IMG/VR virus record: IMGVR_UViG_2740892232_000005
Reading direction: 5' to 3' (one strand)
Source: a virus
Lineage: Duplodnaviria; Heunggongvirae; Uroviricota; Caudoviricetes
Length of the DNA stretch: 23,299 nucleotides
In this document: positions 1-23,299 of the stretch, piece by piece
Layout of the letters: each line of letters begins with the position of its first letter
Numbering within the stretch: the stretch's first letter is position 1
Program-made: the position numbers and the translations under genes
The notes under the pieces: model-generated
Seen by the model: the letters and a program-made list of their open reading frames with translations, nothing else
Database searches by the model: none
What the model was told of the DNA's origin: nothing

Positions 1-1164
1 TTACGCCTTCTTTATATCCTCCATAATTCCAGAGTGGGACATATTTGGGACATTATCACCAAAAATGTCGTCTATTTTCCTCGCATGCTCTGTCAAATGA
101 TTAGGCGCAAGGTGAGCATACCTACGAACCATTTCTATGGACTCCCATCCGCCCATTTCCTGAAGCACTGATAATGGGACGCCTGACTGAATCAGCCAGC
201 TTGCCCAGGTGTGTCTGAGGTCATGGAAACGGAAATCTTCAATTCCTGCACGACGACAAGCTGATAGCCATGATGTCTTGCTGTCGATGCGCATCTTCCT
301 GACCGCAGGCGTTGATGTTCCATCTGCTCGCTTAGCCGCCTTGGTATGTACAAACACCCATTTGTGATGCTTGCCTATTTGATCACGCAACACTTTACAG
401 GCGGTATCGTTCAGCGCCACACCAATGGCGCGGTTTGATTTGCTCTCTTCTGGATTCACCCAGGCAACTCGTCGCTGCATGTCGATTTGTTGCCATTCCA
501 GATTTATGATGTTCGACTTTCTCAGACCAGTTGCCAGCGCAAACTTGACGACAGATTTCAGTGGTTCGGGGCACTCATCAATAAGGCGTTTTGCTTCCTC
601 CTTTTCCAGCCATCTGACTCGCTTGTTTCTGACCGCTGGTATCTTGATGACAGGCGCTTTTTCCAGCCACTTCCAGTCGCGTTCTGCAGCACGGAGAATG
701 GCCTTTATCATGGCAAGATGCTTTGCCTTTGTCTGAGTTGATACTGGCTTTGGTTCATAAACAGGCGGTTCTTTACCTTTCCTGATGGCGGCCCGAACTT
801 TCTGTTTCCATATTTCTTTCGTCTTTCTGTTATGCATTCTGCTTACAGCAGAGTAAATCTTTGCCTCCGAGATATCTTTAAGCCTTATACCCTCAAAATG
901 TTCAAGCCAGAACTCAATCCGGCTTTTATCTGAATCGAGAGATTTTTTATCAGCCTTTTCCTCAAGCCATCTTAGGCAGGCCTCTTCAAAAGTGACATCA
1001 GGTAAATCCCCTAGCTTTTCTACTCGCCAGAGTTCTGCTTTTCGCTTGTCGTGCAACTCCTGAGCTTGCCGCTTGTCCTTTGTGCCAAGAGATTCCTTAA
1101 TTCGTTTCCCGCCCGGGAGCGAATACGAGGCATACCATATTTCATTTCTGCGGAAGAGTGACAT
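1..1164 (-). CDS. int: Phage integrase, tyrosine recombinase (P22 Int / IntS-like, 387 aa)
   Basis: Full ORF in track; C-terminal catalytic region with HDLRHTWAS...[16 protein letters not shown] motif typical of tyrosine recombinases; length and N-terminus (MSLFRR...) resemble P22-type integrases as I recall them. Stop codon at window position 1-3, so the att site lies off-window. Confidence 0.93.
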
Positions 1165-1391
1165 TTTCTTTCCTCTGTTATGCCATCACCCGCGCTCACC
1201 TGGACAGTATGCAGCGGAGACTGAAGCGCCGCAATGCAGGCTTGCCGTGTTGTGAGGTAAGGAGATTTTGGCTTGGTTGGATCTTTACGTGTTGCCTGTA
1301 GGCGGCCTGTTCGTATCCAGTTGGTGGCGGTTGGTCTGGATATCTGAAGAAACTGACAGGCCTCATCGAGTGTGAGGCTGTATGGCTCCAT
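1020..1391 (-). CDS. xis: Excisionase-like HTH DNA-binding protein (P22 Xis-like), overlapping the int start
   Basis: Internal ATG (1391..1389) of the 1020..1475 ORF, giving [31 protein letters not shown], an AlpA/excisionase-type HTH; sits immediately upstream of and overlapping int by about 145 nt; start overlaps the stop of the upstream gene (TAATG). Confidence 0.7.
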
Positions 1392-1696
1392 TATTTCACC
1401 TCTTGCTGTGTCATTGTTGAAAAATGGATAACAGCTCGTTGCTGCCAGACGATCCAACCGAGAGTCATATCCCATGCCATGTATTCGTTATCGCCGTTTT
1501 TTGCTCTCCGACGATCTACTAAGTCACCGAAACGCTTTTCCATGAATAATTCATAGGCTTCGCGTTCATCTGGCTCTACTTCCAGAGATACGAGTGCGAT
1601 TTCATAAGCACGGCGCTCAATATCGTCTCGAACCTCTAGGCTGCTGATTCGTTCTTTGATTTCTTTAATCAGTTCTTTATTGGTAAATGTGGTCAT
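1391..1696 (-). CDS. yfdT: YfdT-like prophage protein (101 aa), function unknown
   Basis: ORF of 101 aa in operon order and size matching the CPS-53 yfdP-Q-R-S-T cluster (from memory); acidic helical sequence; start overlaps the stop of the upstream gene. Confidence 0.6.
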   Translation of the reverse strand: MTTFTNKELIKEIKERISSLEVRDDIERRAYEIALVSLEVEPDEREAYELFMEKRFGDLVDRRRAKNGDNEYMAWDMTLGWIVWQQRAVIHFSTMTQQEVK

Positions 1697-2058
1697 TATG
1701 CTCCAGCCTCCGGTGCTTTTGGCATTACTGCCCAGTGAGTGATATTGACGTTTTCAAGGTCCCCGACCTGAAATGTCCACTGCCATTCTCCGGTTTCTTT
1801 TTGTCCCCAGGTGTACCAGAGAGAACGCCAGCCAATCAGCCAGCCTTCTCCATTAGCATCAAATAACAGAACACTTTCATTTGCTGGTGGCAGTTCAGCT
1901 GACACTGGTATTATTTTGTTTTCCAGTGCCGCACATTTAGCTTCAAGCGCGTCGAATTTACGTAACAGGTACTCAGCATTTGTTTCATTCACTTTCAGAT
2001 CTCGCGGTACACATTTCCCGCGAAGAAACCCTTCCATTTCGAAAACATTCATGCGCAT
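1696..2058 (-). CDS. yfdS: YfdS-like prophage protein (about 118-120 aa)
   Basis: ORF 120 aa, Trp-rich C-terminus; alternative ATG at 2052 overlaps the yfdR-like stop (ATGA); position and size match CPS-53 yfdS. Confidence 0.6.
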   Translation of the reverse strand: MRMNVFEMEGFLRGKCVPRDLKVNETNAEYLLRKFDALEAKCAALENKIIPVSAELPPANESVLLFDANGEGWLIGWRSLWYTWGQKETGEWQWTFQVGDLENVNITHWAVMPKAPEAGA

Positions 2059-2585
2059 TTGCGTAACTCCGATAAATCGTTAAAACGTTCCATAAACATC
2101 CCGTAGGCATGACCCGGTGCCAGTGGAATCACGTTGAACATCTCTGTTGCCGGGATGCCTTCCAGTACAGGCCAGAAAGAGCCATCATCAAGCCCGAGAT
2201 CGCGGCGTTCGGTTGCCAGCATGATAAGATCGGCATATTTCACGGGCGTACTCATAACTGGGGGTAACCCGTATTTCTCACGGATTACGGCGTCAATTTT
2301 TTCTTCCATCCGTTTATAGTCAGGAAGAAGGCGTTTCAGTGGAGCGGGAATATCCTGGCAATACGCTTCTGTTGCATCATGCATTAACGCTTCAAAAGCA
2401 AATTCCTGCGGCACCAGCTGGCTGCAAAGCACCGCATGTTGGGCGACACTGTAGAAGTGAGAAAGATGACCGGCAAAGCGGCAGATATTTGAAAGGGAAA
2501 CCGCGATATCGTTAATCACGATGTCGTCTTTATTTATCTTGTCATAATAAAAATGCTTCCCGGAAAAAGTTTTAATAAATGACAT
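2049..2585 (-). CDS. yfdR: HD-domain phosphohydrolase (YfdR-like 5'-deoxynucleotidase), 178 aa
   Basis: HD motif context (HAVLCSQL...ALMHDATEAY); internal ATG at 2585 with GGAG RBS gives 178 aa, the size of E. coli YfdR; the track ORF extends to 2612. Confidence 0.8.
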   Translation of the reverse strand: MSFIKTFSGKHFYYDKINKDDIVINDIAVSLSNICRFAGHLSHFYSVAQHAVLCSQLVPQEFAFEALMHDATEAYCQDIPAPLKRLLPDYKRMEEKIDAVIREKYGLPPVMSTPVKYADLIMLATERRDLGLDDGSFWPVLEGIPATEMFNVIPLAPGHAYGMFMERFNDLSELRKCA

Positions 2586-2712
2586 TTTGTTCTCCACGTA
2601 TATGCGCTGCACCGCGCTGAGTTTGGGTAAAAGGAAGCCCTCACCATCCGGTGATTATTGAGTTAATTACGTTTCCATAAATGCCCCCGCAGGGGCATTT
2701 GCAGTAATGAAA

Positions 2713-3537
2713 TCAGGCGGTGAAAGTACCAATAAAGGTTTCTACTTTGCTGTCTTTGAATTTCTCAACAAGCAGATCACGAAATTCGTTAGCCATATCT
2801 TCCTGCACCGCTTCCAGCTGAATAATGCGCAGAACCAGTACAGGACGATCGCCAGTGATAATGCTGAGGCGTAATTTAAACGGACGTTCTTTCAGACCTT
2901 CAAACGGAACGCATTTAAATTCAAATGCCACTGGCATAATGTCTTTGGTCTTCGCTTCGACAGATTCCATCAGGGAGCGTTTGCCGCTGAAGTCATTATC
3001 TTCAAAATCAGCGGTCTGGTTTGCTTCAATCGTGATTTTACGGACTGCCGCAGCCGCTTTTGTTGCCTGAATGGTGTCACCATTAGCATCAAAGCCCACA
3101 AGGTAGTCGGCCCAGTCTTCAATCCATTCTGCCAGTGACTTCTGGGAGTTACGCTCGCCGTTAACAGACAACAGGGCAGAGAACGGTGCTGTCTTTTTCA
3201 GTTTGAGAGTGGCGGTGTTATCTGCGTGACCTGGTTCATCAATAGTACCCAGGTTAAGTACACTGACGGCACGCATATTATCAGCATCGATAAAGCAGCG
3301 GGTGCCTTCATCTGCAAGATCTTTAGAATAACGGGTAAAGTCATCGATGCTGGCAGTGGAAAGCGCACCACGGAAACGGAAGCGATTTAAATTAAATTTT
3401 TCCAGATCATGAATGCGGAAATTCTCAGGCAATGCCACAGCATCGGCACCAATCTTACTGATAATTTCATTAACACCCTGAGCAGAAATAAGGGCATGGA
3501 TTTGATTAATTGCGGTTGCGTCTAAGTTCTGAGACAT
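2713..3537 (-). CDS. yfdQ: YfdQ-like protein (DUF2303 family), 274 aa
   Basis: 274-aa ORF with GAGGA RBS upstream of ATG 3537; size and position match CPS-53 yfdQ. Confidence 0.75.
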
Positions 3538-3602
3538 AATAAGTCCTCACTATATAAAGATATTCAGTGATGAGATAAATAATCAGTTAATTAAGAACGA
3601 TA

Positions 3603-3965
3603 TTAATGACCTGCTGCGCGTAGTTTTCCGTCAGGTTCACCGGCAAGAGTCAGTAATTGTCCCTGGTCTTCCTGCAGAATAGTCAGGCGACCACCGCGAT
3701 TGACATACATCGGCGTTTCGGTGGTGTCTTCTTCGGAAATTTTCCCGCGGTTAGTCGGGCGAACATATGAGAGTTTGTGTTTGATTTTCACACGGTTCTC
3801 ATCAAATGGTTCGATTTCCAGGTTGAGTGAGACCTTACCTTTGGTTTTCGTGTTCATCACACCGGAAGCGACTTCACTGAGAACTGCGCCGATTTTGGTT
3901 TCAAATACGCCGCCGTCCAGCTCCCCGATAAATGCCTGCACATCAGTACTGCGTTCGCTAGCCAT
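3603..3965 (-). CDS. yfdP: YfdP-like protein, 120 aa
   Basis: Track ORF 3603..4196 has an internal ATG at 3965 preceded by GAGGAG; it yields 120 aa (MASERSTDVQAF...), the size of YfdP. The upstream extension runs through a non-coding inverted-repeat region and is rejected. Confidence 0.65.
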   Translation of the reverse strand: MASERSTDVQAFIGELDGGVFETKIGAVLSEVASGVMNTKTKGKVSLNLEIEPFDENRVKIKHKLSYVRPTNRGKISEEDTTETPMYVNRGGRLTILQEDQGQLLTLAGEPDGKLRAAGH

Positions 3966-4566
3966 TTTGCTGCTCCTCATCATATCGACCCTGCAAGGTC
4001 GGTTGGTTTCTCCACAAAACAGAGAAGAACACCTGCGGTGGCAGCCGCCCGGATGGATTGGGTTATGAGCCTGTCGTCCGGTGATGCTCTTCTCTGTTTT
4101 GTAAAAAGAGCGGTACCAGCCGGAAGCAAGTGTACAAACTGGTACCGCCAAAGCAGTGGCTGTTGTGGTGGGGTTGTCACTCAGGCGTATGGTCAACCTG
4201 ACAATCCGGTGTCCTCAACGGGGAAAGAGTAACCCCGCCATACTTACCGCCGCGCCATTTCGCGGATTACCACAACGCTGAGAGCACTTAGCCAGTTACG
4301 GCACCACACTTTGTCGCGGCTCCATAAATGCCCTCATCGTTGCACCCTGGTCTCTTCCCAGGCGTCAAACCGGATCGCCACGCTGGTTAGGCGTCTTATC
4401 AGCATCATCATTGACTTGCACATTCCGGCTACCTGGTTTGTTTGCCCGAGCAAGAAGTGGATTGTCCCCTTTAACGTCCCCAGACCGCTAACGACGCATG
4501 TGCCATACGCCGTGTTACAACCAAATTTTGTTTGAATCTTGCCTGCCTCATGTTTCTTTTGGATAC

Positions 4567-4594
4567 ATTATGTATCTCATGGGTACATTGTCAA
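4567..4594 (-). promoter_or_regulatory. Candidate early-left promoter (PL-like): -35 TTGACA (4594..4589), 16-nt spacer, -10 CATAAT (4572..4567) on the minus strand, overlapping an operator-like palindrome
   Basis: Read directly from the reverse complement; near-consensus sigma70 hexamers; overlaps palindromes 4563-4577 (GATACATTATGTATC) and 4570-4588 (ATGTATCTCATGGGTACAT), the latter resembling the OR sites. Confidence 0.4.
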
Positions 4595-4597
4595 GTA

Positions 4598-4622
4598 TAA
4601 AAAAACCTGCCGAAGCAGGTTC
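4598..4622 (-). terminator. Rho-independent terminator downstream of cI (minus strand)
   Basis: On the minus strand: stem AACCTGC-TTCG-GCAGGTT followed by a T7 run (A-run 4599-4605 on the top strand), immediately 3' of the cI stop at 4634. Confidence 0.6.
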
Positions 4623-4633
4623 ATAAATATTGA

Positions 4634-5308
4634 TTAGGCCTTTATTGTGTATCTTCTTGGTTTTCCCGAGAAAATCACTGTACCAATTATAGAGCAATTA
4701 CCGTTAATCTTAATGTAAGGCTCAGGCCAGTTTGGGTTTAATGCTTTGAGATAACGCTGTGTTCCATCTTCTATCAATCGCTTGAAGGTGGTTTCGCCTG
4801 TATCGTGCATCAATGCAATAACGTCGTCACCGTGGCAGGCAGGGACTTCGGGATCAACAAAAATCATGTCTCCAGGGCGGTACTCATCAATCATTGAATC
4901 ACCAATCACCCGCAAGATATAAGTCATTTCGCCACAGGGTACAGGGCAGGGATACGTTTCTGCTGTGCTCAAATCAACCTCAGAATAGCCAACTTCTTTC
5001 CATGCTCCGGCCTGTACCCATGATATGACAGGGACTAACGTTATTTGTTTGTTAGTGATTGAAACATCAGGTTTTTTTGTGATGTTCGTTGTCTGGTGTT
5101 CTTGATCAAGCCATCCGACAGGCAGGTCGAAACATTTTTCGATGTGCCGTGCCATGCTGTCACCGATATTTTTAGTAGCGCCATCCCCCATAAACCTGCT
5201 GGTTTGGGTTGGCTCGCGATCAATCATGGTGGCAAAGGATGAATTTCCGCCAACACCATCTCTCAGTTTTCTGGCGTTAGACCGCCGGATGTCATGGATT
5301 GTTTTCAT
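4634..5308 (-). CDS. cI: Prophage repressor, CI-like, with N-terminal HTH and C-terminal S24 (LexA-like) autopeptidase domain
   Basis: 224 aa; C-terminal GDSM...K (Ser/Lys dyad) S24 peptidase signature, Ala-Gly (QAGAW) candidate cleavage site, N-terminal phage-CI-type HTH; divergent from the cro-like gene across an operator region. Confidence 0.9.
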   Translation of the reverse strand: MKTIHDIRRSNARKLRDGVGGNSSFATMIDREPTQTSRFMGDGATKNIGDSMARHIEKCFDLPVGWLDQEHQTTNITKKPDVSITNKQITLVPVISWVQAGAWKEVGYSEVDLSTAETYPCPVPCGEMTYILRVIGDSMIDEYRPGDMIFVDPEVPACHGDDVIALMHDTGETTFKRLIEDGTQRYLKALNPNWPEPYIKINGNCSIIGTVIFSGKPRRYTIKA

Positions 5309-5324
5309 AACGAAATTAAAACCT

Positions 5325-5343
5325 TTGTACCGATAAGGTACAA
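5325..5343. promoter_or_regulatory. Operator-like palindrome A (TTGTACC-gataa-GGTACAA) in the cI/cro intergenic region
   Basis: Perfect 7-bp inverted repeat read from the sequence; shares half-site GTAC(C)/GGTAC with sites at 5375-5393 and 4570-4588. Confidence 0.5.
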
Positions 5344-5348
5344 GTATC

Positions 5349-5376
5349 TTGAAGGTTCATTTCAATCATGTAATAT
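5349..5376 (+). promoter_or_regulatory. Candidate PR promoter: -35 TTGAAG (5349-5354), 16-nt spacer, -10 TAATAT (5371-5376)
   Basis: Hexamers read from the sequence upstream of the cro-like start; the -10 overlaps operator B. Confidence 0.35.
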
Positions 5377-5393
5377 GTATACCGGAGGTACAT
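5375..5393. promoter_or_regulatory. Operator-like palindrome B (ATGTATACC-gga-GGTACAT) overlapping the PR -10 and cro RBS
   Basis: Inverted repeat read from the sequence; similar to site A and to the OL-like site at 4570-4588. Confidence 0.5.
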
Positions 5394-5398
5394 ATTGT

Positions 5399-5599
5399 AT
5401 GAAAGCGTATTGGGACTCTTTAACCAAAGAACAGCAGGGCGAGTTGGCCGGAAAAGTTGGCTCAACACCTGGCTACTTACGGCTGGTTTTCAATGGTTAT
5501 AAAAAAGCCAGTTTTGTGCTGGCGAAAAAACTTGAGCAATGCACGTCAGGTGCAATTACGAAATCTGACTTAAGACCGGATATCTATCCGAAAGATTAA
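5399..5599 (+). CDS. cro: Cro-like HTH regulator (66 aa)
   Basis: Internal ATG at 5399 of track ORF 5294..5599, GGAGG RBS upstream; small basic HTH protein divergent from cI; the longer track ORF would overlap the cI start and operators. Confidence 0.75.
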   Translation: MKAYWDSLTKEQQGELAGKVGSTPGYLRLVFNGYKKASFVLAKKLEQCTSGAITKSDLRPDIYPKD

Positions 5600-5630
5600 C
5601 AGAACACCTTCAATTTTTAACCACAGAACG

Positions 5631-6194
5631 ATGAGGCTAACCGTGGGTAAGTATCACTGGAAAGTAGAAAAACAGCCTGAGTGGTACGTGAAAGCTGTCA
5701 GAAAAACTATCGCAGCGTTGCCGGGTGGTTACGCTGAAGCAGCTGACTGGCTGGATGTAACAGAGAACGCATTATTTAACCGCCTTCGTGCCGATGGCGA
5801 TCAGATTTTCCCGCTGGGATGGGCAATGGTTTTACAGCGCGCGGCTGGCACTCACTACATTGCGGATGCTGTCGCACAGTCTGCTGGTGGGGTGTTCGTA
5901 TCGCTTCCTGAAATTGAGGAAGTAGAGAACGCCGATATAAACCAGCGCCTGCTGGAAGTCATCGAACAGATCGGGAATTACTCAAAGCAGATTCGTTCGG
6001 CAATCGAAGATGGGGTCGTGGAGCCACACGAGCAGACAGCAATTAATGATGAGTTGTATCTGTCAATTTCGAAGCTCCAAGAGCATGCAGCACTGGTCTA
6101 CAAAATCTTTTGCGCTCCAGAAAAGAGTGACGCCCGCGAGTGTGCAGCTCCGGGCGTCGTGGCGTTTTGTGTCTGTGGAGAAACTAACGCATGA
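5631..6194 (+). CDS. CII-like / YdaT-like regulatory protein (positional call)
   Basis: 187-aa ORF immediately downstream of cro, the position of cII/YdaT-type genes in lambdoid immunity regions; family assignment is from weak recall, not a motif match. Confidence 0.55.
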   Translation: MRLTVGKYHWKVEKQPEWYVKAVRKTIAALPGGYAEAADWLDVTENALFNRLRADGDQIFPLGWAMVLQRAAGTHYIADAVAQSAGGVFVSLPEIEEVENADINQRLLEVIEQIGNYSKQIRSAIEDGVVEPHEQTAINDELYLSISKLQEHAALVYKIFCAPEKSDARECAAPGVVAFCVCGETNA

Positions 6195-7027
6195 ACAGTT
6201 TAACGGCAAATAACCGTTTGTCGCAACAGCTGGTGGTCAGTGTCGCTGAACACCTGTTGTTACGGCATGAATGCAGATTACCAAATTACCTGGCTGTAAG
6301 TAACCACAGAGAACTTTACCTGACTGTGGGGGGCGAGTTGTGCGGGAACTTAACCGCTGGTTTCGTGACGGAAGAGGGCTTTATGTCCATGTTATTCGTT
6401 GGGAACCAGAAACACAGCGCGTTATCTATCTTCGCAAAGACTACCCGCATGAGTGCTTTAGTCCTTTGTGGAAATTCAGGCGTGATTTTGTTGAGTGTGA
6501 AGGACCACCAGCACATTGATTCTGCCATTCCGGGACGTTACACTGTTCAGGCACCTTATAAAGCGGGTGACGGGATTGGCGTCCTGGAAATGTTATCGGC
6601 GATATATGACGCGCCAGCGTCTTTTTTATCGTCTGCGTCTGTGCACACCCAAATTATGGTGGGCTGGACGGGGGCACCGAAAGGTGCGCCGGTTTCCGAT
6701 AACGCCGGTTACGCCAACCCCGTTCAGTTCACCACCAGCGAAATTGGCGTTTCCGGTGGTGAAGGTAATTCACTGTTATCGGAGGCTGCCATCATGGCTA
6801 CTGTCCCAGCCCTCACTCGTCTGAATGATGAAGACTTACATAAACTCAGTTATGTAACAACTGCACTACGTGCTCTGCGCAAGGTAACTCTTTCGGATCC
6901 GCAGGCGCATCAGGTTTTGGTAGAAACCCTTCTTAACTTGCAGGCTGAACGTATTCGTCTGGCGGATAAGGCTAATTTTCATATTCACCGTCTCCTGAAT
7001 ATCAGCGGAGGGCATCGTCATGCTTAA
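6191..7027 (+). CDS. Hypothetical protein (278 aa), unknown function
   Basis: Long uninterrupted ORF; ATGA start/stop overlap with the upstream gene and ATGCTTAA overlap with the downstream gene indicate translational coupling; no motif recognised. Confidence 0.55.
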   Translation: MNSLTANNRLSQQLVVSVAEHLLLRHECRLPNYLAVSNHRELYLTVGGELCGNLTAGFVTEEGFMSMLFVGNQKHSALSIFAKTTRMSALVLCGNSGVILLSVKDHQHIDSAIPGRYTVQAPYKAGDGIGVLEMLSAIYDAPASFLSSASVHTQIMVGWTGAPKGAPVSDNAGYANPVQFTTSEIGVSGGEGNSLLSEAAIMATVPALTRLNDEDLHKLSYVTTALRALRKVTLSDPQAHQVLVETLLNLQAERIRLADKANFHIHRLLNISGGHRHA

Positions 7028-7256
7028 TCCGTTGATCCTCAATATTTGCCGTTTGCTTCAGCGTAAAAAAACATCAATTCCTACAGTTGGGCAGTGGTAC
7101 ACCACGCCTGCAGGGCATGTTCTACGTGTTAGCCTGGTTGACCGTGAATGTCAGAAGGTGATTTGTGAACCGCTGGGCCGTAATTACCGCATCAGTATGC
7201 CGCTTATAGCCTTTTGCTCCGGAAAAAACATGAAGCATCTCGGAGGTGCAGCATGA
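7020..7256 (+). CDS. Small hypothetical protein (78 aa), possibly DUF4222-like
   Basis: ORF coupled at both ends (start overlaps previous stop, stop overlaps the next ATG as ATGA); G-x-W-Y...V-x-V pattern vaguely resembles small prophage DUF4222 proteins (weak recall). Confidence 0.45.
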   Translation: MLNPLILNICRLLQRKKTSIPTVGQWYTTPAGHVLRVSLVDRECQKVICEPLGRNYRISMPLIAFCSGKNMKHLGGAA

Positions 7257-8071
7257 GTATGGAGCTGATGGTTAAAGCGATGAAAATTCGAGTGGGTAAT
7301 CCATTGCGAAAACTGGTTCTGATCAAGCTGGCTGATAATGCCAGCGATCAGGGTGAGTGCTGGCCCAGCTACCAGCATATTGCTGACCAGTGCGAGATTA
7401 GCAAACGTTCTGTGATGAATCATATTGCGGCCCTTTGTGATTCCGGGCTGGTAAAAAAAGTCACCCGGAAAGGTGAAAAAGGTAACTCAAGTAATATCTA
7501 TCTCCTTCATCTTGATGGTGCAGGAGATTCACTAGGGGGTAGTGCAAATAATTCACTATCTGGTGCAGCAAATTCACCAGGTAGTGCAGGAGTTGCACCA
7601 GGGGGTGGTGCAGGAGATTCACCCAGAACCAGTCACTCTTTTGAACCAGTCAAAGAACCAGTCAATGAACCAATAGCTGTTGGTGCATCTGCTGATGAGT
7701 CTGTGCGAGTTCGTTCAAACCGACCGGAATACTCTCCGGAGTTTGAGCAGGCATGGCTGGCATACCCCAAACGTGCTGGTGGCAATTCAAAATCTGCAGC
7801 CTTCAAAGCCTGGAAAGCCCGTTTGAATGAGGGGGTAAAACCCGAAACCATGCTGGAAGGTGTGAAACGCTACGCGGGCTGGGTATCTGCGATGGGTAAC
7901 AGCGGCACACAATTTGTGAAACAGGCTGTCACGTTCTTTGGTCCGGATCGTCATTTCGAAGAATCCTGGGAAGTTCCTGCGGTATCTGCAGCCAGACGCG
8001 AGGACCCGTACTTCAAAGCCAGTTACGACAACGTGGACTACAGCCAGATCCCGGCAGGATTCAGGGGATAA
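7253..8071 (+). CDS. Replication initiator, O-like, with N-terminal HTH and internal iteron-coded linker
   Basis: ATG 7253 with GGAGG RBS; N-terminal helix-turn-helix replication-protein-like segment (KLVLIKLADNASDQGECWPSYQHIADQCEISKRSVMNHI); Gly/Ser/Ala-rich linker encoded by direct DNA repeats (see iterons). Confidence 0.8.
   Translation: MSMELMVKAMKIRVGNPLRKLVLIKLADNASDQGECWPSYQHIADQCEISKRSVMNHIAALCDSGLVKKVTRKGEKGNSSNIYLLHLDGAGDSLGGSANNSLSGAANSPGSAGVAPGGGAGDSPRTSHSFEPVKEPVNEPIAVGASADESVRVRSNRPEYSPEFEQAWLAYPKRAGGNSKSAAFKAWKARLNEGVKPETMLEGVKRYAGWVSAMGNSGTQFVKQAVTFFGPDRHFEESWEVPAVSAARREDPYFKASYDNVDYSQIPAGFRG
7517..7622 (+). repeat. Putative origin iterons: five copies of a 16-nt motif (GGTGCAGGAGATTCAC-like) at 21-24 bp spacing inside the O-like gene
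   Basis: Copies at 7517, 7541, 7562, 7583 and 7607 read directly; followed by three GAACCAGTCA repeats at 7628-7660; lambdoid ori sequences lie inside the O gene (established). Confidence 0.55.
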
Positions 8072-8073
8072 TC

Positions 8074-8562
8074 ATGAGTCTTTTGAATGAAGTTCAGAAA
8101 TTCATTGAAGCCCATCCGGGGTGTACTTCCGGAGACATTGCGGATGCTTTTGCAGGTTACTCACGGCAGCGCGTTCTGCAGTCTGCAAGCAAGTTACGTC
8201 AGAGTGGGCGTGTGGCTCACCGTTGTGAAGGATATACACGCAGACATTTCCCGCGCCTGACTGAGAGAGCGCAGGAGCCGGAACCACAACCAGTTCGTGA
8301 AACCAGACCTGTGCGCAATTTCTATGTCGGCACTAACGATCCCCGGGTGATTTTGTGCCTGACCCGCCAGGCTGAAGAACTGGAGTCCAGGGGCTTATAC
8401 CGTCGTGCTGCAACCGTGTGGATGGCGGCATTCCGTGAAAGCCACTCCCAGCCAGAACGAAACAATTTTCTGGCACGTCGTGAGCGGTGCTTACGGAAAA
8501 GCAGCAAGCGCGCTGTATCGGGTGATGAGTGGTATCTGTCAGGGAATTACGTGGGGGCTTAA
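8074..8562 (+). CDS. YfdN-like prophage protein (162 aa), possible PerC-family regulator
   Basis: ATG 8074 with purine-rich RBS; size matches CPS-53 YfdN; the ESRGLYRRAATVWMAAF segment resembles the conserved PerC/Pch motif (from memory). Confidence 0.55.
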   Translation: MSLLNEVQKFIEAHPGCTSGDIADAFAGYSRQRVLQSASKLRQSGRVAHRCEGYTRRHFPRLTERAQEPEPQPVRETRPVRNFYVGTNDPRVILCLTRQAEELESRGLYRRAATVWMAAFRESHSQPERNNFLARRERCLRKSSKRAVSGDEWYLSGNYVGA

Positions 8563-9215
8563 TGAGTAATAAATATTGCCAGGAGCTGGTGGAGCTGCGG
8601 AACAAACCAGCCCATGAACTGAAGGAAGTGGGCGATCAGTGGCGCACGCCGGATAACATTTTCTGGGGAATTAACACCCTGTTTGGCCCGTTTGTCCTGG
8701 ATCTGTTTACTGACGGTGATAACGCCAAATGTACCGCGTATTACACGGCGGAAGACAACGCGCTGGCGCATGACTGGTCAGAACGTCTTGCGGAGCTTAA
8801 AGGTGCTGCCTTTGGTAATCCCCCATACAGCCGCGCCAGTCAGCATGAGGGGCAATACATCACCGGCATGCGTTACATCATGAAACATGCCAGTGCCATG
8901 CGTGATAAAGGCGGGCGCTATGTTTTCCTGATCAAAGCTGCCACCAGCGAAGTGTGGTGGCCGGAAGATGCAGATCATATTGCTTTTATTCGCGGGCGTA
9001 TTGGTTTTGAACTGCCTGCCTGGTTTATCCCGAAAGATGAGAAGCAGGTGCCGACAGGCGCTTTCTTCGCTGGTGCTATTGCTGTTTTCGACAAGACCTG
9101 GAAGGGACCGGCAATCAGCTACATCGGGCGCGATGAACTTGAGGCATGTGGTGAGGCGTTTCTGGCGCAGGTTCGCCAGCAGGCGGAAAAACTGGTCAGG
9201 GAGATGGCGGCATGA
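8562..9215 (+). CDS. dam: Phage Dam-type DNA N6-adenine methyltransferase
   Basis: NPPY catalytic motif (GNPPYSRA) and conserved N-terminal WRTP region; ATG 8562 overlaps the stop of the upstream gene (TAATG). The track ORF begins with an upstream GTG at 8529. Confidence 0.85.
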   Translation: MSNKYCQELVELRNKPAHELKEVGDQWRTPDNIFWGINTLFGPFVLDLFTDGDNAKCTAYYTAEDNALAHDWSERLAELKGAAFGNPPYSRASQHEGQYITGMRYIMKHASAMRDKGGRYVFLIKAATSEVWWPEDADHIAFIRGRIGFELPAWFIPKDEKQVPTGAFFAGAIAVFDKTWKGPAISYIGRDELEACGEAFLAQVRQQAEKLVREMAA

Positions 9216-9538
9216 CGACTTTAACTCAATGCCAGCAGCAGGTGCTGGATATGCTGATTTCTTATCAGAAAGAACGTGGCTTCCCGCCAACCAATCAGGA
9301 GGTGGCAACCATGCTGGGATACCGTTCAGTGAATGCAGCGGTGGAGCATCTTCGCGCACTGGAGAAAAAAGGCGTCATCACGATAAAGCGTGGTGTGGCC
9401 CGGGGGATCACGCTTCATACCGTGGTGAAGGACGACGACAGCGAGGCGGTCGGGATTATCCGCTCACTGCTTGCCGGTGAGGAAAACGCCAGGCTGCGTG
9501 CAGCCCACTGGTTACATGAGAGGGGCCTGAAAGTATGA
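9212..9538 (+). CDS. LexA-like DNA-binding-domain protein lacking the S24 peptidase domain (108 aa)
   Basis: N-terminal 70 aa align to the LexA winged-HTH (QQQVLDMLISY...GFPPT..EVA..LGYRSVNAAVEHLRALEKKGVI..RGITL); no peptidase domain and no Ala-Gly/Ser/Lys motifs; ATGA overlaps with dam and rusA. Confidence 0.8.
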   Translation: MTTLTQCQQQVLDMLISYQKERGFPPTNQEVATMLGYRSVNAAVEHLRALEKKGVITIKRGVARGITLHTVVKDDDSEAVGIIRSLLAGEENARLRAAHWLHERGLKV

Positions 9539-9930
9539 AGCTGATCCTGCCTTTTCCGCCCAGCGTGAACACGTACTGGCGACACCCCAACAAAGGGGCG
9601 TTTGCTGGTAAGAGCCTGATAAGCGCGGCGGGGCGAAAATTCCAGAGCGCGGCGTGTGCAGCAATAGTTGAGCAGTTACGTCGTCTGCCAAAACCAACGT
9701 CGGCACCTGCTTCAGTGGAGATCGTGTTGTTTCCTCCGGATAACCGGATCCGCGATCTGGACAACTATAACAAGGCGCTGTTTGACGCCCTGACCCACGC
9801 GGGTGTGTGGGAAGACGACAGTCAGGTGAAAAGAATGCTGGTGGAGTGGGGACCGGTTATCCCGGAGGGGAAGGTCGAGATCACTATCAGTAAGTACGAA
9901 AAAGCGAGTTGCAAATTAGCAACTCGGTAA
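9535..9930 (+). CDS. rusA: Holliday-junction resolvase RusA
   Basis: 131-aa ORF with the RusA-family DLDN motif (RDLDNYNKALFDALTHAGVWEDDSQV); nin-region position. Confidence 0.9.
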   Translation: MKLILPFPPSVNTYWRHPNKGAFAGKSLISAAGRKFQSAACAAIVEQLRRLPKPTSAPASVEIVLFPPDNRIRDLDNYNKALFDALTHAGVWEDDSQVKRMLVEWGPVIPEGKVEITISKYEKASCKLATR

Positions 9931-9975
9931 CGGAATTGAGCAACACCCTAAATTTGGGTATTACCTCGTTAAAGA

Positions 9976-9995
9976 TACTGTATTTATGAACAGTG
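9976..9995. promoter_or_regulatory. Consensus SOS (LexA) box TACTGTATTTATGAACAGTG upstream of the KilA-N gene
   Basis: CTGT-N8-ACAG with an AT-rich spacer read directly; matches the E. coli LexA box consensus TACTGTATATATATACAGTA at most positions; about 100 bp upstream of ATG 10093. Confidence 0.6.
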
Positions 9996-10092
9996 TATCC
10001 TTGATAACTATTAAAAATCGCAGTAAGTTCATCCTGCATCAACGAAAAGGGAGTGCAGTCCCGCTCGTGGATAAAAATTTGTGGAGAAACCA

Positions 10093-10908
10093 ATGAATCA
10101 GTTGCTTGTAATTGATGGCGTTTCTGTGCGCCAGTACTTCGAATCTAACTACTGTCTTAACGACCTTCAGAAAGCTGCTCTTCTTGCCGCTGGTGAGAAT
10201 CGCTCCTCCCGTTCGCTGGAAGTTCACGAGTTTATGCGTCGTCCTGAAACGAAGGCTCTTGTGGAATTATTGGAAGAAGAAACTACGGGAGATTCCCGTA
10301 GTATTCCTGTCATCACCATTCAGGGGCGCAATGGTGGGACGTATGTCTGTAAAGAGCTGGTCTATGCATATGCAATGTGGATCAGCCCGGCATTCAGCTT
10401 AAAAGTGATACGTACTTTTGATGCGCTTCATAATTCATCACCAGAAGAAACCACATCCGACAAAATTAAATCCGGGGTCATTCTGCTTGAATCAGCAGCA
10501 AAGACTCTAAATCTGTCAAACTCCTCGAAACTTGGTGCATACCAGAAATTATCAAAGGTAGCTGGTCTTCCTGAACTTATGCCGATCTATGCCATTGATG
10601 CACCTGCTGATGCGCCAGATGGTTCAAGCCGCCCTACGCTGTCGCTGAGTGCACTGCTGAAGCAGTATGGTATCCGCCTGACGGCTAATCAGGCATATCA
10701 CCAGATGGCGAAGCTGGGGATCGTTGAACAACGCGAACGATACAGTCGTACCGCGATTAACAACATCAAAAAATTCTGGTCGCTGACCGCGAAAGGCTGC
10801 ATGTTCGGCAAGAACATCACCAGTCCTGCAAATCCGCGCGAGACGCAGCCGCATTTCTTCGAATCCCGATTCCCTGAGCTGTTAAAGCTGCTCGATACCG
10901 TTCATTGA
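10093..10908 (+). CDS. KilA-N domain protein (candidate SOS-controlled antirepressor)
   Basis: N-terminal KilA-N motif (GTYVCKELVYAYAMWISPAF...KVI); GGAG RBS before ATG 10093; the antirepressor role is inferred from the upstream LexA box. Confidence 0.75.
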   Translation: MNQLLVIDGVSVRQYFESNYCLNDLQKAALLAAGENRSSRSLEVHEFMRRPETKALVELLEEETTGDSRSIPVITIQGRNGGTYVCKELVYAYAMWISPAFSLKVIRTFDALHNSSPEETTSDKIKSGVILLESAAKTLNLSNSSKLGAYQKLSKVAGLPELMPIYAIDAPADAPDGSSRPTLSLSALLKQYGIRLTANQAYHQMAKLGIVEQRERYSRTAINNIKKFWSLTAKGCMFGKNITSPANPRETQPHFFESRFPELLKLLDTVH

Positions 10909-10909
10909 G

Positions 10910-11905
10910 GTGACCGTGAGAGCACTACTGACCCCTGAAATTGCCCCGCGTATGGGGATCGTATTGTTCAGACCAGGTTCAGAGCTGATGCCCTTGTTTA
11001 TGCAGGGGCGTGTCCTGCTGGAGCCTGAGCCGGAACGTTATTCATCTTTCGCCAGTGGTGCCGTTCCGGCGGCATCACAACCGCTGGCGGATGATCCTGC
11101 CGTTCGGGCCGTGTTCCGCAATGAGGCAGTGATCCGTCGTGCTGGTGGCGTGGAATGTCTTGAAAGCTGGTTACTTCGTGAAAAAGGCTGCCAGTGGCCT
11201 CATTCCGACTGGCACAGCGAGAATATGACAACAATGCGACACGCTCCGGGCGCAATCCGTCTGTGCTGGCACTGCGATAACCAGCTGCGCGATCAGTTCA
11301 CGGAACGGCTGGAATCAATGGCAACGGATAACTGTGCCCGCTGGGTGTTGTCTGTTGTGCGTCGGGATCTCGGTTTTGATGACAGTCATGTTGTGACAAT
11401 GCAGGAACTGTGCTGGTGGCTGATTCGTAATGATCTGGCGGATGCCTTACCGGAAAGTGCAGCCCGTAAGGCACTGAGATTACCGAAGCCTGTTGTGCCG
11501 TCTGTTACCCGGGAAAGTGACCTTGTGCCTTCGGTTCCTGCCACCAGCATCATCCAGGATAAGGCGAAAAAGGTGCTGGCGCTGAAAGTGGATCCGGAGT
11601 CGCCGGAGTCTTTTATGTTACGCCCAAAACGTCACCGCTGGGTTAATGAAAAGTACACGCGCTGGGTTAAGACGCAGCCGTGCGCATGTTGTGGAAAACC
11701 TGCTGATGATCCCCACCACCTGATAGGCCACGGTCAGGGGGGAATGGGTACAAAAGCGCATGACCTTTTTGTGTTGCCTTTGTGCAGAAAGCATCACGAC
11801 GAGCTGCATGCGGATACCGTGGCATTTGAAGAGAAGTATGGCTCCCAGCTGGAGCTGATATTTCGTTTTATCGATCGTGCGCTGGCAATAGGCGTACTGG
11901 CGTAA
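10910..11905 (+). CDS. DUF968-family protein (YdfU-like) with C-terminal Cys/His (HNH-like) motif
   Basis: C-terminal CACCGKPADDPHHL...CRKHHDELH motif; precedes Q as ydfU does in Qin-like prophages; the start may be GTG 10910 or GTG 10916. Confidence 0.7.
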   Translation: MTVRALLTPEIAPRMGIVLFRPGSELMPLFMQGRVLLEPEPERYSSFASGAVPAASQPLADDPAVRAVFRNEAVIRRAGGVECLESWLLREKGCQWPHSDWHSENMTTMRHAPGAIRLCWHCDNQLRDQFTERLESMATDNCARWVLSVVRRDLGFDDSHVVTMQELCWWLIRNDLADALPESAARKALRLPKPVVPSVTRESDLVPSVPATSIIQDKAKKVLALKVDPESPESFMLRPKRHRWVNEKYTRWVKTQPCACCGKPADDPHHLIGHGQGGMGTKAHDLFVLPLCRKHHDELHADTVAFEEKYGSQLELIFRFIDRALAIGVLA

Positions 11906-11918
11906 GTGGAGAACGAGC

Positions 11919-12671
11919 ATGAACCTTGAAGCCTTACCAAAATATTACTCCCCAAAATCTCCAAAATTGAGTGATGACGCACCGGCGACAGGCTCTGGTG
12001 GTTTAACGATTACGGATGTGATGGCTGCGCAGGGGATGGTGCAATCGAAAGCACCGCTTGGGTTTGCCTTATTCCTGGCAAAAGTTGGTGTTCAGGATCC
12101 TCAGTTTGCGATTGAAGGTCTGCTCAATTACGCGATGGCACTGGATAACCCGACATTGAATAAATTGAGTGAAGAAACCCGGCTACAGATTATTCCTTAC
12201 CTTGTGAATTTTGCCTTTGCTGATTATTCCAGGTCTGCGGCAAGTAAGGCTCGTTGTGAGCATTGTGCTGGTACTGGATTTCATAATGTATTGCGCGAAG
12301 TGGTGAAACACTCCAGAAGCGGGGAATCTGTTATCAAAGAAGAGTGGGTGAAGGAACTATGTCAGCATTGCCATGGTAAGGGAGAAGTCAGCACAGCGTG
12401 CAGAGGGTGTAAGGGTAAAGGTATTGTCCTGGATGAAAAAAGGACCCGGCTTCATGGCACACCTGTTTATAAGATTTGTGGGCGTTGCAATGGAAAACGG
12501 TTTAGTCGTTTACCAACCACACTGGCGCGGCATCATGTCCAGAAGCTGGTACCGGACCTGAGTGATTATCAGTGGTATAAAGGATATGCAAATGTCATTG
12601 ATAAACTGGTTACAAAGTGCTGGCAGGAGGAATCTTACGCTGAAGCACAATTGAGAAAGGTGACGAGATAA
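11919..12671 (+). CDS. Q: Late-gene antitermination protein Q (Q82/QuuQ-like, 250 aa)
   Basis: 250 aa with multiple CxxC/HxxH zinc-binding motifs (CEHCAGTG...CQHCHGKG...CRGCKGKG...CGRCNG); followed by a strong promoter and terminator (PR'/tR'). Confidence 0.85.
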   Translation: MNLEALPKYYSPKSPKLSDDAPATGSGGLTITDVMAAQGMVQSKAPLGFALFLAKVGVQDPQFAIEGLLNYAMALDNPTLNKLSEETRLQIIPYLVNFAFADYSRSAASKARCEHCAGTGFHNVLREVVKHSRSGESVIKEEWVKELCQHCHGKGEVSTACRGCKGKGIVLDEKRTRLHGTPVYKICGRCNGKRFSRLPTTLARHHVQKLVPDLSDYQWYKGYANVIDKLVTKCWQEESYAEAQLRKVTR

Positions 12672-12703
12672 GTGATTTTCGCCGAAGATGGCGACGTGAT
12701 GCT

Positions 12704-12732
12704 TGCATTTTTCAAAAAATATGGATAAAATT
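12704..12732 (+). promoter_or_regulatory. Late promoter PR'-like: -35 TTGCAT (12704-12709), 17-nt spacer, -10 TAAAAT (12727-12732)
   Basis: Hexamers read from the sequence immediately downstream of Q; the qut site is not defined. Confidence 0.55.
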
Positions 12733-12776
12733 TTTTCAACGATGGGCTTTGTATACCCGAAGTTAAGAAAAAGTAG

Positions 12777-12803
12777 AAAACCCGCTGATGAGCGGGTTTT
12801 TGT
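12777..12803 (+). terminator. tR'-like rho-independent terminator (AAAACCCGC-TGATGA-GCGGGTTTTT)
   Basis: Perfect GC-rich stem plus T-run about 45-60 nt downstream of the PR'-like promoter, the classic Q-antiterminated short-transcript arrangement. Confidence 0.7.
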
Positions 12804-13093
12804 GCTTTAAATAGGGTAATAGAGATGTTGAATCTCATTACGGGATTCATGTTAGTTTACTTATTATTTATCGGGTGACTTTGTTTTTTGCCTGATGTTT
12901 AAAATGTTTTCTTCCAGTACAATGTCCATAGATACAATGAGTTTGCTTATTACATTATTAGCAGAGCTATTAAGGTCAAAGTACAGCATAAGCTTTTAAA
13001 GCCAATCAACCAGTCATCAAGACAGACGGGTTTATTCATGAAAACTCTCCATGTTTGATTCGATGGGGCTTGAAGTTAAAGCTTTAATATAGC

Positions 13094-13306
13094 TCATGAA
13101 AGGTAAACATTGGCAGCTGATGGTCCACGCAGGCCATTTATCCGGCAAAATTCCACGCGTAATCCGGTGGTAATTTCTTCTGCATCGCGGAGATTGAGCG
13201 CTGAAACATGAAGCTGGACATCGATACGACCATTGGATGGGGTTATAAGACCTTTGCCGCTTTTGCCGTCAAAGGTTTTGAGAATTCCTGTCATTTTACG
13301 GGACAA
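13094..13306 (-). CDS. cspF: Cold-shock-like protein, CspF/CspH type (70 aa), apparent TTG start
   Basis: [12 protein letters not shown]...[13 protein letters not shown] matches the CspF/H paralog type; AAGGA RBS 8 nt upstream of a TTG initiation codon; ATG at the fifth codon is an alternative. Confidence 0.85.
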
Positions 13307-13605
13307 AAAATTCCTTAATACTGATAACTTGGCGCACTATACACACGTTCCTGAAGAAAGCTATAGTTTTTTGATGGGGTTGAAGATGGCTGGATGTCTA
13401 AAATAAACATTGCTTCATATGTTCAACTATGCGTTAATGATTGCGTCGGTTTGAAGAACAGACGATATACGAAGTAGTTTACTAAAGCAGTTCTCATTTC
13501 AGGTGTTATTCACTTATTCCTTCTTTGAGTCTCTCCAATTAAGTACGAAGTCGTTTCTGTTATACAAGCCATTTATGCCGAAAGGCTCAAGTTAAGGAAT
13601 GTAGA

Positions 13606-13821
13606 ATGTCAAATAAAATGACTGGTTTAGTAAAATGGTTTAACGCTGATAAAGGTTTTGGCTTTATTTCTCCTGTTGATGGTAGTAAAGATGTGTTTGT
13701 GCATTTTTCTGCGATTCAGAATGATAATTATCGAACCTTATTTGAAGGTCAAAAGGTTACCTTCTCTGTAGAGAGTGGTGCTAAAGGTCCTGCAGCAGCA
13801 AATGTCATAATTACTGATTAA
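13606..13821 (+). CDS. cspB: Cold-shock protein, CspB/CspG/CspI type (71 aa)
   Basis: [38 protein letters not shown] with RNP1/RNP2 motifs; AAGGA RBS; long upstream leader typical of csp genes. Confidence 0.92.
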
Positions 13822-14102
13822 AATTCATAGTTTGTCTGTATACGATAACGAAGAAGGCTGATGCCTGAGTGGAGATACAGACAGAGTGGTGAATATTGGA
13901 TCTCTTTAATAAATAGTAAGGAGGTCCAATACATGAAACAATGGCCAGCATATTTGGCAATAACTTAATCAGGAAAAGTATGCTAACCATTGTGGTGAAG
14001 TGCAGGTTTGCTGCATGAATAGTTTTACAGCAGAAGCTAACTGCTGGCATAGCAAAACAAAGTGCGTAAGTGGATGACTCCCACAAAAAGTACCACAATA
14101 TT

Positions 14103-14127
14103 AAACCCGCTCAGGCGGGTTTTTTAT
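14103..14127. terminator. Rho-independent terminator (AAACCCGC-TCAG-GCGGGTTTTTT), possibly bidirectional
   Basis: GC stem with a T6 run on the plus strand; lies between the cspB-like gene and the convergent minus-strand zinc-ribbon gene. Confidence 0.6.
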
Positions 14128-14184
14128 TATCTGCTTTAAATATGTTATTAAAATATAAAAAATACTTGTTACGAATAAAATCAA

Positions 14185-14355
14185 TCAAGCTACAGCTTTA
14201 AGATTTGTCTGGAATACTTTGTTGCAATGAGGGCAGATCAAAAGGGCACCTTTTTGTATTCTTGAAAAACTGTGTTCTGACTCTTGGGTGCAGTTTGGGC
14301 AGGAACATTTAACGAGATAATTACGGCGTGATTTTGAGTCTTTACGTTCTGACAT
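14185..14355 (-). CDS. Small zinc-ribbon protein (56 aa; CxxC...CxxC)
   Basis: Internal ATG 14355 with AGGA RBS; CPNC...CPHC motif pair; the longer track ORF start (14406) lacks an RBS. Confidence 0.5.
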   Translation of the reverse strand: MSERKDSKSRRNYLVKCSCPNCTQESEHSFSRIQKGALLICPHCNKVFQTNLKAVA

Positions 14356-14573
14356 AGGCTTTTCCTGTATAAATGGCCGTATACAGTACACTAAATATGA
14401 AAACATATCTCGTATTATTATTTAACATATGATTTTCTTTTAAAATAATTACCCACATTTTTAATGTGTCTGTTTTTTAGCGCCGTTGAGAACAACGTTT
14501 GCTATAAAAACTACCCCATAGACTCCGATCTTTTCAAACATATTGCACCATCTGTGTACATCGGGGTGAGGAT

Positions 14574-14789
14574 ATGAAATCAATGGATAAGTTAACAACA
14601 GGTATCGCCTATGGCACATCGGCTGGTAATGCTGGTTTCTGGGCATTGCAGTTACTCGATAAAGTAACTCCGTCACAGTGGGCTGCAATCGGTGTGCTGG
14701 GTAGTCTGGTATTTGGCTTGCTGACGTACCTGACAAACCTTTATTTCAAGATTAAAGAAGACAAGCGTAAGGTTGCACGGGGAGAGTAA
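14574..14789 (+). CDS. essD: Holin, phage-21 S-type pinholin (EssD/EssQ-like) with dual-start motif MKSMDK
   Basis: 71 aa; MKSMDK dual start at ATG 14574 and ATG 14583 (antiholin/holin); two transmembrane segments; close match to S21/EssD as recalled. Confidence 0.9.
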
Positions 14790-14793
14790 TTCA

Positions 14794-15039
14794 ATGACAC
14801 AAAACTATGAACTGATTGTGAAAGGGATCCGCAATTTTGAGAATAAAGTTGCGGTAACTGTAGCATTAAGGGACAAAAAACGCTTTGACGGTGAAATTTT
14901 TGACCTGGACATCTCGCTGGACCGTGTTGAAGGTGCCGCGCTGGAGTTTTATGAGGCAGCAGCCAGAAGGAGCNNNNNNNNNNAGTTGCAGCCGGGTTAT
15001 GTGAAGGGGATGAGCAGTCGCCGGAAAAGCGCCCCATAA
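14794..15039 (+). CDS. YdfR-like small protein; reading frame interrupted by scaffold gap 14974-14983
   Basis: ATG 14794 with GGAGAG RBS; 60 codons up to the gap (MTQNYELIVKGIRNFENK...); sequence after the N-run may belong to another contig, so the C-terminus is unreliable. Confidence 0.45.
   Translation: MTQNYELIVKGIRNFENKVAVTVALRDKKRFDGEIFDLDISLDRVEGAALEFYEAAARRSXXXXLQPGYVKGMSSRRKSAP
14974..14983. other. Assembly gap (10 N)
   Basis: Run of n in the sequence. Confidence 1.
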
Positions 15040-15093
15040 TTTTAGAGGCGCAGAGTGTGTGGATAACCTACAAAGGAAAACTGCCGGGAAGAA

Positions 15094-15366
15094 TTACTGG
15101 TTCACTGAAGACTCCGCCGAAATGGTAATTTCACCAGCATATTTTTCCTCCAGTAATACCGCCAGCCACTTGAAAGAATTTTGTTGTTGCTGGGACCATT
15201 TGGGATTGATTGATTCAAGCTGGAGCGATGCCAGTGTTGGTTGCATTTGTTCCTTGGGAATTGAGAATGCCAGATATGAAAATGCGACAGCAAGGGCATT
15301 TACATCATCCCGAAGCCTGGAAATGCAGTCGAGCAACTCCTGTAGAGAAATGGTGCTATTGTCCAT
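15094..15366 (-). CDS. Hypothetical protein (90 aa) encoded antisense within the lysis cassette
   Basis: Minus-strand ORF with AGAGAGGA RBS 6 nt upstream of ATG 15366; helical-looking sequence; the overlapping plus-strand ORF 15059..15391 is Ser/Cys-rich and judged spurious. Confidence 0.45.
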   Translation of the reverse strand: MDNSTISLQELLDCISRLRDDVNALAVAFSYLAFSIPKEQMQPTLASLQLESINPKWSQQQQNSFKWLAVLLEEKYAGEITISAESSVNQ

Positions 15367-15471
15367 AAACAATCCTCTCTATTGTATTTAACTATTCCTT
15401 GCCTGATTCAACAGGCCGGGACAGATAAACATATCCAGGGTTCAGAAACCGATAAATCCTGATAAATATCC

Positions 15472-16005
15472 ATGAACGCAAAAATCAGATACAGCCTGTC
15501 GGCTACTGTACTAGTGCTGATTGGTGCAGGCGCGTCTGCTCCTCAAATACTTGACCAGTTTCTGGACGAAAAAGAAGGTAACCACACAACGGCATACCGT
15601 GATGGTTCCGGCATCTGGACCATCTGTCGGGGTGCCACGATGGTGGATGGAAAACCCGTTTTTCCCGGTATGAAACTGTCGAAGGAAAAATGCGACCAGG
15701 TTAACGCCATCGAACGTGATAAGGCGCTGGCATGGGTGGAACGTAATATTAAAGTACCACTGACCGAACCACAAAAAGCGGGTATCGCGTCATTTTGCCC
15801 CTATAACATTGGCCCCGGTAAGTGTTTCCCGTCGACGTTTTATAAGCGGCTTAATGCCGGTGATCGTAAAGGTGCCTGTGAGTCGATTCGCTGGTGGATT
15901 AAGGACGGTGGGCGTGATTGCCGCACACGTTCAAATAACTGCTACGGACAGGTTATTCGTCGTGACCAGGAAAGCGCATTAGCCTGTTGGGGGATAGATC
16001 AGTGA
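15472..16005 (+). CDS. rrrD: Endolysin, T4-lysozyme-family true lysozyme with N-terminal SAR (signal-anchor-release) domain (RrrD/R21-like)
   Basis: Catalytic E...D...T triad context ([20 protein letters not shown]); weakly hydrophobic Gly/Ala-rich N-terminal segment ([14 protein letters not shown]); paired with a pinholin. Confidence 0.9.
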
Positions 16006-16463
16006 GAAGAGTAGCCGCGATTATCTCCGCTCTGGTTATCTGCATCATCGTCTGCCTGTCTTGGGCTGTTAATCATTACCGTGATAACGCCATTACCTAC
16101 AAAGCCCTGCACGACAAAAATGCCAGAGAACTGAAGCTGGCGAACGCGGCAATTACTGACATGCAGATGCGTCAGCGTGATGTTGCTGCGCTCGATGCAA
16201 AATACACGAAGGAGTTAGCTGATGCGAAAGCTGAAAATGATGCTCTGCGTGATGATGTTGCCGCTGGCCGTCGTCGGTTGCACATCAAAGCAGTCTGTCA
16301 GTCAGTGCGTGAAGCCACCACCGCCTCCGGCGTGGATAATGCAGCCTCCCCCCGACTGGCAGACACCGCTGAACGGGATTATTTCACCCTCAGAGAGAGG
16401 CTGATCACTATGCAAAAACAACTGGAAGGAACCCAGAAGTATATTAATGAGCAGTGCAGATAG
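16002..16463 (+). CDS. Rz: Spanin inner-membrane subunit Rz (i-spanin), near-identical to lambda Rz
   Basis: [32 protein letters not shown]...KYINEQCR matches lambda Rz almost residue for residue (from memory); GTG start overlaps the endolysin stop (GTGA). Confidence 0.9.
16222..16404 (+). CDS. Rz1: Spanin outer-membrane lipoprotein Rz1 (o-spanin), embedded in the +1 frame of Rz
   Basis: [23 protein letters not shown]...[15 protein letters not shown]; lipobox and proline-rich region identical in character to lambda Rz1. Confidence 0.85.
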
Positions 16464-16494
16464 AGTTGCTCATATCGATGGGCAACTCATGCAA

Positions 16495-16788
16495 TTATTT
16501 TGAGCAATACACCCGCGCTTCCAGCGGAGTATAAATGCCAAAAGTGATGAAACCGAGCAATCCATTTACGAATGTTTGCTGGGTTTCTGTTTTAACCACA
16601 TTTTCTGCACCACCACAAATTTTTGCTGCATCGACAGTTTTCTTCTGCCCAATTCCCGAAACGAAGAAATGATGGGTGATGGTTTCCTTTGGTGTTACTG
16701 CTGTCGGTTTGTTTCCAACAGTAAACGTCTGTTGAGCACATCCTGTAATAAGCATTGCCAGAGCGGCAGAAAACAACATTTTTTTCAT
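16495..16788 (-). CDS. bor: Bor lipoprotein (serum-resistance protein, lambda Bor-like)
   Basis: MKKMLFSAALAMLITGCAQQTFTV...LEARVYC matches lambda Bor; ATG at 16788 with AGGAT RBS; the track ORF has an N-terminal extension. Confidence 0.9.
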   Translation of the reverse strand: MKKMLFSAALAMLITGCAQQTFTVGNKPTAVTPKETITHHFFVSGIGQKKTVDAAKICGGAENVVKTETQQTFVNGLLGFITFGIYTPLEARVYCSK

Positions 16789-17268
16789 CTTATTATCCTG
16801 CATTGTTAAAAACGGCAGAATCCTATGTGACAACAATTAAACGATAGTTAAATGGATTGATGAAAATTAAAACTACACAGGTGAGCTCAGACGATTGGAG
16901 GGAGTTGGGGACACTCAGAATCCTGTAGAATGAAATAAACCGGTCTATCCGTCCATTACCCTTTTAGCTGCGCTGTATCGTCGCCGTATTCCCGCATTAA
17001 CCATGACCGTAGCCCGACGGGGAATTCCTTCTGCGTGAGTGTGCGGGAATAATTAAAAACGATGCACACCGGGTTTTTACCGCGTTAATGATTCGCGGAT
17101 TTATCCCGGTGCGATGGTGGAAGAAACCGGAAGCTGTATTACAGAAAGTGCTACTACTGTATCCCGATGCGATGTATGTAATGTGAGTCAGATAATGGCA
17201 CAGGATGTGGTGATGTGGCAGTCTGGAACACAGGATATATTGTCAGAATAAGACCCGTAGGAATAAAA

Positions 17269-17595
17269 ATGAAAAGACGCCTTTTACTACTTTTTCTGTT
17301 ATCTGTCCTAGCAGTGGGATGCTCGCAGCAAAAAGCTGATGAGCCCCGGCAATTAGTGACGGTGTATCCACGATATCCGGAATATGCTGCAGCAAATTAT
17401 ATCAAGGGGCTGGTTGAGGTTAAGTTCGATATTGGTGCTGATGGGACTGTGACACGGATCGTTTTTCTCCGCTCAGAGCCTCATAATTTGTTTCGTGATG
17501 AAGTGGTGAAGGCCATGGCGAAATGGCGATTTGAAAAGAATCGTCCCTGTCAGGGAGTGAAGAGACAATTTATCTTTACGCCGTCACGTCCCTGA
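17269..17595 (+). CDS. Outer-membrane lipoprotein carrying a TonB C-terminal domain (108 aa)
   Basis: Signal peptide plus lipobox (LLLLFLLSVLAVGC, Ser at +2); C-terminal YPRYPEYAAANYIKGLVEVKFDIGADGTVTRIVFLRSEPHNLFRDEVVKAMAKWRFE aligns with the TonB C-terminal domain; AGGA RBS before ATG 17269. Confidence 0.75.
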   Translation: MKRRLLLLFLLSVLAVGCSQQKADEPRQLVTVYPRYPEYAAANYIKGLVEVKFDIGADGTVTRIVFLRSEPHNLFRDEVVKAMAKWRFEKNRPCQGVKRQFIFTPSRP

Positions 17596-17717
17596 TGCTT
17601 CCAGGTAGAGAGGGGCTGGAAGCAGGAGAAAAATGAAAGAGCCAGCGGTTATATTTTTGTCATGGCTGACGAGGAATGATGGAAGAAGGCGTTGTATGCC
17701 ACACAACGCCTCACTGT

Positions 17718-18071
17718 TCATTTCTTCTTTTTCTCTAGTGGAACCCGATGAATAAGAGTTGCACTGGTTTCCGATGAGATGGCGATATACTCGGGCAAAG
17801 TATGCTGGCAGTTTTCCAACTGGTCAAAAATACCTGCTCTCGTCTGTTGCAATGCCTGCAGCATGCGGCGGCAATGCGCCTTGCTTTTGCTAACCATCTT
17901 TCCTTCCTCTATCAGTCGCTGCGTGAACTCATCATGGAATACCAGGTAAATGCGGATGTTATCGGTTTTGGCTACGCAGCATAGTACAAAACGGACAGGT
18001 GCATCCCGGGACGGGGGAGGCGTCACATGTCCCTGTGATGGTTGTTCCGGGTAATGCACTGTGTGGGGCAT
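17718..18071 (-). CDS. Hypothetical ORF (117 aa); may be the 3' part of a frameshifted gene together with 17959..18210
   Basis: ORF only; overlaps the adjacent minus-strand ORF in another frame; no RBS verified. Confidence 0.25.
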   Translation of the reverse strand: MPHTVHYPEQPSQGHVTPPPSRDAPVRFVLCCVAKTDNIRIYLVFHDEFTQRLIEEGKMVSKSKAHCRRMLQALQQTRAGIFDQLENCQHTLPEYIAISSETSATLIHRVPLEKKKK

Positions 18072-18210
18072 AAAAATGTCCGATAATTTTACTTTCTACC
18101 GCAGTTAGTTGATTCGTTGGTCCTGGTAGCACATTGGGCGAGGATTTAAATGCCAGGCAACTGAAGGATGATGTTGCAAGGGAGATAGCGAGAATATTTC
18201 TGATTTTCAT
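17959..18210 (-). CDS. Small secreted Cys-rich protein (83 aa) with N-terminal signal peptide
   Basis: ATG 18210; MKIRNILAISLATSSFSCLA signal-like N-terminus; C-terminal TGTCDASPVPGCTCPFC cluster; weak RBS. Confidence 0.3.
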   Translation of the reverse strand: MKIRNILAISLATSSFSCLAFKSSPNVLPGPTNQLTAVESKIIGHFYAPHSALPGTTITGTCDASPVPGCTCPFCTMLRSQNR

Positions 18211-18359
18211 TTGATGATGCCTCTGTGTGAAATGACGGTAAACGACGCACTTGTGCCGGCACATAATAGCAAGCACCATAATAGATCAGATTCGATTCTT
18301 GCTGTAAGTGATAATTATTCTCGTTTTTCGGGTCCTTTCCGGCGATCCAACAGGCTACG

Positions 18360-18371
18360 GGGCGGCGACCT
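18360..18371. other. cosN cohesive-end site (GGGCGGCGACCT), identical to the lambda 12-nt cohesive end
   Basis: Sequence 18357-18405 (ACGGGGCGGCGACCTCGCGGTTTTTCGCTATTTATGA) matches the lambda left-end sequence; located about 230 bp upstream of the Nu1-like gene. Confidence 0.7.
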
Positions 18372-18587
18372 CGCGGTTTTTCGCTATTTATGAGATTTTT
18401 TGAGGGGGTGGTTGTTGTTTAATTGTTTGGTATATCTAATTGATAAGTAAGGTGAAAATAAAATAAATACAACAACCTTACGATGTGCTTTGATGTCATT
18501 AATGTGAAAAAATTAAATGATATCAAATGGTTTTGTAAAAACACATGGTTGTTGTATCGCTTTTTATCGATGACTTATGGAGAGGAG

Positions 18588-19094
18588 ATGGCCTTTTTAT
18601 TGAATAAAAGTGATATGGCCTCCTCCATCGGTATCTCTGTTCAGGCATTTGATAAATGGGGCGTTCCTCCTGTCGAGCGTCGGGGGAGGGAAGTTTTTTA
18701 TGACGTTAAAACTGTACTGGAGATAGATCGCGAGCGGCGACAACACAATCATAGAACACCTGATGACGGGGGCGATCTGGAGGAAAGGCTGCTTCGGGCC
18801 AGAGCTGAACTGACAGAAGAACAGGCCGTAGCTCAAAAACTTAAAAATCAGGTAACCGAAGGTAAGCTCATCGATTCAGACTTCTGCGTTTTCGCCCTCA
18901 GCAAGCTGGCGATGGCATTGTCCAGTACGCTTGATTCTATTCCGTTATCCATGCAGCGACAGTTCCCGGATTTAACGCCACGTCATCTTGACCATCTGAA
19001 AACCCTTATTGCGAAGGGCGCAAATCAGTGTGCGCGGGCAGGGGATAAATTACCGGATTTGCTGGATGAATATATCAGAGCAACAACTGAATAA
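18588..19094 (+). CDS. nu1: Terminase small subunit (lambda gpNu1-like)
   Basis: N-terminal winged-HTH region and C-terminal LSMQRQFPDL...LPDLLDEYI resemble lambda Nu1; ATG 18588 preceded by GGAGAGGAG (alternative ATG 18570); overlaps the terminase large subunit start as in lambda. Confidence 0.85.
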   Translation: MAFLLNKSDMASSIGISVQAFDKWGVPPVERRGREVFYDVKTVLEIDRERRQHNHRTPDDGGDLEERLLRARAELTEEQAVAQKLKNQVTEGKLIDSDFCVFALSKLAMALSSTLDSIPLSMQRQFPDLTPRHLDHLKTLIAKGANQCARAGDKLPDLLDEYIRATTE

Positions 19095-21638
19095 TCTGAT
19101 GGCTGCCGTTTCGGTTGCGCTGCAGCCTCTGGTCAGGGTTGTACCGATGACGGCAGTTGAATGGGCTGACCAGTATTATTATCTGCCGAAAGAATCCTCA
19201 TACGGTGACGGCGAATGGAAAACGCTGCCGTTCCAGATCGCCATCATGAACAGTATGGGGAATGATCAGGTCCGCACTGTTAATCTGATTAAATCTGCCC
19301 GTGTTGGCTATACAAAGATGTTGCTGGGGGTGGTCGGGTATTTTATTGAGCATAAATCCCGAAACAGTCTGCTTTTTCAGCCCACGGATTCTGCCGCTGA
19401 AGATTTTATGAAGTCTCACGTGGAGACGACGATTAGGGACGTGCCATGCCTGAAAGACCTTTCCCCATGGCTGGGTCGTAAACATCGTGATAATACCCTC
19501 ACGCTGAAACGCTTTTCATCGGGCGTCGGTTTCTGGTGCCTGGGCGGCGCTGCCGCCAAAAACTACCGTGAAAAATCCGTGGATGTGGTCTGCTATGACG
19601 AACTTTCCTCGTTCGAACCGGATGTTGAAAAAGAGGGTTCGCCAACCCTGCTGGGGGATAAACGTATTGAGGGCTCTGTATGGCCAAAATCCATTCGCGG
19701 CTCGACGCCTAAAATCAAAGGCTCCTGCCAGATCGAAAAAGCCGCTAACGAGTCGGCACATTTCATGCGTTTTTATGTGCCCTGCCCGCACTGTGGGGAG
19801 GCGCAGTATCTGAAATTTGGCGATGAATCCACGCCTTTTGGCCTTAAATGGGAGAAGGACAGCCCCGAAAGCGTTTTCTACCTCTGTGAACATCATGGCT
19901 GCGTGATCCATCAGTCTGAGCTTGACCAGAGCAACGGGCGGTGGATCTGTGAAAACACGGGGATGTGGACCCGTGACGGTCTGACGTTTTTCAGCGCCGC
20001 GGATAATGAAATTCCGCCGCCGCGCTCCATCACGTTCCATATCTGGACGGCGTACAGTCCGTTCACCACCTGGGTACAGATAGTCTATGACTGGCTGGAT
20101 GCACTGNNNNNNNNNNCATGTGGACCCGTGACGGCCTGATGTTTTTCAGCGCCCGGGGTGATGAAATTCCGCCGCCGCGCTCCATCACTTTCCATATCTG
20201 GACGGCGTACAGTCCGTTCACCACCTGGGTACAGATAGTCTATGACTGGCTGGATGCACTGAAAGATCCCAACGGCCTGAAAACCTTTGTGAACACCACG
20301 CTGGGCGAGACCTGGGAAGAGGCCGTGGGCGAAAAACTCGATCACCAGGTACTGATGGATAAGGTCGTGCATTACACGGCGGCGGTGCCAGCCCGGGTGG
20401 TTTATCTGACGGCGGGCATTGACTCGCAGNNNNNNNNNNACGTCCCGATGAGGAAGAGACGCTGTTACGTGTGGATGCGGCGATCAACAAAAAATACCGC
20501 CATGCAGACGGAACCGAAATGACCATTTCCCGTGTCTGCTGGGACATCGGGGGTATCGATGGCGAAATCGTTTATCAGAGGTCAAAAAAACACGGTGTTT
20601 TCCGGGTGCTGCCGGTAAAAGGCGCATCTGTCTATGGCAAGCCGGTGATCACCATGCCAAAAACCCGCAATCAGCGGGGCGTGTATCTGTGTGAAGTGGG
20701 GACAGACACCGCAAAAGAAATTCTCTATGCCCGTATGAAAGCCGAGCCCACGCCTGCGGATGAATCCACGTCGTATGCCATCCGTTTTCCTGATGATCCG
20801 GAGATTTTTTCGCAGACAGAGGCGCAGCAACTGGTCGCGGAAGAGCTTGTGGAGAAGTGGGAAAAAGGAAAGATGCGTCTGCTGTGGGATAACAAAAAGC
20901 GGCGTAACNNNNNNNNNNCGAAACCGTTTTGAGATGTATGTCTGGGGATGGGCTCCGGGAGAGGAAGCCTTTCTGGTGGATAAAATCATCATTATGGGGC
21001 GTCCCGATGAGGAAGAGACGCTGTTACGTGTGGATGTGGCGATCAACAAAAAATACCGCCATGCAGACGGAACCGAAATGACCATTTCCCGTGTCTGCTG
21101 GGACACCGGGGGGATCGATGGCGAAATTGTCTATCAGAGGTCAAAAAAACACGGTGTTTTCCGGGTGCTGCCGGTAAAAGGTGCATCTGTTTATGGCAAG
21201 CCGGTGATCACCATGCCAAAAACCCGCAATCAGCGGGGCGTGTATCTGTGCGAAGTGGGGACGGACACCGCAAAAGAAATTCTCTATGCCCGTATGAAAG
21301 CCGATCCCACGCCTGCGGATGAAGCCACGTCGTATGCCATCCGTTTTCCTGATGATCCGGAGATTTTTTCGCAGACAGAGGCGCAGCAACTGGTGGCGGA
21401 AGAGCTTGTGGAGAAGTGGGAAAAAGGAAAGATGCGTCTGCTGTGGGATAACAAAAAGCGGCGTAACGAAGCGCTGGACTGCCTGGTGTATGCCTACGCG
21501 GCATTACGTGTGTCCGTGCAACGCTGGCAGCTTGATCTGGCTGTACTGGCAAAATCCCGGGAAGAAGAGACGACCCGGCCAACCCTTAAAGAACTGGCAG
21601 CGAAGCTGTCCGGAGGAGTGAATGGTTACAGTCGCTGA
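19066..21638 (+). CDS. A: Terminase large subunit (lambda gpA-like); span inflated by three scaffold gaps and two redundant variant segments
   Basis: MNISEQQ...AVEWADQYYYLPKESSYGDGEWKTLPFQIAIMN...TWVQIVYDWLDAL...WDNKKRRNEALDCLVYAYAALR is collinear with lambda gpA; true length about 642 aa once duplicated segments 20118-20261 and 20441-20908 are removed. Confidence 0.85.
19963..20106 (+). repeat. Contig-end overlap: 144 nt that reappears at 20118-20261 with about 6 mismatches
   Basis: Direct comparison of the sequence on both sides of the N-run. Confidence 0.9.
20107..20116. other. Assembly gap (10 N)
   Basis: Run of n. Confidence 1.
20430..20439. other. Assembly gap (10 N)
   Basis: Run of n. 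Confidence 1.
20441..20908 (+). repeat. Redundant variant copy (about 97-98% identical) of terminase segment 21000-21467, bounded by two N-gaps
   Basis: Direct comparison: same reading frame and protein segment (RPDEEETLLRVD...WDNKKRRN) with roughly 10 SNPs. Confidence 0.9.
20909..20918. other. Assembly gap (10 N)
   Basis: Run of n. Confidence 1.
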
Positions 21639-21828
21639 ACTGCAGGCGCTGCGTCAGGCGCGCCTTGATTTATTAACCGGTAAACGGGTGGTGTCTGTCC
21701 AGAAAGATGGTCGCAGAATTGAATATACGGCGGCTTCTCTGGATGAGCTTAACCGGGCGATCAATGATGCGGAGTCGGTACTGGGGACAACCCGACGTCG
21801 CCGTCGTCCGCTGGGAGTGAGGTTATGA
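21622..21828 (+). CDS. W: Head-tail joining protein (lambda gpW-like, 68 aa)
   Basis: LTGKRVVSVQKDGRRIEYTAASLDEL matches lambda gpW ([21 protein letters not shown]); start overlaps the terminase large subunit stop. Confidence 0.85.
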   Translation: MVTVAELQALRQARLDLLTGKRVVSVQKDGRRIEYTAASLDELNRAINDAESVLGTTRRRRRPLGVRL

Positions 21829-23299
21829 AACGAACGCCTGTCCTGATTGATGTGAACGGTGTTCCGCTTCGTGAGAGTCTCAGCTACAACGGGGGCGGCG
21901 CAGGATTTGGCGGGCAAATGGCGGAGTGGTTGCCACCTGCGCAGAGTGCCGATGCGGCCCTGCTGCCCGCGTTGCGTCTGGGGAATGCCCGGGCAGATGA
22001 TCTAGTGCGCAATAACGGAATAGCGGCTAATGCGGTTGCCCTGCATAAGGATCACATTGTCGGGCATATGTTTCTGATCAGCTACCGTCCGAACTGGCGC
22101 TGGCTGGGGATGCGGGAGACCGCAGCAAAAAGCTTTGTCGATGAGGTGGAGGCGGCCTGGTCGGAATACGCCGAAGGGATGTTTGGCGAGATCGACGTGG
22201 AAGGAAAACGCACGTTCACGGAATTTATCCGTGAAGGTGTGGGCGTTCATGCGTTTAACGGCGAAATCTTTGTGCAGCCGGTCTGGGATACGGAAACCAC
22301 GCAGTTATTCCGTACGCGTTTTAAAGCTGTGAGTCCGAAACGGGTGGACACGCCTGGACACGGTATGGGGAACCGTTTTCTGCGGGCCGGTGTGGAGGTC
22401 GATCGATATGGCCGTGCCGTCGCGTACCATATCTGTGAGGATGATTTTCCGTTCTCTGGTAGTGGACGATGGGAACGGATCCCGCGTGAACTTCCCACCG
22501 GGCGTCCGGCCATGCTGCATATTTTCGAGCCGNNNNNNNNNNGGCTAATCAGTTTTACAGCGTCATGGAACGGCTGAAGATGCTCGATTCCCTGCAGGCA
22601 ACACAGCTTCAGTCGGCCATAGTGAAGGCGATGTATGCAGCGACGATTGAAAGTGAACTTGATACCGAAAAGGCCTTTGAATATATCGCCGGCGCGCCAC
22701 AGGAGCAGAAGGATAATCCGCTTATTAATATTCTGGAGAAGTTCTCCAGCTGGTATGACACGAATAACGTGACACTGGGCGGAGTCAAAATTCCGCACCT
22801 TTTCCCTGGTGATGATCTGAAACTACAGACTGCGCAGGATTCAGACAATGGATTTTCTGCACTTGAACAGGCGCTGCTGCGGTATATCGCCGCCGGTCTT
22901 GGCGTTTCCTACGAACAGTTGTCCCGTGATTACTCGAAGGTCAGTTACTCAAGTGCCCGCGCCTCCGCCAATGAGTCGTGGCGCTATTTTATGGGGCGGC
23001 GAAAATTTATTGCGGCCCGGCTGGCCACGCAGATGTTTTCCTGCTGGCTGGAAGAGGCACTTCTTCGGGGGATTATTCGTCCGCCACGGGCACGTTTTGA
23101 TTTTTATCAGGCGCGATCAGCCTGGTCACGGGCAGAGTGGATTGGTGCCGGAAGAATGGCCATTGACGGGCTCAAGGAAGTCCAGGAATCAGTGATGCGC
23201 ATTGAGGCCGGACTGAGCACGTATGAGAAAGAGCTGGCGCTGATGGGCGAGGATTATCAGGACATTTTCCGCCAGCAGGTCAGGGAATCTGCAGAGCGG
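21825..23299 (+). CDS. B: Portal protein (lambda gpB-like), 3'-truncated by the window end and interrupted by gap 22533-22542
   Basis: GGGAGFGGQ...LPALRLGNARADDLVRNNGIAANA...FRTRFKAVSPKR, and after the gap AIVKAMYAATIESELD...LRYIAAGLGVSYEQLSR...MAIDGLKEVQE, collinear with lambda gpB. Confidence 0.9.
22533..22542. other. Assembly gap (10 N)
   Basis: Run of n. Confidence 1.

Follow-up and report, generated by a model that had tools for sequence, protein, structure and literature searches.

A cluster of five small genes, known from Escherichia coli K-12 as yfdP, yfdQ, yfdR, yfdS and yfdT, lies between the immunity region and the integration genes in a 23,299-nucleotide stretch of DNA from a virus of the Caudoviricetes (IMG/VR record IMGVR_UViG_2740892232_000005, here called the window). 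What do these genes do for a phage, and do they form one functional unit? The original prediction, which was made from the sequence alone, took them to be an early-expressed module for host takeover or for control of the nucleotide pool.

The five genes and their neighbourhood

The minus strand carries, from 1391 to 3965, five consecutive open reading frames (ORFs) of 101, 120, 178, 274 and 120 aa, which correspond to yfdT, yfdS, yfdR, yfdQ and yfdP, respectively (Table 1). All five had been listed in the original prediction and are present with ATG starts. Their assignment to the yfd genes is borne out by alignment to the K-12 proteins: over the full length, the identity is 99.2% for YfdP, 99.3% for YfdQ, 100% for YfdR, 99.2% for YfdS and 97.0% for YfdT. 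The DNA of the cluster is 98.7% identical to that of K-12 CPS-53 over 2594 nt, and the gene order, the orientation, the lengths and the yfdR/yfdS and yfdS/yfdT overlaps are all as in K-12.

A mechanical list of ORFs gives longer variants for two of the genes (187 aa from a GTG at 2612, and 197 aa from a TTG at 4196). The ATG starts chosen in the original prediction are the right ones, not the longer GTG and TTG forms. A Shine-Dalgarno sequence is found upstream of each of the five ATG codons, these starts agree with the K-12 annotation, and the YfdP homologues of 20 other taxa start at the same residue. The five ORFs are real, conserved genes and not chance ORFs.

Table 1. Features of the leftward transcription unit and its surroundings (positions in the window).
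Feature	Position	Strand	Remarks
int	1..1164	-	Tyrosine integrase; Phage_integrase, E = 5.5e-47; last gene of the leftward unit
xis	1020..1475	-	Excisionase-like HTH gene; HTH_17; PHROG 2907 excisionase, E = 4e-45; downstream in the leftward unit
yfdT	1391..1696	-	101 aa, without known domain; start overlaps the yfdS stop
yfdS	1696..2058	-	120 aa, N-terminal shared segment and C-terminal DUF551; 10-nt overlap with yfdR
yfdR	2049..2585	-	178 aa, HD-domain phosphohydrolase, annotated as 5'-deoxynucleotidase; published DnaA-binding protein
yfdQ	2713..3537	-	274 aa, DUF2303 (PF10065)
yfdP	3603..3965	-	120 aa, family PF27127; first gene of the cluster, obligate partner of yfdQ
Conserved structured leader RNA	3983..4109	-	About 127 nt, predicted three-way junction (fold and covariation)
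GC-rich hairpin and U-run	4103..4149	-	Hairpin 4149-4110, U-run 4107-4103; intrinsic-terminator-like; abuts the leader RNA
Variable slot	4151..4536	-	Between promoter and conserved leader; GC-rich; without convincing ORF
Putative pL promoter and operator-like repeats	4549..4594	-	TTGACA-16-CATAAT at 4594-4567; repeats at 4549-4568 and 4569-4588
cI-like repressor	4634..5308	-	LexA-family/UmuD-like, or cI in related records; terminator-like hairpin 4622-4603

YfdQ matches the profile PF10065 over positions 2-269 of 269, with 309.9 bits for a cut-off of 26.6. YfdT belongs to PHROG 660 (E = 1.9e-30) and YfdS to PHROG 583 (E = 3.9e-82); residues 1-49 of YfdS are common to other PHROGs, and its match to DUF551 (residues 50-117) is borderline, at 22.1 bits for a gathering score of 22. 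None of the five proteins matches a PADLOC model (E <= 0.01), and none has a Pfam or PHROG match to a recombinase, an exonuclease or an anti-RecBCD protein, the components of a lambdoid Rec module (Exo; Beta, Erf, RecT or Sak; Gam or Abc2; SSB).

YfdR has the HD motif that had been noticed in the 178-aa protein (...AQH50...MH69D70ATE73...D78...D119). Conservation across 60 homologues is 95% or more for H50, H69, D70, E73, D78 and D119, and the HD residues align with those of Atu1052 (PDB 2gz4; E = 1.3e-13 over residues 18-175). The protein matches PHROG 318 (E = 1.5e-109). It scores below the curated cut-offs of the YfbR family (24.3 against 25.9 bits for PF12917, and 19.9 against 122 bits for the NCBIfam equivalog NF003009) and is therefore a relative of YfbR rather than an orthologue.

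Noguchi and Katayama (2016, PMC4776307) showed that YfdR binds DnaA via Phe46, that it contacts domain I of DnaA, and that it is a moderate competitor of DiaA and DnaB. Multicopy yfdQ and yfdR, together with either yfdS or yfdT, inhibit initiation at oriC; yfdP, which is the gene most tightly linked to yfdQ in our survey, is yet dispensable in this assay. The inhibition was seen only with multicopy plasmids, the deletion of yfdQRST in K-12 affects neither replication initiation nor hydroxyurea resistance, and the authors themselves allow for an overexpression artefact (PMC4776307). The account of this literature in the original prediction is accurate. Since the YfdR of the window is 100% identical to that of K-12, its DnaA biochemistry should transfer.

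The cluster lies, as first described, downstream of cI and upstream of xis and int. The leftward order is pL and operators, variable slot, hairpin and U-run, leader RNA, yfdP-yfdQ, yfdR-yfdS-yfdT, xis and int. The N-terminus of the xis product is matched by K-12 YpdJ, whose gene is a truncated remnant. The phage had been called apparently intact, which the window does not bear out: partial duplications break its gene for the large terminase into four ORFs. For replication, the early-right ORFs that were scanned include only an HTH_36/DnaD_N protein and no P- or DnaC-like helicase loader. The window revealed no lambda-type recombination module and no recognised N-like antiterminator.

The leftward promoter and its leader RNA

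The pL-like site, a strong one by its sequence, lies about 600 nt upstream of the cluster and matches 11 of the 12 consensus positions of a promoter. Its operator-like repeats belong to a family that also occurs in the cI-cro spacer (5374-5393), with palindromes ATGTATC..GGTACAT at 4570, 5375 and 5326. The overlap of the promoter with palindromes akin to those of the cI-cro spacer supports the early-left transcription unit that had been postulated. A CI-like S24 repressor is the upstream neighbour on the same strand in 13 of 26 diverse loci.

Between the repressor and yfdP, conservation with SfV and PhiR49_1 is limited to positions 3966-4150 and 4537-4639; in these phages the middle is taken up by other DNA (orf33 in SfV). 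An N-like protein encoded in this variable slot was considered and rejected, as the slot contains only ORFs of 20-40 aa, none of them convincing.

The U-run of the terminator-like hairpin doubles as the base of the leader stem P1. In other species the sequence of the hairpin stem differs while the pairing and the U-run are kept, according to alignments read by eye. A terminator scan missed this hairpin; the scan allows only loops of 3-8 nt. Because the hairpin lies between pL and yfdP, the transcription of the cluster from pL is an assumption.

The leader RNA is predicted to consist of a closing stem P1 (22-25 bp), a stem P2 whose loop, GGCUCAUAACCCAAUCC, is invariant, a hairpin P3 that varies, and a hairpin P4, which is located just before the ribosome-binding site of the first gene. 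The minimum free energy is -57.8 kcal/mol (z = -7.0). Across 29 species, 15 of the 40 predicted pairs show compensatory changes, and 98.1% of the cells of the alignment are paired, compared to 91.8% in shuffles (0 of 500). The pairing drops to 40-57% when the 3' partners are slid. With a covariance model of the element, the sense-strand scores are 110-146 bits, and those of the antisense strand are 25-42 bits. The leader precedes whichever gene opens the operon, be it yfdP, rdgC, yfdR or xis.

None of the 4227 covariance models of Rfam overlaps the element, either at gathering scores or at E <= 1, and a conserved leader RNA upstream of yfdP appears to be undescribed. The model of the leader (R1) reaches no more than 17 bits in the region of HK022 that was searched (record positions 18000-32000) and no more than 16 bits in HK639, all of these weak matches lying outside the annotated putL. 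The possibility that the leader is a coding region was rejected: the lengths of the element differ by numbers that are not multiples of 3, and an apparent start codon in some loci meets a stop codon in others. A tRNA-like element upstream of the leader was also dropped, a tRNA being present in only two Phytobacter loci.

Distribution of the genes and their possible roles

yfdP and yfdQ are paired in 79 of 79 species loci and, well outside the enterobacteria, also in Vibrio and Xanthomonas phages, and they stay syntenic from Escherichia through to Marinobacter, Vibrio and Xanthomonas phages. As for yfdR, it is found in 59 of 80 species loci; yfdPQ occurs without it in the other 21 and in lytic-type phages, so the primary role of yfdPQ cannot depend on YfdR or DnaA. 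yfdS and yfdT are present in only 6 and 4 of the 80 loci, respectively. yfdP-yfdQ is an obligate pair and the real conserved unit, with yfdR as a frequent add-on and yfdS and yfdT as sporadic ones. The five genes, which had been taken for one module, are a mosaic of exchangeable cassettes rather than one functional unit. The genomic context comes from a GTDB scan and from tblastn against phage records, as an IMG/VR search with a YfdQ alignment gave only near-identical loci.

Of 5426 complete E. coli genomes, 4946 (91%) match the cluster, often within decayed prophages, and it is annotated in more than 1000 E. coli genomes. It is carried by the isolated phages 2H10, mEp460, Ayreon and SfV, and by PhiR and Stx2c phages. 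Broken copies exist: P13374 has a split yfdP, and strain K56-43-un a truncated yfdT. Plasmids rarely carry YfdQ (23 of 72,556 records, most of which look, by record size, like mislabelled chromosomes or phage-sized episomes), and a role as a plasmid leading-region gene was therefore rejected.

The explanation that we favour, with a confidence that is evenly balanced, is that the cluster makes up the accessory portion of a leftward early operon that the repressor of an SfV/LLS-type lambdoid prophage controls, and that early YfdR damps host initiation. The loss of CI at induction or infection would open pL, and the yfd proteins would be synthesised early, no later than Xis and Int. YfdR, aided by YfdQ and YfdS/T, would then damp replication initiation on the host chromosome, which would free DnaB and the replisome for a phage that has a DnaD/O-like initiator and no recognisable loader in the window. 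YfdP and YfdQ would most probably form a large oligomer acting on DNA, in line with the DNA-transaction genes near yfdPQ in distant phages, the exchange with rdgC and the 36-chain YfdQ-homologue assembly described below, and the leader RNA would control the expression of the first gene of the operon, whichever that is. Host takeover is what we infer from multicopy overexpression. Regarding the initial proposal of a host-takeover or nucleotide-pool module, its early-left position is upheld, and the nucleotide-pool part is weak in view of the passage in which Noguchi and Katayama cite Zimmerman et al. (PMC4776307).

YfdP-YfdQ might instead be an unrecognised module for DNA recombination, annealing or end protection, in which YfdQ, partnered by YfdP, would form large rings or filaments on DNA, and which would partly replace the Red/Erf-type functions missing from Chi-rich lambdoid phages without a Rec module; we consider this unlikely. 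It would fit a window that is rich in Chi (13 sites in 23.3 kb, for about 0.4 expected per strand) and whose scanned ORFs include no SSAP, no exonuclease and no Gam. In distant, unrelated phages yfdPQ adjoins genes for SSB, a DnaQ-like exonuclease, RecT/Exo/Gam, YqaJ or ERF, and in phages without yfdPQ the slot is filled by the gene of the DNA-binding protein RdgC. A mild sensitivity of K-12 yfdQ mutants to MMS and H2O2 has also been reported (PMC4776307). The structure 9o7m of the PDB points in the same direction, since a YfdQ homologue is deposited there as a 36-chain assembly; its example chain is labelled 'C', and chains A and B could be other molecules. As to whether 9o7m is a YfdP-YfdQ complex, the PDB contains neither the YfdP homologue of this Xanthomonas phage group nor its 471-aa protein encoded downstream; the absence of the former counts against the recombination role. 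A literature search found no paper on the structure. Against it also stand the models of YfdP and YfdQ, which match no solved fold and show no similarity to Rad52, RecT, Erf, Gp2.5 or OB folds; DNA binding by either protein has no support from a fold or a family assignment, which also counts against the explanation favoured above. Casjens, Smith and colleagues judged such a role unlikely because complete Rec modules co-occur, for example in ArgO145 (PMC12315714), and a complete Rec module likewise occurs together with the cluster in P13374.

Less probable again is that YfdR is mainly an enzyme, which reshapes the deoxynucleotide pool or destroys a nucleotide-derived defence signal or a toxic nucleotide, DnaA binding being incidental; the cluster would then be an anti-defence or nucleotide-metabolism module. 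Indeed, the catalytic H...HD...D residues are strictly conserved in the 60 homologues, yfdR is under strong purifying selection (14 synonymous and 0 non-synonymous differences from K-12), and PHROG 318 and the NCBI annotation both name a deoxyribonucleoside 5'-monophosphate phosphatase. Counter-defence genes are common in early-left operons, and Tad2-like and T7 gp5.9-like genes occur in the sampled neighbourhoods. The scores below the YfbR-family cut-offs, the lack of PADLOC matches and the same passage of Noguchi and Katayama are arguments to the contrary.

It is improbable that the genes mainly benefit the lysogen, as stress-tolerance 'morons' conferring the tolerance to H2O2, acid and MMS reported for K-12 CPS-53, rather than lytic growth. 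Their presence in so many E. coli genomes, the published phenotypes of K-12 yfdQ and yfdS deletions and the SrsR-dependent expression of yfdPQ in stationary phase agree with this. The operator-covered promoter of the window and of intact relatives should, however, be silent in a lysogen, and yfdPQ is also found in small Vibrio and Xanthomonas phage genomes, with no repressor or integrase in the stretches read. K-12 has lost the promoter and the leader, and regulation there is therefore secondary.

That the cluster is functionless debris hitch-hiking in prophages is very improbable: the K-12 yfdQRST deletion without effect and the broken copies of yfdP and yfdT would allow it, but it is contradicted by the conservation data, namely five intact ORFs with ribosome-binding sites, differences from K-12 that are mostly synonymous, a yfdP-yfdQ synteny kept as far as Marinobacter, Vibrio and Xanthomonas phages, and a covarying leader RNA upstream. 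In yfdT there are 1 synonymous and 3 non-synonymous differences from K-12. The cluster is under constraint and not decaying, given the synonymous substitutions of yfdR and the presence of the cluster in viable phages; on this point the original prediction, which had argued against cryptic debris, was right.

Among the new points are the mosaic with its yfdP-yfdQ pair and the covarying leader RNA. Considering the two jointly, we tentatively propose that the leader represents an undescribed class of cis-regulatory RNA of pL operons and that YfdP-YfdQ is a new two-protein system acting as a large oligomer. The leader might act in processive antitermination, as an RNA-based element without kinship to put, or as a switch gated by RNase III; if true, either mode could explain delayed-early expression, including that of xis and int, without a recognised N protein. 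YfdP-YfdQ may be a DNA-transaction or counter-defence system common to temperate and lytic phages of Gammaproteobacteria. The pair is among the most widespread phage gene pairs without a function in E. coli, and the RNA, which has the support of covariation, is found where the leftward operon starts in dozens of enterobacterial prophages. The pair and the RNA bear on early transcription and DNA handling in lambdoid phages without N and a Rec module, and both are easily testable in viable phages such as SfV, mEp460 and LLS.

Comparison with known systems

The cluster itself is already known, since it corresponds to orf28-orf32 in the SfV annotation, is present in isolated phages, and has been studied in K-12, including the published YfdR-DnaA work; in 2025 it was reported again, as a common cassette of early-left operons (PMC12315714). 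In K-12 CPS-53 (KplE1), the same five genes (b2359-b2363) are found in the same order and with the same lengths. K-12 retains only 19 nt upstream of yfdP, without the pL promoter, the operators, the hairpin or the leader RNA, and directly next to the cluster lies yfdO, a truncated replication gene with SrsR-bound repeats. Of its xis only the fragment ypdJ is left, and torI has taken its place.

In SfV the cluster occupies the same place, between cI and xis-int, as it does in 2H10, mEp460, Ayreon, PhiR49_1 and Stx2c phages. These viable SfV-type phages are about 95-97% identical in DNA to the cluster of the window; SfV differs in its extra orf33 and in annotated terminators, which lie in the variable stretch that separates pL from the leader. 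That SfV is linked to yfdQRST, and the idea that these genes served propagating phages, had already been stated by Noguchi and Katayama (PMC4776307).

A close class of phages is that of LLS, which are lambdoid, lack exo, bet and gam, are rich in Chi sites and have just one O-like replication gene, and in which gp37-39 of LLS and gp35-37 of ST64B form an early-left trio of yfbR-like, yfdQ and yfdP genes (Genome Res 2025, PMC12315714). The window resembles this 'no Rec module, high Chi' class, and it has one O-like replication gene as well. LLS is kin to ST64B and phiNP rather than to the prophage of the window, and the YfdQ of phiNP is only 59% identical to that of the window. The 2025 paper describes neither the pairing of yfdP with yfdQ nor the leader RNA (PMC12315714).

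YfdR is similar to YfbR of E. coli and to Atu1052 in its HD fold and metal-binding residues. It differs from YfbR in that its reported nucleotide affinities are much lower, and in a second reported activity, DnaA binding.

As for the leader, its P1 duplex is long enough to be a substrate of RNase III. In lambda, a leader hairpin upstream of the N gene is cleaved by RNase III. The leader is also close in length to a 126-nt element of HK639 annotated as 'putL-like antiterminator RNA', and both are located near pL. The predicted architectures are distinct: put RNAs are two adjacent stem-loops (about 70 nt), whereas the leader is a closed three-way junction. In the window the terminator-like hairpin is upstream of the RNA, in contrast to put RNAs, which lie upstream of terminators.

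The yfd genes and their products

The five consecutive minus-strand ORFs proposed in the original prediction are confirmed (see the table), and alignment of their products with YfdP, YfdQ, YfdR, YfdS and YfdT of E. coli K-12 gives 97.0–100% identity. At the DNA level the cluster is 98.7% identical, across 2594 nt, to that of the cryptic prophage CPS-53 of MG1655; yfdR and its K-12 counterpart are separated by 14 synonymous changes and no non-synonymous one. A mechanical ORF list prolongs two of the genes to upstream GTG/TTG codons, giving products of 187 and 197 aa. These forms were dropped in favour of those of 178 and 120 aa, because a Shine-Dalgarno sequence is found at each ATG, the K-12 annotation is the same, and YfdP homologues from 20 taxa share the same start residue.

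YfdR, the product of the middle ORF, does carry the expected HD motif: among 60 homologues, conservation is 95% or higher at H50, H69, D70, E73, D78 and D119, and the HD residues align with those of the solved HD protein Atu1052. The protein matches the YfbR-like/HD families of Pfam weakly, with scores under the curated cut-offs for the YfbR families, and matches PHROG 318 ("deoxyribonucleoside 5' monophosphate phosphatase") strongly.

As a finding, the yfd cluster is ordinary and was known before. A 3.7-kb region is matched in 4946 of 5426 complete E. coli genomes, with the genes annotated as yfdP/Q/R/S/T, and occurs at 95–97% identity in many isolated phages, among them 2H10, mEp460, Ayreon, the PhiR series, Stx2c-converting phages and SfV (genes orf28–orf32). 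Noguchi and Katayama (2016, PMC4776307) reported that yfdQRST is a multicopy suppressor of hda-185, that YfdR, which binds DnaA via Phe46, is a moderate competitor of DiaA and DnaB, and that deletion of the genes has no initiation phenotype. What the original prediction says on replication inhibition and DnaA therefore agrees with the published work. The same authors stated that the genes possibly helped the ancestral phage and have homologues in SfV; the reading of the cluster as an early host-takeover module is thus not new, while its early timing and its benefit to the phage are what we infer. The leader RNA and the pairing of yfdP with yfdQ are worth a further look.

Prophage context and control sites

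The cluster lies, as originally predicted, between the immunity region and xis-int. A promoter-like site upstream of it is overlapped by 20-nt repeats, a third copy of which is found in the cI-cro spacer, and ATGTAYC...GRTACAT palindromes are found at 4570, 5326 and 5375. Judged by sequence, this arrangement corresponds to what would be expected for oL/pL and oR/pR, and the promoter-like site is a putative pL.

Features of the window and their coordinates
Feature	Position	Strand	Remarks
Tyrosine integrase gene	1-1164	minus	downstream of cluster
Excisionase-like gene	1020-1475	minus	downstream of cluster
yfdT	1391-1696	minus	97.0% identical to K-12 YfdT
yfdS	1696-2058	minus	99.2% identical to K-12 YfdS; borderline DUF551 match
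yfdR	2049-2585	minus	178 aa; 100% identical to K-12 YfdR
yfdQ	2713-3537	minus	99.3% identical to K-12 YfdQ; DUF2303, E = 1.7e-92
yfdP	3603-3965	minus	120 aa; 99.2% identical to K-12 YfdP
Leader RNA core	3983-4109	minus	127 nt
GC-rich hairpin and U-run	4149-4103	minus	abuts leader RNA on 5' side
Promoter-like site	4594-4567	minus	TTGACA-16-CATAAT, near-consensus
Terminator-like hairpin	4622-4603		belongs with cI-like gene, before promoter-like site
cI-like repressor gene	4634-5308		upstream of cluster; LexA-family/UmuD-like annotation in related records
Ash-family ORF region	6191-7027		
isrK match	6551-6627	plus	Rfam, Hfq-binding sRNA
C4 antisense RNA match	6652-6739	plus	Rfam
cspA-type thermoregulator leader	within 13445-13884	plus	full-length, 156.7 bits
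Cold-shock protein gene	13606-13821		71 aa
Large terminase gene	within 19009-21638		four ORFs
Partial duplication 1	19963-20106 = 20118-20261		95% identity
Partial duplication 2	20441-20908 = 21000-21467		97% identity
Chi	1883, 5883, 6229, 7775, 8585, 9837, 11141, 11412, 15890	plus	
Chi	6505, 6732, 8941, 11541	minus	

The early-right ORFs scanned encode CII-like, Ash-family, HTH_36/DnaD_N replication, PerC, Dam, LexA-like, RusA, KilA-N and DUF968 proteins, and a Q-like antiterminator, lysis genes and terminase genes follow further rightward. The ORFs scanned include nothing recognisable as an exonuclease, annealing protein, Gam/Abc2 or helicase loader. There are 13 Chi sites (GCTGGTGG) in 23.3 kb, compared to about 0.8 expected, and they are skewed to one strand (9 on plus and 4 on minus, with about 0.4 expected on each). 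Lacking a recognisable Rec module and rich in Chi, the window therefore falls into the "no Rec module, high Chi" class of lambdoid phages and matches phage LLS (PMC12315714) in both traits. In the same study, the yfbR-like/yfdQ/yfdP trio is described as common in early-left operons and a role for it in recombination is judged unlikely.

Further RNA elements were recognised to the right. The isrK and C4 matches, both above Rfam gathering scores, sit within the Ash-family ORF region, and the pair looks like an antisense immunity element of the P1/P7 or Gifsy type. The cspA-type leader, with the cold-shock gene behind it, lies in AT-rich DNA (GC about 0.35–0.40) between the Q-like gene and the lysis genes.

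The description of the window as an apparently intact phage cannot be upheld. Phage 21 and the E. coli K56-43-un prophage (terL of 1929 nt in the latter) have an intact large terminase gene; compared with these, the gene of the window is broken into four ORFs by two partial duplications. Either the prophage is defective or the duplications arose in assembly. As for CPS-53, K-12 ypdJ (12095-12235 in the K-12 region, L001) is a truncated N-terminus of the excisionase-like gene of this prophage type (1020-1475 in the window). CPS-53 is thus a patchwork that has kept yfdP-T without the promoter, the leader and their own xis-int.

The yfdP-yfdQ pair in a mosaic cluster

The yfd cluster is a mosaic. 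In the GTDB collection, 80 loci were read, each from a different species: yfdP is immediately upstream of yfdQ in all 79 that have upstream DNA, yfdR follows in 59, and yfdS and yfdT are present in 6 and 4. The same adjacency, with a YfdP homologue directly before YfdQ, is seen in four distant phages: Xanthomonas phage Tabio, Vibrio phage vB_VpP_1, Vibrio podophage 36E38.1 (in the order DnaQ-like exonuclease, YfdP, YfdQ, SSB) and Stx phage P13374 (Gam, RecT, Exo, SSB, split YfdP, YfdQ). The P13374 homologue (4558-4934 in locus L088) consists of two overlapping ORFs annotated as hypothetical (ORF18 and ORF19), and the split is probably a frameshift. In 13 of 26 diverse loci the neighbouring gene upstream, on the same strand, encodes a CI-like S24 repressor, and the recombination/replication proteins YqaJ, RecT, ERF, SSB and exonucleases recur in the neighbourhoods. 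YfdQ is nearly missing from plasmids and has no match in PADLOC.

A YfdQ homologue has been deposited as a large assembly. PDB entry 9o7m ("YfdQ Protein"; compare locus L086, 4004-4828), for which no publication was found, was identified by sequence search and has 36 chains of a single sequence about 40% identical to YfdQ. This sequence comes from a CP2-like Xanthomonas phage and is 98.8% identical to that of MET23-P3. Since the example chain is "C", chains A and B could represent different molecules. The YfdP homologue encoded next to this YfdQ is absent from the PDB.

Gene identity, order and conservation, the promoter- and operator-like sites and the RNA structure come from the present analysis; the DnaA interaction and the multicopy phenotype come from published work (PMC4776307). 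The following sequence of events is most likely. Loss of CI would open pL, and transcription would proceed across the leader and on through yfdP-yfdQ, yfdR-yfdS-yfdT, xis and int. Together with YfdQ and YfdS/T, YfdR would lower host initiation through its occupancy of DnaA domain I. YfdP-YfdQ would have a separate role, probably directed at DNA.

A structured leader RNA at the start of the leftward operon

The leader is situated beyond the coordinates of the original prediction. Of the DNA separating pL from yfdP, SfV and PhiR49_1 share just two stretches with the window, 3966-4150 and 4537-4639. The variable slot between them (4151-4536) is GC-rich and without a convincing ORF in the window; it contains orf33 and annotated terminators in SfV, and plus-strand ORFs in PhiR49_1. 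Many loci have in common, at about 4160-4175, a short hairpin and behind it a CACCACAAC-like motif.

The 211-nt conserved 5' leader folds with −91 kcal/mol (z = −6.1 versus shuffled controls) and its 127-nt core with −57.8 kcal/mol (z = −7.0); the median z for the 200 nt upstream of yfdP is −3.55 in 77 species loci. From an alignment of 29 species leaders of 55–90% identity, a consensus with 40 base pairs was derived; compensatory changes are seen at 15 of them. Paired cells amount to 98.1%, compared to 91.8% in shuffles (0/500) and 40–57% when the 3' partners are slid. These controls support the structure, which is made of a closing stem of a three-way junction (P1, 22–25 bp), a hairpin with the invariant loop GGCUCAUAACCCAAUCC (P2), a hairpin of variable length (P3) and a small hairpin just 5' of the ribosome-binding site (P4). 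The many G-U pairs and the scores of the covariance model built from this element, model R1 (110–146 bits sense, 25–42 bits antisense), indicate that the RNA is on the yfdP-sense strand. The abutting hairpin at 4149-4103 looks like an intrinsic terminator, since alignments inspected by eye show its pairing and U-run kept despite a stem sequence that varies by species.

The model detects a single copy per locus, at a constant position, with weaker hits in Yersinia, Serratia, Rahnella, Proteus and Providencia. It gives no hit in K-12, where the element has been lost, or in the Vibrio, Xanthomonas and Marinobacter loci. The P2 loop motif is present in more than 120 IMG/VR stretches. Gene context was read in 79 of these, where full-length model hits score 87–134 bits: yfdP lies 106–133 nt downstream of the loop motif in 53, yfdR is downstream and yfdP absent in 12, and the RNA directly precedes xis-int in one. 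The first gene is an RdgC homologue (PF04381) in at least eight, and yfdR comes after it in four; in L176, L200, L206, L213, L214, L220, L245 and L250 (IMG/VR loci), RdgC directly follows the RNA, in the yfdP-yfdQ slot. The leader RNA is therefore a feature of the leftward operon's start and not of yfdP itself, with yfdPQ and rdgC as alternatives for the first cassette.

The leader RNA has no match in Rfam, and a limited search found no description of it. Two leading ideas can be put forward for its role. By analogy with the lambda N leader, it may be a leader sensitive to RNase III, through which the first gene's translation or stability is gated. Alternatively, it may be an RNA-based antitermination device unrelated to put. 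In HK639, its annotated "putL-like antiterminator RNA" included, and in the searched region of HK022, model R1 found nothing. The predicted fold of this HK639 RNA consists of two separate hairpins, whereas the window's leader folds into a three-way junction.

What the first reader, a model, noticed from the sequence alone, without database searches (positions are those of the whole stretch)
3966..4633. Long structured non-coding leader between the PL-like promoter and the first leftward gene; no N-like gene
Seen: about 600 nt between the cI terminator/PL-like promoter (4567-4622) and the yfdP-like start (3965) contain no plausible ORF of 60 aa or more on the transcribed minus strand, but do contain several inverted repeats (4014-4030 with 4088-4104; 4113-4121 with 4138-4146; 4250-4263). 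On the minus strand the GGTACCAG...CTGGTACC hairpin is followed by a T-rich tract and looks like a terminator. Established: lambda-type early operons need N plus nut sites, while HK022 uses cis-acting put RNAs instead of N. Inference: this leader may carry a put-like RNA, an attenuator controlling the yfd-xis-int operon, or an sRNA.
Basis: partly seen in the sequence, partly recalled or inferred. Interest (0 to 1): 0.5.

Follow-up and report, generated by a model that had tools for sequence, protein, structure and literature searches.

The report
Mosaic structured RNA leader of prophage
The 600-base gap between the prophage repressor gene and the first leftward gene encodes no protein; it is a string of conserved, exchangeable structured RNA modules related to the DicF small-RNA locus, and two of them are widespread in E. 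coli phages but unannotated.

Summary
Promoter, repressor terminator, three inverted repeats and a terminator-like hairpin are at the stated coordinates, and no conserved ORF or N-like gene is present.

The leader is a mosaic of RNA modules on the minus strand:
- M (4523-4339), a 185-nt multi-hairpin RNA.
- U (4276-4162), a pseudoknotted, cloverleaf-shaped RNA closed by an 8-bp stem.
- A DicF-type intrinsic terminator (4149-4103) that lacks the DicF seed.
- A 20-25-bp stem, S2:S3 (4102-4078 with 4038-4012), ahead of the yfdP ribosome-binding site.

Covariation supports M, U and S2:S3. Rfam 15 matches neither M nor U.

U is the 5' domain of the 190-nt DicF species of the K-12 Qin prophage and also lies in the phage P1 ban leader. 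In related phages a tRNA-Arg or an unrelated segment fills the same stem-closed slot. In mEp460-type prophages, slot plus terminator measures 193 nt, the length of the published sRNA-17. Replacing sRNA-17 with a resistance cassette raised yfdP about 95-fold.

Most likely the window yields a 174-nt stable RNA (4276-4103), and the terminator attenuates yfdP-int expression. Sequence comparison does not support homology to put RNA; a put-like function remains an open hypothesis.

The parts
4603..4622 (-). Intrinsic terminator of the repressor gene (ymfK / cI-like, 4634-5308)
   Evidence: Terminator scan: 8-bp stem, 4-nt loop, U-run. Annotated as a terminator in phage Ayreon.
4567..4594 (-). PL-like sigma-70 promoter (-35 TTGACA 4594-4589, -10 CATAAT 4572-4567); start of the leftward transcript inferred near 4560
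   Evidence: 11 of 12 consensus matches. Annotated as a promoter in phage Ayreon. The start site is inferred, not mapped.
4339..4523 (-). Module M: conserved multi-hairpin RNA of about 185 nt. Helices: H1 4512-4504/4500-4492; H2 4487-4480/4436-4426; H4 4394-4391/4383-4380; H5 4362-4358/4350-4346
   Evidence: nhmmer 135 bits. 121 distinct relatives in IMG/VR and other loci. On alignment A5, 96% of cells are paired against 30-42% in slid controls, 11 pairs change on both sides, 0 of 500 shuffles reach this. No Rfam match. Present in 1331 of 5426 E. coli genomes and never annotated.
4327..4338 (-). M3' segment (GAUGAGGGCAUU), complementary to S1
   Evidence: Duplex of -13.9 kcal/mol with S1, and paired with S1 in the minimum-energy fold of the whole leader. 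55 of 58 M copies that carry this motif are followed by a GCUCU(C/U) motif; background is 3.5%. These copies are closely related, so this is weak independent evidence.
4269..4289 (-). S1 (AAGUGCUCUCAGC + GUUGUGGU): the leader of the slot. Its last 8 nt are the 5' strand of stem P1
   Evidence: The same S1 precedes a tRNA-Arg in L004 and in a Klebsiella phage.
4162..4276 (-). Module U: pseudoknotted, cloverleaf-shaped RNA. P1 4276-4269/4169-4162; P2 4265-4261/4254-4250; PA 4249-4246/4210-4207; pseudoknot 4243-4238/4192-4187; P4 4237-4233/4223-4219; P5 4206-4199/4179-4172
   Evidence: nhmmer 139 bits, single copy in the window. On alignment A3 of 31 diverse sequences, 96.2% of cells are paired against 26-55% in slid controls, 14 pairs change on both sides, 0 of 500 shuffles reach this. 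About 93% identical to the segment 5' of dicF in Qin. No Rfam match.
4103..4149 (-). DicF-type Rho-independent terminator hairpin (GGCGGUACCAG / CUGGUACCGC, then UCUUUUU). It lacks the DicF 5' seed and has a different loop
   Evidence: Fold at -21.2 kcal/mol, z = -4.3. Aligns with the base of the DicF hairpin. Identical to the 3' end of the published sRNA-17.
4103..4276 (-). Predicted stable RNA of 174 nt (U plus terminator), the positional equivalent of the 190-nt DicF species and of the 193-nt sRNA-17
   Evidence: Distance from the first base of P1 to the terminator U-tract is 189 nt in Qin, 193 nt in mEp460 and 174 nt here. Published sizes are 190 nt (PMC10448788) and 193 nt (PMC7719688). 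This is inferred for the window, not measured.
4078..4102 (-). S2: 5' arm of the long stem, immediately after the terminator U-tract. Also partly complementary to S1
4012..4038 (-). S3: 3' arm of the long stem, followed by UUUUGUGG and the yfdP ribosome-binding region
   Evidence: S2:S3 duplex of -34.5 kcal/mol. 20 pairs are 96.7% paired across 15 sequences from five genera or sources, against 38-61% in slid controls; two pairs covary (AU/CG x5; GC/AU/UA x3).
3966..4003 (-). Small hairpin (CGACCUUGCAGGGUCG, 4003-3984) and the yfdP Shine-Dalgarno sequence GAGGAG (3978-3973), ahead of the ATG at 3965

Best explanation
The stretch is the untranslated 5' part of the repressor-controlled leftward early transcript. 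It is assembled from mobile RNA modules in this order: promoter, M, S1, a stem-closed slot that here holds U, a DicF-type terminator hairpin, the S2:S3 stem, then the yfdP ribosome-binding site.

By homology with two studied loci (shown there, inferred here), many transcripts end at the hairpin terminator. The piece from the base of stem P1 to the terminator (4276-4103, 174 nt) accumulates as a stable RNA. Its 5' end arises by cleavage at the base of P1. In Qin that cleavage depends on RNase III. The stem also looks like a tRNA acceptor stem, so RNase P is a second candidate.

The terminator, and probably the S2:S3 stem, hold down expression of yfdP, yfdQ, yfdR, xis and int unless polymerase reads through.

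Four mutually complementary segments offer alternative pairings that could set the level of read-through or translation: M3', S1, S2 and S3, pairing as 1:2, 2:3 or 3:4. This step is inferred from sequence only.

What U and M bind or sense is unknown. U behaves as an exchangeable, tRNA-shaped cargo of the slot. M is usually promoter-proximal or next to a tRNA gene.
For: Homology to Qin:
- Window 4170-4285 is about 93% identical to the Qin segment directly 5' of dicF, and the hairpin base aligns with DicF.
- The 190-nt DicF species requires RNase III, and the 53-nt form requires RNase E (PMC10448788).
- The distance from the base of P1 to the U-tract is 189 nt in Qin.

Homology to sRNA-17:
- The mEp460 leader is identical to the window in M, S1, both P1 strands, the hairpin, S2, S3 and the yfdP ribosome-binding site. 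Only the slot content differs.
- There the distance from the base of P1 to the fourth U of the terminator U-tract is exactly 193 nt, the size of sRNA-17 mapped by RACE and Northern blot.
- Replacing sRNA-17 by a cassette raised yfdP by log2 6.6, and also raised yfdR.

Structure:
- U: 96.2% of cells paired, 14 covarying pairs, including the one variable pair of the pseudoknot and of helix PA.
- M: 96% paired, 11 covarying pairs.
- S2:S3: 96.7% paired.

Exchangeable slot: U (window, Qin, P1), segment X (mEp460) or tRNA-Arg, all with the same S1 leader and a GGCGG...CCGCCCUUUUU terminator after it.

Non-coding.

Alternative pairings. In relatives without a terminator cassette, S1 plus the 5' strand of P1 pairs contiguously with the 3' strand of P1 plus S2.
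Against: - No transcript data exist for this window.
- The rise in yfdP in the sRNA-17 mutant could come from the promoter of the inserted resistance cassette rather than from loss of a terminator.
- The sRNA-17 authors interpret its 5' end as a transcription start under ArcA control, not as a processing site.
- The S1:S2 pairing is weak in the window (-12.3 kcal/mol). An energy-only test against shuffled S1 was not significant in any class.
- The U-tract after S2:S3 is short (UUUU) and is not conserved in the Erwinia-type relatives, so a second terminator there is doubtful.
- Most relatives are closely related. The search patterns fixed parts of U and M, so invariance in those blocks is by construction.
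- Hairpin P4 of U forms in 62 of 65 distinct sequences but is no better than composition-matched shuffles.
Confidence: 0.6

Rival explanations
1. M and/or U is a cis-acting processive antiterminator RNA. It would work like HK022 put, without being homologous to it: it modifies RNA polymerase so that it reads through the DicF-type hairpin and later terminators. This would stand in for N in these N-less phages and in the P1 ban operon.
For: - No N-like gene is present.
- At least one strong intrinsic terminator lies before the first gene, and a hairpin that the Ayreon record annotates as a terminator lies between yfdQ and yfdR.
- M starts 10-35 nt after promoter-like sequences in several phages, judged by eye. 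In mEp460 and mEp390 it sits just after the repressor gene, where putL sits in HK022.
- In P1, U begins about 45 nt after the repressor-controlled ban promoter and is followed by a terminator-like hairpin.
- A Klebsiella phage has M, then tRNA-Arg, then two terminator-like hairpins before the next gene.
- M hairpin H1 shares the words CGGCG...CAUGCGUCG..AGCG with put stem I.
Against: - Profiles of M and U find no significant match in the HK022 or HK639 put regions (E 0.2-10).
- The architecture differs from put.
- There is only one copy of each module in the window and none in the rightward operon.
- In P1, M lies 2-3 kb from the promoter, just before ban.
- RNAs that end at the terminator accumulate in Qin and in RS218, so termination is efficient at least in lysogens.
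Confidence: 0.15
2. The leader is a riboswitch-like or factor-sensing attenuator. U is a sensor domain whose closing stem (S1 and P1 with S2) competes with M3':S1 and with S2:S3. Binding of a ligand, protein or tRNA-related factor to U would decide whether yfdP-int is expressed.
For: - Loops and junctions of U are highly conserved around a pseudoknot, for example GGUUGACCAUACGCCUGAG and AAAUGGCGCGGCGGUAAG, as in riboswitch sensor domains.
- The four segments form mutually exclusive pairings. The minimum-energy fold uses 1:2 plus 3:4, and the alternative 2:3 closes U.
- Relatives without the terminator cassette still keep U, S2 and S3.
Against: - The slot can hold an unrelated segment X or a real tRNA with the same flanks, so the flanking switch does not depend on U.
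- S1:S2 is weak in the window.
- In Qin, U lies about 950 nt into the operon, after three ORFs.
- No candidate ligand is known.
Confidence: 0.12
3. The main product is a trans-acting regulatory RNA. This could be an Hfq-type small RNA or a sponge, such as an anti-GcvB RNA acting through the CACAACA motif, or a regulator acting through the hairpin loop. Effects on yfdP would then be secondary.
For: - DicF at the homologous position is a trans-acting Hfq small RNA (PMC5069750; PMC10448788).
- The sRNA-17 mutant changed 48 host transcripts and altered growth in blood.
- The sequence between U and the hairpin contains CACAACA (4168-4162), the published consensus target of the GcvB R1 seed (PMC4104026).
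- Different phages carry different cassettes at this position, each ending in a terminator. This is the pattern expected for variable seed regions.
Against: - The DicF seed is absent, and the Rfam DicF model gives no match even at E up to 10.
- CACAAC is the base-paired 3' strand of P1 and is conserved for structure.
- No direct target of sRNA-17 has been shown.
- This reading does not exclude the best explanation; it adds to it.
Confidence: 0.1
4. The region encodes one or more small proteins, for example the 66-aa, 39-aa or 26-aa ORFs, the last being arginine-rich.
For: - ORFs exist on the minus strand.
- Some phage records annotate hypothetical proteins here.
- In Erwinia-type relatives an AGGAG sequence and an ATG lie inside a longer terminator hairpin.
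Against: - Frames are broken by stops or frameshifts among homologues.
- The 39-aa and 26-aa frames are intact in only 5 of 26 and 6 of 26 homologues.
- No Pfam family matches.
- The substitutions that do occur preserve RNA base pairs.
Confidence: 0.03

Closest known systems
dicF locus of the Qin prophage (E. coli K-12): the 190-nt and 53-nt DicF RNAs of the dicBF operon
   Same: - Same position in a repressor-controlled leftward early operon.
- Same U element, about 93% identical, directly 5' of a GGCGG...CCGCC(C)UUUUU terminator hairpin.
- The distance from the base of P1 to the U-tract (189 nt) matches the known 190-nt species.

   Different: - The 19 nt that carry the DicF seed and its RNase E site are absent.
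- The hairpin loop differs.
- The Rfam DicF model does not match.
- In the window the element lies in a leader without ORFs, not after ydfABC. yfdP follows it, not dicB.
sRNA-17 of E. coli K1 RS218 and phage mEp460 (Front Microbiol 2020, PMC7719688)
   Same: Identical M, S1, P1 strands, terminator hairpin, S2:S3 stem and downstream yfdP. A strain with a 99.9%-identical copy of this region (CP023364) appears in the paper's alignment of shortened ('degenerative') sRNA-17 copies.
   Different: The roughly 115-nt body of sRNA-17 (segment X) is replaced here by the unrelated element U. The repressor and promoter also differ. The paper did not note the relation to DicF, the flanking modules or the slot architecture.
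'dicF-like region' in the ban operon leader of phage P1 (misc_feature 68791-68892 of NC_005856)
   Same: - U is present about 45 nt after the C1-controlled ban promoter.
- Its compensatory changes support the same fold.
- It is followed by a terminator-like hairpin.
- M is also in this operon, directly after trnI and before ban.

   Different: The order is U...tRNAs...M rather than M-U, and the closing stem and terminator sequences differ. The P1 annotation covers only the 3' half of U.
HK022 and HK639 put antiterminator RNAs
   Same: - A non-coding structured RNA just downstream of PL in a lambdoid phage that lacks N.
- Terminators lie downstream of it.
- M hairpin H1 and put stem I share a few short words.

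   Different: - No significant sequence similarity.
- put is about 70 nt with two stems. M has at least five helices in about 185 nt, and U is a pseudoknotted four-way junction.
- There is no second copy in the rightward operon.
Phage lambda N / nut antitermination
   Same: Same place in the genome map: between the PL promoter and the first leftward genes.
   Different: There is no N-like ORF or Pfam match. Only weak boxA-like strings are present: S1 UGCUCUCAG and S3 UGUUCUUCU, against the consensus UGCUCUUUA recalled from the literature. No boxB was identified.
tRNA genes in phage early or moron transcription units
   Same: - U occupies exactly the position of a tRNA-Arg behind the same S1 leader and ahead of the same kind of terminator.
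- The 5' strand of P1 overlaps the tRNA acceptor strand (GUGG).
- U has four arms in cloverleaf order.
   Different: ARAGORN and the Rfam tRNA model do not detect it. The arms are longer, there is an internal-loop to hairpin-loop pseudoknot, and there is no anticodon loop or conserved CCA.

Membership tests
DicF RNA (Rfam RF00039) | Match to the covariance model at or above the gathering score (48 bits) | tested here: not met
   No DicF match in window 3800-4750 even at E up to 10. The same model gives 76.7 bits in Qin.
DicF RNA (Rfam RF00039) | 5' single-stranded seed UUUCUGGUGACG | tested here: not met
   The alignment with Qin shows a 19-nt gap covering the seed.
DicF RNA (Rfam RF00039) | Rho-independent terminator hairpin GGCGG...CCGCC followed by a U-run, in a leftward early operon | tested here: met
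   Context.
Long (190-nt) DicF precursor / sRNA-17 type RNA | Stem-closed 5' domain followed by the terminator, with published RNA ends at the base of the stem and at the U-tract | tested here: met
   Geometry is 189 nt in Qin, 193 nt in mEp460 and 174 nt in the window. The flanks are identical to mEp460. The RNA ends themselves were not measured for this window.
sRNA-17 (PMC7719688) | Full 193-nt sequence | tested here: not met
   Only the last 80 nt or so and the 8-nt 5' stem strand are shared. The body is replaced by U. This corresponds to the authors' 'degenerative' class.
HK022-type put RNA | Sequence or profile similarity to putL/putR | tested here: not met
   nhmmer with the M and U profiles against the HK022 and HK639 immunity regions: best E-values 0.2-10, and no hit aligns across a put element.
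HK022-type put RNA | Two-stem fold of about 70 nt, with copies downstream of both PL and PR | tested here: not met
   Different folds. Single copies, none in the rightward operon.
HK022-type put RNA | Protein-independent suppression of terminators, dependent on the beta' zinc-binding domain | not testable with these tools
   Needs read-through assays in rpoC mutants.
Lambda N / nut system | N protein with an arginine-rich motif encoded just downstream of PL | tested here: not met
   No Pfam match for any ORF of the leader or of the left operon. The small ORFs are not conserved.
Lambda N / nut system | boxA followed by a boxB hairpin | tested here: inconclusive
   S1 and S3 resemble boxA in 6 of 9 positions in the window and in 8 of 9 in some relatives. 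These same segments are explained by base pairing, and no boxB was identified.
tRNA | Detected by ARAGORN or the Rfam tRNA model | tested here: not met
   No tRNA genes in the window. No tRNA match at E up to 10.
tRNA-like element | Four-arm cloverleaf topology, in the genomic slot of a tRNA | tested here: met
   Helices P1, P2, PA/P4 and P5 lie in cloverleaf order. tRNA-Arg occupies the same slot behind the same S1 leader.
Transcription attenuator / riboswitch | Mutually exclusive helices, one of which is a terminator | tested here: inconclusive
   The alternative pairings M3':S1, S1:S2 and S2:S3 exist. S1:S2 is weak, and S2:S3 is not followed by a conserved U-tract.

The most novel reading that the evidence does not exclude
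M and U are two previously undescribed families of structured phage RNA that act on the transcription or processing machinery. For example, M could be a put-analogous antiterminator that licenses read-through in N-less lambdoid phages and in the P1 ban operon. U could be a tRNA-shaped module that recruits RNase P, RNase III or RNase E, or a host factor, to release and control a family of interchangeable terminator-linked small RNAs (DicF, sRNA-17 and others).
Probability: 0.2. Interest if true: 0.85.

Novelty: new variant of a known kind. Interest (0 to 1): 0.6.

Why it matters
- DicF is one of the oldest known bacterial small RNAs, yet the 137-nt 5' part of its long form has had no described structure or role. 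This analysis shows it to be a conserved pseudoknotted RNA. It is shared by most E. coli genomes (matches in 4759 of 5426, mostly through this segment), by phage P1 and by phages of several genera, and it is exchangeable with a tRNA.
- A second module, M, occurs in about a quarter of complete E. coli genomes and in P1-, epsilon15- and lambda-like phages. It carries no annotation.
- The modular slot architecture links three observations that were previously separate: DicF, sRNA-17 and the P1 'dicF-like region'.
- It also gives a concrete, testable handle on how lambdoid phages without N control their early leftward operon.

Tried and rejected
- **Coding.** All ORFs of 20 aa or more were listed. 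Frames were compared across genera and across 26 M homologues, and scanned against Pfam. Rejected.
- **Known RNA families.** Rfam at gathering score over the whole window and at E up to 10 over 3800-4750 gave nothing for M, U or the hairpin.
- **tRNA or tmRNA.** ARAGORN found none.
- **Homology to put.** nhmmer with three profiles against HK022 and HK639 gave no significant match. The paper on further put-like RNAs (King 2011, PMC3187212) is not held.
- **AgvB / AsxR anti-sRNAs.** These lie at a different locus, downstream of PR'.
- **Energy test for S1:S2.** Tested against shuffled S1; not significant.
- **Energy test for hairpin P4 of U.** No better than shuffles.
- **Automatic terminator finder.** My own script over all U loci was too strict and was discarded. 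Terminators were judged from the sequences instead.
- **boxA reading of S1 and S3.** Kept only as a weak lead.
- **RS218 genome record.** Not in the collection; phage mEp460 was used instead.
Full report
**Context.** The window is a lambdoid prophage of E. coli. Identical DNA is found in many chromosomes. RefSeq annotates a LexA-family repressor (ymfK, 4634-5308, minus strand), a divergent cro-like gene, and leftward yfdP (3603-3965), yfdQ and yfdR, followed by integrase. Nothing is annotated between yfdP and the repressor gene. Pfam confirms the repressor (Peptidase_S24), yfdQ (DUF2303) and an HD-domain yfdR. It finds no N-like family in any ORF of the left operon or the leader.

**Checking the observation.**
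- The promoter is TTGACA-16-CATAAT at 4594..4567, and the repressor terminator is at 4622-4603.
- The inverted-repeat search returns 4014-4038/4078-4102 (25 nt, 84%), 4110-4119/4139-4148 (10 nt, 100%) and a further pair, 4162-4169/4269-4276.
- The GGCGGUACCAG...CUGGUACCGC hairpin followed by UCUUUUU folds at -21.2 kcal/mol, with z = -4.3.
- A 66-aa GTG ORF does exist on the minus strand. Its frame is interrupted by stops or shifted in Erwinia, Izhakiella and Trabulsiella relatives.
- The 39-aa and 26-aa ORFs are intact in only 5 and 6 of 26 homologues.

**Link to DicF.** The 668-nt region matches 4759 of 5426 complete E. coli genomes, mostly through query positions 205-311. In a K-12-like genome that match lies between ydfC and dicB of the Qin prophage. 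It sits 26 nt upstream of DicF, which Rfam locates there at 76.7 bits. The pairwise alignment shows three things:
- About 125 nt are near-identical.
- A 19-nt gap then removes the DicF seed.
- Homology resumes at UUUGGCGGUA(U/C)CAGUUU and at CCGC(C/U)CUUUUU.

The Rfam DicF model does not match the window even at E up to 10. The window therefore has the DicF locus architecture with a different small-RNA cassette.

**Element U.** The conserved 5' segment also occurs in other phages:
- an Actinobacillus phage and a Salmonella phage;
- several lambdoid phages, upstream of kil, dicB or exo.

Pattern scans of genome, viral and metagenome collections added Citrobacter, Erwinia, Izhakiella, Trabulsiella and metagenomic copies. 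On 31 diverse sequences I tested a structure with a closing stem P1, hairpin P2, helix PA, helix P5 and a pseudoknot between GUAUGG and CCAUAC. Results:
- 96.2% of cells are paired, against 26-55% when partners are slid.
- 14 pairs change on both sides; 0 of 500 shuffles reach this.
- P5 covaries at 6 of 8 pairs, for example GGAUCACCA/UGGUGAUCC and GGGUAACCA/UGGUUACCC.

One caveat applies. The scans fixed parts of the sequence, so invariance there is by construction. The free positions (66-107 and 70-129) nevertheless covary. Hairpin P4 forms in 62 of 65 distinct sequences but is no better than shuffles. The window holds one copy of U.

**The slot.**
- In relatives without a terminator cassette, S1 plus the 5' strand of P1 pairs contiguously with the 3' strand of P1 plus S2. 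The small-RNA/terminator cassette therefore looks like an insertion into a long closing stem.
- In an E. coli prophage and a Klebsiella phage, the same S1 leader (AAGUGCUCUCAGCGUUGUGG) runs straight into a tRNA-Arg. Its acceptor strand overlaps GUGG, and a GGCGG...CCGCCCUUUUU terminator follows.
- In phage mEp460 the leader is identical to the window except that an unrelated segment of about 115 nt replaces U between the same P1 strands.
- U has four arms in cloverleaf order. ARAGORN and the Rfam tRNA model do not detect it.

**Experimental anchors.**
- In Qin, a 190-nt DicF species requires RNase III and the 53-nt form requires RNase E. Transcripts either end at the DicF terminator or read through it (PMC10448788).
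- In E. coli K1 RS218, which carries an mEp460-like prophage, a 193-nt 'sRNA-17' was mapped by RACE and Northern blot. Replacing it with a cassette raised yfdP by log2 6.6, and also raised yfdR (PMC7719688).
- The alignment in that paper shows that sRNA-17 starts at GUUGUGG and ends at the window's hairpin.
- I measured the distance from the first base of P1 to the terminator U-tract: 189 nt in Qin, 193 nt in mEp460 and 174 nt in the window (4276-4103). Both published RNAs are therefore 'slot plus terminator'.

**Module M.** The upstream half of the leader is a second conserved RNA. It matches:
- P1, directly after trnI and before ban;
- epsilon15-like phages;
- Klebsiella and Enterobacter phages;
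- mEp390.

A scan gave 121 distinct copies. A five-helix structure is 96% paired, against 30-42% in slid controls, with 11 pairs changed on both sides. M occurs in 1331 of 5426 E. coli genomes and is never annotated. In 145 dereplicated loci, M is followed within 160 nt by U in 32, by tRNA-Arg in 25 and by something else in 88.

**Downstream stem and alternative pairings.** The 20-bp S2:S3 helix is 96.7% paired across 15 sequences, with two covarying pairs, and has a duplex energy of -34.5 kcal/mol. M3' (4338-4327) and S2 are both complementary to S1. The minimum-energy fold of the whole leader pairs M3' with S1 and S2 with S3; the alternative, S1 with S2, closes U. This scheme is inferred. 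S1:S2 is weak in the window, and the energy test was not significant.

**Comparison with put.** putL and putR of HK022, and the annotated putL-like RNA of HK639, were read and searched with the M and U profiles. No hit was significant. Only short words are shared between M hairpin H1 and put stem I. A put-like function is not excluded. The phage lacks N, terminators lie downstream, and M is often promoter-proximal.

**Verdict.** The leader is a mosaic of structured RNA modules homologous to the DicF and sRNA-17 loci. The best-supported reading is a terminated and processed stable RNA of about 174 nt, plus attenuation of the yfdP-int operon. The roles of M and U are unknown and worth testing.

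Noticed in passing
window 6551-6627 and 6652-6739 (+): Rfam finds an isrK-like RNA (55.4 bits) directly followed by a C4 antisense RNA (82.8 bits). They lie in the rightward region, next to DUF4222 and ash-family genes. This resembles the P1 immI / Gifsy-1 IsrK type of antirepressor control module.
   Followed up: no
window 13445-13884 (+): A full-length match to the cspA thermoregulator (156.7 bits). This is a phage-borne cold-shock gene with its structured 5' UTR.
   Followed up: no
L009 (Actinobacillus phage vB_Apl-pPE4), about 2600-2760: The small-RNA/terminator cassette after U is tandemly duplicated, together with the 3' strand of stem P1 (CCCCGCCACAACAACCCAUGUUGAUUACC...). This fits cassette gain by duplication or insertion at that strand.
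   Followed up: no
window 4162-4168 (-): The 3' strand of P1 plus the next base reads CACAACA, the published consensus target of the GcvB R1 seed that the anti-sRNA AgvB uses (PMC4104026). This may be coincidental, because the bases are paired in U.
   Followed up: partly
L205, L263, L275, L325 (metagenome and viral contigs): This class has U with no terminator cassette. The roughly 100-nt loop between S2 and S3 contains CGCGGCGUAAGGUGG, which resembles the GCGCGGCGGUAAGUAUGG block of U.
   Followed up: no
L010, L025, L027, L028, L194 (Salmonella phage F1055, Trabulsiella, Erwinia, Izhakiella, a metagenome contig): Their terminator hairpin after U is longer. It carries a Shine-Dalgarno-like AGGAG in the loop and an ATG or GTG in the 3' arm, but the downstream frame is not conserved. 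The pyrimidine-rich P4 loop of U (UCCUU/CCUCC) could pair with such purine runs.
   Followed up: partly
window 2670-2700 (-), between yfdQ and yfdR: A GC-rich 9-bp hairpin, AAAUGCCCC-UGCG-GGGGCAUUU. The homologous Ayreon record annotates it as a terminator. It would be a further barrier inside the left operon.
   Followed up: partly
L006 (phage P1) 4772-4956; L380 1501-1800: M is repeatedly found next to tRNA genes. It lies one base after trnI in P1, and about 60 nt before tRNA-Arg in epsilon15-like and Klebsiella phages.
   Followed up: partly
window 4563-4575 and 5330-5400: AT-rich palindromes of the form ATACATTATGTAT / GGTACA...TGTAT overlap the PL-like promoter and recur near the divergent repressor/cro promoters. 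They are probably operators.
   Followed up: no

What the first reader, a model, noticed from the sequence alone, without database searches (positions are those of the whole stretch)
6191..7256. Two translationally coupled genes of unknown function between the CII-like gene and the replication initiator
Seen: a 278-aa ORF and a 78-aa ORF, each joined to its neighbours by overlapping stop/start codons (ATGA, ATGCTTAA). Neither carries a motif I can place (no Walker A, no nuclease or HTH signature in the 278-aa protein). In lambda this slot lies between cII and O; helicase-loader (P/DnaC-like) genes are not evident anywhere in the window, so these could be replication accessory factors or an embedded accessory module.
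Basis: inference. Interest (0 to 1): 0.45.

Follow-up and report, generated by a model that had tools for sequence, protein, structure and literature searches.

The report
RNA immunity cassette hidden in ORF
The "278-aa gene" is not one protein gene: its reading frame runs over a nested small regulator gene (RgdR/DUF4222 family) and a phage-P4-type antisense-RNA immunity cassette that probably controls the small ORFs and the replication gene behind it. The 78-aa gene is a real small barrel protein of unknown function.

Summary
Both ORFs and their overlapping stop/start codons are present as described. The window is an SfV/e14-like E. coli prophage.

ORF278 (SfV orf37, annotated "ash family protein") is a composite frame with four parts:
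- **6191-~6520:** homologous to e14 ymfM (the SfiC cell-division-inhibitor locus). Nested in its -1 frame is a 59-aa DUF4222/RgdR-family gene (6340-6519). Only that nested frame shows purifying selection (dN/dS 0.15-0.20).
- **6516-6793:** a P4-type immunity RNA cassette. It holds a promoter-like site, an IsrK/seqA-like sRNA with terminator (6551-6627) and a C4/CI-like antisense RNA (6652-6739). The C4 loop is complementary to seqA (6592-6599) and to seqC, which overlaps the Shine-Dalgarno at 6775-6785.
- **The Pfam "Ash" match** is the translation of this cassette, as it is for P4's old "cI protein" ORF. It shows no codon periodicity.
- **6794-7027:** a 77-aa ORF with its own ribosome-binding site, the likely antisense target. 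Sister phages carry Rha antirepressor genes there.

ORF78 is a conserved SH3/Tudor-like barrel, a probable distant DUF4222 relative, always placed directly before the replication initiator.

Verdict: a new member of a known kind. Two things remain unexplained or open: frames kept free of stops without amino-acid constraint, and which product at ymfM is the real SfiC inhibitor.

The parts
6191..7027 (+). ORF278 (SfV orf37; RefSeq 'ash family protein'): a composite stop-free reading frame, not one conventional gene
   Evidence: ORF list. 97% identical to SfV orf36-39 and 100% to E. coli YDC107. Pfam Phage_ASH at aa 117-210. PGAP splits the region into DUF4222 6340-6519 and 'ash' 6482-7027.
6191..6339 (+). 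5' part homologous to e14 ymfM (SfiC locus). The start is coupled to the ymfL stop, with a GGAG 10 nt upstream
   Evidence: Same position and frame as K-12 ymfM. phrog_1170 E 7.5e-9. In 20 related loci this part has dN/dS 0.26 in this frame against about 1.3 in the others. In the window lineage selection is relaxed, pN/pS 0.78.
6340..6519 (+). Nested 59-aa gene in the -1 frame: DUF4222 / RgdR family, GTG start, G-rich Shine-Dalgarno-like stretch upstream
   Evidence: Pfam DUF4222 E 1.1e-13. Homologues at 61-95% identity across Enterobacterales. dN/dS 0.15 and 0.20 in this frame, against 1.3-2.0 in the other two. 41% identity to RgdR over 34 aa. AF2 pLDDT 84.8, SH3/Tudor-like barrel.
6516..6544 (+). 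Promoter-like site for the IsrK-like RNA: -35 TTGATT (6516-6521), 17-nt spacer, -10 TACACT (6539-6544), start near 6551
   Evidence: Read from the sequence. The hexamers are near-invariant in 58 diverged loci. Relatives have TTGACA-17/18-TATATT at the same place. Homology with stand-alone cassettes begins exactly at the -35. It falls below the simple scan's threshold at 8 of 12 matches. Inferred, not shown.
6551..6627 (+). IsrK / P4 seqA-like sRNA with intrinsic terminator (hairpin 6608-6621 plus U-run); seqA site GTTATCGG at 6592-6599
   Evidence: Rfam RF01394 55.4 bits against gathering score 50, full length. Terminator scan. Present in all 'Ash' loci and in P4, absent from the four e14-type loci scanned. 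seqA is complementary to the C4 loop.
6652..6739 (+). C4 / P4 CI-like antisense RNA; specificity loop CCGATAAC at 6696-6703
   Evidence: Rfam RF01695 82.8 bits against gathering score 45, positions 1-87 of 87. MFE -47.8 kcal/mol, z -5.1, same fold as the Rfam consensus. Covariation: C4 helices 99.5-100% paired, 124 double-change cells against 44 in shuffles, 0 of 500.
6775..6785 (+). seqC-like target GTTATCGG overlapping the Shine-Dalgarno GGAGG of the 77-aa ORF
   Evidence: Complementary to the C4 loop. It covaries with the loop and seqA between window and SfV (GTTATCGG/CCGATAAC against GATCAAGG/CCTTGATC) and across 37 loop types (mean match 8.4 nt against 5.0 in controls).
6794..7027 (+). 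orf77: 77-aa predicted helical ORF with its own SD (GGAGG, 8-nt spacer), probable regulated target of the cassette. It is in frame with ORF278
   Evidence: SD and ATG at a conserved offset after C4 in 77 loci. The same slot holds Rha/Bro-type antirepressor genes in sister phages. No Pfam hit. phrog_4908/3960 C-terminal part.
7020..7256 (+). ORF78 (SfV orf38; phrog_1153): N-terminal helix plus SH3/Tudor-like barrel, probable distant DUF4222 relative. Its stop overlaps the replication gene start
5631..6194 (+). Context: ymfL (CII/CP76-like), the upstream coupled gene
   Evidence: Pfam Phage_CP76 and NCBIfam YmfL.
7253..8071 (+). Context: replication initiator (HTH_36 / DnaD-like), last gene of the coupled chain
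   Evidence: Pfam and PHROG hits.

Best explanation
The interval holds three functional layers written over one long stop-free frame.

(1) A nested 59-aa DUF4222/RgdR-family gene (6340-6519) lies in the -1 frame of the ymfM-homologous 5' part.

(2) A P4-type immunity RNA cassette follows. A promoter-like site drives an IsrK/seqA-like sRNA that ends at an intrinsic terminator. Read-through transcripts would carry the C4/CI-like RNA. The C4 loop (CCGATAAC) pairs with seqA inside IsrK and with seqC, which overlaps the Shine-Dalgarno of the 77-aa ORF at 6794.

(3) orf77, ORF78 and the replication initiator are chained by overlapping stop/start codons.

Most likely mechanism, by analogy with P4 CI, P1 c4 and Gifsy-1 IsrK/STnc1160: in the lysogen the C4-like RNA occludes the orf77 ribosome-binding site. 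That blocks translation of orf77 and of the coupled ORF78 and rep genes, and favours premature termination. The result would be an RNA-based, type-specific second layer of immunity over the replication module.

The 'Ash domain' is the conceptual translation of this cassette, not a folded protein domain under amino-acid selection.

Shown here: the RNA family matches, RNA covariation, three-site complementarity, frame-specific selection and synteny. Inferred: the promoter, RNA processing, repression of orf77/ORF78/rep, and any role of ribosomes that read through the ORF278 frame.
For: - **RNA family matches.** isrK and C4 score above gathering score at full length. The same pair occurs in all six other 'Ash' loci and in P4, and in none of the four e14-type loci scanned.
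- **P4 parallel.** P4's obsolete 'cI protein' ORF hits Pfam Phage_ASH (E 4e-16) and contains the C4 hit.
- **Fold and covariation.** The C4 fold has z -5.1. Covariation gives 124 double-change cells against 44 in shuffles, 0 of 500, and slid controls give 4-22.
- **Three-site complementarity.** 37 distinct loop sequences each match seqA and seqC by 8-11 nt (means 7.1 and 8.4 nt against 5.0 in controls). Window and SfV differ at all three sites in a compensatory way.
- **Terminator.** An intrinsic terminator lies inside the ORF.
- **No protein-type constraint.** Among 58 loci with median 66% identity, entropy at codon positions 1/2/3 is 0.715/0.733/0.731. dN/dS is 0.77-0.96 in all three frames.
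- **RNAs kept where the frame is broken.** 36 related loci keep the RNAs but carry 1-6 stops in the Ash frame.
- **Nested gene.** Pfam E 1e-13, dN/dS 0.15-0.20 only in that frame, and a conserved start with SD-like sequence in 34 loci.
- **Literature.** CI RNA pairs with seqA and seqC, and IsrK is a structural homologue of seqA (PMC4825925). [quoted passage not shown]
Against: - No expression data exist for this phage.
- The promoter matches only 8 of 12 consensus positions and was not called by the scan.
- The window's IsrK copy scores only 5 bits above threshold, has a broken first base pair, and its MFE is not exceptional (z -0.9).
- The Ash frame is stop-free in 58 of 94 unique loci, with a conserved ATG position in 34 of them. 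It is therefore probably translated, and a protein role cannot be excluded.
- In Gifsy-1 the short IsrK RNA activates rather than represses the downstream ORF (PMC4825925), so the sign of regulation here is uncertain.
- Control of rep through translational coupling is an inference from gene overlaps alone.
Confidence: 0.8

Rival explanations
1. ORF278 is a genuine 278-aa 'Ash family' transcriptional regulator. The Ash domain is a real protein domain, and the RNA-model hits are incidental or secondary.
For: Pfam Phage_ASH E 2.9e-17 and PHROG 'transcriptional regulator' labels. The frame is stop-free in 58 of 94 unique cassette loci while the other frames carry 2.6-4.0 stops. An ATG sits 52-58 codons upstream in 34 loci. 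The frame is often in phase with the downstream Rha-type domain.
Against: There is no third-position excess of variation, and dN/dS is about 0.8-1 in every frame. Conserved blocks coincide with promoter hexamers, RNA helices and a terminator. 36 loci keep the RNAs with 1-6 stops in this frame. The founding member of the family, the P4 'cI' ORF, overlaps the CI RNA gene, and CI RNA is the immunity factor in P4 (PMC4825925). In 1.84 billion representatives the Ash stretch sits at arbitrary positions in ORFs of 50-976 aa, up to 8 times.
Confidence: 0.1
2. ORF278 is translated, but only as a 'conduit'. Ribosomes coming from ymfL on pR transcripts read through the nested gene, the IsrK terminator and the C4 target site. 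This couples ymfL to orf77, ORF78 and rep and overrides the RNA block during lytic growth. The peptide sequence itself is irrelevant. This extends the best explanation rather than excluding it.
For: The YmfM/ORF278 frame has no stops across DUF4222 in 34 of 34 loci, although synonymous reshuffling predicts about 2.3 stops and P(open) of about 0.03. In most e14-type loci that frame ends about 9 nt before the rep ATG. The Ash frame is kept open in 18 clusters at 90% identity without codon periodicity. Cassettes with strong consensus promoters lack the open frame. There is an unbroken chain of overlapping stop/start codons.
Against: This is purely comparative. The loci are related by descent, so the counts are not independent. 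No transcript or ribosome data exist. An intrinsic terminator inside a translated frame would still act on part of the transcripts. The genomic context of the loci without the open frame was not examined.
Confidence: 0.35
3. ORF278 and ORF78 are replication accessory proteins, such as a helicase loader or an analogue of lambda P.
For: The position between the CII-like gene and the replication initiator. ORF78-like and DUF4222 genes always abut a replication gene: e14-type loci, the window, and RgdR before a DUF927 primase.
Against: No Walker, AAA, DnaC or lambda-P similarity in Pfam, NCBIfam, PHROGs or PDB sequences. The only characterised DUF4222 protein, RgdR, is a transcription regulator (PMC3378721). 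The replication protein itself carries DnaD-like and 'helicase loader' PHROG matches.
Confidence: 0.1

Closest known systems
Satellite phage P4 immunity region (seqA - CI RNA - seqC, upstream of the alpha replication operon)
   Same: The same two Rfam families occur in the same order (isrK = seqA, C4 = CI). The loop is complementary to one upstream and one downstream site. The downstream site lies at the start of the first translated ORF, and replication genes follow. A conceptual ORF over the RNA gives the Pfam Ash match in both.
   Different: Here the cassette sits inside the early-right operon of a lambdoid (SfV/e14-like) prophage, downstream of a CI/Cro/CII-like protein switch. It is spanned by a long frame fused to a ymfM homologue. 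The first target ORF is a 77-aa protein followed by a DUF4222-like gene and a DnaD-like initiator, not kil/eta and the alpha primase.
Gifsy-1 isrK - STnc1160/orf45 - anrP locus (Hershko-Shalev 2016, PMC4825925)
   Same: An IsrK sRNA with terminator, read-through into a C4-like stable RNA overlapped by a short translated ORF (orf45; the ATG at 6656 here is the equivalent start), then a downstream gene reached by translational coupling.
   Different: In Gifsy-1 the downstream gene is an antirepressor (AnrP), and short IsrK activates translation in trans. Here the antirepressor is replaced by orf77, and the orf45-like frame has no stop and runs on into orf77. The direction of regulation was not tested.
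Phage P1/P7 immI (c4 RNA - icd - ant)
   Same: An antisense RNA of the same Rfam family whose loops pair with sites on its own transcript. One site covers the ribosome-binding site of a small leader ORF (icd, 73 aa) that is translationally coupled to the next gene (own knowledge of the P1 literature).
   Different: P1 has no IsrK/seqA-type sRNA hit here, and its final target is the antirepressor Ant. No sequence similarity between orf77 and Icd was tested.
RgdR (ECs1581, EHEC prophage CP-933C/Sp7), the only characterised DUF4222 protein
   Same: The nested 59-aa gene hits the same Pfam family and is 41% identical to the RgdR core. Both genes end overlapping a replication gene.
   Different: RgdR is 99 aa with N- and C-terminal extensions and an RGD motif important for LEE activation. 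The window protein has RDGRG at that place. No LEE or motility function can be inferred.
e14 ymfM (SfiC cell-division inhibitor, Ansari 2020)
   Same: Same position after ymfL, same start (MNSLT...), same frame, and the same nested DUF4222 ORF.
   Different: e14 YmfM stops after 112 codons, just before the replication gene. In the window the frame reads on for 278 codons. The N-terminal 50 residues differ almost completely. Which product causes filamentation has not been resolved by frame-specific mutants.

Membership tests
C4 antisense RNA (Rfam RF01695; P1 c4 / P4 CI) | Covariance-model score at or above the curated gathering score, full length | tested here: met
   82.8 bits against 45, model positions 1-87 of 87, E 1.8e-16
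C4 antisense RNA (Rfam RF01695; P1 c4 / P4 CI) | Long closing helix enclosing two hairpins, supported by compensatory changes | tested here: met
   C4 helices 99.5-100% paired in 40 sequences, 8 pairs with changes on both sides, 124 double-change cells against 44 in shuffles (0 of 500), slid controls 4-22. The MFE equals the consensus fold, z -5.1
C4 antisense RNA (Rfam RF01695; P1 c4 / P4 CI) | Loop complementary to sites on its own transcript, one overlapping the RBS of the downstream ORF | tested here: met
   Loop 6696-6703 against seqA 6592-6599 and seqC/SD 6775-6785. The three sites covary across 37 loop types and between window and SfV
C4 antisense RNA (Rfam RF01695; P1 c4 / P4 CI) | Stable processed RNA that represses downstream genes and confers immunity | not testable with these tools
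   Needs Northern blots or RNA-seq and reporter or superinfection assays
isrK / P4 seqA sRNA (Rfam RF01394) | Covariance-model score at or above the gathering score; ends at an intrinsic terminator | tested here: met
   55.4 bits against 50, positions 1-77 of 77. Hairpin 6608-6621 plus T-run. Marginal: the first pair of helix 1 is broken and the MFE z is -0.9
isrK / P4 seqA sRNA (Rfam RF01394) | Own promoter directly upstream | tested here: inconclusive
   TTGATT-17-TACACT, 8 of 12 matches, not called by the scan. The hexamers are conserved and relatives carry TTGACA/TATATT at the same place
Pfam Phage_ASH (PF10554), taken as a protein domain | HMM score above the gathering score | tested here: met
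   63.5 bits against 26, aa 117-210
Pfam Phage_ASH (PF10554), taken as a protein domain | Evolves as protein-coding sequence: excess third-position change and dN/dS well below 1 in its frame only | tested here: not met
   Entropy at codon positions 0.715/0.733/0.731. dN/dS 0.86/0.96/0.77 in the three frames. 36 related loci have 1-6 stops in this frame
DUF4222 / RgdR family (nested ORF 6340-6519) | HMM score above the gathering score | tested here: met
   50.9 bits against 27, E 1.1e-13. RgdR itself scores E 2.1e-23
DUF4222 / RgdR family (nested ORF 6340-6519) | Frame-specific purifying selection and a conserved start | tested here: met
   dN/dS 0.15 and 0.20 against 1.3-2.0 in the other frames. 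A start codon (mostly ATG, otherwise GTG or TTG) with an SD-like sequence in 34 loci
DUF4222 / RgdR family (nested ORF 6340-6519) | Regulatory activity (LEE1 activation, motility repression, DNA binding) | not testable with these tools
   Known only for RgdR (PMC3378721)
YmfM / SfiC cell-division inhibitor (5' part of ORF278) | Homology and synteny with e14 ymfM | tested here: met
   phrog_1170 E 7.5e-9 over aa 48-98. Same start, frame and neighbours
YmfM / SfiC cell-division inhibitor (5' part of ORF278) | Amino-acid-level conservation of the YmfM frame | tested here: not met
   In the overlap, dN/dS is 1.3-1.6, like the third frame. In the 5' unique part, pN/pS is 0.78 in the window lineage, against 0.34 in another lineage
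DUF4222 (ORF78 as a member) | HMM score above the gathering score | tested here: not met
   No Pfam hit for ORF78. 5 of 19 relatives hit DUF4222 at best E 0.008. hhalign E 0.0067 with probability 5.7%. phrog_1153 is hit by the DUF4222 protein at E 0.008
DUF4222 (ORF78 as a member) | Same fold and same genomic placement | tested here: inconclusive
Helicase loader / lambda P / DnaC-like | Sequence similarity or a Walker-type ATPase motif | tested here: not met
   No such hit in Pfam, NCBIfam, PHROGs or PDB sequences for ORF278 or ORF78

The most novel reading that the evidence does not exclude
Two linked ideas.

(a) Long stop-free frames such as ORF278 and 'Ash' ORFs in general may be maintained only as ribosome conduits. 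They would carry translation across a nested gene and an RNA immunity cassette. Transcripts from the early promoter would then escape the IsrK terminator and the C4 block, while cassette-promoter transcripts stay repressed. This would be translation used as an immunity bypass.

(b) The SOS-inducible division inhibitor SfiC, currently assigned to e14 ymfM, may really be the nested, strongly conserved DUF4222/RgdR-family protein. That would make DUF4222 a family of small barrel proteins that phages place in front of replication genes to reprogram the host.
Probability: 0.25. Interest if true: 0.7.

Novelty: new member of a known kind. Interest (0 to 1): 0.5.

Why it matters
- **Annotation.** Thousands of E. 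coli and Salmonella prophages carry "ash family protein" or "transcriptional regulator" labels over what is a P4-type antisense-RNA immunity cassette. Phage records such as SfV do not annotate the nested RgdR-family gene.
- **Phage biology.** SfV/e14-like lambdoid phages appear to have an RNA-based, type-specific control layer directly upstream of their replication module. I found 37 loop specificities.
- **A testable doubt about SfiC.** The ymfM frame is not conserved where the nested DUF4222 frame is. Simple frame-specific mutants could settle which product blocks cell division.
- **An open question on overlapping frames.** The stop-free but unconstrained frames are a clean case for studying selection on translation itself rather than on a protein.

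Tried and rejected
- **Programmed -1 frameshift from the ORF278 frame into DUF4222:** rejected. All 34 loci keep their own start codon and SD-like sequence. In L006 and L011 a stop in the DUF frame lies 0-6 nt before the start, leaving no room for a shift site, and no slippery heptamer was seen.
- **Helicase loader or replication accessory homology:** none found.
- **Defence system:** no PADLOC hit.
- **Solved structures by sequence:** nothing significant for ORF278, DUF4222 or ORF78.
- **dN/dS on orf77:** not informative, because the nine available copies are nearly identical.
- **Structure prediction of ORF278:** not attempted. The homologues I could use were at least 90% identical and only two prediction jobs were allowed. 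They went to DUF4222 and ORF78.
- **afdb50 fold library:** unavailable.
- **EDL933 record NC_002655:** not in the collection. Sakai was used instead.
- **Thermodynamic support for the IsrK copy:** weak, z -0.9.
- **MAFFT alignment of the IsrK terminator helix:** it mis-registers two terminator variants, so the 60% pairing for that helix is an alignment artefact and not evidence against the helix.
- **Literature searches:** searches for DUF4222 and the Ash family gave only RgdR and passing mentions.
Full report
**1. Observation**

The window carries ORF 6191-7027 (+, 278 aa) and ORF 7020-7256 (+, 78 aa).
- ATGA with the upstream gene.
- ATGCTTAA between the two ORFs.
- ATGA between ORF78 and the replication gene, whose likely start is the ATG at 7253.

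Each start has a Shine-Dalgarno-like sequence: GGAG 10 nt before 6191, GGAGGG 8 nt before 7020, and GGAGG 7 nt before 7253 (read).

The region is 100% identical to the E. coli YDC107 chromosome and 97% identical to phage SfV orf36-orf39. The neighbours are ymfK/ymfT/ymfL-like genes upstream and a DnaD/HTH_36-type replication initiator downstream. The observation therefore holds. The statement that no motif can be placed does not: ORF278 hits Pfam Phage_ASH at aa 117-210 (E 2.9e-17).

**2. A gene nested in another frame**

RefSeq annotation of the identical strain does not call the 278-aa ORF. It calls a 'DUF4222 domain-containing protein' at window 6340-6519 and an 'ash family protein' from 6482. 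The 59-aa ORF at 6340-6519 lies in the -1 frame of ORF278 and hits Pfam DUF4222 at E 1.1e-13.

Homologues at 61-95% identity occur across Escherichia, Salmonella, Klebsiella, Citrobacter, Kluyvera, Kosakonia and Pantoea. I fetched 34 genomic loci. Most show this order:
- ymfL.
- An ATGA-coupled ymfM-like ORF of roughly 110-150 codons, with the DUF4222 gene nested in its 3' half.
- The replication gene, whose ATG lies about 9 nt after the ymfM-frame stop.

The E. coli K-12 e14 prophage has the same layout. Its ymfM is annotated 'cell division inhibitor' and the nested ORF is not annotated.

Nei-Gojobori counts pooled over 20 loci show where selection acts:

| Region | ymfM frame | DUF4222 frame | Third frame |
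|---|---|---|---|
| 5' unique part | 0.26 | 1.34 | 1.27 |
| Overlap | 1.56 | 0.15 | 1.66 |

The window lineage gives the same answer in the overlap: 0.20 for DUF4222 against 1.32 and 2.04.

So residues about 50-110 of ORF278 are not under amino-acid selection, and the nested protein is. In the window lineage even the first 50 codons look relaxed (pN/pS 0.78).

A programmed frameshift is unlikely. Every locus keeps its own start codon, and in two loci a stop lies 0-6 nt before that start.

**3. What the nested protein is**

The only characterised DUF4222 protein is RgdR (ECs1581) of the EHEC prophage CP-933C. It is a 99-aa activator of LEE1/type III secretion and a repressor of motility, with non-specific DNA binding (PMC10877973, PMC3378721). 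RgdR hits the family at E 2.1e-23 and is 41% identical to the window protein over its conserved core. Its gene also ends overlapping a replication gene, a DUF927 primase.

**4. The 'Ash domain' is an RNA cassette**

Rfam finds two full-length matches above gathering score on the + strand inside ORF278:
- isrK (RF01394) at 6551-6627, 55.4 bits against a gathering score of 50.
- C4 antisense RNA (RF01695) at 6652-6739, 82.8 bits against a gathering score of 45.

A terminator-like hairpin with a T-run at 6608-6627 is the end of the IsrK-like RNA. The 88-nt C4 element folds into the Rfam consensus at -47.8 kcal/mol, z -5.1.

Distribution supports the link to 'Ash'. Every other 'Ash'-bearing locus examined has the same pair, and the four e14-type loci scanned have neither. 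In phage P4, the old 'cI gene product' ORF hits Pfam Phage_ASH (E 4e-16) and contains the C4 hit, with the isrK hit just upstream. In P4 the immunity factor is the CI RNA, which pairs with seqA and seqC, and IsrK is a structural homologue of seqA (PMC4825925). [quoted passage not shown]

**5. Comparative tests of the cassette**

A pattern scan of viral contigs gave 120 loci and 94 unique cassette sequences.

- **Covariation.** In 40 diverse sequences the three C4 helices are 99.5-100% paired. There are 124 cells with changes on both sides, against 44 in shuffles (0 of 500) and 4-22 in slid controls.
- **Three-site complementarity.** The loop of the second C4 hairpin occurs in 37 different versions. 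In most, both a site inside the IsrK-like RNA and a site just before the downstream start codon are complementary to it over 8-11 nt. The means are 7.1 and 8.4 nt, against 5.0 when loops are paired with foreign loci.
- **The sites in the window.** They are GTTATCGG (6592-6599), CCGATAAC (6696-6703) and GTTATCGGAGG (6775-6785). The last overlaps the Shine-Dalgarno of the ATG at 6794. SfV has GATCAAGG / CCTTGATC / GATCAAGGAGG at the same places. This is the seqA / seqB / seqC logic of P4 and the a/b logic of P1 c4.
- **Promoter and cassette boundary.** Homology between the window and stand-alone cassettes begins exactly at TTGATT (6516), which with TACACT (6539) forms a promoter-like site 7 nt before the IsrK start. 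Relatives have TTGACA and TATATT there. The promoter is inferred, not shown.

**6. Is an Ash protein made?**

Among 58 unique sequences with an open Ash frame (median pairwise identity 66%), variability is the same at all three codon positions (0.715/0.733/0.731). dN/dS is 0.77-0.96 in all frames. Another 36 loci keep the RNAs but have 1-6 stops in that frame. In a library of 1.84 billion representatives, the Ash stretch appears at arbitrary positions in ORFs of 50-976 aa, up to eight times. So there is no sign of a protein domain under amino-acid selection.

The frame nevertheless looks maintained. It has no stops in 58 of 94 loci (18 clusters at 90% identity), against 2.6-4.0 stops in the other frames. 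An ATG sits at a constant place just upstream of the -35 in 34 of them.

The ymfM/ORF278 frame behaves the same way. It is stop-free across DUF4222 in 34 of 34 loci, although reshuffling synonymous DUF4222 codons predicts about 2.3 stops and P(open) of about 0.03.

I cannot explain this with certainty. The best idea is that translation through these stretches matters and the peptide does not. I list this as a rival or extension at 0.35. These loci are related by descent, so the counts overstate independence.

**7. The real protein genes at the 3' end**

After the cassette comes an ATG at 6794 with GGAGG 8 nt upstream. It opens a 77-aa ORF to 7027 that is in frame with ORF278. Sister phages carry Rha/Bro-type antirepressor genes of 120-185 aa or other small ORFs in exactly this slot. 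orf77 has no Pfam hit.

ORF78 (phrog_1153) is conserved at 47-95% identity. It sits immediately before the replication initiator whether the preceding gene is orf77 or an Rha-type gene.

ORF78 has weak sequence links to DUF4222:
- hhalign E 0.0067.
- 5 of 19 relatives hit the Pfam model, best E 0.008.
- The DUF4222 protein hits phrog_1153 at E 0.008.

**8. Mechanism**

Shown here:
- Two RNA genes of the P4/P1/Gifsy-1 immunity type.
- Their covariation.
- Three-site complementarity with the target at the orf77 ribosome-binding site.
- An unbroken chain of overlapping genes down to the replication initiator.

Inferred by analogy with P4, P1 and Gifsy-1: the C4-like RNA, made from the cassette promoter by read-through and processing, blocks orf77 translation. 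Through coupling and polarity it would also block ORF78 and rep. That would give a type-specific RNA layer of immunity over replication.

The sign of regulation is uncertain, because short IsrK activates its target in Gifsy-1. The window's IsrK copy is marginal: 5 bits above threshold, a broken first pair, and z -0.9.

**9. Comparison, novelty and score**

The cassette is a new member of a known kind (P4 CI/seqA, P1 c4, Gifsy-1 IsrK/STnc1160). That such RNAs lie inside 'Bro network' ORFs has been noted before (PMC10111431).

In the papers I could search, I found no statement of the following:
- That ymfM-type ORFs carry a nested RgdR-family gene that is the only conserved frame in the overlap.
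- That both long frames avoid stops without coding constraint.
- That the filamentation assigned to ymfM was shown only with the whole ORF cloned, with no frame-specific mutants. The active product could therefore be the nested protein.

The last point is a directly testable question. Interest is 0.5: the main finding is explained by known systems, with one real annotation correction and two unexplained, testable side observations.

Noticed in passing
window 13445-13884 (+): Rfam cspA thermoregulator match (156.7 bits against gathering score 78). This suggests a cold-shock-protein gene with its long 5' UTR inside the prophage.
   Followed up: no
L005 3002-3181 (NC_000913.3 1204001-1204180): E. 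coli K-12 e14 carries an unannotated DUF4222 ORF nested in ymfM. It has a TTG start and GAAGGAG 10 nt upstream. The published filamentation experiments cloned the whole ymfM ORF, so they do not separate the two products.
   Followed up: partly
L042 23305-23604 and 23601-25733 (E. coli O157 Sakai, prophage Sp7): The stop of the rgdR gene (ECs_1581, DUF4222) overlaps the start of a DUF927 primase gene. DUF4222-type genes therefore sit directly before replication genes in three different element types.
   Followed up: partly
L074 (IMG/VR UViG 2671181028_000005), reverse strand, C4 starts at 1544, 2200 and 2856: Three tandem IsrK-C4 cassettes 656 nt apart with different specificity loops, apparently inside one long open frame. 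Compare representative P0219: 821 aa with three 'Ash' stretches.
   Followed up: no
L163 8168-8584 (-), phage P4: The historical 'cI gene product (AA 1-137)' ORF is still annotated as a transcriptional repressor. It matches Pfam Phage_ASH and contains the Rfam C4 (CI RNA) hit at 8420-8507.
   Followed up: yes
window 6570: The window and strain YDC107 have A where all 39 other aligned cassettes have C. This breaks the first base pair of IsrK helix 1. The isrK score is 55.4 bits here against 56-67 in relatives.
   Followed up: partly
window 7253-8071: The C-terminal half of the replication protein matches PHROGs labelled 'DnaD-like helicase loader' and 'primosomal protein' (phrog_1701, phrog_9327).
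   Followed up: no
viral loci with stops in the Ash frame (e.g. L046, L057, L070): Cassettes without the open 'Ash' frame have near-consensus promoters (TTGACA, 17-18 nt, TATATT/TATAGT). They are followed by different Bro-type genes (MTTQISVE..., Bro-N-like). Their genomic context (P4-like or PICI against lambdoid) was not checked.
   Followed up: no

Follow-up and report, generated by a model that had tools for sequence, protein, structure and literature searches.

Many phages, colicins and microcins, as well as siderophore-linked antibiotics (albomycin, cefiderocol), enter the cell by way of the TonB system, which is also a drug target in its own right. The C-terminal domain (CTD) of TonB pairs via its strand β3 with TonB boxes, and the TonB-dependent transporters (TBDTs) greatly outnumber TonB in the cell. 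Interference with this route from the periplasm has been described in two settings. The outer-membrane lipoprotein Llp of phage T5 is reported to block the transporter FhuA from the periplasmic side, and overexpression of a periplasmic TonB domain inhibited TBDT-mediated iron import in E. coli (Howard et al. 2001, as cited in PMC9841981).

Here we analysed a stretch of 23,299 nucleotides from a Caudoviricetes virus (IMG/VR record IMGVR_UViG_2740892232_000005; hereafter the window). It stems from a lambda-like prophage and contains a gene for a lipoprotein of 108 amino acids. The protein consists of a lipobox-containing signal peptide and a complete TonB C-terminal (TonB_C) domain and nothing else, a combination that is far beyond chance. 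The gene is already annotated in databases; its architecture and mechanism are previously undescribed, and a full-text literature search for a functional study of a TonB_C lipoprotein found none. The following features were assigned to the locus:

16972..17150, no strand given: highly conserved, structured non-coding block upstream of the TonB_C gene, in upstream regions that are about 95% identical between alleles

17167..17196, plus strand: candidate promoter of the gene itself, with a weak −35 hexamer ATGCGA, an 18-nt spacer and the −10 hexamer GATAAT (17191-17196), 8 of 12 consensus matches

17259..17262, plus strand: Shine-Dalgarno motif AGGA, 6 nt 5' of the ATG, seen in the sequence; the phage 21 record annotates a ribosome-binding site

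17269..17595, plus strand: coding sequence of the 108-residue TonB_C lipoprotein including the stop codon, from the open reading frame list and the sequence

17269..17322, plus strand: predicted lipoprotein signal peptide, residues 1-18, ending in the lipobox A-V-G-C, as read from the sequence

17323..17364, plus strand: tether from the lipid anchor to the globular domain, residues 19-32, SQQKADEPRQLVTV, delimited by alignment to TonB residues 151-159

17344..17583, plus strand: TonB C-terminal domain, residues 26-105, from Pfam, TIGRFAM and PDB sequence matches, AlphaFold and Foldseek

17597..17623, plus strand: hairpin just 3' of the stop codon, seen in the sequence, formed by GCTTCCAG, an 11-nt loop and CTGGAAGC, without a U-run

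The open reading frame starts with an ATG and ends with the TGA at 17593-17595. Identical coordinates are found in the record of phage 21, where the gene is named 'TonB C-terminal domain protein', while PGAP names it 'TonB family protein'. The protein is identical (100%) to this phage 21 gene product and to LF82_160, the 'TonB fragment' of prophage Perceval in E. coli LF82; further database names are 'Partial tonB-like membrane protein' and, wrongly, spanin. The gene is located between iss/bor and cos with cosN 765 bp downstream, in agreement with a first reading of the sequence alone that had placed it beside bor and before cos. Unrelated phages use the same slot, on the late strand between the lysis cassette and the terminase, namely the Stx1/JLK-2012 phages of E. 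coli, one phage of Klebsiella and a prophage of Sodalis. The adjacency to iss/bor is not conserved, as bor is not adjacent in the JLK-2012, Klebsiella and Sodalis prophages.

The N-terminus of the protein, MKRRLLLLFLLSVLAVGC followed by SQQ, comprises a basic n-region, a 12-residue hydrophobic core and the lipobox A-V-G-C. This signal (MKRR-LLLLFLLSVL-AVGC) complies with the PROSITE rule PS51257 (lipobox [LVI..][ASTVI][GAS]C, its Cys lying in the range of residues 15-35), as checked by eye. Cys18 is predicted to be acylated and to begin the mature protein; it does not vary among 13 aligned family members and is kept in at least 90% of 33 aligned sequences. The +2 residue is Ser19, so that the sequence-only reading, which had reported a lipobox with Ser at +2, was correct on both counts. 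The residue after the lipobox Cys decides on Lol-dependent sorting to the outer membrane. Because of this established rule and because none of 31 aligned short family members contains Asp at +2, the lipoprotein is predicted to be sorted to the outer membrane by the Lol pathway.

The tether following the lipid anchor comprises only 14 residues in place of the proline-rich spacer of TonB (roughly 100 residues). The AlphaFold pLDDT is lower over residues 1-25, and a search of the protein sequence for EP/KP repeats did not reveal any. The full-length TonB equivalog models NF008080-NF008084 match only over their C-terminal ~80 positions (profile ~150-240), with 45-69 bits compared to cut-offs of 265-448. 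In place of the uncleaved transmembrane anchor of a TonB energy transducer, the protein carries a cleavable lipoprotein signal peptide, and it has no proline-rich spacer, which bears out the earlier statement that spacer and N-terminal transmembrane region are both missing.

The identification of the domain, previously proposed from sequence motifs, was substantiated by profile searches as well as by structure prediction. The protein matched Pfam PF03544 with an E value of 7.3e-13 and 49.2 bits (gathering score 24.6) and TIGR01352 with 47.4 bits (cut-off 27.1), and phmmer against the E. coli TonB CTD (1u07) aligned residues 24-103 without gaps to TonB 151-230 (E 1.4e-14); the identity to E. 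coli TonB is 38-41%. AlphaFold2 with a 33-sequence alignment produced a model with a mean pLDDT of 87.2 and values of 96-98 in 10-residue blocks over residues 31-100, superseding a model from a 6-sequence alignment with a pLDDT of 61. The model contains a helix (38-42), two strands (47-55 and 61-70), a second helix (76-83) and a last strand (94-103), and shows the three-stranded sheet packed on two helices with an exposed last strand that is typical of the fold. The best 16 matches in a Foldseek search against the PDB were all TonB-family CTDs (TonB, FusB, TonB2), with TM 0.92 and rmsd 1.0 Å over 79 columns for 2gsk_B, TM 0.92 and rmsd 0.9 Å over 75 columns for 2grx_C, and a range of TM 0.91-0.92 and rmsd 0.9-1.5 Å for the E. 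coli TonB CTD structures including those bound to BtuB or FhuA. A search of the BFVD viral structures gave no match at E 1e-3 or better. Judging from the model, the closest structures are those of E. coli TonB as bound to BtuB and FhuA, and the domain is complete and of the monomer type.

The TonB hallmark residues P34, Y36, P37, G47, V49, G59, P71, F75, W86 and P93 are conserved. The core positions of TonB (Y163, P164, F180, G186, F202, W213, Y215 and F230) are represented by Y36, P37, F53, G59, F75, W86, F88 (a Tyr to Phe exchange) and F103. In the model, strand 94-103 corresponds to β3 of TonB, with the core-facing residues F101 and F103 in the positions of TonB I228 and F230.

The sequence-only reading had regarded the gene as a moron, and this view is supported by published RNA-seq data on its transcription. 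In lysogens, transcripts of the gene for the identical protein LF82_160 of Perceval exceed the prophage background 8-fold, whereas the lysis and terminase genes on either side do not rise above it (PMC9928086). Its log2 expression values were 5.0-6.6 in all conditions, compared to 2.3-4.3 for the neighbouring Rz and terminase genes and a similar level of 4.2-7.2 for chromosomal tonB (PMC9928086). The expression was constitutive and modest without any induction in DMEM or macrophages, in contrast to the strongly induced Bor/Iss gene (PMC9928086). These values refer to the LF82 prophage Perceval and not to the strain of the window, and they support the assignment of the gene as a moron by autonomous transcription.

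Because of the autonomous transcription in the lysogen, a promoter is expected somewhere in the upstream interval. The site containing GATAAT is a candidate for the gene's own promoter; its −10 hexamer is kept in the diverged allele of phage JLK-2012, although a stricter promoter scan did not call a promoter at 17167..17196. The ribosome-binding site is conserved as GGGA in the second allele. The block at 16972..17150 is about 95% identical between the alleles, although the synonymous sites of the genes themselves are near saturation, and its predicted RNA fold has an energy of −55.9 kcal/mol (z −2.6). An Rfam search of the flanks of the gene, including this block, found no known RNA family, and many lambdoid phages without the TonB_C gene also carry the block. 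It may be either a regulatory element or a mosaic-junction element, and may or may not belong to the TonB_C gene. The hairpin at 17597..17623 was not called by an intrinsic-terminator scan and may, from its sequence and position, serve as the 3' end of the transcript. We also considered regulation by iron via Fur and rejected it: the search for a Fur box upstream of the gene found none (the best site, at the promoter, had 9/19 matches), and the expression was unchanged in DMEM or macrophages. Matches of 14/19 to the Fur consensus occur within the window only at 18304-18328, adjoining cosQ, and are probably due to chance.

We tentatively propose that the lipoprotein acts as an energy-uncoupled competitor for TonB boxes which protects the lysogen, an explanation that we regard as possible but somewhat short of probable. 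The lipoprotein would sit on the periplasmic side of the outer membrane, where its last strand could pair as a β-strand with the TonB-box strand of the TBDTs; the TonB boxes of group B colicins entering the cell would be equally possible targets. Because it has neither an ExbB/ExbD-coupled anchor nor a spacer, it is unable to transduce energy, and it would compete with the real TonB of the cell. TonB-dependent entry would then be closed in part or for selected routes, and the lysogen might tolerate phages that depend on TonB as well as colicins, microcins or sideromycins. The lipidation, the outer-membrane location, the binding to TonB boxes and the protective phenotype are all predictions. 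In the experiments of Howard et al. in 2001, phi80 infection and colicin M killing were reportedly inhibited too.

Several observations limit how strong such a competition could be. The modest transcript level counts against it, and a decoy of low copy number could not occupy every transporter, since TBDTs outnumber TonB. Carriage of the gene is common among APEC/ExPEC and AIEC strains and extends to Stx-phage lysogens. Since ExPEC, APEC and AIEC strains rely on TonB-driven siderophore uptake, a strong general blockade is disfavoured. A search of PADLOC-DB 2.0 gave no match to a defence system at E values up to 0.1.

The domain may instead serve a partner of its own, such as peptidoglycan or another envelope protein. 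The protein would then be an outer-membrane lipoprotein with a TonB_C fold unrelated to TonB boxes, derived from a host envelope gene borrowed by phages, with a function in host interaction or envelope stability that it might share with Iss/Bor, the serum-resistance lipoprotein encoded next to it. We consider this unlikely, yet it agrees with the position of the family, which consists of short TonB_C lipoproteins of Enterobacterales and splits from the canonical TonB CTDs in a neighbour-joining tree (81% bootstrap). The family shows conserved surface positions of its own, namely Y39, N43, S69, L74, F88 and a D at the position of TonB E203 (Arg76 in this protein), and has lost several surface residues conserved in TonB. 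TonB R166 is replaced by Tyr, which is found in 92% of the family, and Q160 and R158 by Tyr and Thr, respectively, in this protein, at positions that are variable across the family; N190, R204 and E205 are likewise not conserved. Because R166, Q160 and R158, which are reported to contact the transporters, are not kept, and neither are N190, R204 and E205, the family may indeed have its own partner.

Orphan members of the family are also encoded on the chromosomes of Pantoea, Erwinia and Raoultella, and their neighbourhoods contained no phage, transporter or iron genes. This lack of phage context points to a general cellular rather than a phage-specific role, and the lack of iron-uptake neighbours likewise suits a separate partner. 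The same applies to the constitutive expression unresponsive to DMEM or macrophages, the missing Fur box upstream, and the compatibility of the gene with siderophore-dependent pathotypes. On the other hand, none of the gene neighbourhoods points to an alternative partner, and the varying adjacency to iss/bor (absent in JLK-2012, Klebsiella and Sodalis) speaks against a joint function with this neighbour. Moreover, the relevant edge strand is retained in the model, and TonB boxes are, to our knowledge, the only binding mode established experimentally for the TonB_C fold in E. coli. We keep competition for TonB boxes as the preferred reading.

It is improbable, in our judgement, that the lipoprotein captures the CTD of TonB itself at the outer membrane, in mixed dimers or otherwise, and thereby shrinks the pool of cycling TonB. 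TonB CTDs do crystallise as dimers (1u07 and 1ihr/1qxx are among the matches), and Howard et al. are said to have proposed non-functional mixed dimers in 2001 as one explanation of dominant negativity. A transcript level like that of tonB would also be more fitting for the stoichiometric inhibition of scarce TonB than for that of abundant transporters. However, the model resembles the monomeric CTD bound to a transporter much more closely than the intertwined dimer 1qxx (TM 0.46, rmsd 18 Å), and the protein stops at the position of TonB residue 235, four residues earlier than TonB, lacking the last four residues of the strand that is used in the dimer forms.

The distribution of the gene bears on the idea that it is an inert remnant of host tonB carried passively, as implied by the database names 'TonB fragment' and 'Partial tonB-like membrane protein'. 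Of 5426 complete E. coli genomes, 1225 contain the allele of the window and 415 a second, 72% identical allele. Between about a quarter and a third of E. coli genomes carry the gene. Nearly all copies of both alleles are full length, amounting to ~1,600 intact genome copies. Between the two alleles, dN/dS is 0.12 at a pS of 0.65, and the TonB_C gene is under purifying selection. A remnant is very improbable in view of this low dN/dS with saturated synonymous sites, the conservation of start codon, ribosome-binding site and lipobox across alleles and genera, the complete and predictedly well-folded domain, the transcription in lysogens, and an identity of only 38-40% to E. coli TonB in a separate clade. 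A decaying tonB fragment is effectively refuted by the dN/dS value, the conserved lipobox and the separate clade. The picture of a 'TonB fragment' needs correction, in that the protein belongs to a separate lipoprotein family and is not a recent truncation of host tonB.

A role in lysis as an outer-membrane spanin component is hardly credible: the best PHROG match, phrog_1267 at 5e-43, is labelled 'Rz-like spanin' and a lipoprotein gene near the lysis cassette would fit, but the window already contains a genuine pair of Rz (15987-16463, phrog_13) and an embedded, proline-rich Rz1 (16222-16404, phrog_3198), an antisense gene separates Rz from the TonB_C gene, whose transcription in lysogens coincides with silent lysis genes (PMC9928086), the globular TonB_C domain without a C-terminal membrane segment is at odds with the short, proline-rich and unstructured nature of o-spanins, and the label is probably explained by the weak match of Rz1 itself to phrog_1267 (E 1.3e-4, residues 5-49 vs. 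profile 4-48), since the matching stretch includes the signal peptide and lipobox.

A functional coupling with the TonB-independent Fe/Mn importer SitABCD, which might compensate for closed TonB gates, was also considered and proved not to be general. The sitABCD genes are present in 7 of 7 phage records with the first allele, and a further 20 sit-positive records do not contain the TonB_C gene. None of the phage records retrieved with the second allele or from Klebsiella was among the 27 sit-positive records, and sit was absent from all three sampled chromosomal prophages with the TonB_C gene. The association looks like linkage within one phage lineage.

If the preferred competition for TonB boxes is true, the TonB system would have a naturally occurring inhibitor that is carried by phages. 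Exclusion would then be aimed at a shared energy-coupling motif instead of one receptor, which could make lysogens tolerant of a broad range of agents, including phages that depend on TonB, group B colicins, microcins, and conjugates of siderophores and antibiotics. In this case, the gene could shape the susceptibility to phage therapy and bacteriocins as well as the iron-uptake physiology of many E. coli strains unnoticed. The full proposal of a new mode of exclusion, in which a widespread prophage moron provides a lipid-tethered, energy-dead TonB docking domain that locks the TonB boxes of transporters or traps those of colicins, is doubtful at present. If it is false, there is still a conserved lipoprotein family of Enterobacterales that has repeatedly been placed by phages in one genome slot.

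Compared to known systems, the closest relative in structure is the E. coli TonB CTD (residues ~150-239; 1U07, 1XX3, BtuB-bound 2GSK and FhuA-bound 2GRX), which shares the fold with an rmsd of ~1 Å. The YP motif, G186, F202, W213 and the β3 edge strand of TonB are kept. In contrast to TonB, the protein contains no anchor or spacer and hence no link to ExbB/ExbD or the proton motive force, its predicted lipid anchor is in the opposite (outer) membrane, and it is encoded by a prophage. Diverged TonB CTDs adapted to particular transporters are also known from FusB of Pectobacterium, HasB of Serratia and TonB2 of Vibrio, and the FusB CTD is among the best structural matches. These proteins keep a membrane anchor and energy coupling and promote uptake, whereas the lipoprotein studied here cannot be energised.

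The fragments used by Howard, Herrmann, Stratilo and Braun in 2001 were reportedly artificial, soluble and overexpressed, and comprised at least 118 residues of authentic TonB. Such engineered periplasmic fragments likewise place an anchorless C-terminal part of TonB in the periplasm, and the inhibition of iron import on their overexpression, as cited in PMC9841981, is the direct experimental precedent for a dominant-negative effect. The protein described here differs from them in being natural, of ~90 residues in its mature form, predicted to be lipid-tethered, only ~40% identical to TonB, and modestly expressed. Bor/Iss is also an accessory outer-membrane lipoprotein of prophages which is encoded in the slot from the lysis genes to cos and transcribed in lysogens, but it belongs to a different family (PF06291) with an unrelated fold, lies on the opposite strand, and is strongly induced in DMEM and macrophages, while the TonB_C gene is constitutive.

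Finally, Cor (phi80, N15, HK022, T1) and Llp (T5) are likewise small phage lipoproteins predicted or shown to act on a TonB-dependent transporter from the inner face of the outer membrane and thereby to block entry. The TonB_C lipoprotein is related to them neither in sequence nor in fold, and searches of Pfam, NCBIfam and PHROGs at E values up to 1 did not match either family. Over its last 250 residues, the J protein of phage 21 shares 57% identity with lambda J and 55% with 434 J, and no phi80/N15-type J relatives were present among the 40 of 283 matching records that were listed. A Cor-like self-exclusion thus finds no support in homology to Cor or Llp or in the J tip, which is lambda/Stx-like among the matches listed. 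Cor and Llp target FhuA, the receptor of their own phage, whereas the target proposed for the TonB_C lipoprotein would be a motif common to all TonB-dependent transporters.

The window contains an open reading frame at 17269-17595 (+) that starts with ATG, ends with TGA and encodes 108 residues, preceded by a ribosome-binding site (AGGA) 6 nt 5' of the start codon. The N-terminus of the product, referred to here as the window protein, reads MKRRLLLLFLLSVLAVGC and, directly following, SQQKADEPRQLVTVYPRYPEY..., and comprises a basic n-region, a 12-residue hydrophobic core and the lipobox A-V-G-C with Cys18 and a Ser at +2. The remainder was recognized by the profiles PF03544 (Pfam; 49.2 bits, E 7.3e-13, gathering score 24.6) and TIGR01352 (47.4 bits, cut-off 27.1), and the best phmmer matches among PDB sequences were C-terminal fragments of E. 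coli TonB (1u07, E 1.4e-14), residues 24-103 aligning without gaps to TonB 151-230. Because the full-length TonB equivalog models of NCBIfam (45-69 bits vs. cut-offs of 265-448) aligned by their last ~80 positions only, the protein has neither the membrane anchor nor the proline-rich spacer of TonB, and the linker between Cys18 and the globular domain is just 14 residues long. A first AlphaFold model based on a 6-sequence alignment showed a pLDDT of 61, although its top structural matches were all TonB domains; after enlarging the alignment with 31 more distant family members, the mean pLDDT was 87.2, with residues 31-100 at 96-98. The top 16 Foldseek matches in the PDB were C-terminal domains of the TonB family, including E. 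coli TonB alone (1u07_A, TM 0.91, rmsd 1.5 Å, 86 columns), bound to BtuB (2gsk_B, TM 0.92, rmsd 1.0 Å, 79 columns) and bound to FhuA (2grx_C, TM 0.92, rmsd 0.9 Å, 75 columns). In the model, the last strand (residues 94-103) is the predicted counterpart of TonB β3, the edge strand which pairs with the TonB box. The sequence-only reading had proposed a lipobox signal with Ser at +2 in front of a TonB C-terminal domain, with neither a proline-rich spacer nor the N-terminal anchor of TonB. Sequence, profiles and fold bear out the former and the partial NCBIfam matches the latter, and the proposed profile and structure-prediction checks agree (49.2 bits vs. 24.6; TM 0.91-0.92 to the E. coli TonB C-terminal domain), confirming the observed architecture in every respect.

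The window represents a lambda-like prophage, in which the gene is flanked as follows:

15472-16005 (+), lysozyme
15987-16463 (+), Rz spanin
16222-16404 (+), embedded Rz1 spanin
16495-16788 (-), Bor-family gene, Iss type; within 16495-16836 (-), upstream MQDNK, then MKKMLFSAALAMLITGC...
17269-17595 (+), TonB_C lipoprotein gene
18360-18371, cosN, lambda-type cohesive end GGGCGGCGACCT, 765 bp 3' of the TonB_C gene stop codon
from 18483 (+), Nu1

The previously suggested position beside bor and before cos is thus correct, with the Iss-type bor gene 5' and cosN 3'. PGAP names the bor-type neighbour in E. coli 20Ec-P-124 "increased serum survival lipoprotein Iss", and the cosN site had scored as terminator-like in a promoter/terminator scan. 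Two small ORFs at 17802-17984 (+) and 17718-17897 (-) overlap on opposite strands at 17802-17897 and each match a PHROG family of unknown function (phrog_3744, 2e-45, and phrog_4843, 1.3e-44, respectively), the plus-strand ORF being the one annotated by the phage 21 record and PGAP. Five runs of exactly 10 N (14974-14983, 20107-20116, 20430-20439, 20909-20918 and 22533-22542), three of them inside the large terminase gene region, where the ORF is broken (XXXX in translation), are more suggestive of masking or scaffolding than of a biological feature.

The right end of phage 21 consists of the same DNA (99.3% identity), with the gene annotated as "TonB C-terminal domain protein". The window's version of the gene (allele 1) is also present in phages ev017 and Perceval ("TonB fragment"), in three ECOR-derived phages and, as "TonB family protein", in 1225 of 5426 complete E. 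coli genomes. A second version (allele 2, 72% protein identity) is carried by Stx1a phages and by phages JLK-2012 and Lys8385Vzw, and occurs in 415 of these genomes with a maximum of four copies per genome. JLK-2012, a Klebsiella phage (41% identity) and a Sodalis prophage (44%) all contain the gene on the late strand, with the lysis cassette on one side and the terminase genes on the other; their packaging modules differ. A 418-bp contig of a "Modestobacter excelsi" assembly (NZ_SJEX01000172.1), encoding residues 1-67 with 100% identity, almost certainly stems from E. coli or a phage contaminating that assembly.

Phage 21 additionally carries sitABCD, coding for a TonB-independent Fe/Mn ABC importer, 3' of the side tail fibre genes (record positions 21967-25416), as do 26 other phage records. 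The seven phage records with allele 1 all belong to these 27, which had suggested a pairing in which closed TonB gates are compensated by Sit. As a general rule this pairing was rejected: 20 of the sit-positive records do not contain the TonB_C gene, none of the identified allele-2 and Klebsiella phage records is sit-positive, and of the chromosomal prophages with the TonB_C gene, all three sampled lack sit and contain Lom, tail fibre, methyltransferase and ompT genes instead. Linkage within a single phage lineage is the best explanation for the association of allele 1 with sitABCD.

An exhaustive profile search returned many proteins of 107-133 residues aligning end to end with the window protein, from Salmonella, Klebsiella, Gibbsiella, Rahnella, Erwinia and Pantoea, and a genome scan added Raoultella and Sodalis. 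The short members examined contain a lipobox, and none of 31 aligned has Asp at +2. In a neighbour-joining tree of the domain, the short lipoproteins separate from the canonical gammaproteobacterial TonB domains (81% bootstrap), and the window protein shares 44-49% identity with its nearest relatives outside E. coli (e.g., from Salmonella and Gibbsiella), compared to 39-43% with canonical TonB domains. Judged from its sequence, the window protein is therefore a member of a distinct family and not a truncated TonB of the host. Raoultella and Klebsiella sp. R390 carry the gene on the chromosome in a syntenic position, following lacZ-like and lacI-like genes and a gene for a glycine-zipper protein, while Erwinia, Pantoea agglomerans and a genome labelled Salmonella have it as an orphan amid unrelated metabolic genes. 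From these contexts, the family is a host envelope gene family that was taken up by phages; the neighbourhoods examined did not suggest a partner.

Across 36 family members and 10 canonical TonB domains, the structural hallmarks P153, P161, Y163, P164, G174, V176, D181, G186, P198, F202, A209, W213, R214 and E216 (TonB numbering) are common to both groups. R166, an Arg in 90% of the TonBs, is Tyr in 92% of the family, and L170, A196, M201 and Y215 are consistently replaced by Asn, Ser, Leu and Phe, respectively. E203 is Asp in 86% of the family (Arg76 in the window protein), and the TonB-conserved N190, R204 and E205 are not kept. The positions of Q160 and R158 are variable (Tyr33 and Thr31 in the window protein); both residues reportedly adjoin the TonB box in the 2006 FhuA and BtuB complex structures, and Q160 is also the site where TonB-box mutations are classically suppressed. 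Based on these differences, the specificity or even the partner of the family could differ from that of TonB, and the main rival explanation, which we regard as rather unlikely, is that these proteins bind another envelope component and have no connection with TonB boxes. On the other side, the core-facing F101 and F103 of the last strand match I228 and F230 of TonB, so that backbone-mediated pairing of this strand with a TonB box is still plausible in the model.

The two alleles differ with pS 0.65, pN 0.16 and dN/dS 0.12, indicating strong purifying selection, and an inert tonB fragment is ruled out by the selection and conservation data. The protein encoded by LF82_160, the Perceval copy in the AIEC strain LF82, is 100% identical to the window protein and was classed as a "TonB fragment" among the morons of the LF82 transcriptome, with transcription 8-fold over the local prophage background (PMC9928086). 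Its log2 expression was 5.0-6.6 across ten samples from LB, DMEM and macrophages (log2FC 0.26, not significant), compared to 2.3-3.7 for the upstream Rz gene and 2.3-4.3 for the downstream small terminase gene, both at background, and 4.2-7.2 for chromosomal tonB; unlike the TonB_C gene, the Bor gene was strongly induced in DMEM and macrophages (PMC9928086, supplementary tables). This indicates separate, constitutive transcription in lysogens at about the level of tonB and supports the earlier designation as a moron. A strict promoter scan upstream of the gene found none, while a looser scan combined with the two-allele alignment yielded a conserved candidate -10 element (GATAAT, 17191-17196) with a weak -35 region.

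Further upstream, a non-coding block of ~180 bp (16972-17150) shows ~95% identity between the alleles, unlike the coding sequences, whose synonymous sites are almost saturated. Many lambdoid phages without the TonB_C gene also carry part of this block (17000-17107), with ~93% conservation. The plus strand of the block folds into a stable structure (-55.9 kcal/mol, z -2.6) that includes an 11-bp stem (UAUUCCCGCAU / GUGCGGGAAUA), and no Rfam family matched; the block could act as a regulatory RNA, resemble a terminator or mark a recombination junction. The two best Fur-box-like matches of the whole window (14/19) lie at 18304-18328, just 5' of cosQ and cosN, with further matches (12-13/19) at 18184-18208, and are probably due to chance and the high AT content of the cos sequence. 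Between these sites starts an 83-aa ORF on the minus strand (18210 to 17959), which is unannotated, has a signal-peptide-like N-terminus (MKIRNILAISLATSSFSCLA) and has no match in Pfam, PHROG or PADLOC.

The gene is already known under several database names and was once classed as a transcribed moron of unknown role. A full-text literature search found no functional study, PADLOC contains no model for the window protein, and the BFVD viral structure set contains no structural relative. None of the annotations and literature surveyed describes the product as a lipoprotein, predicted to reside in the outer membrane, the separate family common to chromosomes of Erwiniaceae and Raoultella, the position shared by unrelated prophages from three genera, or the apparent error behind the name spanin. 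This name stems from phrog_1267 ("Rz-like spanin", category lysis), the PHROG family into which the window protein falls, and was rejected, as the window contains a genuine Rz/Rz1 pair; the true Rz1 matches phrog_1267 weakly (E 1.3e-4) over residues 5-49, including signal peptide and lipobox, and the label appears to be a mis-transfer.

Our tentative preference is that the lipoprotein acts as an energy-uncoupled competitor of TonB for TonB boxes at the outer membrane. With its 14 residues, the tether would leave the domain no more than a few nanometres from the periplasmic rim of TonB-dependent transporters, where it may bind exposed TonB boxes, either those of the transporters themselves or those of group B colicins in passage. 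Without a link to ExbB/ExbD it would be unable to pull, and we infer that it competes with TonB instead. The contact-residue substitutions, the existence of orphan members on chromosomes, an expression that is constitutive and modest, and the abundance of the gene in siderophore-dependent APEC, ExPEC and AIEC strains all speak against a strong general blockade; a selective or partial effect on TonB functions, or trapping of colicin rather than transporter TonB boxes, would fit better. In a variant which we consider quite improbable, the lipoprotein captures TonB itself; the model shares the TonB fold, but is far closer to the monomeric form than to the intertwined dimer (1qxx, rmsd 18 Å).

Competition of this kind has an experimental precedent. 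A free periplasmic TonB domain is said to have inhibited phi80 infection and colicin M killing, and fragments reduced to the last 118 residues were reportedly still active. According to PMC9841981, which cites Howard et al. 2001, overexpression of the periplasmic TonB domain inhibited iron import via TonB-dependent transporters in E. coli. A functional analogue is Llp of phage T5, a phage lipoprotein closing FhuA from the periplasmic side. The TonB_C lipoprotein would join these two kinds, the TonB_C domain family and the receptor-blocking lipoproteins of phages.

What the first reader, a model, noticed from the sequence alone, without database searches (positions are those of the whole stretch)
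19963..21467. Terminase gene contains scaffold joins with un-merged, SNP-bearing overlaps (apparent tandem duplications are artefacts)
Seen: five runs of exactly 10 N (14974, 20107, 20430, 20909, 22533). Sequence 19963-20106 reappears at 20118-20261 with about 6 mismatches, and 20441-20908 is a 97-98% identical copy of 21000-21467, both in frame with the same gpA segments. Inference: contigs from two closely related lambdoid prophages (or a mixed population) were ordered and joined with fixed N spacers. Physical linkage across each gap is therefore unproven, so the early region (left of 14974) and the lysis/head region may not belong to the same prophage copy.
Basis: seen in the sequence. Interest (0 to 1): 0.5.

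Follow-up and report, generated by a model that had tools for sequence, protein, structure and literature searches.

The report
Assembly artefact inside prophage terminase gene
The apparent tandem duplications in this E. coli prophage terminase gene are not real: a short-read assembler strung alternative versions of the same gene segment, from near-identical prophage copies, one after another with 10-N spacers, so this is an ordinary draft-assembly artefact.

Summary
There are five runs of exactly 10 N, and the only two long direct repeats in the window both abut N-runs: 19963-20106 vs 20118-20261 (7/144 mismatches) and 20441-20908 vs 21000-21467 (12/468).

The window is the last 23.3 kb of contig CCPW01000033.1 (GCA_000753035.1), a draft E. 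coli assembly. Mapped onto phage 21 and closed E. coli prophages:
- Piece 3 (20117-20429) and piece 5 (20919-22532) abut with no base missing.
- Piece 4 (20440-20908) lies wholly inside piece 5's span.
- Piece 2's last 145 nt overlap piece 3's first 145 nt.

Deleting 20107-20261 and 20430-20918 (644 nt) restores an intact 1929-nt, 642-codon gpA-type large terminase gene. As scaffolded, that span has 19 stops.

Four piece ends lie exactly 72 nt after the last SNP, and pieces 2, 3, 4 and 6 start on a polymorphic base. This is the signature of de Bruijn graph nodes at k = 73, joined by the assembler's own read-pair scaffolder.

Both alleles are natural. In closed genomes such as K56-43-un, different alleles of this segment sit in two prophages 1.4 Mb apart.

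Its doubt about linkage at 14974 is justified: the closest relative changes exactly at that gap. There is no new biology here.

The parts
14974..14983 (.). 10-N spacer inside a YdfR-family gene downstream of the holin. It hides 20 invariant bases (ATCAGACAGGTCTTCCTGGA in L003 and DFK.1). The closest relative changes across it.
18360..18406 (+). cos-like region, matching bases 1-47 of the phage 21 genome, which include cosN. Function is inferred from that match only.
   Evidence: 91.5% over 47 nt to OL657228 bases 1-47; cos annotation of phage 21.
18483..19094 (+). Small terminase subunit (Nu1 family). The ORF is as listed; the true start is probably 18588, by analogy with the 507-nt gene in L003.
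   Evidence: ORF; PF07471 Phage_Nu1, E = 2e-20; L003 annotation.
19066..20106 (+). Large terminase (gpA-type) codons 1-347, at the end of piece 2. It carries the ATPase domain.
   Evidence: PF05876 GpA_ATPase, E = 1.8e-55; 19300-19961 identical to L003.
19962..20106 (+). Overlap A, first copy: the tail of piece 2. It carries 8 SNPs in 19962-20034 (the '118UI-type' allele) followed by 72 identical bases.
20107..20116 (.). 10-N spacer. No sequence is missing here; the flanks overlap by 145 nt.
20117..20429 (+). Piece 3: gpA codons 299 (third base) to 403. It starts on a SNP (C vs G at 19962). It ends 72 nt after its last difference from the L003 allele (20357).
20430..20439 (.). 10-N spacer between piece 3 and the redundant piece 4.
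20440..20908 (+). Piece 4: a redundant allelic contig covering gpA codons 430 (third base) to 586. It is 100% identical to prophage L003 of K56-43-un. It starts on the first SNP and ends 72 nt after the last SNP relative to piece 5.
20909..20918 (.). 10-N spacer between piece 4 and piece 5.
20919..21638 (+). Piece 5, first part: gpA codons 404-642 plus the stop, carrying the nuclease domain. It begins at the reference base immediately after piece 3's end. 20999-21467 is the second allele of the piece 4 segment.
   Evidence: (PF20454 GpA_nuclease, E = 1.6e-41).
21622..21828 (+). gpW-type head-tail joining protein gene (68 aa).
   Evidence: ORF; the collinear genes in L003/L004/phage 21 are annotated as head-tail joining / head completion protein.
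21825..23299 (+). Portal (gpB-type) gene. It is interrupted by the N-run at 22533-22542, which hides 23 invariant bases and shifts the frame, and it is cut off by the end of the contig.
22533..22542 (.). 10-N spacer in the portal gene. Piece 5 ends 72 nt after its last difference from the 118UI/DFK.1-type allele (22460). Piece 6 starts on a base that is polymorphic in PhiR12_1 (G/A).

Best explanation
The stretch is a single gpA-type large terminase gene (1929 nt, 642 codons) of a lambdoid, phage 21-like E. coli prophage. It is misrepresented in a draft short-read assembly.

The sequenced genome holds two or more near-identical copies of the Nu1-A-W-B packaging/head module. A de Bruijn graph assembler working at k = 73 could not thread reads through the SNP-bearing stretches, so the graph formed forks and bubbles.

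The assembler's read-pair scaffolder then placed the alternative arms one after another and separated them with a fixed minimum buffer of 10 N. Piece 2's tail and piece 3's head are the two arms of one fork. Piece 4 and the interior of piece 5 are the two arms of one bubble.

Nothing is duplicated in the DNA. 644 nt of the scaffold (20107-20261 and 20430-20918) are redundant.

Shown: the redundancy, the restoration of the ORF, the k-1 = 72 signature, and that the alleles occur naturally, in some closed genomes in separate co-resident prophages.

Inferred: that the copies are co-resident prophages in this particular strain, and that the assembler was Velvet or something that writes nodes the same way.
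For: 1. Geometry on references. On phage 21 coordinates, piece 2 ends at 1749, piece 3 spans 1605-1917, piece 4 spans 1999-2466, piece 5 spans 1918-3531 and piece 6 spans 3555-4311. Pieces 3 and 5 therefore abut exactly, piece 4 is contained in piece 5, and pieces 2 and 3 overlap by 145 nt.

2. ORF restoration. Removing the redundant stretches gives a 1929-nt ORF with no stop along either allele path, with 2-10 amino-acid differences from the L003 terminase. The scaffolded version has 19 stops and 12 X. Pfam finds GpA_ATPase and GpA_nuclease in the fragments.

3. k-mer signature.
- Piece ends 20106, 20429, 20908 and 22532 each lie exactly 72 nt after the last SNP (20034, 20357, 20836, 22460).
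- Pieces 3 and 4 start on a SNP.
- Pieces 2 and 6 start on naturally polymorphic bases.
- Piece 5 starts at the first base after piece 3's end.
- Only 0.86% of positions satisfy the +72 rule with any of six references, and 0.09-0.37% do so for the two internal comparisons. The joint chance is of order 1e-10.

4. The alleles are real and can be co-resident. Piece 4 is 100% identical in seven closed genomes. Piece 2's tail is 100% identical in many, and its 122-nt junction is exact in 49 IMG/VR contigs. Genomes holding this gene have a median of 2 and up to 5 copies. In K56-43-un, the two alleles lie at 4.35 Mb and 2.94 Mb.

5. Piece 5 differs from both K56-43-un prophages only inside piece 4's span, plus one base. 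This is what a bubble with identical flanks looks like.

6. Other observations.
- No related locus has two copies.
- These are the only long direct repeats in the window, and both abut N-runs.
- The scaffold itself ends inside the portal gene, which is typical of an unresolved repeat.
- The Velvet scaffolder joins read-pair neighbours for which it finds no path with an N buffer (PMC2793427).
Against: - No reads are available, so neither copy number nor coverage could be measured.
- Piece 1's end (14973) does not fit the +72 rule against the one alternative reference tested there, DFK.1 (distance 95). An unseen allele has to be invoked.
- Piece 5 as a whole is not found at better than 99.3% in any closed genome, so it could itself be a consensus of copies.
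- That Velvet writes a minimum of 10 N is my recollection of the program's behaviour. The papers I could read did not confirm it.
Confidence: 0.85

Rival explanations
1. Same artefact, different cause. The two alleles come from a mixed or contaminated culture (two E. coli strains, or a lysogen plus free phage), not from co-resident prophages in one chromosome.
For: Without reads this cannot be excluded. The bridged junction at 14974 and piece 5 as a whole are not found intact in any closed genome. At least three allele types are implied, which is many for one genome.
Against: The source is an isolate WGS assembly with a 195-kb contig that includes this prophage. Closed E. coli genomes that carry this gene hold a median of 2 and up to 5 copies. 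K56-43-un and EC28 carry different alleles of this segment in two prophages of one chromosome. A mixed culture would be expected to break the assembly genome-wide, not only in prophage modules; that could not be tested here.
Confidence: 0.08
2. Same artefact, different join. Finished contigs were ordered against a reference genome by an external tool and concatenated with fixed 10-N spacers, with no read-pair evidence.
For: All pieces are collinear with phage 21 and related prophages. All five spacers have the same length.
Against: Exported contigs of a de Bruijn assembler carry k-1 shared bases at both ends. Here pieces run 72 nt past the last SNP at their 3' end but begin exactly on the SNP at their 5' end, and pieces 3 and 5 abut with zero overlap. 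This asymmetry fits nodes appended inside the assembler. The 20 and 23 hidden bases are invariant stretches between polymorphic sites, as expected for short shared nodes that a scaffolder skipped. This argument is an inference from the standard de Bruijn node representation, which I hold from my own knowledge.
Confidence: 0.06
3. The partial duplications of gpA are really present in tandem in a decayed prophage, and the N-runs merely mark short unsequenced stretches.
For: None beyond the scaffold as written.
Against: - Every repeat boundary coincides with an N-run.
- The copy ends obey the +72 rule.
- Pieces 3 and 5 abut exactly around piece 4.
- Collapsing restores an intact ORF.
- None of the 48 and 55 related loci carrying these segments has two copies.
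Confidence: 0.01

Closest known systems
Large terminase subunit of phage 21 (gp2) and lambda gpA, with the Nu1-A-W-B packaging/head module
   Same: After collapsing, the gene is 1929 nt / 642 codons, the same length as phage 21 gp2 and the homologues in closed E. coli prophages. It has GpA_ATPase and GpA_nuclease domains and the same neighbours: cos, Nu1, W and portal.
   Different: It has 52-56 amino-acid differences from phage 21 gp2, mostly in the N-terminal part, which is L003-type. In the deposited scaffold it is split into four fragments.
Prophage at 4.35 Mb of E. coli K56-43-un (NZ_CP053079.1; locus L003)
   Same: Window 1572-14973 is 99.86% identical. 19300-19961 and piece 4 are 100% identical. 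Gene order is the same from yfdR/yfdQ/yfdP to the portal gene.
   Different: The integrase end (1-1571) does not match. The lysis module (14985-18400) is instead DFK.1/L004-like, with bor/iss and a TonB_C ORF. Piece 2's tail, piece 3 and piece 5 carry other alleles.
False duplications from uncollapsed alleles in scaffolded short-read assemblies (bubble arms or 'haplotigs' placed in series)
   Same: Two versions of one segment, a few percent apart, sit next to each other and are separated by N gaps. Collapsing them restores the gene. Contig ends are set by k-mer length.
   Different: This is a haploid bacterium, so the 'alleles' are paralogous copies in different prophages (inferred) and not the two haplotypes of a diploid.

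Membership tests
gpA-type (lambda/phage 21) large terminase subunit | N-terminal GpA ATPase domain (PF05876) | tested here: met
   window 19066-20106 scores E = 1.8e-55 (188.7 bits, cut-off 25.6), covering profile positions 5-247 of 247.
gpA-type (lambda/phage 21) large terminase subunit | C-terminal GpA endonuclease domain (PF20454) | tested here: met
   window 20919-21638 scores E = 1.6e-41. The fragment covers profile positions 89-287 of 294; the remainder is encoded in piece 3.
gpA-type (lambda/phage 21) large terminase subunit | One uninterrupted ORF of about 640 codons, placed between Nu1 and W/portal and downstream of cos | tested here: met
   Met only after removing the redundant 644 nt, which gives 1929 nt with no stop. 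Neighbours are shown. As deposited, the ORF is broken (19 stops).
Genuine tandem (segmental) duplication | A readable novel junction between the end of copy 1 and the start of copy 2 | tested here: not met
   Every copy boundary is an N-run. No junction sequence exists.
Genuine tandem (segmental) duplication | The duplication is seen in independent related genomes, or the copy ends are unrelated to assembly parameters | tested here: not met
   None of the 48 and 55 related loci carrying these segments has two copies. Copy ends lie exactly 72 nt after the last SNP in four cases.
De Bruijn graph fork/bubble arms placed in series by a scaffolder | Redundant pieces map to the same reference interval, and the neighbouring pieces abut or overlap | tested here: met
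   piece 4 lies within piece 5, pieces 3 and 5 abut, and pieces 2 and 3 overlap by 145 nt.
De Bruijn graph fork/bubble arms placed in series by a scaffolder | Piece ends set by k: each arm extends k-1 bases beyond its last variant | tested here: met
   Four ends lie at +72. The chance is 0.86% or less per end. One further end (14973) does not fit against DFK.1, the alternative reference tested there.
De Bruijn graph fork/bubble arms placed in series by a scaffolder | Both variants exist as real sequences that can be co-resident | tested here: met
De Bruijn graph fork/bubble arms placed in series by a scaffolder | Shared flanks have a multiple of single-copy read depth, and read pairs link the arms to the flanks | not testable with these tools

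The most novel reading that the evidence does not exclude
The most novel reading not strictly excluded is that the strain really carries a prophage whose gpA gene holds two internal partial tandem duplications, with divergent copies, and that the N-runs fall on the junctions by coincidence.

A milder version is biologically true but ordinary. The strain carries three or more co-resident phage 21-like prophages whose terminase genes are patchwork recombinants of one another.
Probability: 0.01. Interest if true: 0.25.

Novelty: not a real feature. Interest (0 to 1): 0.05.

Why it matters
The finding has practical value only.

The public record for this contig carries four partial terminase CDSs (357, 134, 156 and 239 aa) where there is one gene. 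It also carries a frameshifted portal gene and 644 nt of sequence that does not exist in tandem. Anyone counting pseudogenes, calling this prophage defective, or using the scaffold to infer prophage mosaicism would be misled.

The scaffold also cannot be used as evidence that the early region, the lysis cassette and the head genes belong to one prophage.

The +72 / start-on-SNP rule is a simple reference-free way to recognise this class of artefact in old short-read assemblies.

Tried and rejected
- **Source search in GTDB representatives.** An N-bridging pattern and an N-free 122-nt pattern both gave 0 matches. The N-bridging pattern in IMG/VR also gave 0. The source was finally found through an artefactual ORF that crosses an N-run.
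- **Looking for a natural haplotype.** Among the 49 IMG/VR loci sharing the 122-nt junction, I looked for one matching either collapsed path beyond piece 2. None was close to exact (23 or more mismatches over 1964 nt), so the haplotypes of the source strain could not be reconstructed.
- **Integrase look-up.** The protein is far too common (2448 blocks) to identify the source. It showed only that this integrase lies next to folD/ybcJ and sfm-type fimbrial genes in other genomes.
- **Literature.**
  - Searches for a documented 10-N minimum gap gave nothing useful.
  - The original Velvet paper is not held.
  - Searches for the accession numbers gave 0 papers.
  - The Velvet attribution therefore stays a recollection, supported only by the Pebble paper's description of N buffers.
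- **Sequencing error as the cause of the SNPs.** Rejected because both variants occur at 100% identity in closed genomes. Changes in overlap B are mostly synonymous (8 synonymous vs 4 non-synonymous codons).
- **Real duplication.** Considered and rejected; see the rival explanations.

Full report
**Observation.**
The window holds exactly five N-runs, each of 10 bases, at 14974, 20107, 20430, 20909 and 22533. They cut it into six pieces: 1-14973, 14984-20106, 20117-20429, 20440-20908, 20919-22532 and 22543-23299.

The two claimed repeats are there. 19963-20106 vs 20118-20261 differ at 7 of 144 positions. 20441-20908 vs 21000-21467 differ at 12 of 468. A repeat scan finds no other direct repeat of 40 nt or more in the whole window, and both families touch N-runs.

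**What the region is.**
The stretch 19000-22532 matches phage 21 and many lambdoid E. coli phages and prophages at about 96%. The genes under the match are annotated terminase small subunit (Nu1), terminase large subunit (A), head-tail joining protein (W) and portal (B). The 3533-nt query collapses onto only about 2889 nt of reference.

Pfam finds the following:
- Phage_Nu1 in 18483-19094
- GpA_ATPase in 19066-20106
- GpA_nuclease in 20919-21638
- upstream: a Q-type antiterminator, a P21-type holin, lysozyme, Rz, Bor and a TonB_C ORF
- a tyrosine integrase at 1-1164 on the minus strand

A match to bases 1-47 of phage 21 places a cos-like site at 18360-18406. The window is therefore a lambdoid prophage running from its integrase to its portal gene.

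**Geometry of the pieces.**
On phage 21 coordinates:

| Piece | Window | Phage 21 |
|---|---|---|
| 2 | 14984-20106 | ends at 1749 |
| 3 | 20117-20429 | 1605-1917 |
| 4 | 20440-20908 | 1999-2466 |
| 5 | 20919-22532 | 1918-3531 |
| 6 | 22543-23299 | 3555-4311 |

The same relations hold on two prophages of the closed genome K56-43-un. It follows that:
- Pieces 3 and 5 abut with no base missing.
- Piece 4 lies wholly inside the span of piece 5.
- Piece 2's last 145 nt overlap piece 3's first 145 nt.
- The N-run at 22533 hides 23 bases, and the one at 14974 hides 20.

Removing 20107-20261 and 20430-20918 (644 nt) gives a 1929-nt ORF of 642 codons with no internal stop, whichever allele path is taken. 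It differs from the L003 terminase at 2-10 residues. The scaffolded version has 19 stops and 12 X, and the four fragments lie in frames 1/0/2/0.

**The variants are real alleles.**
- Piece 4 is 100% identical to a prophage in seven closed E. coli genomes.
- Piece 2's tail (19900-20106) is 100% identical in many closed genomes.
- The 122 nt spanning the start of that tail occur exactly in 49 IMG/VR contigs.
- In overlap B, 8 of the 12 changed codons are synonymous.

About 1,880 of 5,426 complete E. coli genomes carry this gene segment, with a median of 2 and up to 5 places per genome. In K56-43-un and EC28, piece 4's allele sits in one prophage (4.35 Mb in K56-43-un). The best match to piece 5 sits in another, 1.4 Mb away (2.94 Mb).

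Piece 5 differs from both of those prophages only inside piece 4's span (20999-21395), plus one base at 22328. That is the picture of two copies with identical flanks and a divergent core, which forms a bubble in an assembly graph.

None of the 48 related loci that hold the piece 4 segment, and none of the 55 that hold the overlap A segment, has it twice.

**Assembly signature.**

| Piece | End | Last difference | Compared with | Distance |
|---|---|---|---|---|
| 2 | 20106 | 20034 | piece 3 | 72 |
| 3 | 20429 | 20357 | L003 allele | 72 |
| 4 | 20908 | 20836 | piece 5 | 72 |
| 5 | 22532 | 22460 | 118UI/DFK.1-type allele | 72 |

The allele type that sets piece 5's end is the same type as piece 2's tail.

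The starts behave differently from the ends:
- Piece 3 begins on a SNP (20117 C vs 19962 G).
- Piece 4 begins on a SNP (20440 A vs 20999 G).
- Piece 5 begins at the base right after piece 3's end.
- Piece 2 begins on a base that is A in L003 and T in DFK.1.
- Piece 6 begins on a base that is G here and A in PhiR12_1.
- The hidden 20 nt are identical in L003 and DFK.1, and the hidden 23 nt are identical in all six references.

As an empirical null, only 0.86% of positions in this gene lie exactly 72 nt after a last SNP relative to any of six references. The figure is 0.09-0.37% for the two internal comparisons. Four hits out of five testable ends cannot be chance.

A segment that begins on its first variant and ends k-1 bases after its last variant is what a de Bruijn graph node looks like when written as the last base of each k-mer. 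This is my knowledge of the Velvet data structure; the paper was not available. It gives k = 73.

The Velvet scaffolder is described as merging read-pair neighbours for which no path is found, separated by a buffer of N (PMC2793427). That the buffer has a floor of 10 N is my recollection and is not verified.

One end does not fit. Piece 1 ends 95 nt after its last difference from DFK.1, so an allele I have not seen would have to be invoked.

**Source.**
An artefactual ORF that crosses the N-run at 20430 identified the record: NCBI GCA_000753035.1, contig CCPW01000033.1, 194,999 bp. The window is bases 171701-194999, so the scaffold ends inside the portal gene, as expected where a repeat stops the assembly.

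The gene calls on record split the terminase into four CDSs of 357, 134, 156 and 239 residues.

**Linkage.**
The order of pieces 2 to 6 is the gene order of every reference, so the order is right. Which prophage copy each piece comes from is open.

At 14974 the doubt is concrete:
- Piece 1 has no mismatch to L003 from 8212 to 14973.
- Piece 2 has 6 mismatches to L003 in its first 137 nt. It then follows a different lysis cassette, 98.3% identical to DFK.1 over 3.4 kb and 98.5% identical to the second prophage of K56-43-un.
- I rebuilt the junction from 400 nt on each side plus the 20 hidden bases. The best of 5,426 closed genomes matches it at only 96.6%, although each half alone has a near-perfect match.

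Either this strain has a new recombinant, or the scaffold joins two prophages there.

At least three allele types are implied within the terminase-portal stretch: L003-type, 118UI/DFK.1-type and the piece 5 type.

**Verdict.**
What is really there is one ordinary phage 21-type large terminase gene in a lambdoid prophage of a draft E. coli genome. That genome very probably carries two or three related prophages.

A mixed culture, or an external contig-ordering step, remain minor alternatives for how the artefact arose. A genuine duplication is very unlikely. There is no new biology, and interest is low.

Noticed in passing
window 14574-15383 (gap at 14974-14983): The closest relative switches exactly at this N-run. 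The left side is 100% L003-type over the last 6.7 kb; the right side is DFK.1-type. No closed E. coli genome holds the rebuilt junction at better than 96.6%. This is either a novel recombinant in a YdfR-family gene or a chimeric scaffold join.
   Followed up: partly
window 16495-16836 (-) and 17215-17595 (+): The prophage lysis/cos-proximal region carries a Bor/Iss-family lipoprotein gene (serum-survival family) and a small ORF with a TonB C-terminal domain. The same cargo occurs in the second prophage of K56-43-un and in DFK.1.
   Followed up: partly
window 23299 = base 194999 of CCPW01000033.1: The scaffold ends inside the portal gene, about 100 nt before its expected stop. The rest of the head and tail genes of this prophage must lie on other contigs.
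   Followed up: partly
window 19066-21638; locus L064: The public gene calls for this record list four separate partial terminase CDSs (357, 134, 156, 239 aa). The portal gene is also frameshifted, because 23 real bases are replaced by 10 N.
   Followed up: yes
window 1-1571: The integrase end of the prophage does not match L003, although the next 13.4 kb are 99.86% identical. In other genomes the identical integrase lies next to folD/ybcJ and sfm-type fimbrial genes, which suggests a DLP12-type integration site. The att site and a tRNA were not looked for.
   Followed up: no
window 13094-13306 (-) and 13606-13821 (+): These ORFs correspond, by collinearity with L003, to the cold-shock paralogues cspF and cspB. 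They lie between the Q antiterminator and the holin, as is typical of Qin/e14-type lambdoid prophages.
   Followed up: no
window 18303-18406: Inside piece 2, with no N, the best match changes from L004/DFK.1-type to L003-type. The change falls within a stretch of about 100 nt around cos that is shared by both. That stretch is longer than k-1 = 72, so an in-contig chimera at cos cannot be excluded.
   Followed up: no
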